This document shows, in pieces, positions 1 through 64,000 of a stretch of DNA of 64,000 nucleotides. The notes beneath the pieces were generated by a model that was given only the letters and a program-made list of their open reading frames with translations, had not been told where the DNA came from and made no database searches. The stretch covers positions 66,602 to 130,601 of the forward strand of contig CALCNX010000049.1 of assembly GCA_937899715.1 (NCBI GenBank). The letters are read 5' to 3'. The translations under genes were made by a program, and so were the position numbers. Positions within the stretch are counted from its first letter, which is position 1; each line of letters opens with the position of its first letter. This DNA is from an uncultured bacterium. Lineage in GTDB: Bacteria > Bacteroidota > Ignavibacteria > Kapaibacteriales > UBA4661.

Positions 1-123
1 GGCACGAGCAGAGGTATCTGCGTTGAAAATGGCTTCGGATGTAATATCACCAGTAGCAATATCTTCTTGCAAGGCGCTCAGAATAAGAGGTAGAACGGCA
101 TCACGTGTTATGGTCGTTGTCAT
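1..123 (-). CDS. nadC: Nicotinate-nucleotide pyrophosphorylase (quinolinate phosphoribosyltransferase), N-terminal fragment; the gene continues beyond the window start
   Basis: Reverse-strand translation from ATG at 123 gives MTTTITRDAVLPLILSALQEDIATGDITSEAIF, a typical NadC N-terminus (ALxEDxGxGDITS). It is below the 60-aa ORF-track cutoff because it is truncated by the window edge. Confidence 0.5.
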   Translation of the reverse strand, partial: MTTTITRDAVLPLILSALQEDIATGDITSEAIFNADTSARA

Positions 124-210
124 GGATGTAGTAAAAAAGAGTCTAAAAACAGACAAGCAATATCCCCCAAAATATGTAGGATATTGCTTGCATTAAACGT
201 TGATTGGCTA

Positions 211-534
211 TTACGGATTGACGACTGGCTTATCGGTCGAAGTTTTTTCACGCTTCATAATAGCGAGCGGAATCATCACGCAGTATGCTATTACAAGGAG
301 CGTTGGCGCGACAACGATAGCCATTGAGTTTGCCCACGTTTCAAGATGCTTTTGTGGGTCGGACGTGATGCCCGTTGCCATAAGCAGATAGCCAATGACG
401 ATTACGCCAAGGGCAGCTCCAAAATACAGAAAGTTACTTTTTGTGAGTGGAAAATTCCACTGGACACCCGCTGAACGTTGCTGTTTTCTACTTGTAGAGA
501 CAGCTTTCTTTTTCGACATGAGAAATTTCCTCAA
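211..534 (-). CDS. Small hypothetical membrane protein (two predicted TM helices)
   Basis: 107-aa ORF with a basic N-terminus followed by two hydrophobic stretches. No recognisable motif. Confidence 0.4.
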   Translation of the reverse strand: MRKFLMSKKKAVSTSRKQQRSAGVQWNFPLTKSNFLYFGAALGVIVIGYLLMATGITSDPQKHLETWANSMAIVVAPTLLVIAYCVMIPLAIMKREKTSTDKPVVNP

Positions 535-677
535 GATAAAACAATTGGGTTAGAGTTAGTAAATTTACATCTTTTTTGCCAAATTCCTAGCACCTGCAAA
601 AACTTTTTCCGTAGATTGCACGGACAACCAACAGCTGATATATCATAACAATTCAGCGAACAAAAAAGCAAAGTACT

Positions 678-1433
678 ATGAACAGAATATCAGCACCCGT
701 GCGCATCGCGCTCGTTGGCTATGGCTCTATGGGCAAAGAGTTGGAGCGTCTCGCCCCACAATATACCTGCCAAGTGGAACAAATTTTTACTGCCAAACGT
801 CCACTTTCAAGCGCCAGCGCCACAGATCTGAATTTTGATGTTGCTATTGATTTTTCTCTTCCCGCAATGGTTCTGGAAAACACCCGCTTTCTGGCAACAC
901 ACGGCAAAAATATTGTCCTCGGTACAACGGGCTGGATGCATGACAAAGACGCGCTTGCAGCCATAGTGCATGAAAGCAATATCGGGCTTGTGTGGGGGAC
1001 AAATTTTTCTGTCGGTGTGCAAATTTTTAGCCATCTTGTTCGTGCGGCGGCAGAATTTGCCGGGCGATTCGATGATTACGATGTGGCACTGCATGAACTT
1101 CATCATACCCGCAAACTCGACTCTCCAAGCGGTACAGCATTATCGCTGGTGGCATTGATTCAAGAGGCTTTACCGCGCAAAGCAGCTTTACTCACCGACA
1201 CATCACACGGGCGTATTGCACCCGAGGCGCTCCACGTTTCTTCGACTCGCATTGGCGAAACGCCCGGCACCCATACGTTCTATCTGGACTCCTTGCCGGA
1301 TACTATCGAAATCACCCACCGTGCCCGCAATAGAAGCGGCTTTGCTATTGGCGCACTGCGCACCGCACAGTGGCTGCGCGGCAAACAGGGCATGATGGAG
1401 TTTAGCGAAGTCTTCCCCCAACTGCACGCCTAA
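678..1433 (+). CDS. dapB: 4-hydroxy-tetrahydrodipicolinate reductase
   Basis: N-terminal Rossmann IALVGYGSMG and the DapB signature ELHHTRKLDSPSGTA. 251 aa, the typical length. Confidence 0.85.
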   Translation: MNRISAPVRIALVGYGSMGKELERLAPQYTCQVEQIFTAKRPLSSASATDLNFDVAIDFSLPAMVLENTRFLATHGKNIVLGTTGWMHDKDALAAIVHESNIGLVWGTNFSVGVQIFSHLVRAAAEFAGRFDDYDVALHELHHTRKLDSPSGTALSLVALIQEALPRKAALLTDTSHGRIAPEALHVSSTRIGETPGTHTFYLDSLPDTIEITHRARNRSGFAIGALRTAQWLRGKQGMMEFSEVFPQLHA

Positions 1434-1494
1434 AAAAACAAGCACAGTCTGCTTCAAAACAGACTGTGCTTGCTTCTTCGTCAATTAAATGTTT

Positions 1495-4314
1495 TTAGTC
1501 GCGGTCGGTCAATATCTCCACGATGCGCTTATTGGATAAGCCTTCGGCTTTCAATTTTTGAATAGCAGAAAGGCGTATGCCACGCGATTCAAGTTTCTGA
1601 ATGTCGTTGCTAGAAAACCCAAGTACCTTCATTTTTTTTGTAAAATCCGCATTAGACTCAGAGCGTTCAGGACGTTCAGGACGTTCAGGACGTTCGGCAC
1701 GCTCTGTCCGTTCGGAGCGTTCTATACGCTCTGGACGCTCTGCACGTTCCGACCAATCTCTGATTTCTTCGCGTTCTGAGCGCATCCGCTTTAAGGAGGA
1801 AGGTTTGATGCCGAGTACTGCAAATTCTTTGATGTCTTCTACGTGCAAGCCTGCATCTTTGTACGCCTTCACGGTCTCCGGTCTGATGCCAAGCACACCA
1901 ATTTCTTTGATGTCTTCGACGTTGTAGCCCAGTGTTTTCATTTGTTTGATGTAATCCATTTTGATACCGAGCACACCAAATTCTTTGATTTCATCAACGG
2001 GAACACCCGCCTCTTTATATGCCTTCACGTTCTCCGGTTTGATGCCGAGTACACCAATTTCCTTGATGTCTTCCACCTTGTAGCCAAGCGCTTTCATTTC
2101 CTTGATGTAACCGATTTTAATGCCCAGTACGCCATATTCCTTGATTTCGTCCACCGGTACTCCCGCATCTTTATACTCTTTCACCATTTCCGGTTTGATG
2201 CCTAGAACGCCAATTTCTTTAATGTCCTCGACTTTATAGCCTAGCGATTTCATCGAAGCGACGTAAGCGGGGCTAATCCCCAGAACGCCATACTCCTTGA
2301 TTTCTTCGGTCGGTACGCCTGCATCCTTGAGTTCTTTTACCTTATTGGGACGGATACCAAGAACGCCATATTCTTTAATTTCGTCGCTTTTGATACCCAA
2401 CTTTTTCATTTCCTCGACGTACTCCGGTTTAATTCCCAGAACGCCCAGCTCTTTGATTTCATCAAGTTTATAGCCCTTGCTCTTCATATCGGTAATGTAG
2501 TCGGTTTTAATACCAAGCACACCATATTCCCGAATTTCTTCGCCGTTCAAGCCCAGCTTTCGTGCCTCGCGGACGAAATTTGGCTTGATTCCCAAAATAG
2601 CAATCTCAATAGCATCTTTGGTGGAAAGTTCTAATCCGGCAAGGTCACGCAGCAAATCAAGTTTGACATCCGTTACAGCCATTGCGACCAAATCGCGTTC
2701 ATCCACATCTTTATAGCCAAGCGCTGTCAATTTTGCGCTAAAATCTTTGTTTGGCTGGAATGTGTAGTTTCCACGTGCTTCGCCGCCTTTAGCATCGCCC
2801 TTAAAAATAAAGGTGCCGGATTCTTTCGGAAGACGGAACTCAATTTCGCCGGAGAGGGTACGTGCGCGAGACGCTTCTAATCCCTGCACCTCGTCGTACT
2901 CCAAACGGCTGTACATCGTACCGTTATAGTGATTACGTCCCCATTTGTTTTTGGAGATGATAAGCGTCAAGGATTTTTCTTTGAACTTGGCTTCCCAAAA
3001 GCCTTCGGCGCTAATAGAATTATCGTCTGACCAAAATGAATGGGTGCTATTAGAATCGCTCGGAGCACTTGTGTTCGCCGCAAAACTTGGTGCATCGGGC
3101 GCAGATGGTGGGGCAAGAGGGCTTATGCGAGAAACGAGATTAGATGCGGCTTCCTGAGCACGTGCCATCATCGGCTCCACGAGCGGCTTCACCACAGGTT
3201 GCAAAACGGGGCTGGCGGTGAGAGATAGTGCAAAAATGGAAGTAATAACCAAATATGCCGCTAAATATTCGAGAGAGAACGTACGCTCTGTCGGTTTACC
3301 AAGCAAGCGTTTGACACGTGTGAGCAGGTGTCCGTCGTTTGCGCCCACGCCTGCGGTGGCAAAGTGCGCTTCATCACTCACAAGGGAACGTTCTTCGAGA
3401 ATTGCGAGCGCGTGCGCCAGTGCGCGGCTGTCGCCACAAAGGTCTGCTGCAAGGTCGTCGGCGGCGTGTTCGCGCTCTTGACGCACCTGTGCTGACATCC
3501 ACCAAACGGCAGGATGATAGAACATAACCGTTTCAATCACTGCTTGCAAAATGCTCATCAAATAGTCCTGATACCGTGCATGAGCAAGTTCATGGGCGAT
3601 AATTGCCTCAATATGCGCCGTCTGCAAACCCGTTAAAAAGCCCATTGGTACAAGAATAATTGGCTTCAGAAAACCGACGAGCATAGGAGCGTTCGCCAAA
3701 CCTGACTCCACAAGGAGCGGCGCACGGCGGAGTTTCAAGCGCTCGGCAAGTTCGGCGACGCGGTGCTGCCACTCAGCGCTTGCCGGATGAGCGCGGAAAT
3801 GCTTCATACGCTGTGCATAGACCATTCCACCCAGAAAGCGCAGTGCAAGGCAAATAGCACCCAAAAGCCAGACCAGAACAAGCGCGGGCAGGTATTCCCG
3901 GACACGGTCAAGCCACACAGCCTCACGCGAAAGATTCAACGGCGCAAAACGTAAAGCGCGGAAACCCTTCTGCGGCGGCGTTTGAAGCGTATTATCGGCA
4001 GGAGACACTTTATCCACCGAAGAAATTTTGTTCGCAGGAGCTTTGTCTGACTGCACAGAAGCCGCTTCCAAAGCTGCAGTATCAATGGAAAGCGGCTCGT
4101 AGAGCGCAATAAAGGTAAGGCAGGTAAGCGCCATCGTGGTCAAAAGCGCGATGGAAGCAGCAAGTGAGCGAGCACGTGCCGAAGCGCGGCGCAGCACAAT
4201 CATCACCACGCCAAGCGTGAAGGCAATCAACGTCCCCTGCCAAAGCGAGTGAAGAAGCGTCCAACCGAGTGCGTCGGTGAGCGTTGCGGGAAGTAAAGTT
4301 TGAAGCGAGTTCAT
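1495..4314 (-). CDS. BlaR1/MecR1-like M56 family metalloprotease signal transducer with a non-canonical C-terminal tandem-repeat domain
   Basis: N-terminal TM helices and the M56 zinc motif AIIAHELAHARYQDY (HExxH). An extra TM follows. Residues ~520-870 are about 13 copies of a 26-aa repeat (EIKEYGVLGIKPExVKEYKDAGVPVD / EIKEIGVLGIKxxYIKEMKxLGYKVED). The tail is ERPERPERSE low complexity. There is no penicillin-binding/OXA-like sensor fold. The gene lies immediately downstream of a BlaI-family repressor gene. Confidence 0.8.
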   Translation of the reverse strand: MNSLQTLLPATLTDALGWTLLHSLWQGTLIAFTLGVVMIVLRRASARARSLAASIALLTTMALTCLTFIALYEPLSIDTAALEAASVQSDKAPANKISSVDKVSPADNTLQTPPQKGFRALRFAPLNLSREAVWLDRVREYLPALVLVWLLGAICLALRFLGGMVYAQRMKHFRAHPASAEWQHRVAELAERLKLRRAPLLVESGLANAPMLVGFLKPIILVPMGFLTGLQTAHIEAIIAHELAHARYQDYLMSILQAVIETVMFYHPAVWWMSAQVRQEREHAADDLAADLCGDSRALAHALAILEERSLVSDEAHFATAGVGANDGHLLTRVKRLLGKPTERTFSLEYLAAYLVITSIFALSLTASPVLQPVVKPLVEPMMARAQEAASNLVSRISPLAPPSAPDAPSFAANTSAPSDSNSTHSFWSDDNSISAEGFWEAKFKEKSLTLIISKNKWGRNHYNGTMYSRLEYDEVQGLEASRARTLSGEIEFRLPKESGTFIFKGDAKGGEARGNYTFQPNKDFSAKLTALGYKDVDERDLVAMAVTDVKLDLLRDLAGLELSTKDAIEIAILGIKPNFVREARKLGLNGEEIREYGVLGIKTDYITDMKSKGYKLDEIKELGVLGIKPEYVEEMKKLGIKSDEIKEYGVLGIRPNKVKELKDAGVPTEEIKEYGVLGISPAYVASMKSLGYKVEDIKEIGVLGIKPEMVKEYKDAGVPVDEIKEYGVLGIKIGYIKEMKALGYKVEDIKEIGVLGIKPENVKAYKEAGVPVDEIKEFGVLGIKMDYIKQMKTLGYNVEDIKEIGVLGIRPETVKAYKDAGLHVEDIKEFAVLGIKPSSLKRMRSEREEIRDWSERAERPERIERSERTERAERPERPERPERSESNADFTKKMKVLGFSSNDIQKLESRGIRLSAIQKLKAEGLSNKRIVEILTDRD
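1655..1765. repeat. Short tandem DNA repeat (gacgttcag x3 and related 9-mers) encoding the (E/R)RPE low-complexity tail of the M56 protein
   Basis: Directly visible: gttcaggacgttcaggacgttcaggacgttcggcacgctctgtccgttcggagcgttc... Confidence 0.7.
1700..2760. repeat. Imperfect tandem repeat of 78 bp (156-bp super-repeat), intragenic, encoding the 26-aa protein repeats of the M56 protein
   Basis: Recurring DNA blocks ...ggtttgatgccgagtacaccaatttccttgatgtcttc... at a ~156-bp spacing, and the periodic protein translation. Confidence 0.7.
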
Positions 4315-4343
4315 AGTGCAAATCCTTTTTGCAAAAAATGAGG

Positions 4344-4733
4344 TTACCGTTGATTGTTGTTAATTTCTTCATCCAAGAGCGCCCGTATTTGCTGGAGTTC
4401 CGAGGTCGAAGGTTTGCTCGTTCCAAGCGCTTGCACCACCAGATTCATCGCCGAACCGTGAAAGACCGATGAGAGCAGTTTGCTCACGAAGGCGCTTTGT
4501 ACGTCGCCCTCGCGCACTGCCGCCGAATAGACATGGGAGCGCTGCGATTCATCGCGCGTGAGCAAGCCTTTGTCAGCCATGATTTGCATAAACTTGAGCG
4601 TCGTGGTGTATCCAATCTCATCACCGCCCGCGCGTTTGTTTTGCTCTTCGTTGACGGCGCGGACGGTCGCGCTGCCGTATTGCCAGAGAACGTGGAGTAT
4701 TTCCAGTTCTGCGTCCGTGGGTTTGGGAATCAT
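4344..4733 (-). CDS. BlaI/MecI/CopY family transcriptional repressor (penicillinase-repressor winged-helix)
   Basis: MIPKPTDAELEILHVLWQYGSATVRAVNEEQNKRAGGDEIGYTTTLKFMQIMADKGLLTRDESQRSHVY is the canonical BlaI/MecI N-terminal DNA-binding domain, about 129 aa. The ORF-track start at 4838 is probably too far upstream, so ATG 4733 is preferred. Confidence 0.85.
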   Translation of the reverse strand: MIPKPTDAELEILHVLWQYGSATVRAVNEEQNKRAGGDEIGYTTTLKFMQIMADKGLLTRDESQRSHVYSAAVREGDVQSAFVSKLLSSVFHGSAMNLVVQALGTSKPSTSELQQIRALLDEEINNNQR

Positions 4734-4779
4734 GATTTTCTCCGTGAATTGGAATAAAAGTGATGTCAAAAAATTATCA

Positions 4780-4817
4780 TACGAATATCTTCGTACAATA
4801 TTACGAAATGGTTCGTA
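4780..4817. promoter_or_regulatory. Two tandem 16-bp dyads TACGAATATCTTCGTA and TACGAAATGGTTCGTA, a candidate BlaI-type operator pair 47-84 bp upstream of the repressor start
   Basis: Perfect inverted half-sites TACGAA/TTCGTA with 4-bp spacers at 4780-4795 and 4802-4817. BlaI/MecI/CopY operators are TACA-type dyads overlapping their own promoter. A third half-site ttcgtagaa sits near 4935. Confidence 0.5.
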
Positions 4818-5263
4818 GAAAGTTGCAAAAAAATTCATGGGAAACTAAAATTCCTCGTTAGTAGGAATTTTTGACACGGATTGCAGAGGATTGCTCAGAT
4901 GTTGAAATGTGGTGACATGAGCACCGTACATATTAATCTTCAAAAAAATTCGTAGAACCTGCGAAATCTCCGTTCTTGGGAGTTTGGTCTGATTGTCAGT
5001 GTCGTGTGAAATTCTCTAATGGGTCAAAGAACATTTTTCATAGACGCAGGAAATTATCCTCGTAGTGGAATAAATTTAAGCAATTTACTGCCTTGTCTGA
5101 ACACTGGATTGTTGAACGCATCAAATTCTTGGCTTAGATATTCTCAATATCTCAATGGGCTGTATGAAATCGTGCATCAAACACATAAAATTTTTGACTA
5201 TACTGCTATGTCCTAGGTGATTGAATGGTTCTCGCTAGTTTTGAGGCACTTTTTAAGAGTAGC

Positions 5264-5815
5264 TTAAAACGGCTGCGGAGGTGGGTTCTTAAAATCAACC
5301 GTGATGTCGGCACGATGATCTTTGCCGGGAGTGATAGCGATAGTTGCTGGTTGCGCTTGATTGCCACTGGTGTTGTACACCCCGATAACGCGCCAGCCCT
5401 GCGTTGTCAGCAATCGTGTCGTATCGGTAAGCATCGCCACACAAAGATACTTGATACTTTGCGGAATAGAATCGCCAAAGACGAGTGAGTATCGTGCCGA
5501 ATCAGAAAAAAGTTGAAGAGTGCTGTCTAATTGTAATGCTGCGGGCGTGAAAAAAGCACGACCTTGTAGCAAATCGCCAATAAGGTCTTGTGGGGGAAAC
5601 TGCTTAAAGCCTACCACGCGAACTGTCCAGACGCTATCGCGGCGGGGCCAGCTTGCTTTTCCACCTACATAGCGGACAGTACCAGATATACTTGTAACGG
5701 GCGGAATTTCGGGCGGACGCAAACCACCGTCACAGCTAATAGCGATGATGAGCGTTATCGCCAATGCTGCCAGAAGTTGCCCATATCGTTGAAGTATGGT
5801 ACGGATATATCGCAT
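5264..5815 (-). CDS. Hypothetical lipoprotein
   Basis: From ATG 5815: MRYIRTILQRYGQLLAALAITLIIAISC-DGG, a signal peptide plus lipobox Cys. No family recognised. Confidence 0.5.
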   Translation of the reverse strand: MRYIRTILQRYGQLLAALAITLIIAISCDGGLRPPEIPPVTSISGTVRYVGGKASWPRRDSVWTVRVVGFKQFPPQDLIGDLLQGRAFFTPAALQLDSTLQLFSDSARYSLVFGDSIPQSIKYLCVAMLTDTTRLLTTQGWRVIGVYNTSGNQAQPATIAITPGKDHRADITVDFKNPPPQPF

Positions 5816-5925
5816 GAGAAAATTCCTCAGAGAATTTGTATTTTCGTATGTATTTTGTGGGTTCATCTGCACCTCAAATTACGCATCCTTACGCATTTCT
5901 CAAATTGTCATTTACTCAGTTCGCT

Positions 5926-6120
5926 ATGGTTAAAGCCTTTTATATCCTTATCGCAGGAAATCTCTCTGCTGCTGCGGTCTTTTTCACAACGGGTATTCTT
6001 TCTGAGAACGCCCTTCTGAATTTATGCGGCTGGATTTTTGTCGGGGCATCGCTCATTCTATGGATATTTATCATCGTGATGCGCCGTCGCTTTCCCCAGC
6101 TTCAAGGGAAAAATAAATAA
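5926..6120 (+). CDS. Possible small two-TM membrane protein (weak call)
   Basis: MVKAFYILIAGNLSAAAVFFTTGIL...WIFVGASLILWIFIIVMRRRF. Hydrophobicity pattern only. Confidence 0.25.
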   Translation: MVKAFYILIAGNLSAAAVFFTTGILSENALLNLCGWIFVGASLILWIFIIVMRRRFPQLQGKNK

Positions 6121-6166
6121 CAACAGTAGAATGGAAAAATATCTCGTTTATCACGTTTTTTGAATC

Positions 6167-8341
6167 ATGCCAACTCCAACCAAACCAAGTTTTATGAAAC
6201 GCCACCTCCTCTTCCTTGCAGCCTTCCTCTCGCTTGCATCCACAACGCTTGTGAGCCAAATCACCAAAACACCCGCACCCACCACAAACGAGGCAAAAGC
6301 TAAACAACCCATCACGCACGAAACCATGTGGTTAATGAAGCGTGTTGGTGCGCCAGCCGTGAGTCCTGACGGGAAATGGGTGGTTTTTTCCGTAACAGAA
6401 CCCAGTTACGACGACAAAGAGCAAAGCACCGACCTTTGGCTGGTTCCCTCGGACGGGAGCAAGAAACCACGACGCATCACAGCAACCAAGGGGGGCGAAA
6501 GCGGCATGGCATGGAGTCCTGACGGTACGAAAATTGTTTTCGCTGCCAAGCGCGAGGGCGATGAAGCAAGTCAGCTGTACCTGCTTGACATTGCAGACGG
6601 CGGCGAGGCACAGCGCTTGACAACGCTCTCTACGGGTGCATCAAGCCCCGAATGGCGTGGAGACGGCAAAGCGTTGCTCTTTCAAAGCACCGTGTATCCG
6701 AGTGCGCAGGACGACGAGGCAAACAAAAAAATTGCGACAGAACGCAAAGCCCGCAAATACAAAGCCCGTGTGTACGAATCCTTCCCGATTCGCCAATGGG
6801 ATCATTGGCTGGATGATATGCAAGCACACGTGTTTGTGATGCCTCTGGACGACGCGCCCATGAGCAAGCCAGCGCAGCCGAAAGACCTTTTAGCAAATAC
6901 GGCACTCGTCAAGCAAGCAGGTTTTGCAGGTGTGCCGGGCAATAGTGGTTACGATGTGCAGCCCACGTGGTCGCCGGACGGAAAGACGATTATTTTCACT
7001 GCCACAACCGAGCGTAACACGACTGCCTTTGCAGAGGCTTCCTATCATCTCTGGAGCGTTCCGGCGACAGGCGGCGAACCCAAACAAATTACCAAAGGAA
7101 AAGATGGTTACGGTGGTGCGAAATTTGCTCCTAATGGTCGGCTCTATTGCTCGTTCAATCCGAACAACGATAAAGTCTATAACCTCACACGCATTGCACT
7201 CATCAATCCCGACAATGGCGAGCGCACCGTCCTGACATCAGGCTTTGACCGCTCTATAGAAAGTTTTGAGTTCTCACCCGATGGCAACACAATTTATTTT
7301 ACTGCCGAGGATGCAGGTTTAGTGCGCTTGTACAGCATGAGCAGCACAGGTGAGAAAATCCAACCTGCGTTGGAGCAAACCGCAGGCTGTTTTAACAGCT
7401 TTAGTATTGGTGGTGATAAAACCACAGTGCTCGTTGCTCAATACGAAACTGCTGTTTCGCCAAATGAACTGGTGCGCGTGGATATGTCTGCAAAGCGTAT
7501 GAACACAATCACGGACTTCAATGCCGAGGTGCTGAAGGGTATTGACTGGCAGCCATTACGCCATTTTACCTTTACGAGTAAAGGCGGTAAGCCGATTCAC
7601 AATATGATTGCACTGCCGCCCGCGTTCGATGAAAAGAAAAAATACCCGCTTTTTGTACTCATGCACGGCGGTCCTTCGATTATGTATCGGGATGCGTTTG
7701 GTTTGCGCTGGAATTATCATCTGCTCGCACAGCAAGGATACGTGGTGCTTCTCACAAACTACACGGGTTCGACGGGCTTTGGTGAAAAGTTCGGGCAGGA
7801 GATTCAAGGCGATCCCTTCGTCACGCCCGGAAACGAAATTAATCAAGCCGCCGACGAAGCTATCAAGCGCTTTTCGTTTATTGACGCATCACGGCAGGCA
7901 GCCGGCGGCGCAAGCTATGGCGGGCACTTGGCGAATTGGATGCAGGCTACGACCACACGCTACAAATGCCTTATCTCTCATGCAGGACTAATCAATGTGG
8001 AGTCGCAATGGGGAACAAGCGACGCAATTTATCACCGCGAAGTCAACGCCGGAGGTCCGGTCTGGGAGCAAGGTAAAGTCTGGCGCGAGCAAAATCCGAT
8101 TCGCCTTGCCAAAAATTTCAAAACGCCAATCTTGTTGACGGTTGGTGAGAATGATTTCCGGGTGCCGATTAACCAGACGCTTGAGAATTGGAGCGTCTTG
8201 CAGCGCCTTCAGATTCCGAGTAAGCTGATTGTTTTTCCCGATGCCAGTCACTGGATTTTGAAAGCTGAAGATAGCCGCTATTTCTACCAAGAAGTACAGG
8301 CGTGGCTGAAGAAGTATCTTGGGAATGAAGAAAAAAAATAA
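6167..8341 (+). CDS. S9 family serine peptidase (prolyl oligopeptidase/dipeptidyl-peptidase type) with an N-terminal TolB-like beta-propeller
   Basis: Signal peptide. Repeated WSPDGK propeller motifs. C-terminal alpha/beta-hydrolase with GGSYGGHL (GxSxG) nucleophile and downstream D and H. Confidence 0.85.
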   Translation: MPTPTKPSFMKRHLLFLAAFLSLASTTLVSQITKTPAPTTNEAKAKQPITHETMWLMKRVGAPAVSPDGKWVVFSVTEPSYDDKEQSTDLWLVPSDGSKKPRRITATKGGESGMAWSPDGTKIVFAAKREGDEASQLYLLDIADGGEAQRLTTLSTGASSPEWRGDGKALLFQSTVYPSAQDDEANKKIATERKARKYKARVYESFPIRQWDHWLDDMQAHVFVMPLDDAPMSKPAQPKDLLANTALVKQAGFAGVPGNSGYDVQPTWSPDGKTIIFTATTERNTTAFAEASYHLWSVPATGGEPKQITKGKDGYGGAKFAPNGRLYCSFNPNNDKVYNLTRIALINPDNGERTVLTSGFDRSIESFEFSPDGNTIYFTAEDAGLVRLYSMSSTGEKIQPALEQTAGCFNSFSIGGDKTTVLVAQYETAVSPNELVRVDMSAKRMNTITDFNAEVLKGIDWQPLRHFTFTSKGGKPIHNMIALPPAFDEKKKYPLFVLMHGGPSIMYRDAFGLRWNYHLLAQQGYVVLLTNYTGSTGFGEKFGQEIQGDPFVTPGNEINQAADEAIKRFSFIDASRQAAGGASYGGHLANWMQATTTRYKCLISHAGLINVESQWGTSDAIYHREVNAGGPVWEQGKVWREQNPIRLAKNFKTPILLTVGENDFRVPINQTLENWSVLQRLQIPSKLIVFPDASHWILKAEDSRYFYQEVQAWLKKYLGNEEKK

Positions 8342-8370
8342 ATATCGTTATAACATAGGAGAATATCGTC

Positions 8371-9153
8371 ATGGAAATCATATATGCTCTCGTGGCTCTT
8401 GCTGTACCTGTGCTATTGTCAGGTTTTCGGGTAGCAAAGGAGTACAAACGCAATGTCGTTTTTCGTTTGGGGCGTTTTCATTCCACGCGAGGACCGGGCG
8501 TGTACTACGTCATTCCACTGCTGGAATCGTCCAGTGGGCTGGACATTCGCACAAAGACTGTTGCTATTGAGCAGCAGGAAACAATTACGAAGGACAGTGT
8601 AACGGTTAAGGTTAATGCTGTCCTATGGTATCGTATCGCTGACCCCGAAAATGCGATTGTGCGTGTGGCGGACTATCAGCAAGCAGTCTATCAGATAGCC
8701 CAGACATCACTTCGGAACATTATCGGACAGCATGATTTGGATGAAGTCTTGAAGGAGCGCGATAAAATCAACGATATGCTGGAAGGCATTGTTGACCAGG
8801 CAACTGCACCGTGGGGGGTAAAAATAGAAATGGTCGAAATGCGTGATGTAGAAATACCGGTGGCAATGCAACGGGCTATGGCACGCGAAGCAGAGGCAAT
8901 GCGCGAGAAACGAGCACGGATTATCAAAGCGGAAGCGGAGCTGGAGGCTTCGCAGAAACTCACCGAAGCCGCACGACAAATTTCTCAAAATCCCGCGTCG
9001 CTTGAATTACGTCGTATGCAGATGCTCTCAGAAATCGGTGCGGAAAACAACACGACAACGATTGTGATGATGCCATCGGAATTTATTCATCTTGCCAAAA
9101 GTGTTTCCGATAGTCTTGCACCAAAAACAGATACAGCAAACAAAGCCTCATAA
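8371..9153 (+). CDS. SPFH/band-7 (stomatin/prohibitin-like) membrane protein
   Basis: N-terminal TM, then the conserved band-7 core (VTVKVNAVLWYRIADPENAI...IEMVEMRDVEIP) and a coiled-coil Ala/Glu-rich tail. Confidence 0.85.
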   Translation: MEIIYALVALAVPVLLSGFRVAKEYKRNVVFRLGRFHSTRGPGVYYVIPLLESSSGLDIRTKTVAIEQQETITKDSVTVKVNAVLWYRIADPENAIVRVADYQQAVYQIAQTSLRNIIGQHDLDEVLKERDKINDMLEGIVDQATAPWGVKIEMVEMRDVEIPVAMQRAMAREAEAMREKRARIIKAEAELEASQKLTEAARQISQNPASLELRRMQMLSEIGAENNTTTIVMMPSEFIHLAKSVSDSLAPKTDTANKAS

Positions 9154-9342
9154 ATACTTGCTTTGTGAAGGTGCTTGCTGTGGGACGAGAGATTGTCTGC
9201 AAAAAAAGCAGATGAATTGCGTAAATTTGGCGCTGTATAAGAAAGAAATTCAACGATTAAGAGTTCAATACTGAGTATTCAAAGCTCAACGCTACTCATT
9301 TGCCAACAACTAACGAATAATAACATTTTCACGAGACCAGAT

Positions 9343-10188
9343 ATGGCTTGGTTTTTTCGACCCAAAACATCGCTTGCCGAACGTTCGCAAGTAACGACCA
9401 ATATGCCCGACGGCTTATGGACGAAATGCGACCAATGCGCTGAAATTATTTACAAAAAACAGCTTGAAGAAGCGCTTTACACCTGCCCTAAATGCAGTAA
9501 CCACTTTCGCATTTCTACGCACGAATACATTGACGTTATCTTTGATGAAGGCAGCTTTGTGGAAACGCATAGGAATGTGCGCTCGGCTGACCCGTTGGAA
9601 TTTGTTGACACAAAGCCCTACACCAAGCGTCTGCAAGAAGCATACGCAAAGACAGATGTTGCCGATGCCCTCACCACAGGCTATGGCACGATTGAGCAGC
9701 GTAAAATCTCATTTGCCAGCATGAATTTTAATTTCGTCGGCGGTAGTATGGGGTCGGTCGTTGGGGAAAAATTTGCCCGCGCAGCAAACCTTTCGTTGGT
9801 AGAACGAATCCCAATGGTATCCATATCCGCTTCCGGTGGCGCACGGATGCAAGAAGCAGCACTTTCGCTGATGCAGATGGCAAAAACGAGCGCAAAATTG
9901 GCGCAGCTCTCGGAGGCAGGTATTCCGTATATTTCTATCATTACCGACCCCACCACGGGCGGCGTGAGCGCTTCATTTGCAATGCTTGGCGATTTGAATA
10001 TTGCCGAACCCGGCGCTCTCATTGGCTTTGCCGGACCACGCGTGATAGAGCAGACCATTCGTAAAAAACTGCCCGAAGGCTTCCAAAGTTCAGAATTTGT
10101 GCTTGAGCACGGCTTTTTGGACATGATTGTTCATCGCAAAGAACTCCGCAAAACGTTATCACAAGTGCTTGGTCTCTTGTGTGACTAA
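9343..10188 (+). CDS. accD: Acetyl-CoA carboxylase carboxyltransferase subunit beta
   Basis: N-terminal C4 zinc ribbon CDQCAEIIYKKQLEEALYTCPKCSNHFRIS, then the carboxyltransferase fold (SASGGARMQEA). Confidence 0.9.
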   Translation: MAWFFRPKTSLAERSQVTTNMPDGLWTKCDQCAEIIYKKQLEEALYTCPKCSNHFRISTHEYIDVIFDEGSFVETHRNVRSADPLEFVDTKPYTKRLQEAYAKTDVADALTTGYGTIEQRKISFASMNFNFVGGSMGSVVGEKFARAANLSLVERIPMVSISASGGARMQEAALSLMQMAKTSAKLAQLSEAGIPYISIITDPTTGGVSASFAMLGDLNIAEPGALIGFAGPRVIEQTIRKKLPEGFQSSEFVLEHGFLDMIVHRKELRKTLSQVLGLLCD

Positions 10189-10219
10189 TGTGATGTTGTA
10201 TTTTCATTTTGAACGCACT

Positions 10220-10819
10220 ATGACCCTCTACCGTTGTCGCTTGAATCTTTATTTGATACTGCTTGTTGCTGCAATACTGCTTTCTGGCAATCTTTCCGCC
10301 GCAAGTCAGGCATCGGACTCGGTTTCTGCGCAGACAAAGACCAAAAAATCGCAAAAGATTGGTAATACCTCACGCAAATCTGCAAAAGATTCCGTTCAAT
10401 ACGAAGCCTATCGTGGGATGTGGTATGGTCTGTATTTCCCGCTTGGCTGGCTTGTTCGCCCGTCGCTCAGGGGAAATCGGGGTGAGGACGATAGTGTATT
10501 TTTTACCGCGCCGGACAGCACGGCTGAATTTTATGTCTATTGCCCGCGTTATAGCGGCAACCCTACGGATATTGAATTGAACCGTGCGACAGAAGAGCAG
10601 GTTAGTCAGACGATTGAAGAAAAAGATGGCGTTCGTATTCGCACCGTTCGCATCAAAGCCAAAGATGGCTCTTATATACGAATCTTTGAAGACACCGTCG
10701 CTTTTATAGTGGGACGACGCTTGGTGTATGGTTTTAAGTTTCGAGATGCCTCTGCTCTTAAAAAATATGACCCGGTGTATGTCTATTTCAAATCATCGTT
10801 CCGTAAATTTGTGGATTGA
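10220..10819 (+). CDS. Hypothetical secreted protein
   Basis: From ATG 10220: MTLYRCRLNLYLILLVAAILLSGNLSAASQ signal peptide. No family recognised. The ORF-track start at 10127 overlaps accD and is unlikely. Confidence 0.5.
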   Translation: MTLYRCRLNLYLILLVAAILLSGNLSAASQASDSVSAQTKTKKSQKIGNTSRKSAKDSVQYEAYRGMWYGLYFPLGWLVRPSLRGNRGEDDSVFFTAPDSTAEFYVYCPRYSGNPTDIELNRATEEQVSQTIEEKDGVRIRTVRIKAKDGSYIRIFEDTVAFIVGRRLVYGFKFRDASALKKYDPVYVYFKSSFRKFVD

Positions 10820-10903
10820 TAGAGCTTTCTACGATTTGAATACCGCTTATTATCGCATTATTACGGCATAATCACTACTATATTCCTTTCTAACATTACC
10901 GCT

Positions 10904-12247
10904 ATGAGCTTTGTTCGATGTATTCTTGTCGTGCTTGCTGTGGGGATTATGTTGTTTAGCACCGCTTTTGCTCAAAGCCCGGACTCCCTCCTGCAATCCG
11001 GTCCAATGCTCGGTTACGCGCAAATGCGTGAAGTTGCTCTTTGGGTGCAGACGAAGCAATCTGCTCGCGTAAAATTTGTCTATTACGAAACCACCAATGC
11101 TTCCGTCCGCCATGAAACGGACGAAGTAGTAACAATGAAAAATGATGCCTACACCGCTCATCTCATCGCCACCGAACTAGAACCGGGACGCAAATATACT
11201 TACGAACTCTTCATCAATGGTAAAAAGGTGAATCGTCCCTATCCTCTGGAATTTCAAACACTCAAGCTCTGGCAGTGGCGCGGTGATCCGCCTACCTTCA
11301 AGATTGCTTTGGGAAGCTGCACCTACGTCAATCAGCCTCCATATGAACGTCCTGACCGCCTCTATGGTAGCGACTATGAGATTTTCAAGGCTTTGCACAG
11401 CAAACGCCCCGACGCAATGCTCTGGCTCGGTGATAATGTCTATACCCGCGAAGTAGATTGGAGCTCGCGCTCCGGTGTTCTGAAGCGTTATACACACACG
11501 CGCTCTTTGCCCGATATGCAGCCGTTTCTTGCTTCTACACACAACTACGCGATTTTGGATGACCATGATTATGGTCCCAATGATGCCGACCGCTCATTCT
11601 GGGGCAAAGACTATACAATGGATGCTTTTAAGCTCTTTTGGGCGAATCCAAGTTATGGGGTGATGGGCAAAACAAGTTGCGTGACACAGTTCGAGTGGGG
11701 CGACGCAGAATTTTTCTTTTTGGACAACCGCACATTTCGCTCGCCCAACAACCGTAAAACAGGCACTCGTGAGATGCTCAGTGATTGGCAAGTGCAATGG
11801 CTTATTGATGCACTCGTGACGAGCCGCGCAACGTTCAAGATTGTGGCTGTCGGCGGTCAAGTATTGAACCCGCTTCCAGTCTATGAAAATTATTCAACGT
11901 ATCCCGACGAGCGCCAGAAAGTTTTGGATTTGATTGAGAAGGAGGGCATCAAGGGCGTGATTTTTGTAACGGGAGACCGTCATCATACGGAACTGAATAA
12001 ATTGGAGCGAAAAGGTACATACCCGCTTTACGATTTTACAATTTCCTCCCTTACGGCGGGTACAAACCCCGGCGCTGCGAACGAAGCAAATCCCTTGCGC
12101 GTCCCGGGCACATTCACGGCTGAACATAATTTTGCCGTATTCGAGTTTAGCGGTGCACTCAAAGACCGAACGCTCAAATGCAGTGTCTATAATCCAACGG
12201 GGAAGGAAATTTGGACATATAGCATCAACAGCAAAGACCTTCGATAA
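10904..12247 (+). CDS. PhoD-like alkaline phosphatase / metallophosphoesterase
   Basis: Signal peptide. Calcineurin-like metallophosphatase motifs (ILDDHDYGPND, GDNVY, GDRHH) in the PhoD arrangement. Confidence 0.7.
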   Translation: MSFVRCILVVLAVGIMLFSTAFAQSPDSLLQSGPMLGYAQMREVALWVQTKQSARVKFVYYETTNASVRHETDEVVTMKNDAYTAHLIATELEPGRKYTYELFINGKKVNRPYPLEFQTLKLWQWRGDPPTFKIALGSCTYVNQPPYERPDRLYGSDYEIFKALHSKRPDAMLWLGDNVYTREVDWSSRSGVLKRYTHTRSLPDMQPFLASTHNYAILDDHDYGPNDADRSFWGKDYTMDAFKLFWANPSYGVMGKTSCVTQFEWGDAEFFFLDNRTFRSPNNRKTGTREMLSDWQVQWLIDALVTSRATFKIVAVGGQVLNPLPVYENYSTYPDERQKVLDLIEKEGIKGVIFVTGDRHHTELNKLERKGTYPLYDFTISSLTAGTNPGAANEANPLRVPGTFTAEHNFAVFEFSGALKDRTLKCSVYNPTGKEIWTYSINSKDLR

Positions 12248-12274
12248 GGTTGTATCGGAGGCACGCGAATTTCG

Positions 12275-14377
12275 TTAAAGAATGGCATCACCTTTGGGGA
12301 GCAGCACCACAAATGTTGCTCCCTTGCCATATTCGCTTTCGACCCATACTTTGCCGCTCATCCCCTCGACCATCTTTTTCACAATAGATAGCCCTAACCC
12401 CGTTGAGTGCTCGCCGCCAGTAGGCTTTGCAGAGAGACGTGTAAATTTGCCGAAGAGTTTTTCTTTGTCCTCCTCTGTCAGCCCCGGACCTTCATCCTGA
12501 ATTTCGATACGCACGTACTCTTGTGAAGGTGCAAGCAGAGTGCCGCGCGGTGTGGAATCGTTCAGCAGAGCCTCGTAATCATCCAAGACACGTACCCATA
12601 CATTATTGCCGTAGGGTGAGTATTTGACGGCATTGGAAAGAAGATTGTCCAATATTTGTAGCGTGGCGTTTTTATCGGCGTAAGCGACCAAGGTGTAGCG
12701 CTCTAAGCCTTCTGTGTTCTGGTTTTGCTCAAAATGGAGCGTAATTTCTTTTGCCTGTGCGCGTCCTCTGTAATTATTGACCACATTTTCCGCAAGCGAA
12801 GCAATTTCAAACACGGAGAAGTTAAAGCGTAACGTTCCTTGCTCTATGGCACTTACGTCCAAGAGAGTTGTAATCAGTTCAAACATTCGCTCGGAAACAG
12901 TGTAAATATCACCTGAAAATTCGACAATCTCGCCTTTCGTCAGCGTTTCCACGTCGTCACGAAGCAGTTTTGAGAGCATACGGATATTCGAGACGGGGTT
13001 CTTGAGATCGTGAGCAACGATGCCAAGAATCTCATTTTTCTCCCGATTTAACTCGGCAAGCTCATAATTACGCTGGTGAACTGATTCAATCGATGTTTGT
13101 AATTCTGTATTGGTCAACTCAATTTCTGTTGCTTGTTTCTCCAAAATAGATTGCTGGCGCAAAATCTCGTCATTCGTGCGTTTGAGCTCGTCTTCTGAGC
13201 GCTTTTTCAGACGATAGCGATTCGCAATAAGAAGCGCCAGCACGACCAACAACCCAACACCCGCTAACAGGGAATTCCGCAGGAGCGACAGCCGTTTAAT
13301 TTGAGCCTCTTGTTTGGAGGATTCCAACTGCATTTGGAGATTCATCGTGTTATTCTGCATTTCGGCAGATAACAAGGAATCACGCAAGGCAGAATATTGC
13401 TTGTAGTAGTAGAGTGCGCTGTCATAGCGCTTCGCACTATCGTAAATTTCTGACAGCACGATATAGGAAGTTTTAAGCTCTTCGCGGAAGCCAAATTCTT
13501 GGGCAATAGATTCTGCGCGTAGTGCATACTGCAAGGCAGAATCGGCACGCCCTAGCCGACCATAACTCAATCCCAGCGTGTGCAATGCGCCCACCATGGA
13601 TCGGCGGTCTTGCGATTGCTGCGTAGCATCAAGGGCGAGCAGTGCGTACACTCTAGCATCTGCGTATGCTCGTTGCTGAACGTAGTATTCGCTAATATTC
13701 AACCATGCCCACGCAATGTTCGGGCTGCCCACTTCTTTGAATAATTTTTCAGTGTAAAGAAGCGTATCTAGTACATTATCAAATTTTTTCTGACGGATAT
13801 AGCAGACAGCAATATTATTCAGTACTGTCGCAATGCGTTCTTTGTTTTGCATGGAGCGATGAATTTCAAGCGCACGGCGGTAGCTTGTGAGTGCCTTTTC
13901 ATATTTCTCCTGAGCGCGATAGATGTCACCAATAAGATTCGATGCGCTCGCAATACCCGGCAGATGTTCCGCTTGCTCGAAGGCTGATAAAGCCTGAAAT
14001 TGATAATCAAGTGCCATGTCGTACTTACCTTGATTCTCATAGACCTGACCAATACTGCGCAATGCGAAGCCCACACCAAGTTTATCATCCAACTTTTCCG
14101 CCAGCGTTTGTGCTTGTCGGGCGTACATGAACGAGGAATCAAGCGCTATGTAGCGATATTCACGCGAAAGGTTGTTCAGAATCTGCACACGCTCTTTGTC
14201 GGTGGCGGTGTTCAGCACAGATTTCAAGCTATCTATACGCGGCATACTGAGAGTAGATACGGCACTGCTAACAATCAGTATCCAAGAGCAAGCAACCACC
14301 CGTACCGAAGAAAGAATCATCGGCGGGTGCATTTCAGTAAAGGCTTGAGAAAAGAAATTGTGATTGCTCATAGACAC
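12275..14377 (-). CDS. TPR-repeat sensor histidine kinase
   Basis: Signal/TM. About 7 TPR-like repeats (ALxxxGxxY pattern). A second TM and coiled coil. HisKA H-box (VAHDLKNPVSNI). HATPase_c (GLGLSIVKKMVEGMSGKVWVESEYGKGATF). Confidence 0.85.
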   Translation of the reverse strand: MSMSNHNFFSQAFTEMHPPMILSSVRVVACSWILIVSSAVSTLSMPRIDSLKSVLNTATDKERVQILNNLSREYRYIALDSSFMYARQAQTLAEKLDDKLGVGFALRSIGQVYENQGKYDMALDYQFQALSAFEQAEHLPGIASASNLIGDIYRAQEKYEKALTSYRRALEIHRSMQNKERIATVLNNIAVCYIRQKKFDNVLDTLLYTEKLFKEVGSPNIAWAWLNISEYYVQQRAYADARVYALLALDATQQSQDRRSMVGALHTLGLSYGRLGRADSALQYALRAESIAQEFGFREELKTSYIVLSEIYDSAKRYDSALYYYKQYSALRDSLLSAEMQNNTMNLQMQLESSKQEAQIKRLSLLRNSLLAGVGLLVVLALLIANRYRLKKRSEDELKRTNDEILRQQSILEKQATEIELTNTELQTSIESVHQRNYELAELNREKNEILGIVAHDLKNPVSNIRMLSKLLRDDVETLTKGEIVEFSGDIYTVSERMFELITTLLDVSAIEQGTLRFNFSVFEIASLAENVVNNYRGRAQAKEITLHFEQNQNTEGLERYTLVAYADKNATLQILDNLLSNAVKYSPYGNNVWVRVLDDYEALLNDSTPRGTLLAPSQEYVRIEIQDEGPGLTEEDKEKLFGKFTRLSAKPTGGEHSTGLGLSIVKKMVEGMSGKVWVESEYGKGATFVVLLPKGDAIL

Positions 14378-14486
14378 AAGTAATAATCGCGTAGTACAGA
14401 CTGGCGGAAAACTGGGCAGTATCTTGACGTTTTGTGCTGAATCGGCGTGTGCGATAGAGTGCTTTTTGTACGATTATTTACAAATA

Positions 14487-16766
14487 CTATCGTACTTCAG
14501 CACCCGCTTCAATGCCCGATTTTTCGGGTGTCACAAGTGAAAGCGAGCCATCGGGCATATTGGCAGCGAGTAACATCCCTTGCGACTCTAAGCCCATTAG
14601 TTTCGCGGGCTTCAGATTAGCGACGATAGTAACAATTTTACCAACCATTTCCTCCGGTGTGTAGTATTTACCGATGCCCGCAAGGATTTGGCGCTTTTCC
14701 GTGCCGAGGTCAACTTGTAATTTCAGCAACTTATCCGACTTCGGAACACGCTCGGCTTCGAGGATTTTACCCGTGCGAAGCTGCACGTTTTTGAAATCAT
14801 CTATCGAAATCAGGTTACTTGTGGTTGCTGCTGGAGCAGGTGGTACGGAAGCGGCTGCTACTAGGACAGTCTTTGCAGATTGCAGTGGCTCGGTCGTAGA
14901 ATTAGAAGTAGTCATTGGAAGAGATGGTTGTGATGACGCATTTGCGGGTGCTGCACCGAGCTTTGCCACTTGCCGTGCAACGACATCATCCTCAATTTTG
15001 CTAAACAAAATTTTGGGTTCTTGCAGCATAACGTTTTCGCCGACGAGCGGCAACACAAGCGACTGCCAGCTTTTTTCGCTCTTCTCCGCGTCCACAAGCG
15101 CCAGAAGCAATGCCGAAGAATGAGGCAAAATAGGCTCAAATGTTATACCGAGCGAGCGGATGAGCTGCGCACAGACGTAAAGCGTCTTTGCAGCTTCTGC
15201 GGGATTGTCTTTTATCGTTTTCCACGGCGCAGCATCGTTGAAATACTTATTGGCGGCGCGGGCAATGTTCATGGTCTCGCTCACCGCGTCACGGAAACGG
15301 AATGCGCGGTACCCGGTCTCAATCTTCCGTGCGCCAAGCGCAAGTGCCGCAATCATGCGCACATCGTCTGCCGAGAAGTAGTGCAGGTATTTGGCATGAA
15401 GCGCTTCGACAGCAGCATCGGCAGTTTCGGCATTGTAAGCGGCGATGTCGCCCGTGAGCAATTTCCACGCTTCGGGCAGTTTCGCAAGGTTTGCGGGGAG
15501 CGCCGGAACACGTCCTGCAAAATTTTTCTGCATAAACTGTGCCACGCGGTTGACGAAATTACCGAGAATAGCGGCAAGTTCATTATTAACACGGGCTTGG
15601 AAGTCGCGCCATGTGAAGTCCGCATCTTTATTTTCGGGCATATTCATTGCCAGCGTGTAGCGAAGTGCGTCCACGTGCTGCGGCTCAGGAAATTCTGCCA
15701 AATACTCCCGTAAGTCAATCGCCCAATTCCGCGATTTGGAGAACTTTTCGCCTTCCAAATTCAAAAACTCGTTTGCAGGAACATTCGTTGGAAGCACGTA
15801 ATTACCGCGTGCCTGAAGCATTGCTGGAAACATAATAGTATGAAACACAATGTTATCCTTGCCCAAGAAAGCGATGTAGCGCATTTCGGCTTCAGTTTGC
15901 GTTTTGCCGTCGGGCAAAATCCACCAGTCTTTCCATTCGTCGGGTTGCCCCTTCAAAGCCGCCCATTCTTTCGTCGCCGAGATATAGCCCAAGACTGCAT
16001 CGAACCAGACGTAAATAACCTTGCCTTTTGCTTCGGCAAGCGGCACGGGAACGCCCCATGTCAGGTCGCGCGTGATGGCACGGTCGCTCAGTCCTTGCTT
16101 CAGCCACGAACGCGTTTGCTGCACGACGTTATCTTTCCACACAGCGCTATTGCTTGCGATGTACTCTTCCAGCATCGTTTGGAAATCGCCCAACTTGAAA
16201 TACCAATGCGTCGTGTTTTTTACTATCGGTGTTTTGCCGGAGACAAGACTGCGTGGGCTTTTGAGGTCGAGTTGGTTGTAGTATGCTCCGCATCGGTCGC
16301 ACTGGTCGCCACGCGCTTTGTCGTAGCCGCAGTTTGGGCAGATTCCCTCCACGTAGCGGTCGGGTAGGAACATATTTGCATCGGCATCGTAAAACTGTGC
16401 TTCTTCTTTTTCCGCCATGAAGCCTTTTTCGAGCAAATCAAGAAAGAACTCTTGCGTGGTCTCAACGTGGCGTGGAATGGACGTGCGCGAGTATATGTCG
16501 AAGCTCATGCCAAACGCTTGCAAAGCCTCACTGTTTGCCGTGTGGTAGCGGTCAATAATATCTTTCGGAGCAACGCCTTCTTTTTCGGCAGCGATAGAAA
16601 TGGCAACGCCGTATTCATCCGAACCGCCGATATAGAGGACGTTCTCGTGGGCAAGACGCAAAAACCGCACGTATAAGTCGGCGGGCAAAAACGATCCGGC
16701 AACGTGTCCTAAATGCAGATAACCGTTTGCGTAGGGAAGAGCGGAAGTAACAAGTGTTCGTTTCAT
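14487..16766 (-). CDS. metG: Methionine--tRNA ligase with C-terminal EMAP-like tRNA-binding domain
   Basis: HIGH motif (PYANGYLHLGHVAG), zinc knuckle CPNCG...CDRCG, KMSKS (KFSKSRN). C-terminal tRNA-binding domain (DLRTGKILEAERVPKSDKLLKLQVDLG). Confidence 0.95.
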   Translation of the reverse strand: MKRTLVTSALPYANGYLHLGHVAGSFLPADLYVRFLRLAHENVLYIGGSDEYGVAISIAAEKEGVAPKDIIDRYHTANSEALQAFGMSFDIYSRTSIPRHVETTQEFFLDLLEKGFMAEKEEAQFYDADANMFLPDRYVEGICPNCGYDKARGDQCDRCGAYYNQLDLKSPRSLVSGKTPIVKNTTHWYFKLGDFQTMLEEYIASNSAVWKDNVVQQTRSWLKQGLSDRAITRDLTWGVPVPLAEAKGKVIYVWFDAVLGYISATKEWAALKGQPDEWKDWWILPDGKTQTEAEMRYIAFLGKDNIVFHTIMFPAMLQARGNYVLPTNVPANEFLNLEGEKFSKSRNWAIDLREYLAEFPEPQHVDALRYTLAMNMPENKDADFTWRDFQARVNNELAAILGNFVNRVAQFMQKNFAGRVPALPANLAKLPEAWKLLTGDIAAYNAETADAAVEALHAKYLHYFSADDVRMIAALALGARKIETGYRAFRFRDAVSETMNIARAANKYFNDAAPWKTIKDNPAEAAKTLYVCAQLIRSLGITFEPILPHSSALLLALVDAEKSEKSWQSLVLPLVGENVMLQEPKILFSKIEDDVVARQVAKLGAAPANASSQPSLPMTTSNSTTEPLQSAKTVLVAAASVPPAPAATTSNLISIDDFKNVQLRTGKILEAERVPKSDKLLKLQVDLGTEKRQILAGIGKYYTPEEMVGKIVTIVANLKPAKLMGLESQGMLLAANMPDGSLSLVTPEKSGIEAGAEVR

Positions 16767-17035
16767 TCGTTGGGAGTAATCAGACTAAAAGTAATCTATC
16801 CGACGATAGCAGAAGCGATAATCGGTTTCAAACACGTCAAAATACATATTTTCGTAAACTTTCCGCGATTTTTTCCAAAAAAAGTCCTGCACGGAGCCTA
16901 CAAAAATGATAGAACTTTGGAAAGAAACGGTTTTGACTAAAAAAAACGTACATTTGTAGAGTATCGGAGCGGGTCGTTATTGCGACGCGCTGGCTATTTG
17001 CCATAGAACGCCCCAGCAATCAACAACAAAACCGC

Positions 17036-17500
17036 ATGAATATTCTTTTCAGAACAAACGTCGAGCAGCCATATCAAGACGTTGCTGCCGGATTCACTCG
17101 TGAACTTTTTGAAAAACTTTCTCCAAAAAATCCAGCCATTACCCTGAAGCGCTTTGACGGCTGCAAGCAGGGCGACGAAGTGCATATCGAAATGACAATC
17201 CCTATCCTTAATCGCACCGAAGAATGGATAAGCCGCATCGTGAAGGCAGGTGAAATCACGGGGCACGATACTTTTACCGATGAATGGTATTTCATAGATG
17301 AGGGCACTAAGCTGCCATTTTTCTTGACGTACTGGCGGCACACGCATCGGGTCTTGCGGGCAGAAGGCGGCGCGGGAGCGGTGATTATTGACGACATCGA
17401 ATACCGCACTCCATGGTACTTGCTGCCCATTATGTACCTTGTTCTATCGGGACAGTTCGCTGCGCGACAACCGATTTATAGAGAGGTCTTCAAAAAATGA
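17036..17500 (+). CDS. Hypothetical protein, possibly SRPBCC/START-like ligand-binding fold
   Basis: 154 aa. Overlaps the next gene by 4 nt (ATGA), suggesting translational coupling. The fold assignment is a guess from size and pattern only. Confidence 0.45.
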   Translation: MNILFRTNVEQPYQDVAAGFTRELFEKLSPKNPAITLKRFDGCKQGDEVHIEMTIPILNRTEEWISRIVKAGEITGHDTFTDEWYFIDEGTKLPFFLTYWRHTHRVLRAEGGAGAVIIDDIEYRTPWYLLPIMYLVLSGQFAARQPIYREVFKK

Positions 17501-18405
17501 AGCATTCGTCTATGAAACGCTTGTCTATGAAACGTCTTGACGTGAGCACTTTGCTTTTCCTTGCTCCGTGGGCGCTTACGCTGGTTGTCTTTTGGCTGTA
17601 TCCGCTTGGCTATGCGTTGTACTTGAGTTTCACGAAATACTACACGCTGCGCAATGAAGCGGTCTTCGTGGGATTGAGCAACTATGCGCATATCTTGCAT
17701 GATAGCTTTTTCTGGCAGGCATTTCAGAATACCGCGTTTTTCAGCTTCGGAACGATTCCCTTCACGACTGCTTTGGCATTGTTTCTAGCGGTGGTGCTTC
17801 ATTCCACGCCGCGTTTGCAGGGGTTTTTCCGGGCGACGATGTTTTTGCCGTCAGTTACGTCGTTGATTGTACTGGCACTCATTTTTAGCAACATTTATGC
17901 CTCGGATGGCTATCTGACTGCCATTTGCCGCTTTCTGCACGTGCCCTTTCCCGTGCGTGGTTGGCTGCAAGACCAAGCAACAGCGCTGCCTAGTATTATG
18001 GCAATGGATGTGCTGATTGCAAGCGGGTACTACATGGTGCTGTTCCTTGCCGCGCTGCAATCCATCCCGCACGACCTCTACGAAGTCGCAGCGCTCTCCG
18101 GCGCGACGGCGTGGCAGCAGTTTTGGCGTATCACCCTGCCGATGCTGCGCCCGACGGTGCTGTTTGTGCTTGTGGTCAACACCATTCGTGCATTTCAAAT
18201 TTTTGTGGAAATTTATGTGATGACGCGTGGCGGTCCTCTCGGCTCGACGACGACGCTCATATACTCCATTTATGCGAATGCCTTCGACAAATCCGATATG
18301 ATGGGCTATGCGTGTGCTTTGGCGTATATTGTGTTTGTGATTGTTTTGCTTTTTTCGCTGGCGCAAATGTGGCTCTTGCGGGCGAATAAAGCTGTTGGCG
18401 AGTGA
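17497..18405 (+). CDS. Carbohydrate-type ABC transporter permease (MalF/UgpA-like, binding-protein-dependent inner-membrane component)
   Basis: Six TM helices and the EAA-loop region YEVAALSGATAWQQFWRITLPMLRP. No cognate ATPase or binding protein is adjacent. Confidence 0.8.
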   Translation: MKHSSMKRLSMKRLDVSTLLFLAPWALTLVVFWLYPLGYALYLSFTKYYTLRNEAVFVGLSNYAHILHDSFFWQAFQNTAFFSFGTIPFTTALALFLAVVLHSTPRLQGFFRATMFLPSVTSLIVLALIFSNIYASDGYLTAICRFLHVPFPVRGWLQDQATALPSIMAMDVLIASGYYMVLFLAALQSIPHDLYEVAALSGATAWQQFWRITLPMLRPTVLFVLVVNTIRAFQIFVEIYVMTRGGPLGSTTTLIYSIYANAFDKSDMMGYACALAYIVFVIVLLFSLAQMWLLRANKAVGE

Positions 18406-18517
18406 AATTTTATTGGAGATGAACGATACCCTCCCCACAGGAATTTCTCACCTCGTACGTCCATTGGAAGGCTTATACACTTCTTTTGCTCTTCATCACT
18501 TTTTATGATTTAGCTAT

Positions 18518-19108
18518 ATGGGTAACTTCGACCCGCGCGTTCTTTCGCACGCTTGCTTTCTGGCATTTATCTATGCACTCTTGGCGCTTGGCGCCTCGGC
18601 ATATCGGCAAATTTTGGACGATTTCGCTGCGAAAAATGTCAAAATGGGTGAAGACCTTGACATTTCCTACGACCCATTTATGATGGTCATTTTGGGCGGG
18701 ATTTTAGCGCTCACTGCGCTCTTTACGTGGATAGCACTGGCGTGGAACGAACCGAGAATTGAACTTTATGTTGTGCCGCTTTGCCTTCTCATCAATTTTA
18801 TGCAATTTTACTATCGGATGCACCAGCAGCGCCTCCAAATCAAGACACTTGGCTTGGTGGGGCGAACAATTTTTGAAGAAGGCTGGAGTGTTGTCAGTTA
18901 TGAAAATATCCACTTAGTGGAAGTGGAGCAGGACCCGATATGGGATACCGTCGTGATGTACTACACTGAGAAAGCCGACGCAACAGGCAAAGATGCAAAA
19001 GAATTTCGCCGCCGCATGACGCACTCAATGCGAAAAGTACTCTTGGAAGCACTAGCAACGCGCACAAGCGCAAAGATTTTTACGAAAGAATCGGGCAAAC
19101 AGTCGTAA
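18518..19108 (+). CDS. Hypothetical membrane protein (3 TM plus a cytoplasmic domain)
   Basis: Hydrophobicity. No motif recognised. Confidence 0.45.
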   Translation: MGNFDPRVLSHACFLAFIYALLALGASAYRQILDDFAAKNVKMGEDLDISYDPFMMVILGGILALTALFTWIALAWNEPRIELYVVPLCLLINFMQFYYRMHQQRLQIKTLGLVGRTIFEEGWSVVSYENIHLVEVEQDPIWDTVVMYYTEKADATGKDAKEFRRRMTHSMRKVLLEALATRTSAKIFTKESGKQS

Positions 19109-19198
19109 TTTGGACGGGCAAGAATGAGAATAATTTCTCCGTGAATTAAAAAAATTAAAAACCCTTTGTGTGTTTCAATCATTTCTACTCGTATTTCC

Positions 19199-20560
19199 AT
19201 GAAAAACTCTATCCGCATCGCTTCAGGACAAGGTTTCTGGGGAGACTTGCTTTCTGCGCCACTCGCTCAGGTGAGCCGGGGCAACATTGATTATCTGATG
19301 ATGGACTACCTCGCCGAAGTAACGATGTCCATCATGCAAAAACAAAAACTCAAAAACCCTGCACTCGGCTACGCAAAAGACTTAGTGGAGGTCTGCGAGG
19401 AAATTTTGCCGCACCTCGTCAAGCACAACATCAAACTCATCACTAACGGTGGCGGTGTGAATCCGCTTGCTGCGCGTGATGCAATTTTTGCCGTTGCTCG
19501 CAAGCTCGGCATTACCGGCTTGAAAATTGGTGTGGTGATGGGTGATAACATCCTCACTAAGATTGATGATTTCGTGGCGGACGGGCACGCAATGAACCAT
19601 ATGGAAACTGGGCAGCCGATTGCGGAAGTGAAAGATAAACTCCTCAGTGCAAACGTCTATTTGGGCGCGTTCCCGATTGTGGAGGCATTGAAGCAGGGTG
19701 CAGATATTGTTATTACCGGGCGCACGACCGACACCGGACTCACACTTGCGCCGATGATTCACGAATTCGGCTGGAGCGCGGACGATTGGGACAAACTCTC
19801 GGCGGGCACAGTTGCGGGGCACATCAACGAATGTGGTGCACAAGCGACGGGTGGCAATTTCCTCGGCGACTGGCGCAGTCTGCCGGACATGGCAAATGTG
19901 GGCTTCCCGATTATTGAAGCATTTCCGAACGGTGAATTTATCGTGACCAAGCACGACGACACGGGCGGGCGCGTCAGCCGCGAAACCGTCAGCGAGCAGC
20001 TCTTGTACGAAATCGGCGACCCTACGGAATACATCACGCCGGATGTGGTGGCAGACTTCACGAGTATTCGACTGGAAGATGTCGGCAAAGACCGTGTGCG
20101 CGTTTTTGGTATTACAGGCAAGCCAAGTACGCCATTTCTCAAGGTCTCGGCAAGCTATGCCGACGGTTACTTGGCATTTAGTTCTCTCACATACTCCGCA
20201 CCGGACGCGCTCGAAAAGGCGCAAATGGGCGATAAAATCTTGCGTACACGGCTTTTGGACAATCTAAAACTGCAATTTGACGAAATTCGCACGGAGTTTA
20301 TCGGCATGAATGCGTGTCACGGCGGCATTGCCAAAGCAATTGAGCCAAACGAAGTAATGATGCGCATTGGGGTTCGTTCACGCGACTTCAAAGCAGTGGA
20401 GCGCTTTGGCAAGGAAATCGCACCACTCATTCTGACGGGACCACCATCGGTAACAGGCTTTGCAGGCGGTCGCCCGAAGCCGAGCGAGGTCGTAGCATAT
20501 TTTCCAGCGCTTATCAAAAAAGAAGTCATTCAGCCGGAAGTGATTGTCGAAGAGGTGTAG
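19199..20560 (+). CDS. DUF1446 / AtuA-like family protein
   Basis: From ATG 19199: MKNSIRIASGQGFWGDL..., the conserved N-terminus of acyclic-terpene-utilisation AtuA-like proteins. About 450 aa, the typical length. Assignment from memory of the family signature. Confidence 0.5.
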   Translation: MKNSIRIASGQGFWGDLLSAPLAQVSRGNIDYLMMDYLAEVTMSIMQKQKLKNPALGYAKDLVEVCEEILPHLVKHNIKLITNGGGVNPLAARDAIFAVARKLGITGLKIGVVMGDNILTKIDDFVADGHAMNHMETGQPIAEVKDKLLSANVYLGAFPIVEALKQGADIVITGRTTDTGLTLAPMIHEFGWSADDWDKLSAGTVAGHINECGAQATGGNFLGDWRSLPDMANVGFPIIEAFPNGEFIVTKHDDTGGRVSRETVSEQLLYEIGDPTEYITPDVVADFTSIRLEDVGKDRVRVFGITGKPSTPFLKVSASYADGYLAFSSLTYSAPDALEKAQMGDKILRTRLLDNLKLQFDEIRTEFIGMNACHGGIAKAIEPNEVMMRIGVRSRDFKAVERFGKEIAPLILTGPPSVTGFAGGRPKPSEVVAYFPALIKKEVIQPEVIVEEV

Positions 20561-20720
20561 GGGTTTGGTTATAGTTCAGATGACGGAACGCAGATTTTCA
20601 AGATTTCAGGATAAAGAGGATGTAGTATTGAACACGAGCAAAATATCAAGAGTCTGCGCTCCGTCTCAATAATCGACTGAAAAATTACATTATGCAAAAA
20701 AGCGCGAACAAGTGCTGCCG

Positions 20721-22574
20721 TTATTTCCACGGCAGCACTTTTCCGTCAAGATTTTGCATGGTAATACCAAGAATCTGCGCCAATGAGGGGGCAATGTCCG
20801 ACGGCGCAACACGTGCGTCCTTGTAGTAGCCGGCTCTTACGCCTGCGCCCATGAACATCAGTGGCGAGTGGCGGTCGTAGTCGTGCGGTGTGCCGTGCGT
20901 GGCGGTTGCGCTGCCGATAATCCAAAACTTTGAGGGGTAAAAGACGATTTCGCCCGTGCGCTGCGGGAAGTAATCATTGCGCACAAGTGCAAACTGCCAT
21001 GGGGAGACATTTTCAGGGCATCTGTTCGTCTCCAACTGAGCAGCAGTCAGTACGAGTCCGATGCCGTTCATCCGCGTCAGGAAAGCGGCAAGCGAATCAA
21101 TAATCTGCCCTCGTGCCGGAGCGGGAGTCGCACCAAATGGCGTTGTGGAAACAAGGTCGAGAGCTTGCTGGTTAATAAAAATGGAGGGTGGTTCGTAGAA
21201 ATCAACCCACCGTGCTGCTGCTCCCACCGGGAACGTTTGGTGCATATAGGCTTCGATGCCTTCAATCATATCCAGTGGTCGTAAGCGTCCTGCGTCCGCG
21301 CCCGGAGTCTTGTACTTGGTGTATTCTGGCACGGGAGCTACACCGTGGTCGGAAGTAACGACAAGTGTATAGTTTCTGCGTCCTACGGCGCTGTCCAAAA
21401 AGTCAATCCAGTTACCCACCATCTTATCAACCTGCACATACATTTCTTGCACCTCGCGGCTGTCCGGTCCGAAGGCGTGTCCGGCATAGTCGGTCGCAGA
21501 GATGCTCATGCAGAAAATATCCGGTACATTGTCTTGCGCAATTTTTTCTTCCTTGAAAACGGCTTTGGCAAACTTAAAGAAATGCTCCACTGACTGAGGC
21601 ATCACAAGAAAATTGCTGCTGTAGGAATCAATGGTTGCTGTGGTATTCATATTGTTCACGGTGTGAGGGAATACGCTCCGCAGCTTGCCGAAATTACCTT
21701 CCCAGCGTGCCGTGTCCGGCAGCGCAAAGTCTTCGTTGACCTCAGAGTTCCATACTTTACCCGCGTAGTCCTTGAAGCTGTTTTTCTCATTCCATTTCTT
21801 GAGCCATGTCGGTAATTCTTTAAAGTAATAGCTGGATGTAGTATAGCCCCCGGCTTCAAATTCAAACCAGTATGCTGCATCGGCGTTATGACCGGACATG
21901 AGGACTGCAGCACGGTCTTTTTGAGAAATACCGACCACGCGACTTTTGGGAGAAATTGCCTTGAGATAATCGCCAAGTGTCGAGACTTGCAGGTTAATGG
22001 GAGAACACCATTCTTCAGGCTTGGACATTCCAAATGTTTTGTTCGCTGTGTCTTGAACGCAGTAGAGCTGGCGACCAGCAACACGGTCGTAATAGTCATT
22101 CGAGACAATGCCGGACTTCCACGGATACACACCCGTCAGATGGACGGAGTGTCCGGGAGCGGTGATGTTAGAGGCGTGATTGAAATAGCACTGCGGGAAA
22201 TAAGCACCCTGCCGGACGATTCTATTAAAACCCTGTTGTGTCCAGAGATTACCCCATCTATTCGGATAATCACCGCGCATTTGGTCAAACGACATCACAA
22301 CAATAAGTTTTGGTGCGTCAGGTCGCAGAGACGAGGTAGTAACGGAAATTGCGGGAAATTTTTTGCTAAAGATAACTTCTTTCGGAGCATCTTTGGGCGT
22401 TTCGTTGGGGGCTGCTTTTGATGATTCCCCTGCTGATTTTTTAGAAGAGTTTTTTGCACTCTTGGGCGCCTGCGCCGAAAGCGGTAAGGACAAGACGGTC
22501 GGAACCAGTACCAGCGCGGTACAAAGAGAAATAGCCAAGGAACACAAGGTTGAGTGCAGCGCAAATCGCATCAT
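20721..22574 (-). CDS. Alkaline-phosphatase-superfamily enzyme (type I phosphodiesterase / nucleotide pyrophosphatase-like), secreted
   Basis: Signal peptide from the MMRFALHSTLCSLAISL start. Core FDQMRGDY...NITAPGHSVHLTGVYP...TSDHG, the metal-ligand pattern of the AP/NPP superfamily. Confidence 0.7.
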   Translation of the reverse strand: MMRFALHSTLCSLAISLCTALVLVPTVLSLPLSAQAPKSAKNSSKKSAGESSKAAPNETPKDAPKEVIFSKKFPAISVTTSSLRPDAPKLIVVMSFDQMRGDYPNRWGNLWTQQGFNRIVRQGAYFPQCYFNHASNITAPGHSVHLTGVYPWKSGIVSNDYYDRVAGRQLYCVQDTANKTFGMSKPEEWCSPINLQVSTLGDYLKAISPKSRVVGISQKDRAAVLMSGHNADAAYWFEFEAGGYTTSSYYFKELPTWLKKWNEKNSFKDYAGKVWNSEVNEDFALPDTARWEGNFGKLRSVFPHTVNNMNTTATIDSYSSNFLVMPQSVEHFFKFAKAVFKEEKIAQDNVPDIFCMSISATDYAGHAFGPDSREVQEMYVQVDKMVGNWIDFLDSAVGRRNYTLVVTSDHGVAPVPEYTKYKTPGADAGRLRPLDMIEGIEAYMHQTFPVGAAARWVDFYEPPSIFINQQALDLVSTTPFGATPAPARGQIIDSLAAFLTRMNGIGLVLTAAQLETNRCPENVSPWQFALVRNDYFPQRTGEIVFYPSKFWIIGSATATHGTPHDYDRHSPLMFMGAGVRAGYYKDARVAPSDIAPSLAQILGITMQNLDGKVLPWK

Positions 22575-22667
22575 AGAGCCAATAAATGAAAGCCTGAAAA
22601 AATGCTTAGAAAAAGCAGGTTTAGCCGCACAAGATACAAAATTCATACCGATAATAAATATCTAATC

Positions 22668-23384
22668 TCACGAGTAAAGATACCGTAAAAGCCGACGCTT
22701 GGCAACTGGTAGAATAGTCTCATGGAATGGAAACTCTAGGTCGGTTTCAAAAGAGTATGTTGCAGGATTCGGAAGGTCTGGAAATTCTTGTACCAAGTCC
22801 AGTTTAATATTTTGTGCGGGCTGCATAATTGTAGTCTGACGAAGCGATTTGATGACCGATGTTTTCAGGCTGCGGTAACGCTCACCGGCACCGCTAAAAA
22901 TGGACACCTCATACTTGATGAGATGCAGTACCGATGCGGTGTTATCGGGAATAAACAAATAACCTTCTTCCAGATACGACGGAAGTATGCCCACGATTTC
23001 AAGCGCGAGGTTCTCGTCCACAAACTCAAACATGGTCTTCCCTTCCTCAATAGCATCCTGAATATGCGGCAAAGACCACAATATGAGATCGCGTATTTGC
23101 TCGAAGTCGTCGTCGCTAATAGGTGTTTCTTCGTAAATAATTTTTCGTTCTTTGAGATTAAGATCTTTGATGCTGCGGTGCGCTTTCAAGCGAAGGTTAT
23201 CAGCGCTATTGGTGATAGCCTGTAGTGTGTTGAATAGCTCAATAAGCGCATTGAGGTCTGGGAAAATTCTGTTGTGCTGAAAATTTGTCCGTATTGTTTT
23301 TAATCCGTTCAGAATTTCAAAGCGAGTGCGCTCGGTATCGTAAACGGCATTAACGAAAGTGTTGATAGAAAGTGCGGGTAACAT
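22668..23384 (-). CDS. Hypothetical protein
   Basis: 238-aa ORF. No family recognised. Confidence 0.45.
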   Translation of the reverse strand: MLPALSINTFVNAVYDTERTRFEILNGLKTIRTNFQHNRIFPDLNALIELFNTLQAITNSADNLRLKAHRSIKDLNLKERKIIYEETPISDDDFEQIRDLILWSLPHIQDAIEEGKTMFEFVDENLALEIVGILPSYLEEGYLFIPDNTASVLHLIKYEVSIFSGAGERYRSLKTSVIKSLRQTTIMQPAQNIKLDLVQEFPDLPNPATYSFETDLEFPFHETILPVAKRRLLRYLYS

Positions 23385-23823
23385 AGCGGTATCTCCTTGA
23401 GAAAACTAAACTTGGTCTATGAGCTAGAAAGTACGGAAGGGTAAAATTGGGAAAACAAAACAGCGCTCGCTATCAATCGGACTGTGCATGGTTAACAATA
23501 TAAAAGACAGGAAATCAATAGCAAACAAAAAAAGCCGCTTTATTATGCAGCTTCTGAACAAATTATGCGAATACCGATCTGTTTTTTCGCAGATCGTCCT
23601 CTCTTACTCCCTTTCGAGTACTTGATTGTCTTTTTCGTCTTACGCTTTCCGAAGCCTAGAAAGGGCTGAAGAAATTTGTCAGATGGTATTTTCCTTGCGC
23701 TCCACAGCTGTTCTGTGGATTATCGTTCTGTCACCAGAAAGGGAATAATTTCTTACTTCCGAGATTATCTCAAAGGATAATTATGGCGACTGTCTCTCTT
23801 TGACCCCCAAAGTGTCTCATAAT

Positions 23824-23866
23824 AAAAAAGCCTGAAGCATACATTTATGCATCAGGCTTTTTATTT
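23824..23866. terminator. Bidirectional rho-independent terminator
   Basis: aataaaaaaGCCTGAAGCATacatttATGCATCAGGCtttttatttg is a GC-rich hairpin flanked by A-run and T-run. Confidence 0.6.
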
Positions 23867-24260
23867 GTTCAATGGTGCCAGATTCCGATACCCGAAGTGT
23901 GGCGTATTTCTTACACTGTCAGAATAATACCTCAGTCGGTGTAGAAACTGCTGGAGAGTTAGTCTTTGCGTGTGCCGCTGGAACCGAAGTTCCATTGCGT
24001 GCAGCACACAACGCGCTGGGAGCCAGAAACCCGCAATTTTAGTGTTTTTGGCGTTACCGACGACTTTTGTGCGGGTTCGGAATTGCTTTGGAAGCCGCTT
24101 TCGGGCTGGCTTGAATATGTATCGCTTGTATTGGTTGACAGCGAGCGATAGGACGATGAATCCATAGAGACGTTTTTCAAATGACGGTTGTAAAGTAAAC
24201 AAAAAAGGTAAACTGTTGTAAACCCTGCCCGTACATTTGAACAAATAGCGTGCCGAATTA

Positions 24261-25994
24261 TCAAGCAGGCGTTTTGGTCAAAATAAAATCGCCAATCACC
24301 AACGCATCCAACCCCGTTGAGAAAAAGCAGCGGAGCGCATCCTGCGGTGTACACACTGTCGGCTCGCCTTGCACATTGAAGGATGTATTGATGAGAATTC
24401 CATAACCAGTGCGCTTCTCGAACTCGTCCAGCAGCGTCCAGAAAAGCGGGTTAGCTTCTCGCGTAACGCGCTGTGTCCGTGCCGTGCCATCCACGTGGAC
24501 GCACGAAGGAACGCTGGAGCGTTCCGCCTCAGCAAAGGGGAGCGCGACGACCATAAACGGCGAATCCTTACCGCTTGGAATAAAGCGTTCATAACTTTCT
24601 GCTTTGATTGACGGACAGAATGGTCGCCATGTCTCGCGGTGTTTCACTTCGAGATTCAGTTTATCTTTCATGTCAGGAAAAATTGGGCTTGCCAAGATAG
24701 ACCGCGCACCCAATGACCGTGCGCCAACCTCCATCGAACCCTGCATCCAGCCGATAATTTTTCCATCAGCCAGCATTTGTGCTGCTTCCGAGGCGATGTT
24801 ATCGCTTTTACGGTAGTGCGCCTTTGCATTTTTTAGCACCGTCTCAATAGCATCATTGGAATAGCTGGGACCCCAGTAGGAATGTGCCATTGTGAAGCGT
24901 GGATTGTCGCCAGCGTCTTGCGCTCCAAGCAATGCCGCTCCCAGCGAAACGCCGTTATCTGTGGCGGCGGGCTGCACAAAGAGGTTTTTCACAACATCCA
25001 TTTGGGCAATTTTGCCATTCAAAGCGCAGTTCATTGCCACACCACCTGCCATGCAGAGATTTTCTGAACCCGTCAGTTTGTGCAAACGCTTCACTAAGCC
25101 CATCACCACTTGCTCCAAACGCCACTGCACGGCAAAAGCAATATCCGCATAATTCCCCTCCAAAGCAGACTGGTTACGGCTTCTGGGCTTGCCGAAGATT
25201 TCGACAAACTCGTCCGTGAAGCGCCGTCCGTACTTGTGGGTGCCGATAAAGCGCAAATACGGGTTGATAGCATAATGCCCTGTTTCTGGGTCGAAAGACA
25301 GCATTTTGTCCAATTTGTCTTGCAAGTCTTGGTCGTACTTGCCGTAGGAAGCCAAGCCCGTTACTTTCCCTTCGTCCATGTAAGGCTGAAAACCTAAAAA
25401 CTCTGTGAAGGTAGCATACAAGCCGCCAAGCGTGTGCGGGAGCTTGTAGGTATCCACGACTTCAATACCGTTTTTCGTACCTTTAGCCAGCATGGTGCAT
25501 ATTTCCTCACCGGAACCGTCAAGGCTGATAATATTTGCTTCCTCGAAGCCTGACGCAAAAAATGCCGATGCCACGTGCGAAAGGTGATGCGAGTAGTATT
25601 TAATCGGCGGCACAGTATTGGTCGGCGAGAGCGAGCGCAAGCCCAGATGAAGACTTTGCTCAATGCGGTCGGGATGATACAGATTCAAGCGATATGATTG
25701 CTGGAGTTTGTTGTAGGCGTGCGTGTCGGGATATTTGGTGTGTTGCTCTTCGTAGAAAACCGGAGCTTGCAGGCTATAGCGCGTACAGTCCCAACCGTAG
25801 GCGATTTGGTCAATATCATCAAGATTAACATTTGCTTTTTCAAGGCAAAACCGTGCGGCTTTGAAGGGAAAATCATTAGGCGAGGTCTTGATGCGATTAA
25901 AACGCTCTTCCTCTGCCCAAGCCACCAATTTGCCGTCAATGACAAGCGCAGCGCTGGGATTAGGTCCGGGGGCAAACATACCGAGAATTTTCAT
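24261..25994 (-). CDS. NodU/CmcH-family carbamoyltransferase
   Basis: MKILGMFAPGPNPSAALVIDGKLVAWAEEERFNRIK... is the Kae1/YrdC-like carbamoyltransferase N-domain. The C-terminal domain and ~577 aa are typical of O-carbamoyltransferases. Confidence 0.8.
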   Translation of the reverse strand: MKILGMFAPGPNPSAALVIDGKLVAWAEEERFNRIKTSPNDFPFKAARFCLEKANVNLDDIDQIAYGWDCTRYSLQAPVFYEEQHTKYPDTHAYNKLQQSYRLNLYHPDRIEQSLHLGLRSLSPTNTVPPIKYYSHHLSHVASAFFASGFEEANIISLDGSGEEICTMLAKGTKNGIEVVDTYKLPHTLGGLYATFTEFLGFQPYMDEGKVTGLASYGKYDQDLQDKLDKMLSFDPETGHYAINPYLRFIGTHKYGRRFTDEFVEIFGKPRSRNQSALEGNYADIAFAVQWRLEQVVMGLVKRLHKLTGSENLCMAGGVAMNCALNGKIAQMDVVKNLFVQPAATDNGVSLGAALLGAQDAGDNPRFTMAHSYWGPSYSNDAIETVLKNAKAHYRKSDNIASEAAQMLADGKIIGWMQGSMEVGARSLGARSILASPIFPDMKDKLNLEVKHRETWRPFCPSIKAESYERFIPSGKDSPFMVVALPFAEAERSSVPSCVHVDGTARTQRVTREANPLFWTLLDEFEKRTGYGILINTSFNVQGEPTVCTPQDALRCFFSTGLDALVIGDFILTKTPA

Positions 25995-26033
25995 AAAGTT
26001 CGTAATGGGTTGAATGAAGAAAGTAAGCTGTGT

Positions 26034-26462
26034 TTACCGCATACCTTTGAGTGTCATTTGTGCTTTGATAGGATGCGCAGGATTGACAACCAATTTTTGC
26101 TGGTTAAGGTCTATAATTAAATCCATATCTTCGATGGGAATAGCGCCGAGCAAGCATTCGGCATCCCCCGGCACAACAACGGCTCGTACCGTTGTTTCGC
26201 GGTTTGCAAATCGTATATCCACCGGACCGACAACATCCGCCTCAAAGACCGTGCCGTCGGCAAGAGTAGCGGTGCGCTGTTCGAGGGTTTTCAATTTGAG
26301 TTGCTCTCGAACCGTTTCGTTGATAACAAGTGTGATTGCTCCTGTATCCACAAGCGTTTGTACTTTCATGCGGCGTATCTGCTTGCGTTTGATACGACCT
26401 TCATCAAAAGCGAAAATGTCTGCTGTGCGGATAAGTTCAATTTCTGTACGCAATAGTCCCAT
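26034..26462 (-). CDS. Retropepsin-like (clan AA) aspartic protease
   Basis: 142 aa with VDTGA (LVDTGAITLVINETV) catalytic Asp-Thr-Gly-Ala. The size is typical of bacterial retropepsin-like proteases. Confidence 0.65.
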   Translation of the reverse strand: MGLLRTEIELIRTADIFAFDEGRIKRKQIRRMKVQTLVDTGAITLVINETVREQLKLKTLEQRTATLADGTVFEADVVGPVDIRFANRETTVRAVVVPGDAECLLGAIPIEDMDLIIDLNQQKLVVNPAHPIKAQMTLKGMR

Positions 26463-26491
26463 GAAGCCTCCAAGGGCAAATGGAAGTGAAA

Positions 26492-27886
26492 TTAAAGAAT
26501 CACGCCGCTCGAATTGACGACGCTGACCGTACCAAAATTACGCAATTTTTGTTGTAAATGCTCAACATTCCCCGAAGCGGCAATGACAACGCCTTCAGTG
26601 CTAAAGCGGCGTTGCTGGACTTCAAAAAGGCGCTCCTTCGTCATGGAGGCAAGTTCGGCGAGGTATCGGGCGTGATAATCCTTTGGCAACCCGTATAACT
26701 CCAATGTACTCAGGAGAGAAACTACTTGGGTGGGAGTTTCGGTGCGGAGCGCGAAGGAACCAATCATATATTTGCGTGTGGTCTCAAGCTCGTCGTCAGT
26801 AATGGGTTCAGTGCGCAGGCGCTCCATTTCGCGCAAAATCTCGCCGACGGCGCTTTCGACGACATCACTTCCCACGTGTGAACTGACGATGAGTACGCTG
26901 CTATGCTTGCGAGCGTCTATGCTGCTTTGAACGCCGTAGGTGTAACCTTTTTCCTCGCGAAGATTGTGATTGAGCCGCGAGATAAAGCTCCCGCCAAAAA
27001 TGGTATTGAGGAATTGCATCGGTATAAAATCCGCATCTGCGCGATTGGCAGTACGGAATCCAAGACGAAGTGAGGTCTGAGCGGAGTCAGGTTTTTCGAT
27101 GAGCATGACCTTGGTCGCTTGTTTGCCTGGCTCTTGGTTACTTGGAATTCGTAATTTATGATTTGTGCTTTCTGCTGTCCCATCATTCGTCATTCGTACT
27201 TCCAGCTCCTTCGCAAGGTTGTCCACATCAAATTTTCCTGCCGCAGCAATAAAGAGATTGCTTGGTTGCAAGCTGCGTTTGTAAGCTCTCTGGCAGTCTG
27301 CTTGCTGAAGGTTGGCAATAGTTTCAAGCGTTCCGACGACAGGATGCCCATATTTCTCGCCGCGAAACATTCCCTGTGTAAAGGCAATGGAGGACAGGTA
27401 TGCCGCATCATTGTTGGCTTGTTCGATTTCGACAATCGTTTGCTGGCGTGTGCGCTCAATTTCCTCCGGTGGAAAGCTGGGATACCGCACCACATCGGTC
27501 AGCAAATCAAGTCCGGTCTCGGTAAAATCGGACAAAATGCTCAGATGCGCCGAAAGTGAATCAAACACGCAGGACACCGAAAGCGAGCCACCAGTGAAAT
27601 CTATTTCCTCTGCGAGAGCCTGCGCGTCGCGGGTGCGTTCGTCCGATTGTGTTCCTTTGTTCATCAGCGATGCCATGAAGTTTGTTGCACCCCATAGCTC
27701 TTCGTCCGCCGCCCCGCTTCGAGAGACAATACTCATGGTGAGAAGAGGCTGCGAAGAGTCCTCCACAGCAATCAAAGTTATGCCATTTGCAAGGGTAATT
27801 TCTTTATGTGCTGCCAAGGTGAATGTCGTCGGAGTCTCAATAATGGGCGGTTTGGTGAGCATTATGTACGGGAAAAGTATAGCCAA
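26492..27886 (-). CDS. M16 (pitrilysin/insulinase) family protein lacking the HxxEH zinc-binding motif (non-catalytic type)
   Basis: M16 N- and C-domain architecture. At the position of the HxxEH inverted zincin motif it has NFMASL, so it is probably the inactive partner type. Confidence 0.7.
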   Translation of the reverse strand: MAILFPYIMLTKPPIIETPTTFTLAAHKEITLANGITLIAVEDSSQPLLTMSIVSRSGAADEELWGATNFMASLMNKGTQSDERTRDAQALAEEIDFTGGSLSVSCVFDSLSAHLSILSDFTETGLDLLTDVVRYPSFPPEEIERTRQQTIVEIEQANNDAAYLSSIAFTQGMFRGEKYGHPVVGTLETIANLQQADCQRAYKRSLQPSNLFIAAAGKFDVDNLAKELEVRMTNDGTAESTNHKLRIPSNQEPGKQATKVMLIEKPDSAQTSLRLGFRTANRADADFIPMQFLNTIFGGSFISRLNHNLREEKGYTYGVQSSIDARKHSSVLIVSSHVGSDVVESAVGEILREMERLRTEPITDDELETTRKYMIGSFALRTETPTQVVSLLSTLELYGLPKDYHARYLAELASMTKERLFEVQQRRFSTEGVVIAASGNVEHLQQKLRNFGTVSVVNSSGVIL

Positions 27887-27995
27887 AGAGTCTATGGATT
27901 ATTACAAAAGTACATTTTTTTTTCGATGTTGTAAAAAAGTTCTTGACTTTTGCAGCAATGTATCGTATTTTTGTTTTCTGTTTTTCAATAAACAC

Positions 27996-28069
27996 TCCGA
28001 AGTAGCTCAGTTGGTTAGAGCATCTGACTGTTAATCAGAGGGTCGTAGGTTCAAGTCCTACCTTCGGAG
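27996..28069 (+). tRNA. tRNA-Asn (anticodon GTT)
   Basis: The cloverleaf was folded by hand. Acceptor TCCGAAG/CTTCGGA. D-arm GCTC-AGTTGGTTA-GAGC. Anticodon stem TCTGA/TCAGA with loop CTGTTAA. T-arm GTAGG-TTCAAGT-CCTAC. Discriminator G. Confidence 0.9.
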
Positions 28070-28085
28070 CAGAAAAGGTACAATA

Positions 28086-28117
28086 AAAAGCCCGTAGATA
28101 ATTCTACGGGCTTTTTC
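28086..28117. terminator. Rho-independent terminator after tRNA-Asn
   Basis: aaaaaGCCCGTAGAtaatTCTACGGGCttttt. Confidence 0.7.
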
Positions 28118-28189
28118 CTTGTTTGAACGCTTTTCTACGGAATTGGATTGAGTCTTAATGCATATCGCAAGCTGGGGTAAATATGTTCT

Positions 28190-30382
28190 CTAGCCTGTAA
28201 CGACAACGACATTTTCAGCATGGTCGTTGAACGCAGGCAATTCAGACTGCCCGGTGGGCGGAGCTTCAGCGACGATGGCAATGACCGTCATATCGTCGTG
28301 CTGCGGCATTCCTTCGGAGAATTCGGAGACGCGGCGAACAACCTCGCCCACCACGAAGCGGGCTTCGGGATTTTTTTGCATAAGCACGCCGTGCAGTGGC
28401 TCCATGCCAAATTCTTCTTGCTGGGCGTTCATGGCTTCATTCACACCATCGGTGAAAAGAAGGCACACGTCTTTGTAGCCCATCGGGACACGAATTTCTT
28501 CCATAAACTGGCGGAATTTCGATGCTTCTGCCAGTGCCACGCCAACACCTTTAGGTTGAAGAAGGCGTATTTTCCCGTTGTGCGAAAGTGCAATGGGCGT
28601 GTGTCCGGCGCGGGCAATAACAAGCTCGCTATTCTCTTCATCAATCGCCACAGCAGTCATAGCAATATAAGAACCACGCTCAATGTTGCCCTTCAGTGCA
28701 GTATTGATGCGGCAAAGAACATCTTTCGGCGACTCGCTTTCACTTGCCACCGCGAGTACAACGCCCTTGAGCTCTGCCATATAAAACGCAGCCGATATGC
28801 CCTTACCGGACACATCGCCGATAATAACGCAGTTCATGCCGTTTTTCAACTTCACGTAATCGTAGTAATCGCCGCCGACTTCCAGTGCAGGCGAGGTGTA
28901 CGCTGCAATATCGAATTTCTTCAGTTCCGGTTGCTGCTTCGGCAGGAGCTTGTGCTGCATTTCGCGGGCAAGCAGCATCTCGCGTTTGAAGCGCTCCTGC
29001 TCCAGAGAGTTCTCGAAGAGCCGGACGTTTTCAATGGCAATACTAATGTTATTGGCAAAAGCAGAAAGAAGCGAAATATCTTCGGTTTCAAAGAGAAATT
29101 TATCACGGTGCGCTGCAAAGAGTGTCCCAATGCGCCTATTATCCAGCGTAAGCGGCACGGCGATAAGCGATTGGGCAAAATCGCGGGCGTAAGGGTAAAT
29201 AGGCACAAATACAGGCTCTTCGTCGAGCGCCTCGAAGTGCATTGCCTGTGCGCCCTGCTGCGCAAGAAGCGCTCTCAGAACACCGTCTTTGTACAAGATT
29301 TGCAGCTCTTGTTCGGAAATTTTAAGCTGCGAAGCAATCTTCATAGTTTTGCTCTCGCCGTCTTCCAGCTCCACCCACGACGACGTAGCACCGCAAACAT
29401 CGCGTATCATGGTGGTAACAATTCCTAAGAGTCTTTCCAAATCATAGACCTGCGAGATAGTGCGGCTCAAATATGCAAGCGAGCGCACTTCATTGATTTT
29501 CCTGTCCACCACTGCCGCCGTTGGCAGTGCTAGCCCAATAGAGAAGGCAATGCGCAGAAAGAAAATCGCAGAGATAAGCGAGGAGAACATAGAGAAATTA
29601 CGTGCTCCGGGCAGCAGGTTCTCCATGAACTGCACAAACTGTTCGGTACTTTCTTGGCGAAACATAAAGGTAATACTGATGGCAAGTGCGATAGAGGCAA
29701 TGCCAAATGCTTTCCACTTTTGATCGCGGCTGAAGGAAGAAATCCACGAAATACGCGAGGATGATACAAGCAGCAGCATACCTAAAATCGCCAGCCCGAT
29801 AACAACGCCAAAGGTCATATCTATTTTCGTCACGACCGAGAAGACTTGCATGACGACAAGTAAAATCCCAATCACGAGCGCAATAATGCGGAACTGAGCA
29901 GTAAAAGTGGTACGACGAATCTGAATGAGCACATCCAGCCATTGCAACTGACGGACAATTACCGCCACAAATAACAGCGCTGCGACGGATATACCAAACC
30001 GCACCAGAACGTCGTCGCCAAGGCGCAGATGGTCGCCGATAAGCAGCGATACGGCGAGCATAGCTACGGTGGTGACAATAACGAACATTCCGCCTTGCTT
30101 CAGTTCAGCAAAAGGCTTGGCAACGGATATGATTTGCGGGTCGTCGCTTTCGCGGAGAATAGGAAAGGTCGTGGCAAAAAGCCCGCCGAAAAGCGCAGCA
30201 ATCGTAATTTTGAGAAGTGCCGTAAACCCCAGCGAGATATTATGTAGCAACGAACCCTCTTGCGCCAGAAAAGCAGTATCAACAAATGCCATCAGCGCAG
30301 CACACAGAACTATTGCCGCTAAAGCACCAGTGTACCGATGAGCGCCAAGGCTGCCGAATAAACGTTTGAAAAAGTGTTTCAT
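28190..30382 (-). CDS. Membrane-anchored PP2C/SpoIIE-family serine phosphatase with a GAF domain (RsbU-like)
   Basis: About 8 N-terminal TM helices, a central GAF-like region, and a C-terminal PP2C (DVSGKGISAAFYMAEL...LLFTDGVNEA...HDDMTVI). Confidence 0.8.
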   Translation of the reverse strand: MKHFFKRLFGSLGAHRYTGALAAIVLCAALMAFVDTAFLAQEGSLLHNISLGFTALLKITIAALFGGLFATTFPILRESDDPQIISVAKPFAELKQGGMFVIVTTVAMLAVSLLIGDHLRLGDDVLVRFGISVAALLFVAVIVRQLQWLDVLIQIRRTTFTAQFRIIALVIGILLVVMQVFSVVTKIDMTFGVVIGLAILGMLLLVSSSRISWISSFSRDQKWKAFGIASIALAISITFMFRQESTEQFVQFMENLLPGARNFSMFSSLISAIFFLRIAFSIGLALPTAAVVDRKINEVRSLAYLSRTISQVYDLERLLGIVTTMIRDVCGATSSWVELEDGESKTMKIASQLKISEQELQILYKDGVLRALLAQQGAQAMHFEALDEEPVFVPIYPYARDFAQSLIAVPLTLDNRRIGTLFAAHRDKFLFETEDISLLSAFANNISIAIENVRLFENSLEQERFKREMLLAREMQHKLLPKQQPELKKFDIAAYTSPALEVGGDYYDYVKLKNGMNCVIIGDVSGKGISAAFYMAELKGVVLAVASESESPKDVLCRINTALKGNIERGSYIAMTAVAIDEENSELVIARAGHTPIALSHNGKIRLLQPKGVGVALAEASKFRQFMEEIRVPMGYKDVCLLFTDGVNEAMNAQQEEFGMEPLHGVLMQKNPEARFVVGEVVRRVSEFSEGMPQHDDMTVIAIVAEAPPTGQSELPAFNDHAENVVVVTG

Positions 30383-30693
30383 TGTGATTGCTCATTGCAA
30401 AAAGTGTTCGCTAATGGACACTACTACGAAGGCTCGTGTGGAAAGTTTCTCGAAAAGTGCAGTGAATAATTCTTACTTCAAGAACGCTGGGGTTCTCTCC
30501 AACAACCATGACGAGAAATTAGGTAACAACATTCTGAACACAAACCAAACCGGGATTTTGGGGGATGAAGAAGATGATTGAGATTGGGTAGGTGATTTCC
30601 GATAGTGTTTAAGTTTTGGGTGTTAAATTCAAAAGTCATCAACCAAGAATCTCTCAGTATGCTGCTGCTCATCCTTTATACTTCGGCTTCTCC

Positions 30694-31230
30694 TTAGTTC
30701 ACTGGCAGAAAGACCGACTGAGCAAGCATGGTAATACGCTTTTGGTCGCCCTTGATTTTTTCAACCTCTGCCTTGCTTTTTCCGGCATCCTCAGCATGAT
30801 GACGAGCATCGCTTTCAGGAATGATTTCTTCGGTTACAAGTCCTTCGGCAATGATTGTTTTTCCTGCGATGTCCTTAGGGACGAAAAAACCGTCGTCCTT
30901 GAAGGTAACGCGCACCATAGAACTACCATCGGTCAGCATCATCCAACAACCTCTTTTCTGGCAGACTTCTGTCACCTTTGCCATGACGCGCACAACATTT
31001 GTCTTCGAGGGCGATTTCATCGCATCGGCAAGAGCAAGGGGTGGCGAAGTGGACTGCACGGAATCACCAAAAGCCTTGTATAAGGGGGCTTGAGACTTTG
31101 CCGTCTCTTGTGCGGCGGTCTGCGCGGCTTTGTTTTCGGCAGATTGTTTTCCACAGCCAAAAGCAAGTAGGGAGGCGAGTGCTCCGGCGAGAATGAGAGT
31201 ACGGTTCATAACGAGCGTCAAGTCAAACAA
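30694..31230 (-). CDS. Hypothetical lipoprotein
   Basis: MNRTLILAGALASLLAFGC-GKQ lipobox. A conserved CQKRGCWMML segment. No family named with confidence. Confidence 0.5.
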   Translation of the reverse strand: MFDLTLVMNRTLILAGALASLLAFGCGKQSAENKAAQTAAQETAKSQAPLYKAFGDSVQSTSPPLALADAMKSPSKTNVVRVMAKVTEVCQKRGCWMMLTDGSSMVRVTFKDDGFFVPKDIAGKTIIAEGLVTEEIIPESDARHHAEDAGKSKAEVEKIKGDQKRITMLAQSVFLPVN

Positions 31231-31257
31231 TCAAAAAAATAGTGGGTTGCTTTATTG

Positions 31258-32025
31258 TCAAGCAGTTTTTTCTTTCGGCGCTTGCTTGCGCGTAACCCGC
31301 GCAATGACGATACTGATTTCGTAGAGAATATACAAAGGGCAAGCAAAAATAAGCTGGTTAATCGGGTCGGGGCTAGGTGTAATGACGGCAGCTATAAACA
31401 AAATCGCAATAATCGCATGGCGGCGGTATTTCCGCATCATAGCTGCTGTCACGAGTCCAATAGAAGAAAGAACAAATGTAATCATGGGCAGTTCAAAAAT
31501 CAGTCCCGCGCCCAAAATGGTCATTATCATAAAGCTGAAATACTCGCCAATGTCAATAATGTTCTTGATGTTCGCCGTCCCAAAACTCACCGTGAACTGC
31601 AGCATACCCGGAATCATCACGAAATAGGCAAATGACACCCCAAGCATAAAGCAAATCGTTGTCAGAGCCGTAATGCGCCCCGCCCAACGCCGTTCGTGTG
31701 CATATAAGCCCGGCTCAATAAACTTCCATAATTGATACATTACAATCGGAAATGCAACAACCAAACCACTGACTAAAATTACTTTCACGTAGAGAAATTG
31801 CTGCCCAAAAGGACGAAGATTCTGCAACTCCAATTTTGAAGTAACAGCAGGCTTGAGCAAAATGAGGTTCATAATGTCATTCACGAAATAGCCTGCGCCC
31901 ACGCAGCCCACCAAAATAGCCAATACTGCTTTGAATAATCGCCCACGAAGTTCTTCCAAATGCTGAAAGAAGCCTTGTTCGTTGTCATTGGGATTGTGTT
32001 CTATTCCGGCTTTGTTGTCGTTCAT
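31258..32025 (-). CDS. tatC: Twin-arginine translocase subunit TatC
   Basis: FQHLEELRGRLFKAVLAILVG and six TM helices. Confidence 0.85.
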   Translation of the reverse strand: MNDNKAGIEHNPNDNEQGFFQHLEELRGRLFKAVLAILVGCVGAGYFVNDIMNLILLKPAVTSKLELQNLRPFGQQFLYVKVILVSGLVVAFPIVMYQLWKFIEPGLYAHERRWAGRITALTTICFMLGVSFAYFVMIPGMLQFTVSFGTANIKNIIDIGEYFSFMIMTILGAGLIFELPMITFVLSSIGLVTAAMMRKYRRHAIIAILFIAAVITPSPDPINQLIFACPLYILYEISIVIARVTRKQAPKEKTA

Positions 32026-32079
32026 ACAGAGAAAAAATGGTGTAGTCTCAGATTCAGATTACGTTGAATTGAAGGGTAA

Positions 32080-32781
32080 TCATCGCTGCACAATGTCGCC
32101 AATAGCCACACTCACGGGAAACATTGCCTGCACTGCCGCGTCGTGCGTGATGGTGAGTATGCTCGTTCCTTCGTCGTGTGCCAGTTCGCGCATAGTGTCT
32201 ATGACTGTCCGTGCATTGCGGGCATCAACGCTGGCGGTTGGTTCGTCGGCAAGTACCAATGCGGGCGTGTTCACAAGCGCCCGTGCCACCGCGACGCGCT
32301 GCTGCTCGCCGATGGAAAGTTCGCGCGGGCGGCGGTGCATTTTTTCCTTCAGCCCAAGCCGTGCAAGCAGCATCGTGGCGCGTTCTTCAGCATTGTTTTT
32401 TTTACCCGCAAACATTGTGGCGGCGAGAACATTTTCTCGTGCGGTCAAGCCTTGCAAAAGATTAAATGTTTGGTAAACGCAGCCAACGTGTGCGGCGCGA
32501 AATCGGTCGCGCTTTGCCTCAGACAGTGTTGTAATGTCGGTGCCGTTCAGCATGATTGCACCCTCGTCGGGCGTAATTATCCCGGCAATGAGATTCAGCA
32601 ATGTCGTCTTTCCTGACCCGCTTTCGCCGACAATGACCATTTCTGAACCTTTGCTTAATGTAAACGTAGGAATACGCAGCGAAAAAGAGCGCTCTGCATC
32701 CGATGATTCCTTGCCCACAGGCTTATCCGAGCCGAGACGCTTTACGACATTCTGCAAATGAAGAAGGCTCATAATTGACAA
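32080..32781 (-). CDS. ABC transporter ATP-binding protein (LolD/FtsE-like)
   Basis: Walker A GESGSGKTT, signature LSIGEQQRVAVARAL, Walker B LVLADEPT, H-loop ITHD. Confidence 0.85.
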   Translation of the reverse strand: MSIMSLLHLQNVVKRLGSDKPVGKESSDAERSFSLRIPTFTLSKGSEMVIVGESGSGKTTLLNLIAGIITPDEGAIMLNGTDITTLSEAKRDRFRAAHVGCVYQTFNLLQGLTARENVLAATMFAGKKNNAEERATMLLARLGLKEKMHRRPRELSIGEQQRVAVARALVNTPALVLADEPTASVDARNARTVIDTMRELAHDEGTSILTITHDAAVQAMFPVSVAIGDIVQR

Positions 32782-32828
32782 AAGCTGATTCGTTAGAGAG
32801 GGTTCGGATTGGGAAATTATGCTTCGCT

Positions 32829-34307
32829 TTACAAAGCCACTTGAGCCTGCATGATAAATTCAGTTCTGGTTTCTTGGAAATTCCGTGATGCGTCATAAAC
32901 AGGACGACCACGATAGTGGAAATTCAATCGTGCATTATGACCTTCCAAGAACCAATTAAAACCTGCTTCAGGCAAAATATAGGGCTGGTTCAGTGCCTCA
33001 AAGCTGCCGTAGGTAGCCGCTACATATGGCTGAATGCGGGTGTTGCTGAAAATACCATCGTTTAACAGTTTCACTCGTCCCGGAAAGACATAACCAATTT
33101 CCGTATATGCGCCGTGTCCTGTGCCAATAAGCGGATAAGCATTGCCGCCGCCATTAAATGAATTTGGCGAGCCGGCAACAGCGCGGACACTGGTGACGGG
33201 ATTCATAATGCCGATGTTGCGAATGTAATTTGGTCCCATAGAATAATTGTAGTATGCTGCATAGACGGTAAGCGCATCGGGGTCTTTTCCCGGCTGTAGA
33301 GGCAAGTCCATGAAGAAATCTGCCGCAAGTACCCGATAATCAGTGTTGGTGGTGTCATAGCGGCGTGTCGAGGTGTTATATTTATTTGTCCACATTCCAT
33401 TGGGCTGGAACTGGAAGCCCACACCAAGATTTAAGACTTTTTTTGTCCCGACGTATGTACCTATCATAAAAGGCAAGGTGCGATTTTCTTTGTCCCAGAA
33501 TTCATACGCCACATAGCCCTTCAACTCGCCTGTAACCTGGTTCGGAGAGTAATTACTTGCCGCCCGTGTGGTGTCGCGGGTGAGATTAGTAAAAGCATTG
33601 TTAATACCAATACGAAAAGGCATATCAAAAGCAAACGTATAATCAAAACCAAGCGCTTTACCCTTGACGTATGTGCCAATCATCCGTATAAACTGGTCTG
33701 TCGCGTCAATAGTAGGCCAGCCAAGAATCGGCGAGTCATTTGCCATATAGTTGATAGTGCTGCTCATGCTCATACGCGATAGTCCCGTCCAATAGTGCAT
33801 TCCGAATCCCCAGAACAAGCCGTCATCGGTGGGCGTATTGCCACCTGCCACACGTAATTCACCATAAATATCGTGGAAAAAGATTTGCGGCTTTTTCGCA
33901 CTGGCATTTGGGTCAACCGTTGTGCCGGGAGCACCTACGCCACCGGTGGATTCGGTTTGGTTGTTGATGCCTAAGTGCATCAGTACCAAAAAGTCTTTAT
34001 CTATCTGCGTGTGCAGGAGGAATCGGGAGCGACGTATGCCAATATCGAACGATGTGGGCGTAGCAGCCTCTTGTATGTAAGAATTAGGGTTGTTCTGCAA
34101 ATAGCGGAACCAGATTTGATGCCACGTCAGAAAGCGAATATAGCGCGAGCCATCGTCGTTGAGCTTAATACGAATACCTGTGCCATAGATGTCACTCCCT
34201 TGTGCCGAAGCGGATAAAGGCAGCCACGCCAGAGCGCTGACAATAAGTACCACACCAAGAACGATCTGCACAACCGAAGTTTTGAAAGCGTATCGAAATC
34301 TGTTCAT
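32829..34307 (-). CDS. Hypothetical outer-membrane beta-barrel protein
   Basis: From ATG 34307: MNRFRYAFKTSVVQIVLGVVLIVSALAWLPLSASAQG signal peptide. Alternating amphipathic beta-strand pattern rich in Y/G/N/T. No family named. Confidence 0.5.
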   Translation of the reverse strand: MNRFRYAFKTSVVQIVLGVVLIVSALAWLPLSASAQGSDIYGTGIRIKLNDDGSRYIRFLTWHQIWFRYLQNNPNSYIQEAATPTSFDIGIRRSRFLLHTQIDKDFLVLMHLGINNQTESTGGVGAPGTTVDPNASAKKPQIFFHDIYGELRVAGGNTPTDDGLFWGFGMHYWTGLSRMSMSSTINYMANDSPILGWPTIDATDQFIRMIGTYVKGKALGFDYTFAFDMPFRIGINNAFTNLTRDTTRAASNYSPNQVTGELKGYVAYEFWDKENRTLPFMIGTYVGTKKVLNLGVGFQFQPNGMWTNKYNTSTRRYDTTNTDYRVLAADFFMDLPLQPGKDPDALTVYAAYYNYSMGPNYIRNIGIMNPVTSVRAVAGSPNSFNGGGNAYPLIGTGHGAYTEIGYVFPGRVKLLNDGIFSNTRIQPYVAATYGSFEALNQPYILPEAGFNWFLEGHNARLNFHYRGRPVYDASRNFQETRTEFIMQAQVAL

Positions 34308-34340
34308 ATCAAATCTCCCTAAAAAGATGAAAGTGAATAC

Positions 34341-34466
34341 TATAGGACTTTCGCAAATAGCAAAAACGAACATGATTGGAGTGCGGAATTTTAATTCCGC
34401 AACGTATTTCTCACGAAACAGCGGAATTAAAATTCCGCACTCCCTGTTTTTTGCGAAAGTCCTATA
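34341..34466. repeat. 126-bp composite palindromic element containing two copies of GGAGTGCGGAAT-N-ATTCCGC (copy 1), in the promoter/5-prime region of the OMP gene
   Basis: Arms ggagtgcggaattttaattccgc (34378-34400) and gcggaattaaaattccgcactcc (34421-34443) are exact reverse complements. Each arm is itself palindromic. Outer arms tataggactttcgcaaa / tttgcgaaagtcctata add a further 17-bp stem. Confidence 0.7.
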
Positions 34467-34619
34467 CTAGTTAGGTCAAAAGCTGACGCGCGGACTGAAA
34501 CTATTCGGAACAAGAAGCCCCGCAATCTAGGGAAAATGTTGTATTGATACAAGCAAAAATGCGTGATAAGGGTGCGTATAAGAAGATAGTAAAGTTCGAA
34601 AAATTAGAGAGTGTAAATT

Positions 34620-34748
34620 GTTTTGTGTAAACTTCCCTCACCCAACCCTCTCCCAGAGGGCGAGGGCTTCAGAATAAATTGATTGTTCTTGTCTTCGCTC
34701 CTTCTCCCTCTGGGAGAAGGCGGGGGATGAGGGCTGTTTACACAAAAC
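34620..34748. repeat. Imperfect ~47-bp inverted repeat pair separated by 33 bp (MITE-like or structured-RNA-like)
   Basis: Left gttttgtgtaaacttccctcacccaaccctctcccagagggcgaggg. The reverse complement of the right arm is gttttgtgtaaacagccctcatcccccgccttctcccagagggagaagg, about 80% identical. Confidence 0.55.
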
Positions 34749-34812
34749 TCTGCACACTCTCCAAAATTAGTGGTGATGCTCTATGCCAATATGCAAAAAC
34801 TTGTCCGAAACG

Positions 34813-34949
34813 GTGTGTCAGAACAAAGTGTCAGATTTTTTCTTGCACACTGTCAGAAAAATCTGACACTTTTTATGGGAGTAGCTGTGGAAAATGTCTT
34901 AAAAGTGTCAGATTTTCTGCCCAATCATGCCCAAAAGTGTCAGGTTTTT
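34813..34949. promoter_or_regulatory. Array of five GTGTCAGA(T/A)TTTT motifs including a perfect 18-bp palindrome TGTCAGAAAAATCTGACA, a candidate regulator binding-site cluster upstream of the giant gene
   Basis: Sites at 34813, 34826, 34850-34867 (palindrome), 34903 and 34936. Confidence 0.45.
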
Positions 34950-34953
34950 CTTC

Positions 34954-35008
34954 TGGCACATCCTTTGTAATAGTCTCCTCTGGATAAAAGAATGCACCAA
35001 GGGCAGGG
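34954..35008 (+). promoter_or_regulatory. Two weak sigma-54-like -24/-12 candidates (TGGCAC-N5-TTGT at 34954-34968, TGGATA-N5-ATGCA at 34991-35006)
   Basis: The first matches the full -24 hexamer but has GT instead of GC at -12. The second obeys GG-N10-GC. Neither is a perfect consensus. Confidence 0.2.
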
Positions 35009-35184
35009 ATGTCCTTGAAGGTTTTTGTACTGTGTTGGGAGATGTATAGCTCATCTCCTCGCAGAAGCGGCGGTTGACAGTGTCCGCCCGCACCAACAAA
35101 AGCACCTACAACACTGTTTCGCCTCAAAACACCACCCCTTTATATAATTTACTTTTTTTCCATACTTAAAGGAGTAGTACATAA

Positions 35185-38100
35185 ATGAATTTTGTACTAG
35201 CACAATTGCGTCGCTCCACAAGCGCTTTGCTTGTTGCGTTGACTGCATTTCTTTTGGTAGCCCCTGCTTTGGTCTATGCGCAGTCAACTGCGGATTCCCA
35301 AGTTCAGGGCGAGAGCCGAGATTTCCGCTCGACTCGTAACGGTCGTTGGGTGGACTTGTCCACATGGCAAGTCTATCGCTCAGGCGTCTGGATTGCCGCC
35401 GGACGTGAAGTTGGTGTGCCTAACGGCGCGAGTAACGTTTTCATCGAAACAAACCACACCATTGTGGCTACCCGCGCTGTGCAGGAAGCTATCCAATGGA
35501 ACGGTGCGCAAGCATGGGCGTTCCTCGAGGTAAATAACCTGCATATTAACACTGCTGCGTCTATCACGACGACCTTCGGCAGTTCCAGTATCTCAGGTTT
35601 TACCTATGATGCTCTTGGTAACAACCTCGACCGTTATGACGGCGATGGTAATAGCCGCGCTGCTGTTCTCGGTGGTTCACCGAACTTAGGCAGTGTGAGC
35701 ACATCATTGAGCCAGTTCTCTCCGGTTGCCGGCGGTGTTAATCCGCTTCCCGGTGGTACACTTGGTGGTTACCCGTTCAACCGTATCGGTAACATGGACG
35801 TGTTCTCACCCCAGAACTTTTTGCTTGAGCCGTCGGGTGGACAAGTTCCTACCCCTCGCAACATGGAGTTGCGCGTGTATGGTAAACTCCGCTATTATAC
35901 TGGTAGGGCGTTCGACAAAACCGACCGCTCTGCGAATATCCAAGTGACTGCTGCTACTATCGGTACTGGTTCGACTATTGTTTTCCGCGGTATAACTCGT
36001 ACGATTACATCTCCGGAAGAATGGTCAACCACACTTGCTACACAAACAGGTCGTTTCGACAACACAGCACAAACTGCTGCGTTAGGTTCTGCTGGTACAG
36101 CTGGTGGTTTCGGTTTGCGTTTTGATGACGGTTCGGGTAATGCCGCAGCTGTTAGCCAGGCGCGTATCAATAACTTCCGTGGCTTGATGGGACGTAACTC
36201 GTTCTGGACAGCTGTGTTCGACCTTGGTCGTGTTGTTGACCGTAACTTCTCTGTTGACCAGTTCACTGGTCCGACAGACGATCCTTCGACTGCTATTGGT
36301 ACTCTTCGTGGTAACTTTACCGCAGGTATCATTCAGGTTCGTCGTGGTACAGTTCGTTTTGAAGGTCAGGCGCTTCTTGCAAACGAAGGTGCTCCTACGT
36401 CTGGTTCTATCCAGATTATGAACAACGCTGTTTTGCAAGTTGCTTCTGGTAATATCGGTCGTACTGCTGTGAATCTTTCGCAGTTTGGTAGCCGTTTTGG
36501 TGGTACCTCAACGATTGACCTTTATGGTAGTGGTAATCCTTACCAGCCTGTTCAAACAGACTTGACAGGTAATCCTAATGGTGGTGCTACTCGCGCAGGC
36601 TACTTCTCGCAAACTCCGTCGGGTACATATGGGGTAACTTCCCGTATGCGCTACTTCGTAGTTGAAGAAGGTGGCGCTCTTGATTTCGTTGGCGCTGTTG
36701 GTTCACTTAGTGCTGCTGACGTTCGCTTCAACGGTACGGTTATCTATTCACGTACAGGCGATCAAACGCTTGTTGGTGATTCCCCATTCTTGTCGTTTAA
36801 CCCTGCAGGCACAATCGTCGGTGGCGCTGCTGCTGGTGGCGTTACACTTAATGGTACTGGCGCTGCTGCTGGTACTGGTGGTGTTACCATTAATGCAGGT
36901 GAAAATGGCTTGTTTGACCCGTACAATAATAACTATAATGCTAATGCTGGTGTAACTGCTGCAGGTACTACATGGGCGGGTGATCCTCGTCCGGGTACTA
37001 TTAATGACTTCGGTACAGCTCCATCCGGTCTTGGTGTAGGTACGGCTGCTCTCTTCCAACCTTCCACGACGGCTGCTTACAGCCACCTCGTGTTGCGCGG
37101 TACAGGCACCAAATTCCTCATTGCTACGACTGTAACAATCTCACGCGCGCTCATCTTCCAAGGTGAAGCACGTATGGGCATCCAAAACGTAGCGGGCGAC
37201 GGTACTGTTATCACCATCAACGGTGCTAACCTTGCATCAGGTCTTCCATACTACTTGCAACAGCCTATCGCAGGCGAGTTGGTTGCTAATGACCCTGTAA
37301 GCGGTCGCACGGTTTCACGTGCCGGCTACTTCCCGACATTGGTATATCTTCGTGGTACAGGTTTGACCGGTTTCCGCCAGGAAAACAATATCGGTACAAC
37401 ATTCCGTGGTACGCTTTCAACCGCTACGACTCACACTGAAGCGGATAGCGATCCCGTCAGTGGCGCTCAAGCACAAACGATGTGGTCGGTTTACGGTGGC
37501 AACACTGACCCGGTTATCTTCGTAGGCTTCACGACCGCTTCTACCCGTCCTATCATCTACGATCAGGATATGTACCCAGAAGGTGCTTCCTATCCTATCG
37601 GTATGGTGCTTGCTGGTTCTTTGAACCGTGAGCAGCTTGACATGAGCCCATGGAACAAGCCTGGTGTTGTTCACGGCTTGCCTGCTGAACCGTCATACGA
37701 CGGTAATACTACCGCTATCGGTGATGGACACGGTTCTTCATTCCGTGGTTACACATATACGTCCACAACCCGCTCGCAAACACTTGACGGTGTTCGCACC
37801 GGTCAGGTTATTCGTCAAACTGTTGACCGTGTAAACGGTACCGGCAGCCCGATGACCTTCCCGACCGTTGGTATTGCTAACGTTGCCGGTGTTAACGGTG
37901 GTAACATCATCCGTAACTTCCCGGTTATCACCAATAGCATCCATGACTACGCTATCAATACAAGCGCAACCACAACGTTGCAGTATGACAGCGAAGCGTC
38001 CGATATTATGTCGCAGATTGAGTTCCCGGCTGGTGTAACAGGTCCTCACAACCTTGTGATGAACTGCGCATCGAACGTATCACAAACTCTGCCGATTCGT

Positions 38101-41100
38101 ACCGTTGACTACCGTGGTTTCGACCAATCTGGTATCAACTGGGCTAACGTTGCTGAATTGAACTTCATCAACAAAACCTCAGGTTTGTTCGGTGCTACCG
38201 CAGGTACGATTGTTCTTGGTCCGGAGTATGTGAACTCCACCAATGCAAACTTGCCTCGTAACGCATTCAGCCCTTCGACTGGCTTGTATCAAGCAAGTGC
38301 TATTTACAACCAATCAGGCATCGGTTTGACAAACACGCCGGGCGTTTTGGCTTCAGCATATGTTGATACCCGCCCAGACGTTGCGATTACATCTGCAAAA
38401 ATCAATGACAACTATTATGTCACTGGTGTAGGTGTTCGTCCTTCGGTTTCTCTTACCGGTACCTTCGACGGTCGCGTTCGTGTTGGCTTCCCGACACAAC
38501 GTGTTGTTGGTCCGACCTACCTTAACGGTGGTCAAGCTGCGTATGTTGTTTCCGGTTGGAACAGCGGCGCTCTTCCGCTTGGTCAAAACTCACAAGGTCT
38601 TGCTCAAGACTTCGGTCGTCGTGGTGACTACAATAACTTCGGTGTTGTAGAGCTTCGTCGTGGTAACTTGAACATCCCGAATCGCAATCTTACGTTGAAT
38701 GTTGGTAGTGTTGCCGCTCCGGTAACAGGTACCTTCAACTACTTGTTCGTTCTTTCGTCAACAGCTATCGTCTCGCCTGACCAAGCAAACGTTACGTTCT
38801 TGGGTCAACGCGTAGGTGCTAACAATGCTGCGGCTCAAGTTGTTCTCTCTGAGGCTACTGGTGCTGAGCAATATCCGAGCTTCACCCAGTGGGCAGCAGC
38901 AGGCGTTCGTAACGCTGCGGCTAACCCTGGCGTAGCAGCTCCTGCTGTTATTCGTGGTCCTTCCGGTCCGGCAAACCTTGCTGGTACAATTGTTGGTGGT
39001 TCGCTCTCCAATATCGTCTTCACAGGCGGTACAGGTGGAACCATTGATGGTTCATTCCTTGCATCAGCTCGTAACGGTGGCAGCTCGTCTGTCAACGCAA
39101 CTGGCGCTGCAAATGCTACCTTCACCAACGGTAACGGTCCTCAGCCCGTACACTATGCTGCAACAGACAATGCGAACTCTGGTCTTACCGAGCTTTCGGT
39201 TGCTACCGGTATTCCTGGTCTGCAGGCATTCTCACCGAGCTATGTTCCAAGCATTACTGGTGTTCCGACATCAGCAGCTTCGAACCCATTCCCTAATACG
39301 GCAGTTTCCACCCATCGTTACAATGCAGGTCCTGAGATGACCAGCGATGCTGACGTTACGTTGGCTTCTATCGTTTACGGCGCAGATGCTATTTCTAACC
39401 AAACAGCTCTCGCTGCTGGTATTCAGTCCGGTAACAATCAGGTTTATCCTAACGGTCCGAGCTTGATTACCAATGCTGGTCACACTTCGTCATCATACAA
39501 TGCAGGTATTGTTCGTGCTAACAACGCATGGAACATTGACCTTCCATATGTACGCAGTGGTCTTCAGCACGTAACGTTCCTCCGCGCTACCTCGAACGTC
39601 ATGACGCTCGTTGGTAACTTGGACAACAGCACGAACAATCCTGGTGGCAGCCCGAACGGCATTGACGCACCGGGTCTTACGACTGCTAAACCGGAACTTT
39701 CCGGCTTGCAAGTGTACGGTACAATTGCAACCGCTCGCGGTGATATTGACCTTAACGGTCGTAACATCGAGCTTGGTGGCAACAACTCCATGCTTGTAGA
39801 AGCATTCGAGCGTACACAGTATGTTGACTCCATCGGTGGTCGTCCACGTTGGACAGCTATCCAAGTTGGTATGCCTCGTGGCTTCTCGAACGGTAACATC
39901 AACGGTATCGCTCCTGGTCAGTGGACAAATGGTGTTGTAACAGCACCGTACCGCACCGGCGATCCGCTTCCTGTTTACCCGACCCGTCCGTCATCGGTTA
40001 TCAACAACCACCGCGAAGTTCGCGCGTATATTGGTCTCACCTCTGGTCGTAACATCCAGCCGATGAACCAAAATCTTGGTATCAACCAAGTAAACGAGAA
40101 CCCCGCTGGTCTTGGCGCGTACATCTACCAAACAGCAAACCCGGCTCAGTTCCGTGTTCGTCGTTGGCAGACACGCGGTAACGGTCTTAATGGTGCGCTT
40201 TCGACCCGTCCGGGCGTTCGCACAGCTGACCGCTACTGGCAAGTAGAAACCACCGGCACCATGGCTGTTATCATGGGTCGCTCGGAGATCCGCCTGCAAT
40301 ACATCGATACCGACCTCAACAACGAGAACGGTACGACTTCAGGTCTTCCTCCGGCATCCTTGAATATGTTCCGTGCTCAAGGTCAACCGCTTATTGCTCC
40401 GAACTCACCGTTCATCGGTCCGTTCCAAGCACTCTTCGCTCAACAACTTGTTGGTTTGGATTCCTATAACTTCGTGAAAATGCTCACGATTACTGGCGAT
40501 CGTCAAACAGTAAACGGTGCAACCGTTCTCAACACTGGTAACTTTGCAACCGGTGATCCCGCAAGCGGTCGTTTGCCGGATGCAACCAACCCGCAAAACC
40601 CACAAGCTGGTTTCCAAATCTGGGCTATCGGTATTCCTGCTCCTCGTTGCTTGGTGCTTCGTGGTCAGCGCTTCGGCGGTACCTTCGGTGACCCAATTGG
40701 TAGCGGCTTTGGTGTAGCTGCTGGTCAAGATATTCTTGGCTTCCCGCCTCCATTCGGTTCATTCGCAACCGGCGGTGGTATCAGCACAGCTACTGCTAAT
40801 CAATTTGGTACCATCATCGGACCGTTCAAAGCAGGTTATGCTACGAACGCAACGATCGTTGCAGACCTTCTTGACGAGTTTGGTAACGTTGCTACGACGA
40901 ACTTCTCCACAGGCGCTTCGCTTGTAGTTGGTCAAGTAAGCAATGGTACTCTTGGTCCATGGAATACCGGTGTACCGGCTCTCTTCCAAGGCACAAATGG
41001 CTTCCCGTCAGGTCGCATTGGCGCACTTTCGGGTAATGGTGGCTTGACAGCAAACGCTACTACGGGTGGTCCCGTTGGTGGTCGCTTTGAGTGGCCGAAC

Positions 41101-43965
41101 GTCCGTCTTGACGGTGTGGCTTCGACAACAGTTACCTTCACCTTGGTGAATGACTTCGTTGGCGATGCAACCCAACTTGGTGCTTCCGTTCTTCCGCGTC
41201 TCGACGCGCAAGTAGTGGCAGCAAACGGTGGTTCATTTGCTCTTCCGGTTGCTAACCCAACCTCCACGATTACCTATTGCGATAACCAAGCAGTTCAGGT
41301 TTCGCTCCAAGGTGGTTTCCCATTCAGCGTAACATTTGCTACGCAAAATGCTAACAACACTGGTGCAACGAACCTCTATCCTGGTTCTGTTGGTCCGATG
41401 GCCGCTCCTGGTCGCGTCGCTGCTACTCCTGGCATCGCTACTTCCGGTTATGACGGCTCTATCCCGACAAACCTCACCGGTATTCCGACAAACGGTGTTG
41501 TTGTTGGTCAGACGGTAACATTCCCATATGCTACTCCTGGCTTTAGCAGCATCACGGTTATCGTAAAAGACCGATTCGGTAACTTTGCTTCCTTCCCGAC
41601 GACAGCAACGATTTCTATCGCTGGCGGTTCGCCACCAGTTGATCAGCAGCGCACACCGCTCGTTGGTCAAGTTGCAAACTCAACGGTTGTTTGGGGCTTA
41701 GGTAACCTTGGTCTCGAAACAGCTGGCGCTCCTCAACTTGCTGCACCGGGTATTGCTCGTGTGTACGGTCCGGGCGGCGATGGTCTGACGCAACCTGCAC
41801 AAACAGCACAACAAGTAAACCCTGCGAGCTTGCCAACAGGCACAAGCCTGCTTAATAGCCGCGCTTCACTTGTTTCGCCAGCACTTGCTCCGACCGGTTC
41901 GGGCTATGCTCCGTTCAACAACCCACAAGTTGCTTCGCACTTGGCATCGTTCCCGAACTTCCAAATTTGGGGCGCTACCTCGAGCAACGTAACACTCGTT
42001 GTTTCTTCGACAAACTTTGATCCGAACGCTCCGATTGGTCTTGGCGCTCCGGGCAACACATCGGCTACGATTCACATCGTTCCGGCTGCTGCTATCGGTA
42101 TCGCTCCGGTTATCGTTCCTGATATCTATAACCGTAACCAACCTGACCGTATGCCGTCAAGAATGTACATTGGTCGCTCAAATAACAGCGATCCTCGTAC
42201 ATGGTTCTATGTTCAAGCTGTTGACCAATTCGGCAACCGCGTTGACAATGGTCCGAACGCATACAATGGCGGTACTGCAAACATTACCTTCCGCACGCCT
42301 CAACAAGGCTTGCCTGGCAATGCTGCTGGTACATTCCAGTTCACGCAGACAACCCCTGCTGATCCGTATGTGAAAGCAAACAACCAAGCATATGCTGCGA
42401 CCGGTACATCCGCTCCGGCAGTATTTGGTCTGTACACCTTCAACAACTTTATCCCAACCGGTCCGGCTTCCATCGATCCGCTTGGTAAAGACGTTGTTCT
42501 GACCTTTGAAGACCTTGCGCTTCCAGGTGTACGTGCTCCGCTCGCTTCTGGTGCTACCGGACTCTTCCGTCCGATCCCGCCGGTAACGACTGCAACGACG
42601 ACCTTCTTGCCTGTTCCGCGCGTGAGCTTCTCCGTGCCGGATGCTGGTCAAGCTGGCGCTCCTGCAAACGGTGCTTCTAAAGTTGGTACAAACGTTCTCG
42701 TCCTTGACGAGCGTGCTCGTACCTACATTAGTGGTAACAACACCCTTGAATCTGGCTCACTTCGCGTAAGCCGTGATCCGGGTCAAGTTGCAAACGACAT
42801 CGCAGTTGGCTATACCCTTACCTACTTCAATGCAGCAAATGCAATTGATGCTAGCGGTCGTGTAGTTAATCGTGCTGGTCTTTCGGTTCTTCCGAACATT
42901 GGTACAACCGTACTTCAGCTTCCGGCTCCGCTTCCGGCAGGCGTGGTGGCAACACCTGCTTTCCCGGCTCCGACCCCGGTAGCTATCAATGGTCTGCAAG
43001 GTGACTTGTCGCCTAGCACAACCCCTGCGGGTCGTCCGCAATCCACGGTCAACGTAACAGCACCGGGCGTACCGGGCACGTTCTTCTTGGATGCAGGCGT
43101 ATCGCAACAGCTTGTTAACTTCACAGCTCGTTATAGCGATCAATCATGGGCACGCAATCCTGGTATCCAAGGTCCGCGCGTTGCGGTCTTGAACCTCTTG
43201 CCGCCTGATGCTCAGAACGCAACCATTTATGACGTAGACCGCACCAATGGTGTTGATTCTGGTTTTGTAGTTCTTCTCGACCCGGCAGCAGTACCACCGG
43301 TAATTACCAACGCGATCCAAGACAAACAACTCTTGCGTCCGACCGGTACCGCGCCAACAGAAGACCGTATCGAACTTGAGTCGCCACAATGGCGCCCAGA
43401 TAACGTTCCAGGCTTTGTATTCTATGATGACAACTACAATCCGATGACGTACACCGCTACATCATCCGATCCGACCGTTGTTTCTGTACGTGTACGTGCT
43501 TTGGATTCGACCGTTCAGAATGGTACTGTTGATCCTCGTCCGACCTTGTACTATGCAGTACAACCGGGCGCGGCAGTTGGCGCAAACGTAGTAATTACTG
43601 TTGTTGCTAGCGATGGTACAACGCAAACCGACGGTCAACGTCGTCTTGCTACCGACCAATTCAACGTAACTGTTCGCAATAGCATCACCAGCGTAGCTGT
43701 TGATCCTGCTGCAATCGGCTTCAGCGTATCGCCGAACCCGACAGTTGAACGCTTCACCGTACAAGCAAAAGCTGCAAAAGCTGGCACAGTTCGCGTGAAT
43801 GTTGTCAATATGCTCGGTCAAGTGGTTCGCTCGGTCAACTTTGAAGTTGGCGCAGGCGAAGTTTACAGCCGTGAATTCGATATTGCTAACCTTGCAACAG
43901 GTGCTTATACCGTTCAAATCAATGACGGTGTTAGCGCTTCTGCAATGAAAGTTATCAAAAACTAA
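35185..43965 (+). CDS. Giant (2926 aa) secreted surface protein with a type IX secretion system C-terminal sorting domain
   Basis: Signal peptide MNFVLAQLRRSTSALLVALTAFLLVAPALVYAQ. G/T/N/A/S-rich composition throughout, with no TM. The last ~80 aa (VSPNPTVERFTVQAKAAKAGTVRVNVVNMLGQVVRSVNFEVGAGEVYSREFDIANLATGAYTVQINDGVSASAMKVIKN) are a typical Por_Secre_tail/T9SS CTD. AAGGAG precedes the start. Confidence 0.85.
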   Translation: MNFVLAQLRRSTSALLVALTAFLLVAPALVYAQSTADSQVQGESRDFRSTRNGRWVDLSTWQVYRSGVWIAAGREVGVPNGASNVFIETNHTIVATRAVQEAIQWNGAQAWAFLEVNNLHINTAASITTTFGSSSISGFTYDALGNNLDRYDGDGNSRAAVLGGSPNLGSVSTSLSQFSPVAGGVNPLPGGTLGGYPFNRIGNMDVFSPQNFLLEPSGGQVPTPRNMELRVYGKLRYYTGRAFDKTDRSANIQVTAATIGTGSTIVFRGITRTITSPEEWSTTLATQTGRFDNTAQTAALGSAGTAGGFGLRFDDGSGNAAAVSQARINNFRGLMGRNSFWTAVFDLGRVVDRNFSVDQFTGPTDDPSTAIGTLRGNFTAGIIQVRRGTVRFEGQALLANEGAPTSGSIQIMNNAVLQVASGNIGRTAVNLSQFGSRFGGTSTIDLYGSGNPYQPVQTDLTGNPNGGATRAGYFSQTPSGTYGVTSRMRYFVVEEGGALDFVGAVGSLSAADVRFNGTVIYSRTGDQTLVGDSPFLSFNPAGTIVGGAAAGGVTLNGTGAAAGTGGVTINAGENGLFDPYNNNYNANAGVTAAGTTWAGDPRPGTINDFGTAPSGLGVGTAALFQPSTTAAYSHLVLRGTGTKFLIATTVTISRALIFQGEARMGIQNVAGDGTVITINGANLASGLPYYLQQPIAGELVANDPVSGRTVSRAGYFPTLVYLRGTGLTGFRQENNIGTTFRGTLSTATTHTEADSDPVSGAQAQTMWSVYGGNTDPVIFVGFTTASTRPIIYDQDMYPEGASYPIGMVLAGSLNREQLDMSPWNKPGVVHGLPAEPSYDGNTTAIGDGHGSSFRGYTYTSTTRSQTLDGVRTGQVIRQTVDRVNGTGSPMTFPTVGIANVAGVNGGNIIRNFPVITNSIHDYAINTSATTTLQYDSEASDIMSQIEFPAGVTGPHNLVMNCASNVSQTLPIRTVDYRGFDQSGINWANVAELNFINKTSGLFGATAGTIVLGPEYVNSTNANLPRNAFSPSTGLYQASAIYNQSGIGLTNTPGVLASAYVDTRPDVAITSAKINDNYYVTGVGVRPSVSLTGTFDGRVRVGFPTQRVVGPTYLNGGQAAYVVSGWNSGALPLGQNSQGLAQDFGRRGDYNNFGVVELRRGNLNIPNRNLTLNVGSVAAPVTGTFNYLFVLSSTAIVSPDQANVTFLGQRVGANNAAAQVVLSEATGAEQYPSFTQWAAAGVRNAAANPGVAAPAVIRGPSGPANLAGTIVGGSLSNIVFTGGTGGTIDGSFLASARNGGSSSVNATGAANATFTNGNGPQPVHYAATDNANSGLTELSVATGIPGLQAFSPSYVPSITGVPTSAASNPFPNTAVSTHRYNAGPEMTSDADVTLASIVYGADAISNQTALAAGIQSGNNQVYPNGPSLITNAGHTSSSYNAGIVRANNAWNIDLPYVRSGLQHVTFLRATSNVMTLVGNLDNSTNNPGGSPNGIDAPGLTTAKPELSGLQVYGTIATARGDIDLNGRNIELGGNNSMLVEAFERTQYVDSIGGRPRWTAIQVGMPRGFSNGNINGIAPGQWTNGVVTAPYRTGDPLPVYPTRPSSVINNHREVRAYIGLTSGRNIQPMNQNLGINQVNENPAGLGAYIYQTANPAQFRVRRWQTRGNGLNGALSTRPGVRTADRYWQVETTGTMAVIMGRSEIRLQYIDTDLNNENGTTSGLPPASLNMFRAQGQPLIAPNSPFIGPFQALFAQQLVGLDSYNFVKMLTITGDRQTVNGATVLNTGNFATGDPASGRLPDATNPQNPQAGFQIWAIGIPAPRCLVLRGQRFGGTFGDPIGSGFGVAAGQDILGFPPPFGSFATGGGISTATANQFGTIIGPFKAGYATNATIVADLLDEFGNVATTNFSTGASLVVGQVSNGTLGPWNTGVPALFQGTNGFPSGRIGALSGNGGLTANATTGGPVGGRFEWPNVRLDGVASTTVTFTLVNDFVGDATQLGASVLPRLDAQVVAANGGSFALPVANPTSTITYCDNQAVQVSLQGGFPFSVTFATQNANNTGATNLYPGSVGPMAAPGRVAATPGIATSGYDGSIPTNLTGIPTNGVVVGQTVTFPYATPGFSSITVIVKDRFGNFASFPTTATISIAGGSPPVDQQRTPLVGQVANSTVVWGLGNLGLETAGAPQLAAPGIARVYGPGGDGLTQPAQTAQQVNPASLPTGTSLLNSRASLVSPALAPTGSGYAPFNNPQVASHLASFPNFQIWGATSSNVTLVVSSTNFDPNAPIGLGAPGNTSATIHIVPAAAIGIAPVIVPDIYNRNQPDRMPSRMYIGRSNNSDPRTWFYVQAVDQFGNRVDNGPNAYNGGTANITFRTPQQGLPGNAAGTFQFTQTTPADPYVKANNQAYAATGTSAPAVFGLYTFNNFIPTGPASIDPLGKDVVLTFEDLALPGVRAPLASGATGLFRPIPPVTTATTTFLPVPRVSFSVPDAGQAGAPANGASKVGTNVLVLDERARTYISGNNTLESGSLRVSRDPGQVANDIAVGYTLTYFNAANAIDASGRVVNRAGLSVLPNIGTTVLQLPAPLPAGVVATPAFPAPTPVAINGLQGDLSPSTTPAGRPQSTVNVTAPGVPGTFFLDAGVSQQLVNFTARYSDQSWARNPGIQGPRVAVLNLLPPDAQNATIYDVDRTNGVDSGFVVLLDPAAVPPVITNAIQDKQLLRPTGTAPTEDRIELESPQWRPDNVPGFVFYDDNYNPMTYTATSSDPTVVSVRVRALDSTVQNGTVDPRPTLYYAVQPGAAVGANVVITVVASDGTTQTDGQRRLATDQFNVTVRNSITSVAVDPAAIGFSVSPNPTVERFTVQAKAAKAGTVRVNVVNMLGQVVRSVNFEVGAGEVYSREFDIANLATGAYTVQINDGVSASAMKVIKN

Positions 43966-44010
43966 TTGATGAGGCTTTAACGCTTCATCTGTTAGTTCTC
44001 ATAACAGGTA

Positions 44011-44055
44011 AAAAACAGCACCGTACTCTTTGGGTACGGTGCTGTTTTGTTTTAT
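44011..44055 (+). terminator. Rho-independent terminator of the giant gene
   Basis: aaaaaCAGCACCGTACtctttggGTACGGTGCTGttttgtttt has a perfect 11-bp stem plus a T-run. Confidence 0.75.
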
Positions 44056-44073
44056 ATTGGTGGCATACAAATC

Positions 44074-44147
44074 GGAGTGCGGAATGTATTCCGCATCAAG
44101 TATGTCTGCGAAGTATGAGAAGAGAGGCGGAATAGATTCCGCACTCC
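44074..44147. repeat. Second copy of the GGAGTGCGGAAT-N-ATTCCGC double-palindrome element, immediately upstream of the AlbA_2 regulator gene
   Basis: ggagtgcggaatgtattccgca (44074-44095) and gcggaatagattccgcactcc (44127-44147). Same termini and half-sites as the element at 34378-34443. Confidence 0.7.
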
Positions 44148-44170
44148 AGACAGTCAAATCAATTTGCACC

Positions 44171-44830
44171 ATGAAACGCCACCAACTCCGCGAAATCATT
44201 GCCGGCGGCGAGTCGCTGACGGTTGAATTCAAGCGAAAATTCACATCGGACGTAAAAATAGCCAAGGAACTGATTGCTTTTGCGAACAGCAAAGGCGGGT
44301 ATTTACTGATGGGTGTGGACGATGATAAAACGATTGTGGGAGTCCGCAGCGAAAAAGAGGAAATTAGCCAGTTGGAAGTGGTCTGCCGCTATTTTATTGA
44401 CCCACCCTTGGAGCCGGAGATAGAAATTGTCAACATTGAGTACAAAGATGTGGTCGTAGTTCGTGTGGAAGAAAGTGACGAAAAACCGCACCGACTGACG
44501 GTGGATGTGCACGGGAAAAACCTTGACAAACTTCACGAGCGTCCCGTTTTCGTGCGCGAGGGCGCAGCAGCACTTCAGGCAAGTAAAGAAGTGATAAAAG
44601 TGCTGGAGGCAAGCAATGACGACACAGAAGTAACCCTCAGCATCGGCAAGCACGAAAAGCGGCTATTTGAGTATTTGGAAGCGAAGAATAAGATTACTGC
44701 AAAGGAGTTTGCTGCTATTGCCAATATCTCGGAGCGCCGCGCAATACGGCTGCTGATACGACTAGTGAGAATCGGTCTTGTGCGTCTGTATTCGCACGAA
44801 AAAGTGGAATACTATACGCTCGTCGGGTAG
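44171..44830 (+). CDS. AlbA_2 (Schlafen-like) putative DNA-binding domain protein with C-terminal winged-helix HTH
   Basis: From ATG 44171: MKRHQLREIIAGGESLTVEFKRKF... is the characteristic GExxxxEFK motif of the AlbA_2 domain. C-terminal ITAKEFAAIANISERRAIRLLIRLVRIGLV is an HTH. The ORF-track start at 44030 is unlikely. Confidence 0.6.
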   Translation: MKRHQLREIIAGGESLTVEFKRKFTSDVKIAKELIAFANSKGGYLLMGVDDDKTIVGVRSEKEEISQLEVVCRYFIDPPLEPEIEIVNIEYKDVVVVRVEESDEKPHRLTVDVHGKNLDKLHERPVFVREGAAALQASKEVIKVLEASNDDTEVTLSIGKHEKRLFEYLEAKNKITAKEFAAIANISERRAIRLLIRLVRIGLVRLYSHEKVEYYTLVG

Positions 44831-44872
44831 GAAGTGCTACTGAAAGGATTAAAGTGAGGACTTGCACAATTT

Positions 44873-46264
44873 TCAGTGCTCAATATTGTATTTCTCCAAC
44901 ATTCGGTAGAACGTAGCGCGCCCAATATCAAGTTTGTGTGCTGCTTCTTGGATATTACCGCCCGTGATTTCAAGAGCGATGCGAATTGCTTGCTCCTTGA
45001 TTTTGTCGAGCGGGAGTATGTTCCCGGAGGTAGCCGTAAAATGAATTTCTGCGGGTTTGTCACTGGGCGAGTCGGGGATTTCGGGTGTTCCGGCGAGCAA
45101 GTGTAACTCTTCTTCGGTAATAATTTTGGTCTCGCAAAGTACCACAGCGCGTTCTATGGTGTTCTCAAGTTCGCGGACGTTGCCTTGCCAGTGATAATGC
45201 GTGAGGATGCGCATTGCCTTTGGGCTGAAGCTCCGTGCGGGCTGGTCGTAGCGCATGGCGAATTTTTCGAGGAAATACTGCGCCAGTGCCGGAATGTCTT
45301 CAGTGCGTTCCCTGAGGGGTGGGAGTTTCACGGGAAAGGATGCAAGGCGATAGTACAAATCCTCGCGGAACGTGCCTTGCTTGATTGCGTCGTGTAGATT
45401 GCGGTGCGTTGCCGAGACAATGCGAATATCCACCGTGACGACTTCGCTGCCCCCAACGCGCTCAAACTGCTTCGTTTGCAAGACGCGCAGGAGCTTGGCT
45501 TGGAGGCTTAAATCTAATTCTCCAATTTCGTCCAAAAAGAGTGTGCCGCCGTTTGCTTGTTCAAACTTTCCAATTTTGCGTTGAATCGCGCCCGTGAATG
45601 CGCCGCGTTCATGCCCAAAGATTTCGCTTTCCAAAAGGTCTTTGGGGATAGAAGCACAGTTGAGTGCCACGAAGGGGGCGCTTGCACGCCGGGTGCCCTC
45701 GTGGAGCGCCTGCGCGATAAGCTCCTTGCCTGTGCCGGTTTCGCCCTGTATCAGCACGGCAATATCGGTGTTCTGTGCCTTCTTCACTAATTTGAAGACG
45801 CTTTGCATTGCATCACCAACCGAAATCATGTTTGCAAATTTTATGCGTTCGGTGGATTCTTCCGAGAGCTTGCGCACCTCGCCTGTTAGAGAGAACATCT
45901 GAATAGCATTGCGGGCAGTGATTTCGAGTTTGGTCAGGTCGAGTGGTTTTTGCAGATAGTCAAATGCACCCAACTTGATTGTTTCCACAGCCACCTCAAT
46001 GCGCCCTTGCCCGGAGAGCATTACTACGGGTGTTTCGGGGAATCGGGCTTTGCATTCTTTGAGAATTTCCACGCCGCTCATGCCCGGAAGCATAATGTCG
46101 AGCAGCACAAGCGACGGTGCGGCATTGATACCGTCCGGCGAAAGTTCTTTGAGAAAATCTTCGCCGCGTGTGAAGACGCGGACATTATAGCCAAAAGAGC
46201 TAAGATTATGCTCAAGAAGCAACTGCAAATTTGCTTCATCTTCGACGACGTACACAGTGTGCAT
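44873..46264 (-). CDS. Sigma-54-dependent response regulator (NtrC/Fis family: REC + AAA+ + Fis HTH)
   Basis: REC (VLLDIMLPGMSGVEIL, phospho-Asp). AAA+ Walker A GETGTGKE and the GAFTGA sigma-54 contact motif. C-terminal Fis-type HTH (ATFYRMLEKYNI). Confidence 0.9.
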   Translation of the reverse strand: MHTVYVVEDEANLQLLLEHNLSSFGYNVRVFTRGEDFLKELSPDGINAAPSLVLLDIMLPGMSGVEILKECKARFPETPVVMLSGQGRIEVAVETIKLGAFDYLQKPLDLTKLEITARNAIQMFSLTGEVRKLSEESTERIKFANMISVGDAMQSVFKLVKKAQNTDIAVLIQGETGTGKELIAQALHEGTRRASAPFVALNCASIPKDLLESEIFGHERGAFTGAIQRKIGKFEQANGGTLFLDEIGELDLSLQAKLLRVLQTKQFERVGGSEVVTVDIRIVSATHRNLHDAIKQGTFREDLYYRLASFPVKLPPLRERTEDIPALAQYFLEKFAMRYDQPARSFSPKAMRILTHYHWQGNVRELENTIERAVVLCETKIITEEELHLLAGTPEIPDSPSDKPAEIHFTATSGNILPLDKIKEQAIRIALEITGGNIQEAAHKLDIGRATFYRMLEKYNIEH

Positions 46265-46375
46265 GGACTTTGGAAATTACGAATGAGGAATTGCGAATTA
46301 TGAAGTGCCGCCAAGAAGCGAGGCATCAATCCACACGAAGTTACTATCTTTGAGGCTTGTATGCAATGGTAAAAA

Positions 46376-47569
46376 TTATTCTATTGGCAGTCTAACTGTA
46401 AAGGTTGAACCTTTCCCCACAGTGCTTTCGGCACGGATACTCCCGCCGTGCAATTCCACAATTTGTTTTGCAATCGCAAGACCCAGCCCCGTACCGCGAA
46501 TTTCTTTACCCTCGGTGTCGCGCTGCTTGGCACGGTAAAATTTCTCGAAAAGACGTGGCAGGTCGCTTGCCGGGATGCCAACACCTGTATCGGCGATACT
46601 GATTTCTATGCGCTCTGCATTATGTACAACACTAATAGTAATCTTCCCGTCCTGCGGGGTGAACTTGACAGCATTGGCAAGAAGATTTACAAAGACTTGT
46701 GTGATACGGTCGTTGTCCAGAGCCAGAAAGGGCAGCGTCTCTGGCGAGTAATCGTGCACAATAGCAATGCGTTTCGATTCTGCTTCGGCGGCGATAATGT
46801 GAGCCGCATAGTCAAGAATCTGCCCAATAGATACGTGCTGTGTGATAAGCGACGTTTTGCCGCTTTCAATACGCGAAATATCCAGCAAATCTTCCACAAG
46901 CCGTTCCAAACGCCGCCCGTCATCCAGAATAATCGTCAGAAATTGCGTGGCTTTTTCCGGTGGGAGCTGCGGCGAACGCAGAAGTGTTTGTGCAAAGCCG
47001 ATGATGGAAGCAAGTGGCGTGCGGAGTTCGTGGGAGACCTGAGAAACGAATTCATTTTTCATGTCATTGAGCTTATGCAGTGCCTCTGCGTGCTGCCGCT
47101 CACGGTCTCGCTCAAATTCCATACGTTTGATGGCGGTAATATCGCGCCCTTCCACGATAAAGAAATCTATTTCCCCGGCGGAGCTAAAAATGGGCTTTAT
47201 AGAAAGGTCAACCACAGCCCGTGTGCCTTCCAGATTGACGATTTCGCCAGTATAGCGCACAAATTCGCCACCAGAAGCGCGGTAGAGTCCTGTTTGGAGT
47301 TTGGAGCGAGCGGCTTCGTCTGCCCAACATTCTAAGTCCCACAGCGTTTTGCCGAGTGCTTCGGGCGCGGCAACGCCAGTGAAATTGACGGCTGCTTGGT
47401 TAATTTCTAAAATAACGCCGTCAACACTCACCAGAAAAATGAACTGGAAGGTATTGTGAAAAATAGCTTGAAAACGTTTGCGGAGGTCTGTTTCTGTGGG
47501 TGCGTCGTGAAGCGCCATCGTGCCTACGTCATCGTGTAAGAAAGCGGTTTCTAGGCGGCAAGATAGCAT
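46376..47569 (-). CDS. Cytoplasmic PAS-domain sensor histidine kinase (NtrB-like), partner of the adjacent sigma-54 activator
   Basis: No TM. PAS region. H-box VSHELRTPLASIIGF. HATPase_c G-boxes (IADTGVGIP, GTGLGLAIAKQIVELHGG). Confidence 0.85.
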   Translation of the reverse strand: MLSCRLETAFLHDDVGTMALHDAPTETDLRKRFQAIFHNTFQFIFLVSVDGVILEINQAAVNFTGVAAPEALGKTLWDLECWADEAARSKLQTGLYRASGGEFVRYTGEIVNLEGTRAVVDLSIKPIFSSAGEIDFFIVEGRDITAIKRMEFERDRERQHAEALHKLNDMKNEFVSQVSHELRTPLASIIGFAQTLLRSPQLPPEKATQFLTIILDDGRRLERLVEDLLDISRIESGKTSLITQHVSIGQILDYAAHIIAAEAESKRIAIVHDYSPETLPFLALDNDRITQVFVNLLANAVKFTPQDGKITISVVHNAERIEISIADTGVGIPASDLPRLFEKFYRAKQRDTEGKEIRGTGLGLAIAKQIVELHGGSIRAESTVGKGSTFTVRLPIE

Positions 47570-48186
47570 TTTTATCGGAAAGGATGAAAAGCGGAACGAA
47601 GGGTGACGATGAAGCAGCGAACATGAGTAAACAGGTCAGACAAAAAATAACGCCCGAAAAGTGTACAGGAGGGTTTGTTTGATGCAGGGTTAGTTAGGGT
47701 GTACACTTTTCGGGCGTAGGAGGTCGTAGATTACGGTCTGCGGCATTCAGATGGATTCGCGGCGAGGTGAAGATACGTGCAAGGGAGGGGCAAGCGCTTA
47801 CGCCAAAGATATTCTTTAGGCGCTATCTCCGAAAAAAAAGCCGCGAATCCTCTGAGAGCCGAGCATCATTGCGGTAAAACAAGCAGGGGGAGACGAAAAT
47901 GCAACGATGCAGCAGAGAGACGAAACAACGAGCGATTGTCTTGAAAGAACGGTACAAGGATGTTTTACGGAGGTCTTGATTCTCTTTGTGCTACACGCCT
48001 TGTGAGAACGGTTACTCCAAAGGTTGTGCCAGAATATTTTGACAACTGCAAGTTTTTATACTGCAATAACTTGTTGTCTTTTCTTTGCCTTTCCTCAGAA
48101 TGGGCACGTCTGTTTCAGACTGAGAAGATGTGTCTCATCTGAATCATTGTGGAACACCTACTTTTTTGAGGCACATCGCAAACAAT

Positions 48187-48220
48187 AAAGCCCGTAAAGA
48201 AATCTTTACGGGCTTTATTG
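48187..48220. terminator. Rho-independent terminator downstream of the 48239-48667 gene
   Basis: aaaGCCCGTAAAGAaatTCTTTACGGGCttt. Confidence 0.7.
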
Positions 48221-48238
48221 TTTAGGCTGAAAGTAGAA

Positions 48239-48667
48239 TTAGTGTTTGTGCTTGCCGGTCTTCGTGTCAACTTTGCACGCACCGGAAATCTCATGGAAAC
48301 GTTCATGGAGAGCTGTGAGCGATTTTTTTATATCATCGTCGCTGCCTTTGGCGGCGATTAAGTCTGTCAAGGCTTTGGATTCGGTTTTCAACTTGCCGAG
48401 TAGTTCTTTGATTTCGGGTTTGTCGAATTGTTTCGGCGGTTTTGCATCCGCCCATGCGAGAGCTTTAGCCGATAGTTCGGAGGCACGAGTTTTAATCGGG
48501 GTTAAATTTCCTTCCTCCATTGGGTGAAAGGTTTTTGCCATTACTTCGTGGAAGGTTTCTTTTTCTTTCCACTCGGTAGATTTTGAATCTTTTTGGGCAA
48601 GTGCTGAAACGGTCATACACAAAAATGCCGCAGCGACAATCATATATCTCATCATACAATCCTTCAA
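48239..48667 (-). CDS. Hypothetical periplasmic alpha-helical protein
   Basis: Signal peptide MRYMIVAAAFLCMTVSALAQ. K/E-rich helical body. No secure family. Confidence 0.5.
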   Translation of the reverse strand: MKDCMMRYMIVAAAFLCMTVSALAQKDSKSTEWKEKETFHEVMAKTFHPMEEGNLTPIKTRASELSAKALAWADAKPPKQFDKPEIKELLGKLKTESKALTDLIAAKGSDDDIKKSLTALHERFHEISGACKVDTKTGKHKH

Positions 48668-48885
48668 AAAAATAAAAAACAGAGAATTTAGGAACTACTA
48701 AAATACGACTTTTCCGTTATTTGGTGCGCACCCTTTTGCTGCTGATGGGTGTGATGAGATCATGCTCAATGATTGTAAAAATTTGATTATGACATGGGAA
48801 TTGGCTAATTTTTCCGCCAATCAGCGCACTCACGTCGGTGACTGCCACACAGTTTTTCACTTCACACCTTATTTGTTTATCCAAT

Positions 48886-50349
48886 ATGCGTCTTTGTCTT
48901 ATCGCTTTTGCTTTTGTTCTGGGGAACATGACGTTTTTACACGCTCAGTCAGGTAGGAAACCGCTCACCACACCAGCCGGAACACCCATCTTAACAGCCT
49001 CAGGGGAACCTGTTTATGAGCTTTCCAGCACTGCTACCATTCCATATACAAATGTCGCTCAACTTGATTCGGTATTTATGCAGAAATCATACGGTGATGC
49101 TGCAAAGCGCATCATTGCTCACGCTTTGAAGGATAGCATTGCATATTCTCGCTTGCAGTATATGTGCTATACCTTTGGGTCGCGCTTGTCAGGCTCGCAG
49201 AACCTAGAACGTGCGATAGATTGGCTTCTTCAAACGATGAAAACCGACGGACATGAAAACGTGCGTGGCGAGGATGTAAAGGTTCCCGCCTGGGTGCGCG
49301 GCGAAGAGTCCTGCGTAATGGTCAGCCCGCGCCCGTACACAATTCCCATGCTTGGCTTGGGCGGCAGCATTGCGACTCCTGCGGGTGGCATAACGGCTGA
49401 GGTTATGGTAGTGCGTGATTTTGCCGAACTCACACGACGCGCCGCCGAAGCAAAAGGGAAGATTGTTCTTTTCAATGCACCTTTCACGCGCTACGGTGCA
49501 ACCGTGCGCTATCGCAGCGAAGGCGCAATCCGCGCTGCCGAAGTAGGTGCGGTGGCAAGTCTTATACGGTCTGTGGCATCCTATTCCATGCGAACTCCGC
49601 ACACAGGCGGTATGCGCTATCAGGACAGTATCCCCAAAATTCCTCACGCCGCGATTGCAACAGAAGATGCTGATCTTATCGCCCATTTGACCGAGCGTGG
49701 CGAAAAAGTGAAAGTACGCCTTACTATGAGCGCTCAGACCATGCCCGATGCTGTTTCGCGGAACGTTATTGCCGAACTGAAAGGGCGCGAAAAGCCAGAG
49801 GAAATTGTCGTGATGGGCGGGCATATTGATTCATGGGATGTCGGCACAGGTGCATTGGATGATGCGGGCGGTTGCTACGCCACGTGGAAAGCACTTCAAA
49901 TCTTGAAAGAATTGGGCTTGCGCCCCCGCCGCACTATTCGGCTTGCGCTCTGGACAAATGAAGAAAACGGCTTGCGTGGCGGCGTGGACTACGCAGAGCG
50001 CCATAAAAACGAGAAACATATTTTAGCATTTGAATCCGATGGCGGCATTTTCACACCACAGGGCTTTGGATTCACTGGCGCACCCGAACTGCTCAAAGTC
50101 TATACGGCTGCCGGAACGCTTTTGCACCCGATTCAGTCGGCAGCGCTCAAAGTTGGCGGTGGCGGTGCTGATATTTCGCCGCTTGTCGCGTACAGCGTTC
50201 CTCAAATGAATATCGAAGTAGAAAACTCGAAATATTTCTGGTTTCACCATACCCAAGCCGATATGCCCGACAAAATAGACCCGCTCGACCTGAATAAATG
50301 CGCGGCTGCTATTGCCGTGATGATGTATGTGGCGGCAGATTTGCCATAA
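48886..50349 (+). CDS. M28 family zinc peptidase (aminopeptidase/carboxypeptidase type), secreted
   Basis: From ATG 48886: signal peptide MRLCLIAFAFVLGNMTFLHAQ. M28 metal-ligand region MGGHIDSWDVGTGALDDAGG...NEENGLRG. Confidence 0.8.
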   Translation: MRLCLIAFAFVLGNMTFLHAQSGRKPLTTPAGTPILTASGEPVYELSSTATIPYTNVAQLDSVFMQKSYGDAAKRIIAHALKDSIAYSRLQYMCYTFGSRLSGSQNLERAIDWLLQTMKTDGHENVRGEDVKVPAWVRGEESCVMVSPRPYTIPMLGLGGSIATPAGGITAEVMVVRDFAELTRRAAEAKGKIVLFNAPFTRYGATVRYRSEGAIRAAEVGAVASLIRSVASYSMRTPHTGGMRYQDSIPKIPHAAIATEDADLIAHLTERGEKVKVRLTMSAQTMPDAVSRNVIAELKGREKPEEIVVMGGHIDSWDVGTGALDDAGGCYATWKALQILKELGLRPRRTIRLALWTNEENGLRGGVDYAERHKNEKHILAFESDGGIFTPQGFGFTGAPELLKVYTAAGTLLHPIQSAALKVGGGGADISPLVAYSVPQMNIEVENSKYFWFHHTQADMPDKIDPLDLNKCAAAIAVMMYVAADLP

Positions 50350-50361
50350 TTTTCTCATTTT

Positions 50362-51006
50362 TTGATTATCATAATGATTCCAATCAATGAATTGCTGGTG
50401 TTTGTGCTTGCTGCCCTTGGGCTGGTGCTTACGCCGGGACCGAATATGTTATACCTCATCTCGCGGTCGCTCTGCCAAGGGCGTATGGCGGGCTTGATTT
50501 CCCTCGCCGGAGTAGTGGTGGGATTTTTATTTCACATTGTGGCAGTTTCGTTTGGCTTGACGGCGGTTTTTATGGCTGTCCCACTTGCCTACGATGTGCT
50601 TAAATACTTGGGCGCGGCGTATTTACTTTGGATGGCTTGGCAGGCTGTTCGCCCAGGCGCGGGAACGCTTTTTGAGGCTAAAGATTTACCACCCGATTCG
50701 CCTGCGAAGCTCTTTCAAATGGGCTTTTTGACGAATGTTCTTAACCCAAAGGTAGCGGTATTTTATCTGTCTCTTTTTCCGCAATTCACGAGTCCCGAAT
50801 ATGGTTCGTTGCTGACGCAGAATTTCATGCTTGGTGCAACGCAAGTATTTGTAAGCGCTTCGGTGAACTTGGTGATTGTCTTGAGCGCTGCCCGTGTTGC
50901 GGCATGGTTCAAAAACAGACCCATGTGGGCACAAGCGCAGCGCTACATGATGGGCAGCATTCTCGCAGGGTTGGCGCTTCGTCTGGCTATCAGCGAGCGA
51001 AAATAA
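50362..51006 (+). CDS. LysE/RhtB family amino-acid exporter
   Basis: LTPGPNMLYLISRSL N-terminal signature. About 210 aa, 6 TM. Confidence 0.8.
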   Translation: MIIIMIPINELLVFVLAALGLVLTPGPNMLYLISRSLCQGRMAGLISLAGVVVGFLFHIVAVSFGLTAVFMAVPLAYDVLKYLGAAYLLWMAWQAVRPGAGTLFEAKDLPPDSPAKLFQMGFLTNVLNPKVAVFYLSLFPQFTSPEYGSLLTQNFMLGATQVFVSASVNLVIVLSAARVAAWFKNRPMWAQAQRYMMGSILAGLALRLAISERK

Positions 51007-51041
51007 TTTCGTCATTCTTCATTCGTAATTCGTCATTGACT

Positions 51042-51812
51042 ATGGATTCTATCAAAGCAAAATTCGATTTGACGGGCAAAGTCGCCGTCATTACGGGCGC
51101 AAGCAAAGGTATTGGCGAGGCTATTGCCTTTGGTCTGGCGGAACATGGCGCAAAAGTCGTCCTGAGTAGTCGCAAGCAAGAAGCAGTCGAAGAAGTTGCA
51201 ACAGAATTTCGGAAAAAAGGCTTCGATGTACTGCCCGTTGCCGCCCACGCGGGAAGTGTGGCGGACTTGGAGAATCTCGTTCAAAGCACGATGAATGCAT
51301 ACGGACGGATTGATATTGTGGTGAACAACGCAGCCGCCAATCCCGTTTTTGGTCCGCTCACCAAATGCGGCGAAGACGCTTTTAATAAAATCATGGAGGT
51401 CAATGTCAAGGGACCCTTTGAACTTGGCAAACTTGTTCATCCCATCATGCAAAAGCAAGGTGGCGGCTCGGTTATTAACATCAGTAGCGTGGGCGGCATT
51501 TCGCCCGAACCGGGCTTGGGTGTTTACAGCGTGAGCAAGTCCGCTCTGATTATGCTTACCAAAACGATGGCTGAAGAATGGGGCAAAGACAACATTCGCG
51601 CCAATGCTATCTGCCCGGGTTTGATAAAAACAAAGTTCAGTCAGGCAATCTGGGATAACGAGAAGCATCTGGGATATATGCTGGGTTCTGTTCCGCTTGG
51701 GCGTATTGGTTCGCCGGAAGAAGTCGCAGCGCTGGCTTTATTCCTTGCGTCTGATGCCGGTGCATATTGCACTGGTGGTGTGTACACGGTGGACGGCGGG
51801 CATACGATATAG
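51042..51812 (+). CDS. SDR family oxidoreductase (3-oxoacyl-ACP reductase-like)
   Basis: From ATG 51042: TGASKGIGEAIA (TGxxxGIG), NNAA, and the catalytic YxxxK (YSVSKSAL). The ORF-track start at 50904 overlaps the upstream gene and is unlikely. Confidence 0.85.
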   Translation: MDSIKAKFDLTGKVAVITGASKGIGEAIAFGLAEHGAKVVLSSRKQEAVEEVATEFRKKGFDVLPVAAHAGSVADLENLVQSTMNAYGRIDIVVNNAAANPVFGPLTKCGEDAFNKIMEVNVKGPFELGKLVHPIMQKQGGGSVINISSVGGISPEPGLGVYSVSKSALIMLTKTMAEEWGKDNIRANAICPGLIKTKFSQAIWDNEKHLGYMLGSVPLGRIGSPEEVAALALFLASDAGAYCTGGVYTVDGGHTI

Positions 51813-51925
51813 CACGGCTAAAGAGCCGAATAACAAAAAAGACAAGGGATAAAAGCCTCAAGCGCTTTTATCCCTTGTTTGTTATAGTGACCACGTAGCA
51901 TTGTCGCGGAATCGTCGGTAGAACC

Positions 51926-52126
51926 TCACTGCTCCAGTTCTGAAAACTTGAGGAATGCTGACACTGCCAAGACTAGTACAAAAGAAATGATAATGCCCCA
52001 TAGAGCCTGTGAGAGGAGCTTTTTGTCTTGACCTGCATATTCAGGTCTGCCAATACGGCGGAAAAGCAGGAACGAGCGGGCTACGAGTGTGCCGCCGACA
52101 ACAGCGACGAATAGAATAGCATACAT
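51926..52126 (-). CDS. Possible small two-TM membrane protein (weak)
   Basis: 66 aa, two hydrophobic helices. Confidence 0.3.
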   Translation of the reverse strand: MYAILFVAVVGGTLVARSFLLFRRIGRPEYAGQDKKLLSQALWGIIISFVLVLAVSAFLKFSELEQ

Positions 52127-52162
52127 GGCGTTTCAGAATTGTATGAAAAAGAGAAATGTCTT

Positions 52163-53119
52163 TTAAGCGAAACACTTCTTGAGGAAGGCGAGAACTGCTT
52201 TGTGCGCGTCTTCTGCCATTTCTTTGCCGTACTTTGGATTACTTGGATTTGCAAAAGCGTGGTCAGCGTCGTACATTTTGACTTCAATGGGTTTGCCTGC
52301 AGCTTTAACGGCGGCTTCAAATTTTGTAGCCACTTCGGGCGTAATCCATTTGTCTTGCTTTGCAAAAATGCCAAGCGTAGGAGCATTCATAGCGGCAAGT
52401 TTTTTGGCATCCATTTCGGGCATACCGTAGTAAATCACGCAGCCAACAGCTTGCTTGCCCACTGCAAGTGAAGCCTGATGCGACCAGCCGCCGCCAAAGC
52501 ACCAGCCAATAGTTGCTATTTTGGCATCGCTGCCGACATATTTTTGAAAGGCTTCAATGATTGCTCTGGAGCGTTCAGGCTTGTTTGCTTGCATATACTT
52601 TCCTGCATCGGCAGGCGTAGTAGCCAGTTTGCCGTCGTAGAGGTCAAGCGCGATAACTCGTGCGCCTGTTTCCTCGCCAAGTTTGTCAGCTTCTTGTTTG
52701 ATGTAGTCATTCAAACCCCACCATTCGTGAATGACGAAAATGACGTTTTTGGTGTCTTTTGGGGGTTTGATTTCATAACCTACGCATTCCGTTCCATCGG
52801 CTGCTTTTACGGTAACTGCTACACCTTTTGCCATAACTGTAAATGGAAGCGGCTCTTCATGCTTATTAACAAATGCTTGGTCATTTGTGAACGCTGCAAA
52901 TTGTGTTGTTGCTTGGTTGCTTACGGTCTCTCCGTTCAGTGTTTTGCCTTCGGGAGCACTTTCAACAGAACAGCAGGTGTGCTTCGCGGTTGCTTTTTGG
53001 GCAGTTGCTTTCGTGGTTTTCACTTTGGGTGTTGACGCGGTTGGTGCTTTGGCAAATGCGGACTGCGAAGTCATACCCATCATAAGGAGCGGCAGAATGA
53101 ATGTTGTAGTGCGATTCAT
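52163..53119 (-). CDS. Dienelactone hydrolase family protein with secreted N-terminal extension
   Basis: Signal peptide. DLH core VIHEWWGLNDYI...IGWCFGGGWSH...DADHAF. Confidence 0.7.
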   Translation of the reverse strand: MNRTTTFILPLLMMGMTSQSAFAKAPTASTPKVKTTKATAQKATAKHTCCSVESAPEGKTLNGETVSNQATTQFAAFTNDQAFVNKHEEPLPFTVMAKGVAVTVKAADGTECVGYEIKPPKDTKNVIFVIHEWWGLNDYIKQEADKLGEETGARVIALDLYDGKLATTPADAGKYMQANKPERSRAIIEAFQKYVGSDAKIATIGWCFGGGWSHQASLAVGKQAVGCVIYYGMPEMDAKKLAAMNAPTLGIFAKQDKWITPEVATKFEAAVKAAGKPIEVKMYDADHAFANPSNPKYGKEMAEDAHKAVLAFLKKCFA

Positions 53120-53170
53120 AGTGAAGAATAAAAAATGACAAAATTAGTGAATTGCGTCTTGATACAGTGC

Positions 53171-55015
53171 TTAGAAACGGCTTGTCGGCGGAGGTAATGC
53201 GCGGTTTTTTGCTTGCGGCAATGCACGTTGGTTGTCGGTAAGCCGCACATCATTGGTGAGGACAAAGCGGCTGATGGAATCTCGAAGGTCGTCGGCTTGG
53301 CGCATCAGACGCTCAATGCTGCGGGCAATATCCTGTACGCCTTCGTTCGATTCTTCCACAACCGACGACATAGCGTGCATACTCTGCGCCATTTGTGCAC
53401 TGGTGGAAGATTGTTGGTCGCTGGCGGACGCTACTTGCGACATGACATCGGAGACTTTGCTGGTGCGATTGATGATTTGCTCCAATGCTTGGGTGGTTTG
53501 CCCGACAAGCTGAGTTCCTTGTTCCACAAGCACTGTGCCTTCATTCATGCCTTTGACGGCAGCGCCCATCTCGCCTTGAATGGTTTTTATCATCGTAGAA
53601 ATTTCTTTCGTTGCTTTTTGTGTGCGTTCGGCGAGTTTACGGACTTCATCGGCGACAACGGCAAAGCCACGCCCCGACTCGCCCGCACGAGCTGCTTCGA
53701 TAGCGGCGTTGAGTGCTAGAAGATTGGTCTGGTCGGCGATTTCATCAATAACCGATACAATTTCTCCGATTTTCTCGCTGGATTGCCCCAGCTGCTTGAT
53801 TTTTGCGGCTGAATCCAATACCACCTTGCCGACTTGCTCCACGTTGTTAATCATGCTGCGCATGACTTGTTCGCTTTGGTATGCTTCGTCGTTGGCAAGC
53901 GAGGCTTCGTATGCCGCGACAGAAATTTGCTGTGTATTCTCGCTAATAGTACGCGACATTTCTTCCACAGCTCCGGCAAGCTGTACGACTTGACCACTTT
54001 GCTCTTTTGCACCTGCGGACAGTTCCTCTGTTGCGCCGCTTATTTGAGAGACCGCATCGGCAGTGTTGTTGACGGAACCGACCACTTGCGCAATCATCCG
54101 GCTGACGTTCTCCATGCTGCTATTGATAGCATTGAAAAGCTGCCCAATATCGTCATTCGTTTCTGCTTTCAATCGCCCCGTCAGGTCGCCTTGTGCCATG
54201 AGGTCAATGGCGTGCATGGCAGTTGAGACGTGGGAGGCAAGATACTGTTTTTGTCCTTCGATTTGTTCCAAATCCCGTTTCGCGCGGGCTTCATTTTCCT
54301 GCTTGAGTGCTTCGAGTGCTGCATAATCTGATGTGGAGCGAGCTTCGGATTCTTTGCGTGTTATCTCAAGTTCTGCGAGGGTTGTGTTTTTGCTGCGCTC
54401 ATATATTTGCCCCAAAAGAAAAACTAACAGCGCAATGCCAGCAATACCCAAAAAGCCTTGTAGTTGTTTTTGCATCGGCGAAACTTGGACGCTCGGCACT
54501 TCTATTCCACTGAGCTTGAGGGCAAACAACGTGGTTAAAACAAAGAGTGTTAGCAAAAGCCAGCGAAAGCCTCCGCGAAGCCCTGTGAACATTACTCCTA
54601 AAAGTGGTACGATTGCTATCCAAATACGAGTGAGGGCATCGTGTCCGCCTTCGTTCATCACCAGCCCCGTGCTGACAACAAGAAATGAAGCGACAAGTAC
54701 GTGACAAAGACCATTCAGTCCTGTTCCTCCGCGCAGCAAAAAAGGCACGGCAAAGAGTAATGCTGCGGCTCCCAGAAGCAGCACACCACTAGCAATAACC
54801 TGGGTAGCAAAAAAGTATTGGAGCGCGTAGAATGTAGCAATAAACGTTGTGGAAAAGGACGTTGCTACTAATAGCCGTGCTCGCCGAAACGTGTCTGGGT
54901 CGGTGCGCAATGTCGCAGGAACAAAACTGAGGATAAACTCTTGCATGGCAAACAATGATGATAAAAGGAAGAAAGTCCGCAAAACCTTGTGTGCGTCTGA
55001 GCGCGTTTCGCCCAT
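53171..55015 (-). CDS. Methyl-accepting chemotaxis protein (multi-TM N-terminal sensor, HAMP, MCP signalling domain)
   Basis: The highly conserved MCP hairpin tip ([25 protein letters not shown]) and methylation heptads. About 8 TM N-terminal. An alternative start is at 54946. Confidence 0.85.
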
Positions 55016-55109
55016 CGGGTGTAACGTTACAACGGCGTAAAATTACAACATTTTTAGCAAATCGTTAGGGAAAACACGAGGGATAAACAAACGCTTGTGG
55101 TCACGAAAT

Positions 55110-56066
55110 TTAGACAAATGGCAGCAATGCAGGTAGAATCTCAATAGTAAGCGGTAGTTTGCCCGGAAATTCCCCGTCGGCATCAATCCATACTGTTTCC
55201 TCGGTAGTGGCAATAATACGTGTTCCCCTCACAACACGCACAGCGGCATCGCTTAAGTGCGAACCAGTATAGATTTTTTGAAATTTAATAGCTGTTTCGA
55301 TGGAATTAAGCCCGTCCACAATCACGACATCGAATGCACCATCGTTGGGTGCGGCATTGGGCGCAATAATCATCCCGCCGCCGAAGAAGCGACCATTGGC
55401 AACCGCTATCAGCCTCGTGTCAATCATTTCATCAAGCACAATTCGTCCTTCATTCTCAATCCGAAGTTGTATTGATTTGTTGGTATATTGCCCCAAAGCC
55501 ATCATTGAAGCCAGATAGAATGCCACTTTGCCGCCAAAGCGTTTTAAGAATGAAGCACGGTTAATATGCCGAACAACGTTTCCGCTCATGCCGAAACTGG
55601 CAACATTCAAAAAATATCCGGTGAAATCACTGTTGTCAAGACGTTTGTGGGTGATTTTACCAACATCCAGCATTTGGCGACCGCTATCGGTGAGCAGACT
55701 TGCGATACGCTGAATAGCTTTTTCTTTCTGTGCCGGAATACCCAATGTTTTTGCAACATCGCTTCCCGTGCCGGAAGGAATATAGGAGAGCGCCGCACGA
55801 GGCATGACAGCACGGTCATTGACAAAAAAGCCGTTGACGACTTCATTCAGCGTGCCGTCGCCACCGACGGCGATAATGTGGTCATAGCCGCCCTCGCGGA
55901 GTGCCTGCGCAGTAAGCATCGTCGCATCTTTGACTGCACGGGTAAAGGACACGTCCGCCTCGCCGAGTGTTTTGCGGAGATAGCGTTCGGTCTCCTGCCA
56001 TGTTTTGCCTGTGCGCCCGTTGCCGGAAGCCGGATTGACAATTACTTTGCGTTTGTGAGAAGCCAT
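55110..56066 (-). CDS. Diacylglycerol-kinase-family lipid kinase (YegS/BmrU-like)
   Basis: DAGK_cat: VIVNPASGNG...IIAVGGDGTLNEVVNG. Confidence 0.8.
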   Translation of the reverse strand: MASHKRKVIVNPASGNGRTGKTWQETERYLRKTLGEADVSFTRAVKDATMLTAQALREGGYDHIIAVGGDGTLNEVVNGFFVNDRAVMPRAALSYIPSGTGSDVAKTLGIPAQKEKAIQRIASLLTDSGRQMLDVGKITHKRLDNSDFTGYFLNVASFGMSGNVVRHINRASFLKRFGGKVAFYLASMMALGQYTNKSIQLRIENEGRIVLDEMIDTRLIAVANGRFFGGGMIIAPNAAPNDGAFDVVIVDGLNSIETAIKFQKIYTGSHLSDAAVRVVRGTRIIATTEETVWIDADGEFPGKLPLTIEILPALLPFV

Positions 56067-56186
56067 TTAATGAAGTGCTTAGATAGACTGAAGAATTTAT
56101 TTTGCCAAAATGACACTTATTCCGTACTTTTGGAGGCTATACGTCTTAGCCGTTTTCAGGTGTGCGGCTTGAACTCTTGAATATGA

Positions 56187-57650
<1,464 letters not shown>

Positions 57651-57764
57651 CTAGTGTTGTTCAGGGAGTATGGAGACAAGAATATACTAACCATCTTGTC
57701 TTCATGCTTTCGGCAAACTTTTGAGAATCAAAACTTTTACCGTTGTGAACCTCACTGAATATCC

Positions 57765-58136
57765 ATGATACAACACGCAAATATCGCCGCGAAGTTTGGT
57801 GCTTTTACTGAAACGTGGACACCAAAGATTATTGGCGATTTGAACGAAAATTTTGTCAAAGTTGCGCGGCTCAAAGATGACTTTGTCTGGCACAGCCACG
57901 AGAATGAAGACGAGCTTTTCATCGTGTTCAAAGGTACTCTCATCATGGATTTTCGTGACCACACGCTTGAAGTAAAGCCGGGTGAAATATTAATTGTGCC
58001 TAAAGGCATAGAACACCGACCACGTACAAACGGCGAAGAAGTCTGGACACTCCTTGTTGAGCCAAAGTCCACCTTGCATACCGGCAATGATACGCATAAA
58101 GTAACGGTCGCGGTAGAAGCACAAGCACGAATTTGA
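57765..58136 (+). CDS. Cupin-domain protein
   Basis: 123 aa with cupin motifs (HSHENEDELFIVFKG ... PKGIEHRP). Confidence 0.65.
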   Translation: MIQHANIAAKFGAFTETWTPKIIGDLNENFVKVARLKDDFVWHSHENEDELFIVFKGTLIMDFRDHTLEVKPGEILIVPKGIEHRPRTNGEEVWTLLVEPKSTLHTGNDTHKVTVAVEAQARI

Positions 58137-58162
58137 ATCATTTTTTCATTCCTCAGTAGATT

Positions 58163-58570
58163 ATGACCACAGGAAAACCCTTCGACCTCGAAATTATTAC
58201 CCCATCCGGGATTGCCTTTGAGGGTAAAGTAGAGGCAGTAACCGTTCCGGCGAAAGACAAGCCGTTTCAGGTGCTTGCGAACCACGCACCGATTATGGCG
58301 GAACTCGGTATTGGCGCAATCAAATTCAATGATGGTGCGAATAAAGCGACTCTCTTTGCTACGAGCGGTGGTTTCGTGCAGGTACTAAAGAACAAGGTTT
58401 CGTGCGTCGTCGAGACAGCAGAAGAATCTTTGGCTATTGATGCGGCTCGTGCTTTGGAAGCGAAGAAACGCGCCGAAGAGCGTCTGGCTAAACGGCAAGA
58501 ACACGACGCGCTCCGTGCAGAGATGTCACTGGCGCGGGCAATCAACCGACTCAATATTGCCGGAAAATAA
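58163..58570 (+). CDS. atpC: F0F1 ATP synthase subunit epsilon
   Basis: LEIITPSGIAFEGKVEAVTVPAKDKPFQVLANHAPIMAELGIGAIKF. 135 aa with a helical C-terminus. Confidence 0.9.
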   Translation: MTTGKPFDLEIITPSGIAFEGKVEAVTVPAKDKPFQVLANHAPIMAELGIGAIKFNDGANKATLFATSGGFVQVLKNKVSCVVETAEESLAIDAARALEAKKRAEERLAKRQEHDALRAEMSLARAINRLNIAGK

Positions 58571-58588
58571 CTATATGAGTTTTTTTTG

Positions 58589-58645
58589 AAGCGAAGTTCT
58601 CCGAGACGTGCTGTAATGCGCCTTCGGGGAACTTCGCTTTTTATA
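58589..58645 (+). terminator. Terminator-like hairpin plus T-run after atpC
   Basis: gcgaagttctccgag...cttcggggaacttcgc stem followed by ttttt. Confidence 0.5.
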
Positions 58646-58667
58646 TTTCTTGTAAGTATTTTTAATC

Positions 58668-59810
58668 TTGAAAATGATACGTCTTTTTATTGCTCTTAGT
58701 TGTTTGCTGATTTGTGGTACAGAAATATGTGCTAATGCTCTAGATAGCACAGCAGCAATAGAAACTACTCGCACCAAAGCACTTGAACTCATACGCTCTC
58801 AGCGTTTCACCGAAGCTCTTTCCCTTGTTGAGCAAGGAGTGATAAGTTATCCTCGCCATGCTGGGGCACATATTGCTTTAGCACAAATATATCTTGCCGC
58901 AAAGGGGCGTAAAGAAGTATTATTCGATAGTGCAGGATTTAAGGCGCAACGGGCAATCGTAGAAGCATTGAAATGTACAGATACCAACAATGTCGTTGAT
59001 GAATTAATAAATTGGATGCTCGCCGACCCTAATACTGCTTGTCAAATGAGTGTTCATATTGGTAAACTCTTCTATGCAATGGATATGCCGATGGTCGCTA
59101 CGACTTTCTTAAATAGTGCGCTAACGGACTGCCCTTCCGACAGTAATGCTGCGTATGGGAGATACCTACTTGCACAATGCCTTCTTAATACCACATGGCA
59201 AAAACCTTCTTCGCACGCTAATACTACTCACTTGATCCGCTCCACAGAAGTATTGCGCAATAACTTATTTACCGCACTACGTCTGTTGAATGAAGGGATG
59301 GCAATCAATACCACTGCCACGTATTTTTATGGTTTGCTGGGCGATATTCATACCGAACTTGCAATGCTGGGTGATAGCAATAAAACCCAGCACGAGGCGA
59401 TTGCTATCTCTGCGTACAAATCTGCTATTATTACTGCTATCAATCGAAAAGCAGCGCTTGGATTTAAGGAGGATACGGCGAAAACTGATGGAAAATTGCA
59501 CCGAACAGCACGTTTTGATGACTTTGCAATTCAAGATACTGAACCGAATGTAGATATAAGAGCATTATCCCGAAAGATAGCGTATCCAACGCAAGCAAAA
59601 AACATGGGAATGGCGGGTAAGATAATGACCATGGTCTACGTTAATCGTTATGGAGATATAAGAGCGATTATCGTTTACACTAAAGATGCCGAGCCCTTTG
59701 AACCGACTATCACAAATGCTGTTATGAGCACTCCATTTACGCCTGCCAAAGAAGGCCGGATTCCAGTCGGTAGTTTGGTAACAATTCCATTCATATTTCG
59801 CATTCGATAA
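58668..59810 (+). CDS. Secreted TPR-like protein with a TonB C-terminal domain
   Basis: Signal peptide. Helical repeat body. Last ~80 aa (YPTQAKNMGMAGKIMTMVYVNRYGDIRAIIVYTKDAEPFEPTITNAVMSTPFTPAKEGRIPVGSLVTIPFIF) match the TonB_C fold pattern. Confidence 0.55.
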   Translation: MKMIRLFIALSCLLICGTEICANALDSTAAIETTRTKALELIRSQRFTEALSLVEQGVISYPRHAGAHIALAQIYLAAKGRKEVLFDSAGFKAQRAIVEALKCTDTNNVVDELINWMLADPNTACQMSVHIGKLFYAMDMPMVATTFLNSALTDCPSDSNAAYGRYLLAQCLLNTTWQKPSSHANTTHLIRSTEVLRNNLFTALRLLNEGMAINTTATYFYGLLGDIHTELAMLGDSNKTQHEAIAISAYKSAIITAINRKAALGFKEDTAKTDGKLHRTARFDDFAIQDTEPNVDIRALSRKIAYPTQAKNMGMAGKIMTMVYVNRYGDIRAIIVYTKDAEPFEPTITNAVMSTPFTPAKEGRIPVGSLVTIPFIFRIR

Positions 59811-59846
59811 TTTTTCTGTACAACAAACATACCATACCAAGAATAT

Positions 59847-60620
59847 ATGAAAAAACATATCTTCATGTTCGCTTGCTGCATTGCTTTTTGTCTTTCTATC
59901 CCAGCTGCCTTTGCGCAGGAGAGAGATTCTGCTACCACCATGCGGAGCGTGGAGTTCGTCAAAATGGCTGATGGCGTGTGGCGGCACATTTCGCACGTCT
60001 GGTACATGGGCGAAGCCGTGCCATCAAACGGTCTCGTTATCGAAGCAGACAATGAACTATTGATGGTGGACACACCCTGCAACAACCAACAAACCGACAG
60101 TCTGCTCCGATGGGCAGACAAAACCTTCCACAAACCGCTTCGCAAAGTCATTGCCACACACGCGCACGGAGACCGCGTTGGCGGAATAGAGACGCTGCAA
60201 AAACATGGAATTGACGTTTGGACGACACCGCTCACGGGCGAATGGTCGGTGAAGCGTGGCTTTGGTGCGCCCAATAAAGCTATCCTGCCCAACGACACGA
60301 CATTCCGTTTTGGCAAGTTTACACTTCGTGTGTTCTTCCCCGGAGCAGGACATACGGTGGATAATATCGTCGTTTGGATTGCCGAGCCACGAATTGTAGC
60401 GGGCGGCTGCCTTATCAAGACTGCCGAAACGCAGAGTGTCGGCTTTATCGGCGATGCCGTCTTGAATGAGTGGTCGAATAGCGTGCGCAAGGTTGGGGAA
60501 CAGTTTCCAACAGCCTCCGTTGTCGTTCCCGGTCATGGCGCACCCGGTGGTACGGGCTTATTTCAACACACAATCGCTATCATTGAAAAACACTTGAAAC
60601 AACGACCTCCTAAAAAGTAA
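59847..60620 (+). CDS. Subclass B1 metallo-beta-lactamase
   Basis: Signal peptide. All B1 zinc ligands and signature blocks in order: THAHGDRVGG (H116/H118/D120), GAGHTVDNIVVW (H196), GGCLIK (C221/K224), VPGHGAPG (H263). These are near-identical to the BcII-type blocks. Confidence 0.85.
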   Translation: MKKHIFMFACCIAFCLSIPAAFAQERDSATTMRSVEFVKMADGVWRHISHVWYMGEAVPSNGLVIEADNELLMVDTPCNNQQTDSLLRWADKTFHKPLRKVIATHAHGDRVGGIETLQKHGIDVWTTPLTGEWSVKRGFGAPNKAILPNDTTFRFGKFTLRVFFPGAGHTVDNIVVWIAEPRIVAGGCLIKTAETQSVGFIGDAVLNEWSNSVRKVGEQFPTASVVVPGHGAPGGTGLFQHTIAIIEKHLKQRPPKK

Positions 60621-60664
60621 ACAGATAGCAGTTGCACGTTTTTTTATCATGTTTGCATAATTCT

Positions 60665-61471
60665 ATGACACGCCGACTCTTAACTCTTTTTTACTTTGTC
60701 GTTGTTTGGCTTGGATTTTTATTTCAGGCAACCGCACAGAAACAGACTTCCACGACGCAGCGTCCTGAATGGCAGCATTTCTTTGATAGTGCCGGGGTGA
60801 AGGGATGCTTCCTGCTTTACGACACAAAAGCCGCACAGTATCATGCCTATAATCCGAAACGCTGTAAAACACCGTTTCTGCCTGCATCTACCTTTAAGAT
60901 TCCCAATTCGATCATTGGCTTAGAAACAGGGGTTATCAAAGATACGGACTATGTTATCAAATGGGACAGCGTGAAGCGCAGCAGGGATGAATGGAACTGC
61001 GACCACACCTTGCGTTCGGCAATCGCCGTTTCGTGTGTGCCATATTATCAGGAGTTGGCACGGCGAGTGGGTGCAAAGCGCATGAAATCGCTCTTGGATA
61101 CCATGCATTATGGTAATACAAACATCGGCGACGAAATTGATAGCTTTTGGCTTCGTGGACGGCTTCGCATCACGTGTTTCGAGCAAATTGACTTTTTACG
61201 CCGATTTCAAACAGAAACGCTGCCTGTTTCCAAGCGGTCTATGGGCATTGTGAAAGATATTATGCGATTGGACTCCACCGATAAATATGTGCTCCGTGCA
61301 AAAACAGGCTGGACCGACACGCAGCACGTCGGCTGGTTTGTGGGCTGGGTGGAAACCCGTGATAATACACACTTTTTCGCTTGCAATATCGAAATGCCCG
61401 ACAAAAATCCCAAGCCTGCAGCACGGAGGGCAATAGCCGAACATATATTGCGGTCACTGAAGATAATGTAA
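60665..61471 (+). CDS. Class D (OXA-type) beta-lactamase
   Basis: From ATG 60665: signal peptide. Class D motifs STFK (ASTFKIP), SxV (SCVPYYQ), YGN, KTG (KTGWTD), WxxG (GWFVGW). Confidence 0.85.
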   Translation: MTRRLLTLFYFVVVWLGFLFQATAQKQTSTTQRPEWQHFFDSAGVKGCFLLYDTKAAQYHAYNPKRCKTPFLPASTFKIPNSIIGLETGVIKDTDYVIKWDSVKRSRDEWNCDHTLRSAIAVSCVPYYQELARRVGAKRMKSLLDTMHYGNTNIGDEIDSFWLRGRLRITCFEQIDFLRRFQTETLPVSKRSMGIVKDIMRLDSTDKYVLRAKTGWTDTQHVGWFVGWVETRDNTHFFACNIEMPDKNPKPAARRAIAEHILRSLKIM

Positions 61472-61505
61472 TGACTTTCTGTAAGCCATCTACAATAGAA
61501 AAATT

Positions 61506-62231
61506 ATGAAACCAACAGCCATTATCACCGCTGCATCCAAAGGTATGGGCGCAGCAACCGCGCACGAACTTGCTTCGCGTGGATATAATCTCGTTCTGAT
61601 GAGCCGTTCGGCAGATATTCACAGCTTTGCCGAAACGCTTGCTGACAAAACAAGTGTTCATAACACAAGTATTCACGCCGTGCAAGGCTCTGTAACGGAT
61701 GAGCAAGATTTGAAGCGGCTTGTGGAAACGGCAATGAAAAAATTCGGACGTATTGATGCGCTGGTGAATAATACGGGGCATCCGCCGAAAGGCAGGGCAC
61801 TGGCTCTCTCCGATGAAGACTGGCGCACGGGATTTGACCTTATCTTCATGAGCGTTATACGCCTCATGCGCCTTGTTACGCCCGTGATGGAGCAGCAGAA
61901 AAGCGGCGCAGTCGTTAATATCTCGTCCTTCGCAGCATTGGAGCCAAGTGTGGAGCGTCCTGTGTCGTCCACAATGCGGGCAGCACTTGCCAATTTCACC
62001 AAACTCTATGCCCGTGAATACGCCCACGCCAATATCCGCATGAACAGCCTTCTGCCCGGATATGTGGACAGCTACACGATTACGCCGGAAACGCTTGCAT
62101 CTATACCGATGGGGCGCGTGGGGACTGTTGAGGAAGTAGCAAAAACGATTGGCTTTTTGCTTTCGGACGATGCGGCATTTATCACGGGGCAGAATATCGT
62201 GTTTGATGGCGCTATGACGCAGAGGATGTAA
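61506..62231 (+). CDS. SDR family oxidoreductase
   Basis: ITAASKGMGAA (TGxxxGxG variant), NNTG, YxxxK (YAREYAHANIRMNSL region). Confidence 0.8.
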   Translation: MKPTAIITAASKGMGAATAHELASRGYNLVLMSRSADIHSFAETLADKTSVHNTSIHAVQGSVTDEQDLKRLVETAMKKFGRIDALVNNTGHPPKGRALALSDEDWRTGFDLIFMSVIRLMRLVTPVMEQQKSGAVVNISSFAALEPSVERPVSSTMRAALANFTKLYAREYAHANIRMNSLLPGYVDSYTITPETLASIPMGRVGTVEEVAKTIGFLLSDDAAFITGQNIVFDGAMTQRM

Positions 62232-62310
62232 GATCACGAAGCAAAATGTGCTATCAAATGCGCATTTTTTACGATGATAAAATTTTTACCTTTCATTATT
62301 CAAACTCACC

Positions 62311-63786
62311 ATGTCAGTTCGTATTCCCAAAATCTTCCCCGAAGGCTTGACCTTCGACGACGTACTTCTCGTTCCGCGCTACTCCGATGTGCTGCCGCGC
62401 TCGGTCAGCGTTCAGACCAAGTTCACACGTGGTATCACACTGAACATACCCGTCGTGAGTGCCGCAATGGACACCGTTACCGAGTCCGAAATGGCGATTG
62501 CACTCGCCCGCGAAGGCGGTATCGGCATTGTTCATAAAAATATGAGCATTGAAGCGCAAGCGAGCGAAGTAGATAAAGTCAAGCGTTCCGAAAGTGGTAT
62601 GATTCGTAAGCCTATCACATTAAAGCCCACGCAAACCGTCTATGATGCACTGGAGCTGATGGCAAAGTACAAAATTGCAGGATTGCCCGTGGTGGATGAT
62701 TCTATGCGGCTGGTGGGAATAATCACCAATCGTGATTTACGTTTTCAACCTGACAGCGCCTTGCTTATCGGAGAGCTGATGATTAAAGACCGCCTTATCA
62801 CTGCACCCGTCGGTACAACGCTCGAAGATGCTGAGGCAATCTTGCAGCAAAACCGTATTGAAAAACTGCCGGTTGTGGATGAGCAAGGGATTTTACGCGG
62901 TTTGATTACCTTCAAAGACATTCAGAAAAAGAAAAAATATCCGAACTCTTGCAAGGATGAGCAAGGGCGCTTGCGTGTAGGCGCTGCTCTGGGCGTTGCG
63001 CCCGATACGGAGGAGCGCATGGCGGCGCTTATAGCGGCGGGTGTGGATGCCGTCATCGTGGACACGGCTCACGGGCACTCGCGCGGTGTGATTGAAATGG
63101 TTGCTTCGCTCAAAAAGCAATTTTCCGACGCACAAATCATTGCCGGAAATATCGCCACAGCAGATGCTGCAAAAGCGTTGATTGATGCGGGTGTGGATGC
63201 GGTCAAAGTGGGAATTGGTCCCGGTTCAATTTGTACCACGCGCGTTATTGCTGGCGTGGGCGTTCCTCAGATAACGGCAATTATGAATGTGGCAGAAGTG
63301 ACCTTGGACGCGGGCGTACCGCTTATTGCAGACGGCGGCATTAAGCAAACGGGCGACATTGCCAAAGCGATTGCCGCCGGAGCAGATTCTATCATGGTTG
63401 GCGGGATGCTCGCCGGACATGAAGAGTCGCCCGGCGATAAGGTATTACTGGAAGGGCGTGCCTACAAGGTTTATCGCGGCATGGGTTCGATTGGCGCAAT
63501 GCAAAAAGGCTCGGCAGACCGCTATTTTCAAGATGTAGAAGACGAAATTGCGAAACTCGTACCGGAAGGAATCGAAGGACGTGTTCCCTTCAAAGGCAAT
63601 GTTTCGGAAACAATTTACCAGATGACGGGCGGACTCCGCGCCGCGATGGGCTATTCCGGCTGCGCGACGATTGATGAGATGAAGCGTAATGGGCAGTTTG
63701 TACGCATGACAGGCGCGGGCTTGAAGGAGTCGCACCCGCACAATATCTTGATTACGGAGGAATCACCGAATTATTTTGCGAAGTAA
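62311..63786 (+). CDS. guaB: IMP dehydrogenase
   Basis: [11 protein letters not shown]-terminus. Tandem CBS domains. Catalytic loop [11 protein letters not shown]. 491 aa. Confidence 0.95.
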
Positions 63787-63846
63787 TTTTGACATTGAGC
63801 CGGAAATTGCTCCTTCAAACTCTTTGCCCACAATTTCTTTCCCTGA

Positions 63847-64000
63847 ATGCGCATACTTCTTACAGGTACTGCCGGGCGTATCGGACAGTCGATTCATGCC
63901 CGTTTGTCGCCCATGCACGATGTCGTCGGTGTAGATAGATCGCCTGCCTCAACGGTAGATGTCGTCGGTGATATTATGAACCATACACTAATGAGTAGCT
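63847..64000 (+). CDS. NAD-dependent epimerase/dehydratase family protein, N-terminal fragment (runs off the window end)
   Basis: MRILLTGTAGRIGQSIHARLSPMHDVVGVDRS is a Rossmann GxxGxxG of the SDR-extended fold. It is below the ORF-track size cutoff because it is truncated. Confidence 0.45.
   Translation, partial: MRILLTGTAGRIGQSIHARLSPMHDVVGVDRSPASTVDVVGDIMNHTLMSS

Follow-up and report, generated by a model that had tools for sequence, protein, structure and literature searches.

A non-catalytic M16 protein, a retropepsin-like protease, a carbamoyltransferase and a conserved 68-codon gene: probably three separate units in a Kapaibacterium-like lineage

In the M16B heterodimer of Sphingomonas sp. 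A1, the 'zinc peptidase inactive subunit' Sph2682 (PDB 3amj chain B) is encoded beside a catalytic subunit that carries the HxxEH motif, and works together with that partner. The locus described here, which lies within a 64-kb stretch of DNA (the 'window'), encodes a protein for which this subunit is the best solved relative (E=7.8e-35, residues 31-442), together with a retropepsin-like protease of the TIGR03698 subfamily, a group of bacterial and archaeal clan AA proteins with no solved structure detectable by sequence and for which we know of no established function, a carbamoyltransferase (CT) that aligns end to end with TobZ (PDB 3ven and relatives; TobZ/NodU/CmcH family; E=3e-99), and a small protein of 68 aa. 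The genes and associated elements are:

27996..28070, plus strand: tRNA-Asn (GTT), divergent from the M16 gene and a conserved anchor of the M16 locus
27905..27912, minus strand: candidate promoter TACTTTTG, matching TAnnTTTG, the -7 promoter consensus of the Bacteroidota type
26492..27862, minus strand: M16B-type two-domain protein without HxxEH (NFMASL), 456 aa from ATG, by Pfam
26034..26462, minus strand: retropepsin-like clan AA aspartic protease, TIGR03698 subfamily, 142 aa, VDTGA active-site motif
24261..25994, minus strand: TobZ/NodU/CmcH-family CT, 577 aa, Kae1-like N-terminal and YrdC-like C-terminal domains
23959..24165, minus strand: 68-aa small-protein gene, by homologues, dN/dS, codon-position bias and open-frame test

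The four ORFs of the original prediction (27886-26492, 26462-26034, 25994-24261 and 24165-23959, all on the minus strand) are correctly placed, as are the gaps of 29 bp and 39 bp between them and of 95 bp before the last; the M16 protein more likely starts at the ATG at 27862 (456 aa) than at the TTG at 27886 (464 aa), since its orthologues and the gene call in a 99%-identical assembly begin there. The enzyme assignments also stand. PF00675 and PF05193 both match the M16 protein, which has the two-domain fold of 3amj chain B and, like it, no HxxEH: NFMASL aligns with the equivalent position of the non-catalytic chain (GATNFMASLMNKGT in the window against GVASMTASLMDAGT in the solved structure), and the motif is missing in all M16 orthologues compared (five), such that the protein is, by sequence, of the non-catalytic 'inactive subunit' type. 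The aspartic protease is matched by PF13975/PF13650, scores 67.2 bits with TIGR03698 against a cutoff of 57.35, and has the features of that subfamily: a length of ~140 aa, DTGA (as VDTGA in the translation) and a hydrophobic-hydrophobic-Gly motif (LLG). Both Carbam_trans_N and Carbam_trans_C match the CT, whose HHLSH aligns with HHLAH of TobZ (the HxxxH metal motif), as do the DGxGEE and AGGV motifs; it is not the NodU equivalog, however, for which it reaches 145 bits where the cutoff is 1000, and it lies outside any antibiotic or Nod-factor cluster, with neighbours that differ by lineage. We read it as a stand-alone TobZ/NodU-type enzyme.

Co-transcription had been proposed for the three larger genes, and is plausible given their short gaps, the lack of any convincing terminator between them, and the TAnnTTTG-like sequence upstream, which would act as the promoter for all three; the same tgtacttttg promoter-like sequence is also found in a related locus (L022), and a sigma-70-like match (27926-27898) overlaps the element. 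The 68-aa gene, on the other hand, seems to be promoted separately.

A tblastn synteny table over 30 loci shows the order M16, aspartic protease, CT and small gene in only three of them (the window, L007 and L022). Two close relatives (L009 and L023) have M16, CT (94% identical) and the small gene but no aspartic protease, whilst L026/L027 and L028 have M16 and the protease without CT, a MoxR AAA ATPase following them instead. Orthologues of the CT, 73-90% identical, occupy four or more further neighbourhoods, none with M16 or the aspartic protease: VWA/OmpA-CT-M50 (81%), CT-CcmD_alt (79%), GNAT-CT-enolase (73%) and M14-CT-rpsD (82% and 90%). Across lineages, the one association to recur is that of the inactive M16 protein with the aspartic protease, beside tRNA-Asn; the two are paired in L022, L026/L027, L028 and one more contig, and the tRNA is divergent from the M16 orthologue in L007, L009, L022, L023, L026 and L028. 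As two close relatives lack the protease, even this pair is dispensable. We consider it probable that the locus comprises three functionally separate units whose adjacency is confined to one narrow Kapaibacterium-like MAG lineage, with the small gene forming an autonomous sigma-54-type cassette that has an activator in common with another gene.

The original prediction had instead read two proteases, a hydroxyl-modifying enzyme and a Ser/Thr-rich peptide as a single pathway, in which the 68-aa peptide would be proteolytically processed and O-carbamoylated by the products of its neighbours, in the manner of a RiPP or a glycoconjugate. The four ORFs are indeed closely packed on one strand, the full arrangement is common to the window, L007 and L022, and the peptide is hydroxyl-rich, the product of a real gene, and has a conserved internal stretch followed by 15 more variable C-terminal residues, which loosely recalls a recognition sequence and core. 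Yet the gene set is not conserved: the CT moves between contexts, and the protease is lost in two relatives that keep both CT and small gene. The M16 protein, moreover, lacks a catalytic motif, and the small gene seems to have a conserved sigma-54-type promoter of its own and has other neighbours, with CT, M16 and aspartic protease all absent from the flanks examined in L025 (~8 kb a side), L030 (6 kb), and L024 and L021 (<1 kb downstream). The pathway is thus not supported, and we regard it as most improbable; we do not take the 68-aa product to be a substrate for the enzymes beside it, although a functional link between M16, protease and CT is possible in the window lineage, where they are tightly packed. 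A narrower proposal, that the M16 protein and the protease together make up a single peptidase, in which the M16 shell provides the substrate-binding chamber and the protease the catalysis, the CT being a bystander, draws on the recurrence of the pair beside tRNA-Asn in at least four lineages (M16 57-66% and protease 62-66% identical, gaps of 29-73 bp) and on the absence of HxxEH from all M16 orthologues compared, with no catalytic M16 partner adjacent to the gene or elsewhere in the window. Against this, L009 and L023 kept M16 and lost the protease, a more distant protease homologue is solitary (L029), a catalytic M16 partner may be encoded outside the window, and a full-text search combining retropepsin-like, bacterial and M16 gave no paper that describes such a pairing; we think this arrangement unlikely.

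The 68-codon ORF is a genuine conserved protein gene, as had been suspected. An exhaustive phmmer search, with further homologues added by profile search and genome scan, gave 10 loci in six lineages that keep a frame of 68-69 codons, with CT, CcmE or DinB as the upstream neighbour. Differences by codon position (260/213/353) follow a protein-coding pattern, and no frame but the annotated one stays open throughout the five lineages tested. The N-terminal part of the protein is variable and rich in Ser, Thr and Gln, whereas the C-terminal part, containing KTLKLRVSGSQRVVC..FG..G, is conserved. AlphaFold2 predicts a beta-hairpin at residues 40-55 with the rest disordered (mean pLDDT 56). We suggest a cytoplasmic product, disordered and Ser/Thr-rich at its N-terminus and carrying a conserved beta-hairpin towards its C-terminus, that is most likely a regulatory or adaptor protein. 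The sequences that flank the gene, and a related set of sites elsewhere in the window, are:

24241..24255, minus strand: sigma-54-type promoter CGGCACGCTATTTGT (-24 GG, -12 TG), beginning 5 nt past the CT stop codon
24223..24228, minus strand: GCAGGG box, predicted transcription start region, by alignment
23876..23922, no strand assigned: 3'-UTR stretch with an exact TGTCAG (23917-23922) and a degenerate TGCCAG (23876-23881), plus-strand reading
23824..23862, minus strand: intrinsic terminator, bidirectional by sequence (A-run, hairpin, T-run), by folding
23791..23818, no strand assigned: two TGTCTC sites past the terminator (23791-23796 and 23813-23818, plus-strand reading; gene strand ATGAGACAC...GAGAGACAG)
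34816..34969, plus strand: array of six TGTCAG sites (34816-34943) and sigma-54-type promoter TGGCACATCCTTTGTA (34954-34969)

Taken alone, the sigma-54 promoter match in the window is not statistically remarkable; the element is, however, aligned and conserved in all lineages that have the small gene (consensus YGGCAYG-N4-TTG), and is perfect in L030 (TGGCACatcgtTTGC). In every lineage the GCAGGG box begins exactly 13 nt past the end of the -12 element, and it may mark the start of transcription. From this we infer that the small gene depends on sigma-54, and it appears to be autonomous, with a promoter of its own. The strong terminator predicted to follow the ORF is borne out (hairpin 23862-23824, -20.8 kcal/mol, z = -4.3), and hairpins with different stem sequences occupy the same position in other lineages.

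Where the window has the degenerate TGCCAG, strain L007, which is 99% identical, has TGTCAG without mismatch, and the equivalent 3' stretch carries TGTCAG-N6-CTGACA palindromes in L019, L021, L024, L025 and L030. The TGTCTC sites are conserved in L007, L009, L023, L021, L024 and L025, whilst L019 has a single copy. The window contains 28 TGTCAG sites in total, six of them in one 200-nt bin, and in the 322 kb compared, clusters of three or more occur only at the 3' end of the small gene or at the sigma-54-type promoter of a giant gene, 35185-43965, which encodes a 2926-aa T9SS-tailed protein. The six-site array lies directly upstream of that promoter, and L022 has the same array and promoter arrangement at its giant T9SS-tailed gene. 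That the hexamer is common to both genes suggests one putative activator for the two, and an NtrC-type sigma-54 activator is itself encoded in the window (44873-46264).

Two readings that place the conserved signal in RNA have to be set against this. The palindromes could be 3'-UTR hairpins, acting in stability or protein binding, with the likeness to 34816-34943 being coincidental or due to another factor; they are perfect and sit inside the transcribed 3' UTR in the five lineages that carry them, and in the window and L009 a hairpin encloses CUGACA whilst its flanking stems differ (GGUAUU...AAUACGCC against GGCAUU...AUAUGCC). However, the same hexamer recurs with similar flanks (aaagTGTCAGatttt, cacTGTCAGaa) in the six-copy array, where transcription is not expected and which is conserved in L022; related TGTCTC sites are found past the terminator, the two arms keep their sequence instead of covarying, and the window clade lost one arm but kept the CTGACA half-site, so that we hold RNA hairpins to be a rather doubtful explanation. 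Far less credible, and in our judgement very unlikely, is that the ORF is untranslated and incidental to a sigma-54-dependent small RNA of ~400 nt. Such an RNA would account for the long 5' UTR, the structured 3' UTR and the strong terminator, for the lack of a clear ribosome-binding site (no clear Shine-Dalgarno sequence precedes the gene in the window), for a DNA identity (78%) above the protein identity (63%) among close relatives, and for a dN/dS of up to 0.67 in the N-terminal half; but dN/dS is only 0.10-0.24 over the conserved C-terminal KTLKLRVSGSQRVVC part, where synonymous swaps are seen (Ser TCC to AGC; Leu CTA/TTA/CTC/TTG; Arg CGG/CGA/CGT), the frame stays open where its alternatives do not, the ATG-GAT start and length are kept in six lineages with indels in-frame only, and no Rfam family matches. 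A dual-function RNA, with both a coding and an RNA role, is possible.

Building on the gene identities, the synteny pattern, the coding selection on the ORF and the conservation of promoter and motif sequences, we propose a model of three separate units. The first would pair the non-catalytic M16 protein with the retropepsin-like protease, beside tRNA-Asn. The second, the CT, would have landed behind this pair in the window lineage, where transcription from the M16 promoter probably continues into it. The third would be a cassette comprising the sigma-54-type promoter, a 5' UTR of ~60 nt running from GCAGGG, the ORF, and a terminator of its own with TGTCAG/TGTCTC sites to either side. We infer that a sigma-54 enhancer-binding protein binds there and would activate the small-gene promoter from downstream by DNA looping, and that the same activator would drive the giant T9SS-tailed gene at 35185.

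Unlike the Sphingomonas pair, the window's M16 gene has no second M16 gene, catalytic or otherwise, within the 64 kb, its recurring neighbour being instead a retropepsin-like protease. The cassette resembles NtrC/NifA-type sigma-54 systems in having a conserved promoter of the GG-N10-(G)C type, set at a constant distance from the small gene, repeated or palindromic hexamers and an NtrC-type activator, with the sites at the giant gene in the classical upstream position. It departs from canonical sigma-54 promoters in that the C of the -12 element is not conserved at the small gene (the window has TTGT and the L021 group ATTGA, against TTGC), and from NtrC/NifA-type regulation in that the putative enhancer sites, few and partly degenerate in the window (one exact TGTCAG, one TGCCAG, and TGTCTC twice), are located after the ORF, some of them past the terminator, ~300-430 bp after the promoter; an enhancer downstream of its own gene is unusual.

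The minus-strand layout is as the original prediction described it, with four ORFs separated by gaps of 29, 39 and 95 bp and a strong terminator 3' of the last:

27886-26492, minus strand: M16 family protein
26462-26034, minus strand: clan AA aspartic protease, active-site VDTGA
25994-24261, minus strand: NodU/CmcH-type carbamoyltransferase
24165-23959, minus strand: small ORF of 68 amino acids
23862-23824, minus strand: terminator (-20.8 kcal/mol, z = -4.3)

The extent given for the first ORF holds, but the gene more likely starts further in: orthologues and the gene call of a 99%-identical assembly place its start at the ATG at 27862, giving a protein of 456 aa.

This set had been read as a possible pathway to a processed, modified peptide or glycoconjugate. 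In a RiPP-like or peptide-modification cluster the precursor gene should stay beside its enzymes from one relative to the next, and a tblastn comparison of the window proteins with 30 related loci (L001-L030; 258 kb) did not find the precursor, enzymes and proteases to be conserved neighbours across relatives. The expected synteny failed: M16 protein, aspartic protease, carbamoyltransferase and small ORF are complete only in the window, in L022 and in L007 (GCA_044227435.1), the last being from the same species, with a carbamoyltransferase 99% identical to that of the window. In L001-L006, L008 and L010 there is a carbamoyltransferase but no small gene, and the small gene occurs without carbamoyltransferase, M16 protein or protease, within the flanks compared, in L021, L024, L025 and L030. 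The peptide-modification reading is therefore not supported, which removes a tempting candidate, a carbamoylated-peptide pathway, from the locus.

What did stand is the small ORF itself. Run exhaustively against 1.84 billion representatives, phmmer returned four clusters of 68-69-aa homologues at 51-64% identity, and a profile search and genome scan added further members (L022-L025 are from Kapaibacterium or 'Ignavibacteria bacterium' MAGs). An ATG-GAT start and a length of 68-69 codons are kept in ten loci from six lineages, with in-frame indel only. Sequence varies over the N-terminal 39 residues, which are rich in Ser, Thr and Gln; residues 40-64 are conserved as KTLKLRVSGSQRVVC..W.FG..G, and the peptide VVCCTQWNFGSSGTR belongs to this conserved C-terminal half. 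Codons are swapped synonymously in the conserved part (Ser TCC/AGC; Leu CTA/TTA/CTC/TTG; Arg CGG/CGA/CGT), differences fall 260/213/353 by codon position, and dN/dS values of 0.10-0.24 in the conserved C-terminal part point to purifying selection; N-terminal values are 0.2-0.67. Of the six frames, the annotated one alone is open throughout the five lineages tested; a 127-aa ORF at 23861-24244, and plus-strand ORFs across the small gene, are broken in other lineages. AlphaFold2, run on an eight-sequence alignment, predicts a beta-hairpin at residues 40-55 (pLDDT ~77) with disorder elsewhere (mean pLDDT 56), a model too weak to support fold comparison.

A known non-coding RNA in the 400 nt between the carbamoyltransferase stop and the terminator was also considered and rejected: at Rfam gathering thresholds the tRNA-Asn is the only match in the window, a permissive Rfam scan of 23380-24300 gave sub-threshold chance matches only, and ARAGORN found no tmRNA. 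Judged by its pattern of conservation, the 68-aa ORF is a real protein-coding gene, one of a Kapabacteria-specific small-protein family under clear coding selection. Pfam, NCBIfam, PADLOC and PHROGs hold no family match for the protein, and in the sources searched its relatives are unnamed or, in few cases, called 'hypothetical protein'.

The neighbours of this gene vary on both sides. It follows the carbamoyltransferase in the window clade as well as in L019/L020, CcmE in L021, L024 and L025, and DinB in L030; on its 3' side lies DUF2237, DUF3098 or a 238-aa protein without family match. Upstream of the gene, DNA can be aligned between lineages at one block only, a candidate sigma-54-type promoter:

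Window, 24255-24241, minus strand, 5 nt after the carbamoyltransferase stop: CGGCACGCTATTTGT
L009: CGGCACGTTATTTGC
L019: CGGCACGCTATTTGC
L021/L024/L025: TGGCATGGTAATTGA
L030: TGGCACATCGTTTGC, a perfect sigma-54 consensus

GGCA(C/T)-N5/6-TTG is invariant, in the same alignment columns, in all small-gene lineages; at the C of the -12 element, lineages have C, T or A. The match in the window has two mismatches and is not significant alone; the argument for a sigma-54 promoter rests on conservation across lineages. An invariant GCAGGG lies exactly 13 nt past the end of the block in every lineage, at the expected start point of a sigma-54 transcript. The rival element, a Bacteroidota sigma-A promoter (TAnnTTTG), does not recur consistently from lineage to lineage, and we prefer the sigma-54-type block. 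Among the genes of the window are one for an NtrC-type activator (44873-46264), which has a Sigma54_activat domain, and one for a histidine kinase (46376-47569); rpoN is not in these 64 kb. With its varied neighbours and its own conserved candidate promoter block, the small gene appears to be autonomous.

The 3' UTR of the small gene and the DNA just past its terminator bear TGTCAG or TGTCTC sites, which form perfect TGTCAG-N6-CTGACA palindromes at the gene in L019, L021, L024, L025 and L030. In the window, sites lie at the small gene and, as the identical hexamer TGTCAG, at a second gene:

23917-23922: exact TGTCAG
3' UTR of the small gene in the window: TGCCAG, an exact TGTCAG in L007
23791-23796 and 23813-23818: two TGTCTC sites
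34816-34943: array of six TGTCAG copies, their flanks similar to those of the small-gene sites, directly 5' of a sigma-54-type promoter
34954-34969, plus strand: that putative promoter, TGGCACATCCTTTGTA
35185-43965, plus strand: the giant gene it precedes, encoding a 2926-aa protein whose sole domain match is a T9SS C-terminal sorting tail

The arrangement of array and promoter at the giant gene is conserved, reversed, in L022 (1340-1531). Of the 28 TGTCAG sites in the window, six share a single 200-nt bin, and across 322 kb scanned three or more within 160 nt occur only at the 3' end of the small gene or at the giant-gene promoter. We infer that TGTCAG is a putative binding site for a sigma-54 activator, common to the two genes; the main alternative is that the palindromes in the 3' UTR act as RNA hairpins. 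Separately, an inverted G/C-rich repeat pair, ccctcacccaaccctctcccagagggcgagggc ... ccttctccctctgggagaaggcgggggatgagggc (34630-34740, plus strand), 5' of the array, resembles a small palindromic repeat element.

Bringing these features together, we tentatively suggest, as a possible reading that we hold at somewhat less than even chances, that promoter, ORF and downstream enhancer sites around the terminator make up a self-contained sigma-54 cassette, which would have moved among at least three Kapabacteria contexts and would share an activator regulon with the 2926-aa T9SS-secreted surface protein. If so, the small protein would be a dedicated partner or regulator of the production of the giant protein. 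All regulatory claims at the locus are drawn from sequence; literature searches on sigma-54 in Kapabacteria, and on sigma-54 with T9SS in Bacteroidetes, returned nothing relevant. As proposed, the regulatory cassette would be unusual for its completeness and portability, and it could help to delimit a sigma-54 regulon in a lineage not yet cultured.

Other features of the region were noted in passing. A further sigma-54-like promoter with one mismatch, TGGCACAACCTTTGGA, lies at 48031-48016 (minus strand), with GAGACAC ~100 nt upstream; it is followed by ~330 nt without a long ORF (to ~47640) that contain terminator-like hairpins at ~47868-47832 and ~47712-47645. This stretch, just upstream of the histidine kinase/NtrC-type activator operon (47569-44873), may yield a sigma-54-dependent small RNA or serve as a leader. 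Between the small-gene terminator and the gene for the 238-aa protein lie ~440 nt with no convincing ORF (23385-23823, minus strand) that include a second terminator-like hairpin (23555-23530); apart from the window, this stretch is present only in L007, which is 99% identical. The gene for the 238-aa protein (22668-23384, minus strand; unmatched in Pfam, NCBIfam, PADLOC and PHROGs) is likewise confined to these two among the fetched loci. Beyond it are a PafA-like alkaline phosphatase (22646-20721, minus strand) and an AtuA-family protein (19166-20560, plus strand), with a PhoD-like phosphatase at 10904-12247.

Turning to the larger genes, orthologues of the carbamoyltransferase stand in varied contexts (percentages are identity to the window protein; the homologues at 81-82% are from Candidatus Kapaibacterium sp. 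or 'Bacteroidota bacterium'):

VWA/OmpA, carbamoyltransferase, M50: 81%
carbamoyltransferase, CcmD_alt: 79%
GNAT, carbamoyltransferase, enolase: 73%
M14 carboxypeptidase, carbamoyltransferase, ribosomal protein S4: 82% and 90%

The M16/protease pair recurs without carbamoyltransferase in L026/L027, in L028 and in another contig (M16 57-66%, protease 62-66% identity), with a MoxR-type AAA ATPase on its 3' side and, in one contig, an intervening AAA/HNH gene pair. A divergent tRNA-Asn lies beside the M16 gene in every lineage. The conserved core is this tRNA-Asn, then the non-catalytic M16 gene, usually then the protease; the carbamoyltransferase is a recent neighbour. The pairing is itself dispensable: L009 and L023, with carbamoyltransferases 94% identical to that of the window, lack the protease gene and have an M16-to-carbamoyltransferase gap of 38-50 bp, and a lone protease, 53% identical, occurs in a 6.2-Mb genome.

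The protease-less spacers of L009 (1636-1673) and L023 (6087-6124) are near-identical, with one base different in the stretch compared, whereas their M16 genes are 92% and 81% identical to that of the window; the M16 of L022 is close to that of L023, yet L022 keeps the protease (26034-26462 in the window). A shared spacer beside differing M16 genes suggests recombination within the locus. Beyond the tRNA-Asn (27996-28070, plus strand), content differs in every relative:

Window: GAF-PP2C (SpoIIE-type) phosphatase
L007, 1-2885: phage-type integrase and small genes
L022, 1100-1690: giant-gene promoter
L028, 1-3417, and a sister contig: restriction-modification genes

This far side has the look of a hot spot for integration or rearrangement. 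The restriction-modification genes beside the pair in some loci raised a defence role for M16 protein and protease; PADLOC gave only a weak protease match (E=0.0034), and that reading was rejected. That the two form a hybrid two-protein peptidase is a reading we consider less likely than the cassette/regulon proposal for the small gene. The pairing is not described in the literature searched, where a query on retropepsin-like proteases with M16 found no relevant paper. Neither it nor the small-protein family bears on a long-standing open question; we regard both as modest leads.

Set against known systems, none of the three larger genes is out of the ordinary for its family: they encode a non-catalytic protein of M16B type, a TIGR03698 protease and a TobZ/NodU-type carbamoyltransferase. 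The protease scores 67.2 bits on TIGR03698 (cutoff 57.35). The M16 fold is clear in Pfam (PF00675, 44.9 bits, cutoff 22.3; PF05193, 92.2 bits, cutoff 23), and the top solved relative is 3amj_B, a 'zinc peptidase inactive subunit' (E=7.8e-35). As predicted, the HxxEH motif of an active M16 zinc peptidase was not found in the protein, which has NFMASL at that position when aligned to 3amj_B; NFMASL, NLMTSL or NFMTTL stands there in five orthologues, and HxxEH is absent from all those compared. The equivalogs YfmF (119.7 bits, cutoff 285) and YfmH (46.2, cutoff 250), M16-like proteins associated with EF-P 5-aminopentanol modification, were rejected. In heterodimeric M16B peptidases a catalytic HxxEH subunit is encoded alongside, whereas tblastn with the M16 protein found only itself in the window and no second M16 match in L009, L022, L023, L026 or L028. 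The carbamoyltransferase falls below NodU proper (NF041651, 145.4 bits, cutoff 1000) and has both domains of the NodU/CmcH/TobZ family, the Kae1-like Carbam_trans_N (176.7 bits), which carries an HxxxH metal site, and the YrdC-like Carbam_trans_C (221.5 bits); its alignment with TobZ runs from end to end (E=3e-99) and sets HHLSH opposite the HHLAH of TobZ at that metal site.

Follow-up and report, generated by a model that had tools for sequence, protein, structure and literature searches.

Which signals govern the expression of a giant T9SS-cargo gene in an uncultured lineage of Kapabacteria? The window analyzed here, a continuous stretch of 64 kb, contains such a gene (Table 1), and an exact look-up of its protein product returned no record. 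To our knowledge, transcription signals in Kapabacteria are almost undescribed, and the regulation of T9SS cargo genes is hardly known outside a few cultured Bacteroidota; literature searches did not yield any paper in which T9SS cargo is placed under sigma-54 control. The original prediction was that clustered TGTCAG sites and nearby -24/-12 candidates form a sigma-54 control architecture for this gene. The present analysis identified positions 34846-35017 as the control region of the giant gene, on the basis of conserved islands, their geometry, and a covarying hairpin. The cluster and the element TGGCAC-N5-TTGT look like an ordinary, previously undescribed sigma-54 promoter with upstream activator sites.

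Table 1. Position and main characteristics of the features in the control region of the giant gene and in the genes that follow it (window coordinates).
Feature	Position	Strand	Characteristics
Two distal TGTCAG sites	34812-34840	+	GTGTCAGAACAAA at 34815; full unit AAAGTGTCAGATTTTT at 34825-34840
Core enhancer element (candidate)	34846-34874	no strand	CACAC-TGTCAGA-AAAA-TCTGACA-CTTTTT; inverted repeat 34851-34868, 7-N4-7
Third site	34902-34917	+	AAAGTGTCAGATTTTC; AAA-TGTCAG-T invariant in four lineages
Fourth, promoter-proximal site	34934-34949	+	AAAGTGTCAGGTTTTT; TGTCAG start 16 nt before TGGCAC
Sigma-54-type -24/-12 promoter (candidate)	34954-34968	+	TGGCAC-ATCCT-TTGT (TGGCACatcctTTGT); GG 34955-34956, GT 34967-34968
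Leader hairpin	34998-35017	+	CAAGGGCA-GGGA-TGTCCTTG; 8-bp stem, tetraloop
Conserved proximal leader block	35069-35184	+	GCGG...CCGC hairpin, CAACAC-GTTT, CTCAAAACACCA, RBS AAAGGAG 35168-35174
Giant gene	35185-43965	+	2926 aa; C-terminal T9SS sorting domain
AlbA_2/Schlafen-domain gene	44030-44830	+	Next gene downstream of the giant gene in the window, L136, and L146
NtrC-family enhancer-binding response regulator	44873-46264	-	REC, AAA+ with GAFTGA at residue 220, HTH_8
PAS histidine kinase, paired with the regulator	46376-47569	-	Order conserved with the regulator

The TGTCAG Site Array

TGTCAG cores occur on the plus strand at 34816, 34829, 34851, 34906, and 34938, and on the minus strand at 34863-34868. 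These six cores within 34816-34943 compare with 28 across the 64-kb window, and a density of six per 140 bp has a Poisson probability of ~7e-11 for a given 140-bp stretch, or ~3e-8 when corrected for all stretches. The complete repeated unit is 16 nt long (AAAGTGTCAGATTTTT). With up to one mismatch, GTGTCAGAWTTTT was found in four copies (34828, 34857-34869 on the minus strand, 34905, and 34937) and nowhere else in the window, and a 13-mer of the array was unique to its array position within the 64 kb. The bare heptamer TGTCAGA was not enriched across the window (9 observed vs. 6.6 expected), and the significance of the sites therefore resides in their clustering.

The clustering before the giant gene, as first noticed, is real and far beyond chance. 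Five half-site copies had been counted, but the actual number is four good copies plus two degenerate ones. Similarly, the perfect 18-bp palindrome that had been placed at 34850-34867 is indeed an inverted repeat, but it lies at 34851-34868 and its AAAA center is non-palindromic. With a dyad-symmetric site 80-150 bp upstream of the candidate promoter, conserved arms, and a free center, this element has the form of an upstream activator sequence of enhancer-binding proteins. Its center lies at ~-120 relative to the putative start in the window and at ~-108 in L013 and L136, which is the usual distance for an enhancer. The TGTCAG sites are very likely protein-binding cis-elements. An ORF that spans the cluster (34679-34987, 102 aa) was rejected as a coding sequence, as conservation is confined to short islands with 2-, 3-, and 10-nt indels.

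Conservation in Four Kapabacteria Lineages

The region was compared among the window, L013, L136/L137, and L146/L147, whose giant proteins are 67-73% identical. A search with the N-terminal protein sequence gave only two giant-gene orthologs, and L136 and L146 were recovered via the linked regulator. The gene upstream of the giant gene differs where it is known: the window has a porin, L013 a TonB_C gene, and L146 a 416-aa gene on the same strand. Homology to L013 starts at 34846, and the distal sites fall outside the block that can be aligned with it; in their place, relatives carry a degenerate TGTCAA located 14 nt ahead of the inverted repeat, and L146 additionally carries GTGTCAGA. Two dispersed palindromic repeats (34338-34469 and 34604-34764), copies of which occur elsewhere in relatives, are located in the same intergenic region.

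Across the lineages, 24-29 of 29 positions are identical in the inverted repeat, 12-16 of 17 in the third site, and 31-33 of 37 in the fourth site plus promoter, whereas the spacers between these islands retain only 1-7 of 15-26 nt (~10-25%). The arms of the inverted repeat are invariant, and the 6 nt that separate the TGTCAG core from the CTGACA core vary (AAAAAT, GCAAAT, or GTTTTC). The distance from the third to the fourth site is 32 nt in the window vs. 22 nt in L013 and L136, a 10-bp indel that corresponds to one helical turn. Fixed arms, a free center, and an exact 10-bp change in spacing together fit the pattern of variation of a binding site. The TGTCAG of the fourth site begins 16 nt ahead of TGGCA(C/T) in three lineages (the window, L013, and L136) and 17 nt ahead of it in L146. 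When all four sequences are aligned, the columns without variation coincide with TGTCAG, CTGACAC, TGGCA, and TTTGT.

In ~288 kb of Kapabacteria DNA, TGTCAG-N6-CTGACA was found exclusively before giant-gene orthologs. A porin-based search retrieved close relatives (porin 79-89% identical) that had neither a giant gene beside the porin nor the motif, and the array thus lies at a synteny breakpoint, with the porin side of the spacer being unrelated. A metagenome scan with the 18-mer TGTCAGAAAAATCTGACA gave at least 120 matches, with no regulon members among the matches listed. BLAST on both strands aligned the listed matches with the region over stretches of 21-42 nt only; the plus-strand matches checked among those listed showed no -24/-12 pattern near the 18-mer, and many of the listed matches belonged to unrelated hairpins of greater length. 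By itself, the 18-mer is not diagnostic.

The Promoter Candidate and the Leader

The candidate TGGCACatcctTTGT was confirmed at its predicted position; it is intergenic, lies in the orientation of the giant gene, and precedes the start codon by 217 nt. The GG at -24 is part of TGGCAC (34954-34959), of which TGGCA is invariant in the four orthologs, the spacing from GG to the -12 dinucleotide is exactly 10 nt, and TTG is conserved. TGGCA(C/T)-N5-TTGT is retained in L013, L136, and L146. Variation is confined to the change from TGGCAC to TGGCAT and to spacer bases, positions at which change is tolerated in sigma-54 promoters. The -12 dinucleotide is GT rather than the canonical GC in all four orthologs, a deviation that had been a concern in the original prediction; the same dinucleotide is present in the proven sigma-54 promoter of Escherichia coli pspA (TGGCACGCAAATTGTA), which reads TTGT. 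Candidate promoters in this lineage have T, G, or A as their -12 base. One-mismatch matches to TGGCAC-N5-TTGC were not enriched in the window (9 observed vs. 7.2 expected), and no rpoN was found among the ORFs checked within the 64 kb. The element at 34954-34968 is likely a promoter of the sigma-54 type.

A second -24/-12 candidate, TGGATAaaagaATGCA, had been proposed at 34991-35006. The sequence is present, but at 34981-34996 on the plus strand, and it was rejected as a promoter because the spacing within TGGATA-N5-ATGCA shifts by 1-3 nt in the orthologs. The conserved GGATA...AATGCA at this position is probably the 5' terminus of the leader. The leader hairpin (34998-35017) begins ~18 nt after the putative start. 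All eight pairs are kept in the four sequences, seven of them with changes on both sides in some lineage, and the stem sequence is entirely different in L146; a G-T pair is a standard pair on the plus strand only. Covariation in a hairpin that follows the candidate promoter so closely speaks for transcription from this distal promoter, from which the region 34998-35017 is probably transcribed. A search against Rfam 15 with 34000-35600 and with L013 gave only sub-threshold hairpin matches, those in 34000-35600 being of the microRNA type and below every gathering score.

The Linked Regulator and Kinase

A complete NtrC-type activator and its PAS kinase had been predicted at 44873-47569, and both were recovered as separate genes on the minus strand (Table 1). 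The regulator has the domain composition of the NtrC family (Response_reg, Sigma54_activat at 1.3e-71, AAA_lid_14, and HTH_8), and it belongs to an unassigned subtype of this family since it reached no NCBIfam equivalog cut-off. The order of the giant gene, AlbA_2 gene, regulator, and kinase is shared by the window, L136, and L146. The regulator/PAS-kinase pair adjoins the giant gene at three of the four loci with this pairing, and in all three lineages with a visible 3' flank.

Due to its GAFTGA motif and its linkage to the giant gene, the regulator is the prime candidate for binding the array. The TGTCAG binder is more likely than not an enhancer-binding protein; its assignment to the adjacent regulator is tentative, with a somewhat less than even chance. 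Among close homologs of the regulator (72-86% identical), the recognition helix does not vary; no giant gene lies near them, and no TGTCAG inverted repeat was found in their flanks. The giant gene is thus not the only target of this regulator family. Loci that have the giant gene were also compared with loci that lack it for specificity differences in this helix, but its invariance made the comparison uninformative. The AlbA_2 gene is possibly a co-transcribed partner of the giant gene or an alternative DNA-binding candidate.

Proposed Mechanism

A sigma-54 promoter with activator sites that controls the giant gene is, as a whole explanation of these sequence data, assigned a probability of roughly 0.7. 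Under this explanation, sigma-54 RNA polymerase would bind TGGCAC-N5-TTGT as a closed complex, and a dimer of an NtrC-family protein would bind the TGTCAGA-N4-TCTGACA inverted repeat, the center of which lies ~120 bp upstream of the start. Further subunits may join at the flanking single TGTCAG sites, with centers at ~-74 and ~-42. Each TGTCAG site is embedded in A-tract/T-tract DNA, which may aid bending. The oligomer would touch sigma-54 through GAFTGA and spend ATP on promoter opening. Transcription would start near 34980 and produce a leader of ~205 nt, with the conserved stem-loop first and the conserved ribosome-binding region last. The likeliest activator would be the adjacent regulator, phosphorylated by the PAS kinase, and the giant surface protein would then be placed under a two-component signal.

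Alternative Explanations

The promoter could be of the sigma-54 type while the TGTCAG sites are bound by another regulator, such as a repressor or anti-activator at the proximal sites, the AlbA_2-domain protein, or a protein with an architectural or DNA-bending function, with the true enhancer-binding protein acting from elsewhere or from solution. This is in line with the earlier suggestion that the array might equally be an operator for a different regulator, and it is conceivable as a rival, though unlikely. The fourth site abuts the -24 element in all four lineages (16-17 nt start to start), which is nearer than enhancer sites classically lie and would suit a repressor; the third and fourth sites are direct repeats 22 or 32 bp apart, akin to those of tandem-binding regulators; the AlbA_2 gene is the second invariant neighbor of the giant gene; and close homologs of the NtrC-type regulator exist without a nearby motif. 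On the other hand, the inverted repeat lies ~100 bp before the -24 element, the classical position of an enhancer, arrays of strong and weak NtrC sites at glnAp2 are likewise known to reach ~-45, and the AlbA_2 protein lacks a recognizable helix-turn-helix. A further possibility, which is improbable, is that a housekeeping-sigma promoter lies in the proximal block, near the TATAAT-like box, and that the distal block is a separate element (a small transcript, a terminator, or a distance operator). The box TATATAATTT was found at 35141-35150 as predicted, both the window and L014 contain TATAAT, identity between lineages is 74-84% over the proximal 116 nt, and the inverted repeat with the T-run behind it looks similar to a weak intrinsic terminator. 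However, the box is poorly kept among its variants (TATAATTT, ATCAATTT, TTTAATTA, and TTTAATTC), reading ATCAAT in L013 and TTTAAT in L136 and L146, with the key A at position 2 lost. The arrangement typical of Bacteroidota (TTTG at -33 and TAnnTTTG at -7) was not found, with no conserved TAnnTTTG and no TTTG common to all sequences, and a consensus sigma-70 scan of 34300-35300 gave no site. In addition, the covarying hairpin implies an RNA that starts upstream of it. Since the neighbors diverge or differ, there is no convergent upstream gene in need of a terminator; a terminator role for the inverted repeat was also rejected, given the lack of an upstream gene that it could terminate and the occurrence of identical sites singly, with no dyad symmetry.

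Two other explanations were considered. TGGCAC could be a degenerate inverted copy of the TGTCAG half-site (TCTGGCAC vs. TCTGACAC), and the array would then be the operator of one regulator with the promoter located elsewhere, which is very improbable. GTGTCAGG-N7-TCTGGCAC does form an imperfect inverted repeat that was scored as an 8-pair hairpin, and the -24 flank is one base from the half-site in the window and L013. In L136, however, the flank (TTTGGCAT) has drifted to 3-4 mismatches to the half-site, while TGGCA and, 5 nt later, TTTGT are retained; the N7 spacing is unlike the N4 of the true inverted repeat, and TGGCAC-N5-TTG recurs at an unrelated conserved promoter without TGTCAG sites. 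The least probable explanation is that the repeats have no regulatory role and are left over from a mobile or dispersed palindromic element. The location at a synteny breakpoint and the two dispersed palindromic repeats in the same intergenic region are consistent with such an origin, but outside the upstream regions of giant-gene orthologs, no further copy of the TGTCAG unit was found in the window or in ~224 kb of relatives, and the copies at unrelated sites that characterize a dispersed palindromic repeat or MITE were absent from the window and related loci. Moreover, the array accompanies the gene into different neighborhoods, and conservation is site-specific with free spacers. The sigma-54 control architecture that was originally predicted is supported by islands and geometry conserved in four lineages, the hairpin, and the linked regulator.

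Comparison with Known Systems

The PspF-dependent pspA promoter of E. coli has an identical core architecture, TGGCAC-N5-TTGT-A with GT at -12 (TTGGCACGCAAATTGTATT). It also has activator sites upstream of the promoter and, as for the giant gene, an activator gene nearby. In contrast to the candidate in the window, which is a two-component response regulator, PspF has no receiver domain and is controlled by PspA, and the binding-site sequence, organism, and target (a giant T9SS cargo protein in Kapabacteria) are unrelated. At glnAp2 of E. coli and Salmonella, the activator is a response regulator with REC, AAA+, and a Fis-type HTH, as is the window candidate. A strong dyad-symmetric site of ~17-18 bp is located there more than 100 bp upstream (7-N3-7, compared with 7-N4-7 in the window), and the weaker sites extend toward the promoter like the array described here. 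However, the half-site in the window is TGTCAGA and not TGCACCA, only one clear dyad is present together with single sites, the regulator's score of 439 bits falls short of the NtrC equivalog cut-off (558.6 bits), and the target is not a nitrogen gene.

A link between protein sorting and sigma-54 has a parallel in the PEP-CTERM/exosortase systems with the PrsK/PrsR two-component pair (PMC1569441), where a class of surface or exported proteins with a sorting signal is tied to a histidine kinase together with a sigma-54 activator of the NtrC type; sigma-54 governing the cell exterior is a wider theme (PMC3162934). The sorting system in the window is the T9SS C-terminal domain, the regulator scores below the PEP_resp_reg cut-off (410 vs. 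502.6 bits), and a single giant gene is present rather than a family of small proteins. The Vibrio LuxO/Qrr system resembles the window in that the gene of an NtrC-type regulator lies beside a sigma-54-type promoter heading a non-coding-RNA-like unit. The unit in the window is ~380 nt rather than ~100 nt, lies co-directionally upstream of the kinase, and has neither sequence similarity to Qrr nor an Rfam match.

A Second Candidate Promoter Beside the Kinase

This unit of ~380 nt, which is structured and non-coding, is headed by a second conserved sigma-54-like promoter at 48017-48031 on the minus strand. The promoter reads TTCTGGCAC-N5-TTGG/A, is conserved in three lineages, and lies beside the kinase operon. 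TTTG was present in 7/7 intergenic TGGCA[CT]-N5-TTG matches vs. 0/10 intragenic ones. Upstream of the second promoter, a different inverted repeat (CTGAGA-N7-TCTCAG) was found, with no TGTCAG sites; a motif common to this repeat and the giant-gene enhancer was sought and rejected, the two showing only a weak TCAGA resemblance with different spacing. It is a speculative and rather doubtful proposal that the locus forms a self-contained sigma-54 regulatory island, in which the PAS-kinase/NtrC-type pair is flanked on both sides by sigma-54 promoters of a lineage-specific form (TGGCAC-N4-TTTG-N) without a fixed C at -12, one for the 2926-aa T9SS surface protein and the other for the ~380-nt structured RNA with an invariant C-rich loop (ACCCUGCAUCAAACAAACCCUCC).

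Biological Implications

The proposed mechanism is ordinary and does not represent a new kind of system. If it is true, it would provide a testable activator-binding motif (TGTCAGA-N4-TCTGACA plus single sites) and a lineage-specific -12 element consisting of TTTG followed by any base, and the cassette of promoter, leader hairpin, and gene would be usable for finding the rest of the regulon in complete MAGs. The PAS kinase would likewise offer a signal-transduction handle on the expression of the giant surface protein. Should the regulatory island also exist, it would constitute a LuxO/Qrr-like protein-plus-RNA circuit for cell-surface display in an uncultured lineage of Bacteroidota.

Genomic Setting of the Giant Gene

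The giant gene (35185–43965, + strand) belongs to an uncultured member of Kapabacteria/Kapaibacterium, and its product of 2926 aa contained a T9SS C-terminal sorting domain as the sole recognized domain. A composite spacer of approximately 877 bp separated it from its left divergent neighbor, a porin of 492 aa with a true start at ~34307. The spacer contained a porin-side block, the likely promoter or 5′ leader of the porin gene (Table). A nested palindromic element was missing at the orthologous site in L004 (L numbers designate loci and contigs from related Kapabacteria genomes), yet was found at L004 15465–15580, and therefore is a dispersed MITE/REP-like repeat. A second family of dispersed palindromic repeats was represented by an imperfect inverted repeat. 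In relatives with 79–89% identical porins, the porin adjoined another block (window ~23400 or ~12250), and both the giant gene and the TGTCAG motif were missing beside it; therefore, the TGTCAG sites and promoter are located at a synteny breakpoint. The block of porin, ABC ATPase, TatC, DUF4920, and SpoIIE-GAF phosphatase genes spanned 28263–34341, and its porin-side neighbor corresponded to window ~23400 in L002 and L004 and to ~12250 in L006 and L007, which indicates inversions or rearrangements with a breakpoint within the 34342–34845 spacer.

Coordinates and conservation of features upstream of the giant gene and beside the kinase gene
Feature	Position	Strand	Details
Nested palindromic element	34338–34469		Just upstream of porin start; outer arms 25 nt, perfect inner arms 23 nt
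Porin-side block	34479–34570		92 nt; 93–95% identical in L002 and L004, partly retained in L007
Imperfect inverted repeat	34604–34764		61-nt arms, CCCTCTCCCAGAGGGCGAGGG-type sequence inside; copies at L004 5435–5527, L138 5751–5842
TGTCAG core starts	34816, 34829, 34851, 34906, 34938	+	Sequence scan
TGTCAG core	34863–34868	-	Sequence scan
16-nt unit AAAGTGTCAGATTTTT	34825–34840 (+), 34857–34872 (-), 34902–34917 (+), 34934–34949 (+)		
Inverted repeat block			24–29 of 29 identical
Site 3			12–16 of 17 identical
Site 4 and promoter			31–33 of 37 identical
Leader hairpin			17–22 of 22 identical
Spacers between islands			1–7 identical per 15–26
Stem-loop CAAGGGCA-GGGA-TGTCCTTG	34998–35017		~18 nt past putative start (~34980)
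Second sigma-54-like promoter TTCTGGCACAACCTTTGG (TTCTGGCAC-N5-TTGG)	48017–48031	-	Upstream of kinase
~380-nt unit headed by second promoter	47625–48031 (-); L136 8201–8612; L146 8243–8618		Directly 5′ of kinase/regulator operon
TGGCA[CT]-N5-TTG sites	34954, 48017; L013 9747; L136 8201, 21273; L146 8243, ~20820; L139 17925		

TGTCAG Sites and Their Conservation

Six TGTCAG cores were present within 34813–34949, four of them enclosed by the 16-nt unit. The whole window contained 28 TGTCAG/CTGACA hexamers, and the position-corrected Poisson probability of six within 140 bp was ~3e-8; the 13-mer GTGTCAGAWTTTT (one mismatch or fewer) did not recur elsewhere in the 64-kb window. The original prediction of a perfect 18-bp palindrome held for the inverted repeat (IR) at 34851–34868 but not for its perfection, as 7-bp arms (TGTCAGA/TCTGACA) flank AAAA. 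The element is not a dispersed repeat because, in the window and the related loci, copies were absent apart from those preceding giant-gene orthologues, and the indel pattern of the TGTCAG/promoter segment ruled out a coding region. No known RNA family matched this segment in an Rfam search, and the 18-mer alone, used as a metagenome query, did not recover the element.

Three further lineages encode giant-gene orthologues, with protein identities of 67–73%. L013 (GCA_049241505.1) was retrieved by an N-terminal protein search, and L136/L137 (GCA_025455065.1) and L146/L147 (GCA_033578975.1) via the linked regulator; L014, a short contig closely related to L136, covered the proximal 185 nt only. 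This Logan contig opens with an Illumina adapter (CCTACACGACGCTCTTCCGATCT, 1–23), a contig-end assembly artefact. The upstream neighbors differed: the window has a porin, L013 a TonB_C gene, and L146 a gene of 416 aa in the same orientation. The sequence shared with L013 started precisely where the IR does on its left side, at 34846. Directly 5′ of the conserved IR, L013 9390–9600 harbored a ~108-nt unit in two tandem copies with CTGACGAGG and GTCAGACGGGAAAC-like strings, for which the Rfam search returned nothing significant.

Across the alignable part of the four lineages, conservation was island-like, with TGTCAG...CTGACACTT, AAA-TGTCAG-T (twice), TGGCA-AT--TTTGT, GGATA, and AATGCA as invariant columns. 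The IR arms were fixed, and the IR center varied (AAAAAT, GCAAAT, or GTTTTC). Relative to TGGCA, the sites were located at -103(+), -91(-), -48(+), and -16(+) in the window; L013 and L136 had identical positions of -91, -79, -38, and -16. Thus, the spacing between the single direct sites 3 and 4 differed by exactly 10 bp, whereas the last site was constant at -16 (17 nt in L146). This shift with a fixed last site is the signature of protein-binding sites confined to one helix face.

Candidate Sigma-54 Promoter and Leader Hairpin

The candidate promoter sequence TGGCACATCCTTTGT was located at 34954–34968, as in the original prediction. TGGCA(C/T)-N5-TTGT was retained in all four lineages, with variation only in the spacer and in the C/T after GGCA. 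The deviation of GT for GC at -12 was likewise present, and the same TGGCAC-N5-TTGTA occurs in the E. coli K-12 pspA sigma-54 promoter (TTGGCACGCAAATTGTATT, pspF-pspA intergenic region). The architecture of the candidate control region is textbook, and is nearest to pspA and glnAp2. The other predicted -24/-12 candidate, TGGATAAAAGAATGCA, was located ten bases away from its predicted position, at 34981–34996, and was rejected because its internal spacing shifts by 1–3 nt in the orthologues.

The possibility that TCTGGCAC is merely a degenerate inverted half-site of TCTGACAC and not a sigma-54 element was weakened by L136, in which the flank is TTTGGCAT, whereas TGGCA and TTTGT remain. A proximal housekeeping promoter at the TATAAT-like box 35141–35150 received little support, as this box becomes ATCAAT or TTTAAT in other lineages and no TAnnTTTG is common to the lineages in the proximal region. 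We infer that the giant-gene promoter is sigma-54 dependent.

The leader hairpin also bears on promoter choice. Two base pairs in L136 showed compensatory changes (A-T to G-C in one, G-C to A-T in the other), and L146 contained a wholly different 8-bp stem and tetraloop (AGAAGTAG-AGTC-CTACTTCT) shifted one base along. In a register-corrected comparison of four sequences, pairing was kept at 8/8 positions, seven of which had changed on both sides in at least one lineage. The stem includes a G-T pair, a standard pairing only in + strand RNA. The shuffle z-scores of single folds were weak (-0.15 to -1.8), and therefore the argument rests on covariation rather than on energy. Because no T-run directly follows on the 3′ side, the hairpin was read as a 5′ leader structure and not as a terminator. 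The covarying hairpin may be taken as evidence for use of the distal promoter.

Linked Regulator and Proposed Mechanism

The protein encoded at 44873–46264 (-) contained receiver, Sigma54_activat, AAA lid, and HTH_8 domains and a GAFTGA motif, and that at 46376–47569 (-) is a PAS histidine kinase. The order of giant gene, AlbA_2 gene, regulator, kinase, and, farther, an M28 peptidase gene was kept in the window, L136, and L146, and is supported by DNA-level collinearity of window 34851–51808 with L136. The short AlbA_2/Schlafen-domain gene was always located between giant gene and regulator (window 44030–44830, L136 11396–12055, L146 11417–12076), and may share a transcript with the giant gene or encode a DNA-binding partner. 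Close regulator homologues paired with a PAS kinase (window, L136, L146, and L140) formed one subgroup, in which three of the four loci included the giant gene, and another subgroup (L138, L139, L142, L144, and L148) had neither kinase nor giant gene adjacent. The recognition helix was invariant across all compared homologues, and no TGTCAG inverted repeat was found in the flanks of regulator loci without the giant gene. Given the gene linkage, the leading candidate to bind the TGTCAG sites is the adjacent regulator. The giant gene cannot be its sole target, since some homologues with the same recognition helix have neither giant gene nor IR nearby.

In the proposed mechanism, the sigma-54 holoenzyme would occupy 34954–34968, and the NtrC-family activator, its activity set by the PAS kinase, would bind the 7-N4-7 dyad at ~-120, spread to single sites at ~-74 and ~-42 with the assistance of A/T tracts, and open the promoter, so that transcription would begin at ~34980 and yield a structured leader of 205 nt. 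Control of the cell exterior by sigma-54 is an established general idea (PMC3162934); no publication on regulation of T9SS cargo by sigma-54 emerged from literature searches. The new details are the TGTCAG motif, the lineage, the conserved non-canonical -12 element, and the giant T9SS cargo target.

Second Sigma-54-like Promoter and Candidate Non-coding Unit Beside the Kinase

The second sigma-54-like promoter was conserved, reading TGGCACGACCTTTGA in L136 and TGGCATAATCTTTGG in L146, and its own upstream inverted repeat (CTGAGA-N7-TCTCAG, ~100 bp before TGGCAC) is unlike the TGTCAG motif. Among TGGCA[CT]-N5-TTG matches in 231 kb of Kapabacteria DNA, TTTG was present in 7/7 intergenic and 0/10 intragenic matches (two L146 sites, identified by eye, are outside the count of seven), and the intergenic -12 base was T, G, or A. 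This split supports the existence, in this lineage, of a genuine class of promoters with an unfixed -12 base, and the -12 element of the lineage may be TTTG-N rather than TTGC. Between the second promoter and a 142-aa gene (48239–48667, -), a perfect-stem hairpin (AATAAAGCCCGTAAAGA...TCTTTACGGGCTTTATT, 48181–48222) with sub-threshold Rfam Thr_leader matches is probably a bidirectional terminator.

The ~380-nt unit contained no conserved ORF and had no Rfam match. It terminated in a long hairpin and T-run (47640–47720), the stem of which covaried between lineages around an invariant C-rich loop (ACCCTGCATCAAACAAACCCTCC). The unit may represent a structured non-coding RNA dependent on sigma-54 or a long regulatory leader, and this neighboring sigma-54-headed unit is the most promising lead toward something less ordinary.

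Follow-up and report, generated by a model that had tools for sequence, protein, structure and literature searches.

Most studies of type IX secretion system (T9SS) cargo deal with Porphyromonas, Tannerella, Flavobacterium and Cytophaga. TfsA and TfsB of Tannerella forsythia have an Ig-like architecture and a low-Cys composition, and make heavy use of the Bacteroidetes O-glycosylation motif D(S/T)(A/I/L/V/M/T). In some S-layer gene families, one heavily expressed copy is accompanied by weakly expressed variants. The gene analyzed here belongs to a deep-branching, uncultured lineage of the Bacteroidota that is common in mats, springs and bioreactors. TfsA and TfsB are S-layer proteins exported by the T9SS (PMC4175972; PMC10202324). 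Type A C-terminal sorting domains (CTDs) follow the PorU/A-LPS pathway, and RemA of Flavobacterium johnsoniae carries a CTD of this type (PMC10202324).

We analyzed a giant gene within a 64-kb stretch of DNA (the window; Table 1). In our judgment there is an even chance that it encodes a major, very highly expressed T9SS-anchored surface-coat protein of Kapaibacterium-like Bacteroidota. In searches for publications that combine Kapabacteria with T9SS, gliding or metaproteomics, or G8 with T9SS, we found nothing about the giant protein.

Table 1. Features of the giant-gene locus, in window positions
Feature	Position	Strand	Remarks
TGTCAG/CTGACA motif cluster	34816..34943	+	candidate sigma-54 enhancer-binding protein sites
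Sigma-54-like -24/-12 promoter element	34954..34968	+	TGGCACatcctTTGT; conserved in orthologues
5' leader	34980..35184	+	~200 nt, placed from promoter position only; conserved blocks
Giant CDS	35185..43965	+	2926 aa plus stop codon; ATG start
Sec signal peptide	35185..35280	+	aa 1-32; extended conserved n-region; predicted cut between VYA and Q, giving N-terminal Gln
Head	35281..40569	+	aa 33-1795; non-repetitive; conserved core plus lineage-specific loops
N-terminal head module	35311..37173	+	aa 43-663; common to a 700-900-aa T9SS cargo family
Stalk	40582..43728	+	aa 1800-2848; divergent Ig-like beta-sandwich chain
T9SS type A CTD	43729..43962	+	~aa 2849-2926; PF18962 and TIGR04183
Intrinsic terminator	44012..44058	+	17-bp stem between A-tract and T-tract
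NtrC-type response regulator	44873..46264	-	Pfam: receiver, sigma-54 activator AAA+, Fis-type HTH
PAS histidine kinase	46376..47569	-	Pfam; presumed partner of the NtrC-type regulator

The gene and its family

The giant gene contains no internal stop, and in DNA of 49% GC a frame of this length rules out a chance ORF. Its product consists of 12.1% Gly, 10.8% Ala, 10.0% Thr, 7.8% Asn and 7.2% Ser; these residues sum to 47.8%, vs. 33.0% in 20 other proteins of the window (pooled), which bears out the biased composition pointed out by the first-pass annotation. Lys amounts to 0.62% and Glu to 1.8%, Cys occurs three times, and the mature protein has a mass of 292 kDa. A hydrophobicity scan revealed a single strongly hydrophobic 19-aa window, which coincides with the signal peptide (aa 11-35). 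Second in hydrophobicity is a Pro-rich stretch at aa 2293 that stays below transmembrane level, in agreement with the earlier reading that the protein has no transmembrane segment.

The product is made up of three modules, head, stalk and CTD. When Pfam and NCBIfam were searched with the whole protein and with five segments (E ≤ 10), aa 1-2848 had no family match; SoxZ, DUF3244, HepII_C and Cadherin-like matches, seen in the segment-wise search, lay far below threshold and were dismissed. Pfam, NCBIfam and PDB gave matches to the CTD only. As the first-pass annotation had stated, no catalytic family was recognizable, and the peptidases of the window are unlinked to the giant gene. The internal-repeat search that it had proposed showed a non-repetitive protein: self-BLASTP returned nothing at E ≤ 10, TRF and seed extension were equally negative, no tandem repeats were found in the DNA of the gene, and segment-wise hhalign of the protein against itself gave no match better than one of 29 columns with 53% probability.

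The giant head-stalk-CTD family is lineage-restricted and includes paralogues. Homologues fall into 34 clusters with 40-99% identity, most of them aligning colinearly over the full length, so that conservation runs from end to end; the sources are exclusively Kapaibacterium or "Ignavibacteria" metagenome-assembled genomes (MAGs), as are all 15 of the 15 GTDB genome loci. Mini paralogues of 1,155-1,231 aa keep just the core of the head, and the one of 1,155 aa, which consists of head core and CTD only, offers a tractable handle on the head scaffold. A frameshifted pseudogene, the possibility that the first-pass annotation had raised against itself, is contradicted by intact full-length homologues on many independent assemblies and by low dN/dS values. 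Against an orthologue with 85% identity, dN/dS was 0.06-0.26 and below 1 in every module. With a maximum of 0.26 across modules, pervasive positive selection was rejected; the neighbouring regulator, with a dN/dS of 0.014, lies far below the giant gene (0.16-0.26 in this comparison). Conservation decreased in the order core, stalk, loops. This layering and the dN/dS values fit a protein that would be exposed yet structurally constrained.

Lysine makes up ~0.5% of the mature part vs. 5.1% of the CTD; in the family of 700-900-aa cargo proteins (alignment A5) it is only moderately low (2.85%). One possibility is that the near-absence of lysine prevents coat molecules from serving as amine nucleophiles in the PorU sortase reaction or from being cut by Lys-specific proteases. 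Scarcity in the mature chain, and not in the cleaved CTD, is a sequence-level clue to T9SS surface chemistry.

Sorting signals, stalk and head

The signal peptide predicted earlier was recovered from the sequence pattern. A positive n-region is followed by a hydrophobic stretch of ~18 aa and the VYA-Q junction (MNFVLAQLRRSTSALLVALTAFLLVAPALVYA, then Q). In an alignment of 32 sequences, A32 and Q33 are kept in at least 90% of the homologues, and AQ ends the signal peptide in 20 of the 20 family N-termini listed. This conforms to the Bacteroidetes Q-rule, by which Gln usually becomes N-terminal after signal peptide cleavage (PMC5837995). At the extreme C-terminus, aa 2849-2924 match PF18962 with 37.2 bits (cutoff 27), and the CTD matches TIGR04183 with 32.1 bits (cutoff 23). 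The Por_Secre_tail threshold is thereby exceeded, and the canonical T9SS sorting domain of the first-pass annotation stands as one of type A; the type B models (PF13585/TIGR04131) had no match in the protein. None of the T9SS core genes (GldK/L/M/N, SprA/Sov, PorV, PorU) lies within the window. The host lineage is Bacteroidota, and many relatives within it bear the same CTD. These signals predict that the giant protein is exported and anchored at the surface.

AlphaFold2 (AF2) on aa 1231-2430 gave a mean pLDDT of 54.4, with a credible model (pLDDT 70-87) only for aa ~1810-2430, a stretch predicted to form successive beta-sandwich domains. Foldseek with the stalk model retrieved multi-Ig chains, such as the FdeC adhesin, integrins and an archaeal S-layer protein. 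A D-x-FGN motif recurs near aa 1897, 2129 and 2347, and hhalign detected weak self-similarity within the stalk. The remainder of the stalk (aa 2431-2848) is probably also beta-sandwich, judging from its sequence pattern and the sub-threshold Cadherin-like match. An Ig-like architecture had been guessed for the protein as a whole; the guess is partly borne out, by the model of the C-terminal third.

The head consists of ~1,010 conserved core residues broken by 22 variable Gly-rich loops of at least 10 aa each (712 aa in total; all insert residues, 758). Identity to homologues is 63-90% in the core vs. 32-78% in the loops. The core is rich in invariant Asp, Glu, Arg and His, and contains the long invariant blocks MGRNSFWTA, DFGRRGD-NNFGV and GDIDLNGRNIELGGN; the first two and DLNGRNIE are among the conserved core blocks that define the family. 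Profiles of the full family, of the core and of the remote family matched nothing in PDB except the CTD, and the head has no PDB or Pfam relative. The ~1,000-aa core is a conserved scaffold without a solved or annotated relative in PDB and Pfam searches.

The start of the head has kin outside the giant family. Positions 43-663 share homology with T9SS cargo proteins of 700-900 aa that form an unannotated family (hhalign of A4 vs. A5, probability 99.95, E = 1.4e-38), and the wider family of this module was gathered by an exhaustive profile search (101 hits). G8 (PF10162; PKHD1, CEMIP/KIAA1199, TMEM2) and the autotransporter repeat PATR (PF12951) are beta-helix-associated families. Eight of 31 remote members match Pfam G8 (best E = 7.8e-5) and one of 31 matches PATR; a 3,672-aa relative with 14 copies of the N-cap motif matches G8 positions 5-43. 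The giant protein itself had no match to G8 at E ≤ 1 when searched whole or at E ≤ 10 for aa 34-260, and neither it nor the mini paralogue matched G8 or PATR even at E ≤ 10. The E88/H91 motif is lost in the wider family (E to Q). AF2 on aa 34-1230, with the 32-sequence alignment, gave a mean pLDDT of 37.7, with runs of short strands at aa ~223-533 (pLDDT 60-86) and the remainder unusable. With the head unfoldable by AF2, the argument for a beta-helix is one of transitive homology, by which the head may start with a G8-like or beta-helix-like module. The earlier guess of a beta-solenoid thus finds backing in the relatives of the head start, but not in the giant protein itself, given its lack of a G8 match and the failure of AF2 on the head.

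Expression signals and adjacent regulators

Among 18 window genes, the giant gene has the lowest effective number of codons (Nc), 38.9; the other 17 range from 45.4 to 55.9. The gene prefers GGT, CGT, GCT, GTT, TTC, ATC and AAC and avoids GGG, GGA, CGG, ATA and CCC; atpD goes in the same direction for GGT, CGT, GCT, GTT, TTC and ATC, and avoids GGG, CGG and ATA. The bias is common to orthologues (Nc 38.3 at 85% identity and 41.0 at 41% identity) and missing in subfamily B (Nc 52.9) and in the mini paralogue (Nc 54.1). With codon bias as a proxy, and 17 genes of one window as the reference, the giant protein is probably very highly expressed, which would favour a surface-coat or S-layer-like role over that of a low-copy adhesin.

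Upstream of the gene, the motif cluster includes the palindrome TGTCAGAAAAATCTGACA (34851-34868). TGTCAG-N6-CTGACA is invariant in seven aligned orthologous upstream regions, ~85-100 bp upstream of the TGGCAC element, and the motifs are putative sites for a sigma-54 enhancer-binding protein. Orthologues with protein identities as low as 55% invariably have TGGCA(C/T)-N5-TTTG(T/G), with a variable spacer, and the -12 element reads GT/GG where the canonical one is GC. The 5' leader carries a strong Shine-Dalgarno sequence (AAGGAG, 35169-35174). With its own predicted promoter, this ribosome-binding site, a ~200-nt leader and a strong terminator, the gene is predicted to be monocistronic; promoter, Shine-Dalgarno sequence and terminator are conserved. 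An Rfam Thr_leader match proved to be the terminator hairpin on the opposite strand, and the remaining matches at the locus were sub-threshold chance hits.

The NtrC-type regulator has GAFTGA at aa 221 and lies downstream of the giant gene in loci L004/L005 (same contig), L006, L008 and L011; it is a candidate activator of the giant gene. The PAS kinase, kept in the orthologous loci L006 and L008, is probably tied to it. The giant gene is otherwise flanked by an upstream 514-aa ORF without Pfam match and an SLFN_AlbA_2 protein. Beyond close relatives no conserved operon partners were found and synteny is not kept, and no PorP/SprF-type gene was detected next to the giant gene. The window also encodes a chemoreceptor, so the host is probably motile somehow.

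Possible roles and comparison with known systems

In a surface-coat model, the precursor would cross the inner membrane via Sec and be cut to expose an N-terminal Gln able to cyclise to pyroglutamate. The type A CTD would then steer it through the T9SS, and a PorU-type sortase would cut off the CTD and attach the freed C-terminal end to anionic LPS, so that the molecule would stand C-terminus down on the outer membrane. The Ig-like stalk of ~1,050 aa would project the 1,760-aa head from the cell, over tens of nanometres in an extended conformation. The first part of the head scaffold would be a G8-like module, probably a beta-helix, that descends from the family of smaller T9SS cargo proteins, and the scaffold would bear 22 fast-evolving loops rich in Gly, Ala, Ser, Thr and Asn. 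A dedicated promoter of the sigma-54 type would drive transcription, with the neighbouring pair of PAS kinase and NtrC-type regulator as its probable activator. Bulk production may yield a dense coat, S-layer-like or fibrillar, as the contact and protection interface of the cell; high abundance and coat formation are what we infer from the features above.

Several features speak against a coat. A mature protein of 292 kDa would be unusually large for an S-layer protomer, the O-glycosylation motif is depleted, the -12 element is non-canonical, and the head could not be folded by AF2 and has no G8 match. If the protein is the main coat, it would define the contact of the cells with their surroundings, present phages and grazers with an obvious target, and represent a second, unrelated T9SS-built surface layer. 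We only tentatively extend the model to the proposal that Kapaibacteria are covered by an undescribed T9SS-anchored coat built of one 292-kDa protomer, with a 1,760-aa head fold absent from PDB, 22 hypervariable loops, a nearly lysine-free chain and a sigma-54 two-component switch, and with giant and mini paralogues of low expression as alternative coats.

It appears rather unlikely that the protein works in the manner of Flavobacterium SprB or RemA, as a fibrillar or gliding adhesin of low copy number whose stalk-borne head would grip substratum or cells and which may be moved along the surface by the T9SS/gliding motor. The layout of anchor, stalk and head is that of fibrillar adhesins, the variable surface loops outpace the core in evolution, RemA likewise has a type A CTD (PMC10202324), and the chemoreceptor points to some form of motility. 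However, a strong and deeply conserved translational codon bias is unexpected for a low-copy adhesin. The CTD is not of SprB's type, an adjoining PorP/SprF-type gene and conserved synteny are missing, the stalk is not composed of tandem repeats, and Pfam and segment searches found no lectin or other known binding domain.

We consider it improbable that the protein is a surface-anchored polysaccharide-active enzyme or binder, acting on mat polymers with a stalk-borne beta-helix head like the pectate-lyase fold or CEMIP/TMEM2. CEMIP and TMEM2 are G8-containing hyaluronan-degrading proteins. The G8 matches of the remote relatives, the unusual abundance of invariant Asp, Glu, Arg and His in the core and its long invariant blocks are in keeping with such a role, and glycan-degrading enzymes are commonly exported by the T9SS (PMC10202324). 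In contrast, neither single sequences nor profiles found a catalytic family in Pfam, NCBIfam or PDB, the wider family has not retained E88/H91, an enzyme of 292 kDa would be expensive to express very strongly, and no carbohydrate-utilisation genes are conserved beside the giant gene.

A non-functional or artefactual ORF (decaying gene, assembly chimera or chance frame), which has nothing in its favour and whose sole weak point of contact with the data is the lack of a characterized relative, is refuted by 2926 codons without a stop, the 34 full-length homologue clusters from independent assemblies and 15 GTDB loci, dN/dS well below 1 in every module, and the conserved promoter, Shine-Dalgarno sequence and terminator.

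When compared with TfsA and TfsB, the giant protein would share the character of a large, abundant Bacteroidota surface protein that is exported by the T9SS via a CTD and retained at the cell surface, features that are predicted from its sequence. It differs in being ~2-fold longer, with a 1,760-aa non-Ig head, and in its depletion of the O-glycosylation motif (2 occurrences, one of them moderately conserved, vs. 8.6 ± 2.7 expected from shuffling). An exhaustive profile search with the core as query, in a library without names, revealed no head-core relative that was annotated or had the size of TfsA/TfsB.

With SprB and RemA of F. johnsoniae it has in common a giant size, a richness in small and polar residues and, by prediction, export by the T9SS to the cell surface. 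SprB, however, carries a CTD of type B and depends on the adjacent SprF, neither of which was detected here, and is highly repetitive, whereas the giant protein is not; RemA has a lectin domain, and none was detected in the giant protein. None of the 101 profile-search hits was SprB-sized (>6000 aa).

The 700-900-aa proteins homologous to aa 43-663, which carry no annotation beyond "T9SS type A sorting domain-containing proteins" in Ignavibacteria and Bacteroidota MAGs, share the order of a W-x-x-x-x-T-W N-cap, a beta-rich module, in some of them a domain that matches core positions ~890-1015, and the CTD. They are three to four times shorter, and neither the middle of the core (positions ~520-885) nor the 22 loops or the Ig-like stalk are present in them. 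Resemblance to G8/PATR is transitive and limited to the first ~60-100 aa of the head.

Finally, the giant protein resembles fibrillar adhesins in its C-terminal anchor, beta-sandwich stalk and distal N-terminal head. It departs from them in that (i) its stalk domains have diverged too far to be picked up as repeats; (ii) its head, of exceptional size, is better conserved than any other part; and (iii) the codon bias of its gene points to bulk expression.

Integrity, sorting signals and modules of the giant protein

The giant gene is an uninterrupted ORF of 2926 codons, with an AAGGAG Shine-Dalgarno sequence upstream of its ATG and a terminator with a 17-bp stem 47 nt past its stop codon. The first-pass annotation had described an extreme G/T/N/A/S composition, a signal peptide without TM segments, a T9SS C-terminal sorting domain (CTD) and the lack of any recognisable enzymatic motif, and each of these descriptions was borne out. 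The five residues (G 12.1, A 10.8, T 10.0, N 7.8 and S 7.2%) make up 47.8% of the protein vs. 33.0% of 20 other window proteins, pooled. The N-terminal signal peptide is the only strongly hydrophobic stretch, and Cys occurs three times. The last ∼78 residues passed both curated type A models (PF18962, 37.2 bits, cutoff 27; TIGR04183, 32.1 bits, cutoff 23), Por_Secre_tail thresholds included. Beyond the CTD, Pfam and NCBIfam gave no match at E ≤ 10, even with separate segments.

The giant protein is poor in Lys (0.62%) and Glu (1.8%) when compared with its neighbours (5.4 and 6.5%). Lysine is ∼10-fold depleted in the mature protein (head and stalk, 0.3–0.6%), and normal in the CTD (5.1%). This avoidance is family-wide: across giants, Lys averages 0.78% of the mature chain and 3.9% of the final 80 residues. 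We can only speculate that it confers protease resistance, or keeps amines from side-reacting with the sortase intermediate. The n-region of the signal peptide is unusually long, with the motif M(N/K/S/E)FVL(A/D)xxR(R/I)S kept in subfamily A (the giant protein and its orthologues) down to 40% identity and missing from the paralogous giants of subfamily B and from the minis (1,155–1,231-aa paralogues). It is reminiscent of giant autotransporters and their extended signal peptides, with no match to Pfam ESPR.

The giant protein is non-repetitive. Self-BLASTP at E ≤ 10 revealed no internal repeats, no tandem or dispersed repeats were found in the DNA, and the best profile–profile match among 24 segments (53% probability) was a short motif, D-x-FGN, recurring near aa 1897, 2129 and 2347. 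Alignment of the minis with the giants divided the protein into modules (table). Conservation is layered across them: identity to nine representative homologues was 63–90% in the head core, 41–91% in the stalk and 32–78% in the loops, which are also gap-rich. Relative to the orthologue of 85% identity, dN/dS was 0.156 in both core and stalk, 0.259 in the loops and 0.064 in the CTD; that of the neighbouring response regulator was 0.014.

Features of the giant gene, its protein and its surroundings
Feature	Position	Strand	Remark
Giant gene	35185-43965	+	2926 aa
Signal peptide	aa 1-32	+	long n-region, aa 1-15 (35185-35230)
Head	aa 33-~1795	+	∼1,009-residue core common to minis, plus 758 giant-specific insertion residues, among them 22 loops ≥ 10 aa long
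Stalk	aa ~1800-2848	+	Lys-poor, with head (35185-43728)
CTD	aa 2849-2926	+	Lys 5.1% (43729-43962)
Sigma-54-like element and TGTCAG-N6-CTGACA palindromes	34816-34968		upstream of giant gene
NtrC-type regulator (intact GAFTGA) and PAS histidine kinase	44873-47569	-	just downstream of giant gene
66–74-bp palindromic element	34378-34443; 44074-44147		two copies
Imperfect inverted repeat	34604-34764		intergenic, upstream of promoter
514-aa ORF	32829-34373	-	divergent, upstream
SLFN_AlbA_2-domain gene	44030-44830	+	after giant gene
Methyl-accepting chemotaxis protein gene	53171-55015	-	

Family, remote relatives and structure models

Among 5.8 billion proteins, 34 homologue clusters were found (2,478–3,149 aa, 40–99% identity), most aligning at full length. 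The only name they bear is ‘T9SS type A sorting domain-containing protein’, assigned in MAGs of Ignavibacteria or Candidatus Kapabacteria. When one genome per GTDB species was scanned, all 15 loci lay in Candidatus Kapaibacterium (assigned to Bacteroidota by NCBI) or ‘Ignavibacteria bacterium’ MAGs. A MAG carries up to three paralogues; in Clear-D13, for example, these are an orthologue (85%), a giant of subfamily B (54%) and a mini of 1,155 aa (31%). The minis (P0035–P0040) likewise terminate in a type A CTD. Loci L012, L013 and L019 share MAGs with L005 and L006; two giant paralogues and a 1,155-aa mini can thereby occur in a single Kapaibacterium MAG.

A core profile of the head (A4: four minis and two giant heads, signal peptide and CTD removed) yielded 101 matches at E ≤ 1e-3 in an exhaustive run over 1.84 billion representatives. 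Those outside the Kapaibacterium family are mostly 660–950 aa and colinear with core positions ∼10–180 and ∼207–450, a few also matching ∼890–1015; no relatives of positions ∼520–885 were found outside the family. Almost all terminate in a type A CTD and carry no further annotation. The core aligned with 31 remote relatives by hhalign over giant aa 43–663 (99.95% probability, E 1.4e-38). Pfam G8 was matched by eight of these 31 (best E 7.8e-5), the autotransporter PATR repeat by one; the 3,672-aa T9SS relative P0046, with 14 tandem copies of the G8-like N-cap motif, matches G8 positions 5–43. Given this homology, the head probably starts as a G8-like capped beta-helix; the evidence is transitive only, since the window protein itself has no G8 match.

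AlphaFold2 with a 32-sequence family alignment failed for aa 34–1230 (mean pLDDT 37.7), where only aa ∼223–533, in short-strand runs, reached 60–86. For aa 1231–2430 the mean was 54.4, with aa ∼1810–2430 at 70–87 and folded into successive beta-sandwiches. Foldseek matched the latter model to multi-Ig/FN3 chains only (mastigoneme, integrins, alpha-2-macroglobulin, FdeC adhesin at prob 0.85 and Nitrosopumilus S-layer), with the weak statistics expected for a multidomain model. Structure searches with the head model were uninformative, and sequence-profile searches of the PDB returned CTD matches only.

Codon usage and regulatory surroundings

Codon bias is far stronger in the giant gene than elsewhere in the window (Nc 38.9 vs. 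45.4–55.9 in 17 other genes). The giant gene prefers GGT (0.73 vs. 0.29 pooled), CGT (0.60 vs. 0.27), TTC (0.79 vs. 0.44), GCT, GTT, ATC and AAC, and avoids GGG, GGA, CGG, ATA, CCC and GCC. The next most biased gene, atpD, shifts in the same direction for most codons (GGT, CGT, GCT, GTT, TTC and ATC) and is like the pooled genes for AAC, GGA and CCC. Enrichment of T-ending four-fold together with C-ending two-fold codons is better explained by translational selection than by a simple shift in GC3. Relative to their neighbours, orthologues show the same bias (Nc 38.3 at 85% and 41.0 at 41% identity), which is missing from the subfamily B giant (Nc 52.9) and the mini (Nc 54.1). We read this codon usage as pointing to one bulk-expressed form accompanied by weakly expressed variants.

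∼230 nt upstream of the giant gene, TGGCACatcctTTGT contains a sigma-54-like TGGCAC-N5-TTGT element. TGGCA(C/T)-N5-TTTG(T/G) is invariant, with a variable spacer, across seven orthologous upstream regions (protein identity as low as 55%), and a TGTCAG-N6-CTGACA palindrome with extra half-sites, ∼85–100 bp further upstream, is also conserved. The regulator and kinase keep their downstream position at orthologous loci with as little as 68% identity. The most economical reading would be a sigma-54 promoter, with a non-canonical -12 element, driven by the adjacent two-component pair; together they look like a dedicated regulatory circuit. Beyond this pair and the SLFN_AlbA_2 gene no synteny is conserved among homologue loci, and the neighbours are ordinary chromosomal genes.

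The palindromic element GGAGTGCGGAAT...ATTCCGCACTCC occurs just twice in the 64-kb window, bracketing the giant gene transcription unit (5 half-site matches vs. 0.18 expected); the orthologue of 85% identity keeps one half-site on the downstream side. The element may represent a REP-like sequence or a site bound by a protein. The inverted repeat has 61-nt arms (70% complementary), a 39-nt spacer and G/C-rich cores (ccctcaccc...gggatgaggg). An Rfam Thr_leader match at 44010-44114 (-), overlapping the terminator hairpin and, in part, the downstream palindromic element, is almost certainly due to chance (33.3 bits vs. gathering score 55). The SLFN_AlbA_2 gene, whose position is conserved in relatives, probably starts further downstream, e.g. 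at the ATG near 44172, because its listed TTG falls within that hairpin. The 514-aa ORF (Gly/Thr/Asn-rich and Lys/Glu-poor, K 2.7, E 2.5) resembles a secreted or outer-membrane protein in composition, has no Pfam match and is not conserved beside orthologues. The window also has a gene for a methyl-accepting chemotaxis protein, and similar genes lie near homologues in loci L001 and L003, which suggests a motile and chemotactic host lineage.

A surface-coat reading and its alternatives

Type A CTD cargo is transported by Sec and exported, and PorU removes the CTD, with attachment to anionic LPS or release (PMC10202324); in Bacteroidetes, most SPI substrates have Gln as their exposed N-terminus (PMC5837995). 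This biology, with the module anatomy, suggests that the giant protein would be anchored via its C-terminus, the Ig-like stalk pushing the head away from the membrane. Codon bias, the pattern among paralogues and the layout of the gene as a monocistronic, high-output unit lead us to favour, with middling confidence, an abundant surface-coat protein, S-layer-like or densely fibrillar. A low-copy fibrillar or gliding adhesin is somewhat unlikely: codon bias, a CTD of type A that has no SprF partner and the lack of repeats all speak against it. A surface-anchored, polysaccharide-active beta-helix enzyme is quite unlikely, no catalytic family being detectable. An artefact or pseudogene is refuted, the gene being intact in many independent assemblies and under purifying selection. 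A frameshifted gene or a sub-threshold CTD would have refuted the first-pass annotation, and neither is seen.

The first-pass finding was correct, and the giant protein would probably be the host's dominant surface protein. The S-layer of Tannerella (TfsA/TfsB) provides a T9SS precedent (PMC4175972). The giant protein is (i) a large T9SS surface protein and, as such, of an ordinary kind; and (ii) distinctive in detail, being lineage-restricted and non-repetitive, with a head outside any described family.

Follow-up and report, generated by a model that had tools for sequence, protein, structure and literature searches.

Adjacent subclass B1 and class D beta-lactamase genes at a guaB-linked chromosomal slot in an uncultured Kapaibacteria bacterium

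The stretch of DNA analysed here (hereafter, the window) consists of 64,000 nucleotides from an uncultured Kapaibacteria bacterium. Towards its 3' end, two predicted beta-lactamase genes lie in an interval bounded by two housekeeping genes, with all features on the plus strand. The upstream anchor of this variable interval is atpC (ATP synthase epsilon; 58163–58570), followed by a GC-rich hairpin and the sequence TTTTTAT (58589–58639). Next come a gene for a secreted TPR and TonB_C protein (58668–59810; 380 aa), the subclass B1 metallo-beta-lactamase gene (59847–60620; 257 aa), the class D (OXA-type) serine beta-lactamase gene (60665–61471; 268 aa), and a short-chain dehydrogenase/reductase (SDR) gene (61506–62231; Pfam adh_short_C2, E 1.8e-50). 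The interval ends at guaB (IMP dehydrogenase, IMPDH; 62311–63786), the constant downstream anchor across the clade. The class D open reading frame has two alternative starts, at 60632 (279 aa) and at 60665 (268 aa); the second of these is an ATG, and it is here that homologues begin in the alignment. With this start, the spacer between the B1 stop (60620) and the class D gene is exactly 44 bp, in agreement with the original prediction of same-strand neighbours separated by that distance. The spacers on either side are 36 bp (TonB_C to B1) and 34 bp (class D to SDR).

Among relatives, the atpC product is 60–98% identical, and the gene lies directly 5' of the beta-lactamase slot in six loci (L010, L016, L017, L018, L063 and L064). 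The hairpin that follows it (inverted repeat I6) has 16-nt arms that are 94% complementary, a predicted RNA fold of -37.9 kcal/mol (z = -7.1; none of 200 shuffles folded as stably), and a sequence that is 81–93% conserved in L010, L016, L017 and L064. The atp genes probably have their intrinsic terminator here, such that the genes downstream would form a separate transcription unit. The first of these encodes a protein with a TonB_C match of 31.5 bits (cutoff 24.6) and sub-threshold TPR matches in Pfam. It is restricted to the clade (just six protein clusters among 5.8 billion), with a GC3 of 0.346 versus 0.51–0.55 in neighbouring genes and a dN/dS of 0.19, and it is variably present: found in L016, L011 and L064, missing from L010 and L017. 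The SDR gene is another variable occupant of the slot, being present in L010, L016, L017 and L064 and cut down to a remnant of 34 codons in L011.

The product of 59847–60620 scores 247.1 bits against the NCBIfam model bla_subclass_B1 (NF033088; cutoff 200), covering 213 of the 217 model positions. It falls below the cutoff of every named B1 family (BcII, COR, PYX, VIM, BlaB/IND/MUS and others), the best being BcII with 186.7 bits versus 500. The closest solved structure is also BcII (6dja; E 2.3e-54, 41% identity over 210 aa). The B1 motifs HAHGD (H105/H107/D109), GHT (H169), GGCLIK (C188/K191) and PGHG (H230) are present in the translation, and all seven residues are invariant in eight clade sequences. 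Six of them align to the zinc ligands of BcII: H105, H107 and H169 to His116/His118/His196 of Zn1, and D109, C188 and H230 to Asp120/Cys221/His263 of Zn2 (BBL numbering). BBL position 233 is occupied by Phe, residue F200, where Asn is the usual residue. The signal peptide reads as MKKHIFMFACCIAFCLSIPAAFA, with cleavage before QE, and homology to mature PDB chains begins just past it, at residue 37. An AlphaFold model built from an eight-sequence alignment is of low confidence (pLDDT 59.6); the top 50 PDB matches in a fold search with this model are all B1 enzymes, with BcII the best (TM 0.62/0.70). The alpha-beta/beta-alpha sandwich fold is independently implied by sequence homology at E 1e-54. 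The gene has a dN/dS of 0.05–0.08 and a GC3 of 0.55, and is predicted to encode a subclass B1 metallo-beta-lactamase that lies outside all named families.

A similar picture emerges for 60665–61471. Its product matches bla_class_D_main (NF012161) across the full model length, with 286.6 bits versus a cutoff of 250, and is below the cutoff of every named OXA family (OXA-1089, OXA-55, OXA-48, OXA-10 and others); the best of these is OXA-1089 (238 bits versus 580), and OXA-48 gives 217.9 versus 580. OXA-517 is the closest solved structure (6hb8; E 3.8e-61, 44% identity over 235 aa). The translation contains STFK (S75/K78), SCV (S123–V125), YGN, KTG (K213–G215) and WFVG, and the STFK (75–78), SCV (123–125), YGN, W162 and KTG (213–215) positions align to OXA-517 and OXA-48. 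All 12 sequences compared retain residues S75, K78, S123, W162, K213-T-G and R254, and those of the Kapaibacteria clade retain YGN as well. The signal peptide reads as MTRRLLTLFYFVVVWLGFLFQATA, with cleavage before QK; homology to mature PDB chains begins just beyond, at about residues 31–33. The AlphaFold model (pLDDT 71.5; 12-sequence alignment) has its best fold matches in OXA-517 and OXA-48. Since both AlphaFold models are of poor confidence, they were used as weak support only. Gene dN/dS is 0.06–0.08 and GC3 is 0.51. By sequence, we assign this product as a putative class D (OXA-type) beta-lactamase, again outside all named families. The NCBIfam class models and the Pfam TonB_C match thus bear out the proposed B1 and class D tandem behind a TonB_C protein, and the catalytic signatures and signal peptides claimed for both enzymes were all recovered.

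Several features bear on how the pair might be expressed. No terminator-like site was found between 58640 and 63209. A sigma-70 scan returned 10 sites versus 11.0 expected from shuffled sequence, so no promoter was assigned; the Bacteroidetes-type motif TAnnTTTG does not occur in 58500–62400, and a search of 56–64 kb against Rfam gave a chance snoRNA match only (E 0.62), with no riboswitch or leader. At the opposite end of the window (1495–4838, minus strand), 54 kb from the pair, lies a module encoding a BlaI-like Penicillinase_R repressor and an M56 protease. The module was located through the M56 HExxH motif; tblastn with Staphylococcus aureus BlaI was unsuccessful. Its M56 protein contains no transpeptidase (sensor) domain. 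The original prediction that this BlaR1-like module had lost its sensor therefore stands as far as the absence of the domain is concerned, while the loss itself is unproven. A putative operator, the perfect dyad TACGAA-N4-TTCGTA, occurs twice at 4780–4817, at the 5' end of the repressor gene itself, and no copy with two or fewer mismatches occurs in 58500–62400; the predicted absence of an operator at the pair holds for this dyad. Control of a bla operon by BlaI/BlaR1 would call for a penicillin-binding sensor-transducer and for an operator dyad within the bla promoter region; going by the putative operator, the pair has neither.

The nearest genome loci are from Candidatus Kapaibacterium and 'Ignavibacteria bacterium' metagenome-assembled genomes. 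In these relatives, the interval 5' of guaB always holds at least one of the two beta-lactamase genes. Both are present in four distinct loci (listed as the window, L014/L015, which are identical to the window, L016 and L010), the B1 gene alone in six (L017, L011, L003, L006, L009 and L018), and the class D gene alone in three (L061, L063 and L064). Wherever a related locus reaches far enough, the IMPDH gene lies 3' of the B1 and/or class D gene (L003, L006, L009, L011, L014, L016, L017, L018, L061 and L063). The adjacency of the two genes is specific to the Kapaibacteria clade; in 41 B1 loci of other taxa, no class D gene lies 6 kb or less from the B1 gene. An atpC-anchored metagenome scan for sampling the slot yielded one clade locus (L065) and 79 loci from distant taxa, and was not used.

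Three lines of evidence speak to the history of the pair: (i) divergence, (ii) composition, and (iii) signs of mobility. Firstly, beta-lactamase identity drops alongside IMPDH identity across relatives, and lineages with only the B1 gene interleave with lineages with only the class D gene in an IMPDH tree (neighbour-joining, midpoint-rooted, without support values, 10 loci). For the beta-lactamase genes dN/dS lies at 0.05–0.08 and dS at about 1.0–1.2, versus a dS of 0.5–0.9 in neighbouring genes; dS is close to saturation. Secondly, the GC3 of both genes resembles that of housekeeping genes. Thirdly, the open reading frames of at least 150 aa between 44 and 64 kb showed no integrase or transposase domain. 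An attC site needs roughly 55 bp or more, and the spacers of 36, 44 and 34 bp contain no suitable inverted repeat, as judged without a dedicated attC model; the pair thus shows neither the attC after each gene nor the nearby intI of an integron gene cassette array. Repeats in 58500–62400 are short two-copy matches only, none flanking either gene. The sole tRNA found by a tRNA scan is at 27996, and hence there is no tRNA-linked island near the beta-lactamase genes.

Both genes thus appear, from these sequence comparisons, to have been long and vertically resident at the guaB-linked slot. As was originally proposed, the pair is chromosomal, and not a mobile cassette. The further proposal that it is an intrinsic pair needs amending: given the varying slot content of relatives together with the evidence for vertical residence, the pair is chromosomal and intrinsic yet not fixed, occupying a beta-lactamase slot with lineage-specific loss.

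The explanation that we favour, and consider likely, is that these are two intact genes for periplasmic beta-lactamases, both ancestral and subject to lineage-specific loss, that provide intrinsic resistance. The B1 product would be a di-zinc metallo-enzyme and the class D product a serine enzyme using a carboxylated lysine, their genes arranged head to tail between the atpC terminator and guaB on the chromosome. Both genes were most likely present in the common ancestor, with lineages subsequently losing one or the other; the other small genes of the slot (TPR/TonB_C, HicAB, an unnamed 174-aa ORF, SDR and a PLD-like gene) would also have turned over. With the atpC terminator behind them, the beta-lactamase genes may open a transcription unit; because the spacers are just 34–79 bp and no terminator was detected, read-through into SDR and guaB may also occur. 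Expression would be independent of the BlaI/M56 module. Together, the two enzymes would confer intrinsic beta-lactam resistance, with the serine enzyme presumably covering zinc-limited conditions and substrates that are poorly handled by the metallo-enzyme.

Other histories of the slot were considered. The class D gene may be a recent arrival that inserted alone, as one unit, between the B1 and SDR genes of one sublineage, making the pair accessory. A clean indel of 883 bp, consisting of the class D gene only, distinguishes L010 from L017, which are ~90% identical on both sides of it; the close relatives L017 and L011 both lack the class D gene, with no detectable remnant in their gaps, and there are other gene-sized indels in the interval. 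We nevertheless think recent insertion unlikely: the deeper, B1-less relatives L061, L063 and L064 have a class D orthologue (66–73% identical) at the same guaB-linked position, class D identity follows IMPDH divergence, and the nearest homologues beyond the clade are just 51–56% identical. Further, dS is in line with neighbouring genes, GC3 is host-like, and integrase, IS and attC are absent, with flanking spacers of only 44 and 34 bp. Homologous recombination at conserved flanks within the clade would mimic ancestral presence followed by loss. A more speculative reading, and one to which we assign a low probability, is that the guaB-proximal interval of Kapaibacteria is a dedicated exchange hotspot, in which whole genes move as clean single-gene units without a recognised integrase, IS or attC. 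Examples of such units would be the 883-bp class D unit, the B1 gene, TPR/TonB_C, HicAB, the 174-aa ORF and the PLD-like gene. If true, the interval would be subject to a cassette-like mechanism so far unrecognised, or to allele swapping driven by recombination, and a polymorphism of B1, class D or both would be maintained across the clade. On this reading, transcription running on from the beta-lactamase genes into guaB, an essential gene, could also couple their expression with growth.

Doubts could also be raised about function and regulation. One or both products might not be beta-lactamases at all: the B1 product could be an MBL-fold hydrolase acting on another substrate, as its unusual Phe at BBL 233 might hint, and the class D product a soluble BlaR1-type sensor or penicillin-binding paralogue, given that it also aligns with the sensor portion of the blaR1_generic model (191 bits; model positions 349–584 only). 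This seems to us very improbable, and the outcomes that the original prediction named as refuting it did not arise. The B1 product passes an equivalog model, beyond a generic MBL-fold model, and its ligand set (H116/H118/H196 and D120/C221/H263) is complete. The blaR1_generic score is far under the cutoff of 400, and Pfam gives Transpeptidase only, with no M56 or membrane domain; behind its signal peptide, the class D product is a stand-alone secreted domain, unlike the sensor domain of the BlaR1/MecR1 membrane proteins. Purifying selection on both genes is strong and, according to Berglund et al. (2017; PMC5637372), most of the B1 genes that they predicted computationally and then tested were active in E. 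coli. We give still less credence to induction of the pair by beta-lactams via the BlaI-like repressor and M56 protein. That both are encoded in the same window is in its favour, yet the module is distant, its M56 protein is without a penicillin-binding sensor domain, and the candidate operator dyad was found at the 5' end of the repressor's own gene and not near the pair.

The favoured reading, of an ancestral pair with lineage-specific loss, makes this locus a useful yet ordinary resistome record, in that both enzymes are of known kinds. It adds two beta-lactamase lineages, each sharing less than 45% identity with any solved enzyme and less than 57% with any sequence from beyond the clade. 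A literature search found nothing specific on beta-lactamases of Kapabacteria/Kapaibacteria or Ignavibacteria, nor on adjacent chromosomal B1 and class D pairs. The co-residence of a metallo- and a serine enzyme beside one housekeeping gene, where one partner or the other appears to have been lost repeatedly, offers a small natural experiment on redundancy and complementarity. Clinical relevance is low at present, with no sign of mobility and an uncultured environmental bacterium as host; the sequences are useful for resistome reference sets and functional screening.

Tandem B1 and class D genes on the same strand have a counterpart in class 1 integron arrays, where blaVIM or blaIMP may be joined by blaOXA cassettes. 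Unlike these arrays, the window has no intI, spacers (36–44 bp) that are too short for attC, host-like composition, and a location between housekeeping genes. The individual enzymes have likenesses too. The B1 product shares its fold, six zinc ligands, Lys224 and secreted form with the chromosomal B1 enzymes of the BcII/BlaB/IND group, and BcII of Bacillus cereus is its best PDB match by both sequence and fold. It differs from BcII in its sequence (41% identity), its score of 186.7 bits versus the family cutoff of 500, and the Phe at BBL 233, and its gene differs from those of the BcII group in its Kapaibacteria host and linkage to guaB. Chromosomal B1 genes are common in Bacteroidetes, occurring in 22.4% of genomes (PMC5637372). 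The class D product has its best matches, by sequence and fold, in the OXA-48-like enzymes (OXA-48, OXA-517 and Shewanella BlaA) and in the environmental OXA-1089 and OXA-55, with which it shares STFK, SxV, YGN, KTG, Trp154/157 and Arg250. Its beta5-beta6 loop, in contrast, is shorter than that of the OXA-48-like enzymes and different (TDTQHVGW versus the STRIEPKIGW type), and so carbapenemase activity is not inferable.

As a combination, the pair can be compared with intrinsic multi-beta-lactamase sets: L1 and L2 of Stenotrophomonas, BlaB, GOB and CME of Elizabethkingia, Bla1 and Bla2 of Bacillus cereus, and FEZ-1 and OXA-29 of Fluoribacter gormanii. Several of these have known regulators (AmpR, SigP/RsiP) and, to our knowledge, the genes within each set are not adjacent; the window genes differ in lying 44 bp apart. 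What the window and these sets have in common is a chromosomal metallo-enzyme and a serine enzyme in a single organism, a combination that would give complementary spectra.

The B1 and class D beta-lactamase genes lie within a run of plus-strand genes. According to the ORF list, this run contains atpD (56229–57650), a cupin gene (57765–58136), atpC (58163–58570) and, at its far end, guaB (62311–63786), which encodes IMP dehydrogenase (IMPDH). Between atpC and guaB are a 380-aa TPR/TonB_C gene (58668–59810; Pfam TonB_C 31.5 bits, cutoff 24.6, with TPR sub-threshold), the 257-aa B1 gene (59847–60620; Pfam Lactamase_B), the class D gene (60632/60665–61471, 279/268 aa; Pfam Transpeptidase) and a 241-aa SDR gene (61506–62231; Pfam adh_short). 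Homologue starts in the alignment place the class D start at ATG 60665, giving the 44 bp spacer originally claimed for the pair. The cupin gene separates atpD from atpC (57651–58162), and inserted genes inside this pair are unusual; in the corresponding interval, relatives L010 (2708–3691), L016 (3296–4279) and L064 (473–1475) additionally have a Uma2-family gene, which the window lacks.

The original prediction of tandem B1 and class D beta-lactamase genes was confirmed by class models and complete catalytic residues. The NCBIfam models bla_subclass_B1 (247.1 bits, cutoff 200) and bla_class_D_main (286.6 bits for the 268-aa protein, cutoff 250) both match, while each protein falls below every named-family cutoff in NCBIfam (top hits BcII, 186.7 against 500, and OXA-1089, 238 against 580). 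A BlaR1 identity for the class D protein was rejected: the NCBIfam model scores 191 against a cutoff of 400, and the match is confined to the sensor part.

The closest solved relative of the B1 protein is BcII (6dja; E 2.3e-54, 41% identity over 210 residues). Alignment to BcII equates H105/H107/D109 (HAHGD), H169 (GHT), C188 and K191 (GGCLIK) and H230 (PGHG) with standard B1 (BBL) positions 116/118/120, 196, 221/224 and 263, respectively; none of these seven residues varies across an eight-sequence clade alignment. Phe replaces the usual Asn at BBL 233, and is kept in the clade. The class D protein is closest to OXA-517 (44% identity), OXA-48 and Shewanella BlaA among solved structures (E about 1e-61 to 1e-60), and contains STFK, SCV, YGN, W162, KTG and R254, with catalytic residues invariant in the alignment. 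The AlphaFold models, built from shallow alignments, are weak (pLDDT 59.6 for B1, 71.5 for class D); their best PDB fold matches are all B1 and all OXA-48-family enzymes, respectively. Each protein opens with a stretch that reads as a Sec signal peptide (terminating in AFA|Q and ATA|Q), and mature crystal chains align from just past it. Against three relatives, dN/dS is 0.05–0.08 for both genes, close to the 0.02–0.05 of atpD, atpC and guaB. Judged by family criteria, each protein is very probably a working beta-lactamase.

Related loci were gathered by exact-protein look-ups and a genome scan (one genome per GTDB species, queried with the B1 clade alignment), and the window proteins were mapped onto them. 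The slot upstream of guaB varies in content, and the pair is one of its states: it holds (i) both genes, (ii) B1 only, or (iii) class D only. Both are present in the window, in L014/L015 (identical to the window), in L016 (TPR/TonB_C-B1-class D-SDR-guaB) and in L010 (HicBA-B1-class D-orf174-SDR). B1 stands alone in L017 (atpC-B1-orf174-SDR-guaB), L011 (TPR/TonB_C-B1-SDR remnant-PLD-guaB), L003 (OmpA-B1-YiaAB-guaB), L006 and L009 (ACP_PD-B1-guaB) and L018 (atpC-B1-guaB), and class D alone in L061 (amidase-class D-guaB), L063 (atpC-class D-guaB) and L064 (atpC-TonB_C-class D-YiaAB-...-SDR). In every locus long enough to show it, guaB lies directly downstream. In L003 and L004 (B1 70% identical), the DLH-MCP-DAGK-atpD group has the B1-guaB block on its opposite side; a rearrangement thus left the beta-lactamase beside guaB, not atpC.

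Beta-lactamase identity to the window copies declines along with IMPDH identity: 86–91%, 70% and 57–72% for B1 and 85–88%, then 69–73%, for class D, against 94–96%, 90% and 81–86% for IMPDH. B1-only and class-D-only lineages are intermixed on a neighbour-joining IMPDH tree (10 loci, midpoint-rooted, without support values), and no class D gene lies within 6 kb of B1 in any of 41 loci outside the clade. The simplest reading, with moderate support, is that the ancestor of these lineages carried both genes upstream of guaB, followed by differential loss. It is also possible that clade members swap slot genes by recombination at conserved flanks. L010 (5449–6331) and L017 (position 3051) differ by a clean 883-bp indel whose sole content is the class D gene; it begins right after the B1 stop codon, between flanks that are 89–91% identical, with no obvious target duplications or repeats and no detectable class D remnant in L017.

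Other slot genes also turn over. L011 bears footprints of slot rearrangement (1276–1390 and 1453–1540): of its SDR gene only the initial 10 and final 24 codons survive, and beyond them come a second, 27-codon copy of the guaB 5' end, an inserted PLD-like gene and intact guaB. The TPR/TonB_C gene varies in presence and is confined to the clade, with 6 clusters in the entire protein collection; its GC3 is 0.346 (about 0.52 in neighbours), and it evolves faster (dN/dS 0.19). In L016, L011 and L064 it precedes the first beta-lactamase, whichever the class. The interval is thus a hotspot for gene-sized indels, and among its occupants the beta-lactamases have persisted best.

The pair had been described as chromosomal and intrinsic rather than a mobile cassette. 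Its chromosomal, non-cassette nature holds, but a fixed pair does not, since relatives carry B1, class D or both. GC3 (B1 0.554, class D 0.513) resembles that of window housekeeping genes (0.51–0.55), no integrase or transposase domain occurs among ORFs of at least 150 aa in 44–64 kb, and the tRNA scan found none near the pair (the sole one is 30 kb away). At 36, 44 and 34 bp, none of the spacers has room for an attC site. The GTDB scan returned three close B1 loci (86%, 86% and 57% identity), labelled Candidatus Kapaibacterium sp. (two) and 'Ignavibacteria bacterium' (one), followed by Fibrella, Firmicutes and others at ≤41%; a 5.8-billion-protein search added Larkinella and Spirosoma relatives at 42–48%. 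An identical class D protein was found on a 195,719-bp contig (NCBI, ENA). Elsewhere in the window, a 2926-aa plus-strand ORF (35185–43965) with a signal peptide and repetitive Gly/Thr/Asn-rich sequence probably encodes a giant secreted or surface protein.

Immediately after atpC, a hairpin with a T-run (58589–58639; 16-bp stem, −37.9 kcal/mol, z −7.1), conserved in four relatives, very probably terminates atp transcription, which would make the genes downstream a transcription unit of their own. With spacers of 34–79 bp and no terminator-like site in 58640–63209, co-transcription through to guaB is possible. Sequence scans yielded no assignable promoter, and no Rfam element is present. The B1–class D spacer contains TTGCAC-N18-CATAAT (within 60632–60664), whose end lies 3 nt short of the class D ATG; it may act as an internal promoter for a near-leaderless transcript, and is no better than chance in the scan. 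On the minus strand at the other end of the window lie a Penicillinase_R-family (BlaI-like) gene (4344–4838, 164-aa ORF) and an M56 (BlaR1-type) peptidase gene (1495–4314, 939 aa). The M56 protein contains no penicillin-binding domain, and its C-terminal two-thirds gives repetitive, low-scoring decapeptide-repeat and MerR-like matches, which suggests a different signal input. Two perfect TACGAA-N4-TTCGTA dyads (4780–4795 and 4802–4817, 22 bp apart start to start) at the 5' end of the repressor gene are a candidate operator; Pfam homology of the BlaI-like ORF begins only at residue 41, so the dyads probably lie upstream of the codon where translation really begins. As predicted, the candidate operator is absent from the beta-lactamase genes: the dyad seen twice at 4780–4817 has no copy with two or fewer mismatches in 58500–62400. 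Together with the lack of a penicillin-binding domain, this makes control by the BlaI/M56 module unlikely, and we infer that the beta-lactamase genes are expressed constitutively.

Chromosomal B1 enzymes are a common feature of the Bacteroidetes lineage, reported for 22.4% of genomes in a study in which most predicted B1 genes tested showed activity in E. coli (PMC5637372). Environmental bacteria widely carry class D enzymes, with thousands of homologues retrieved here. A metallo-enzyme and a serine beta-lactamase coexist in Stenotrophomonas, Elizabethkingia, Bacillus cereus and Fluoribacter, and tandem B1 and OXA genes are familiar from integrons. Our literature search found nothing on Kapaibacteria beta-lactamases. 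The present pair differs from known ones in its host group, its low identity to any characterised enzyme, its direct chromosomal adjacency without integron features, and its guaB-linked presence/absence polymorphism.
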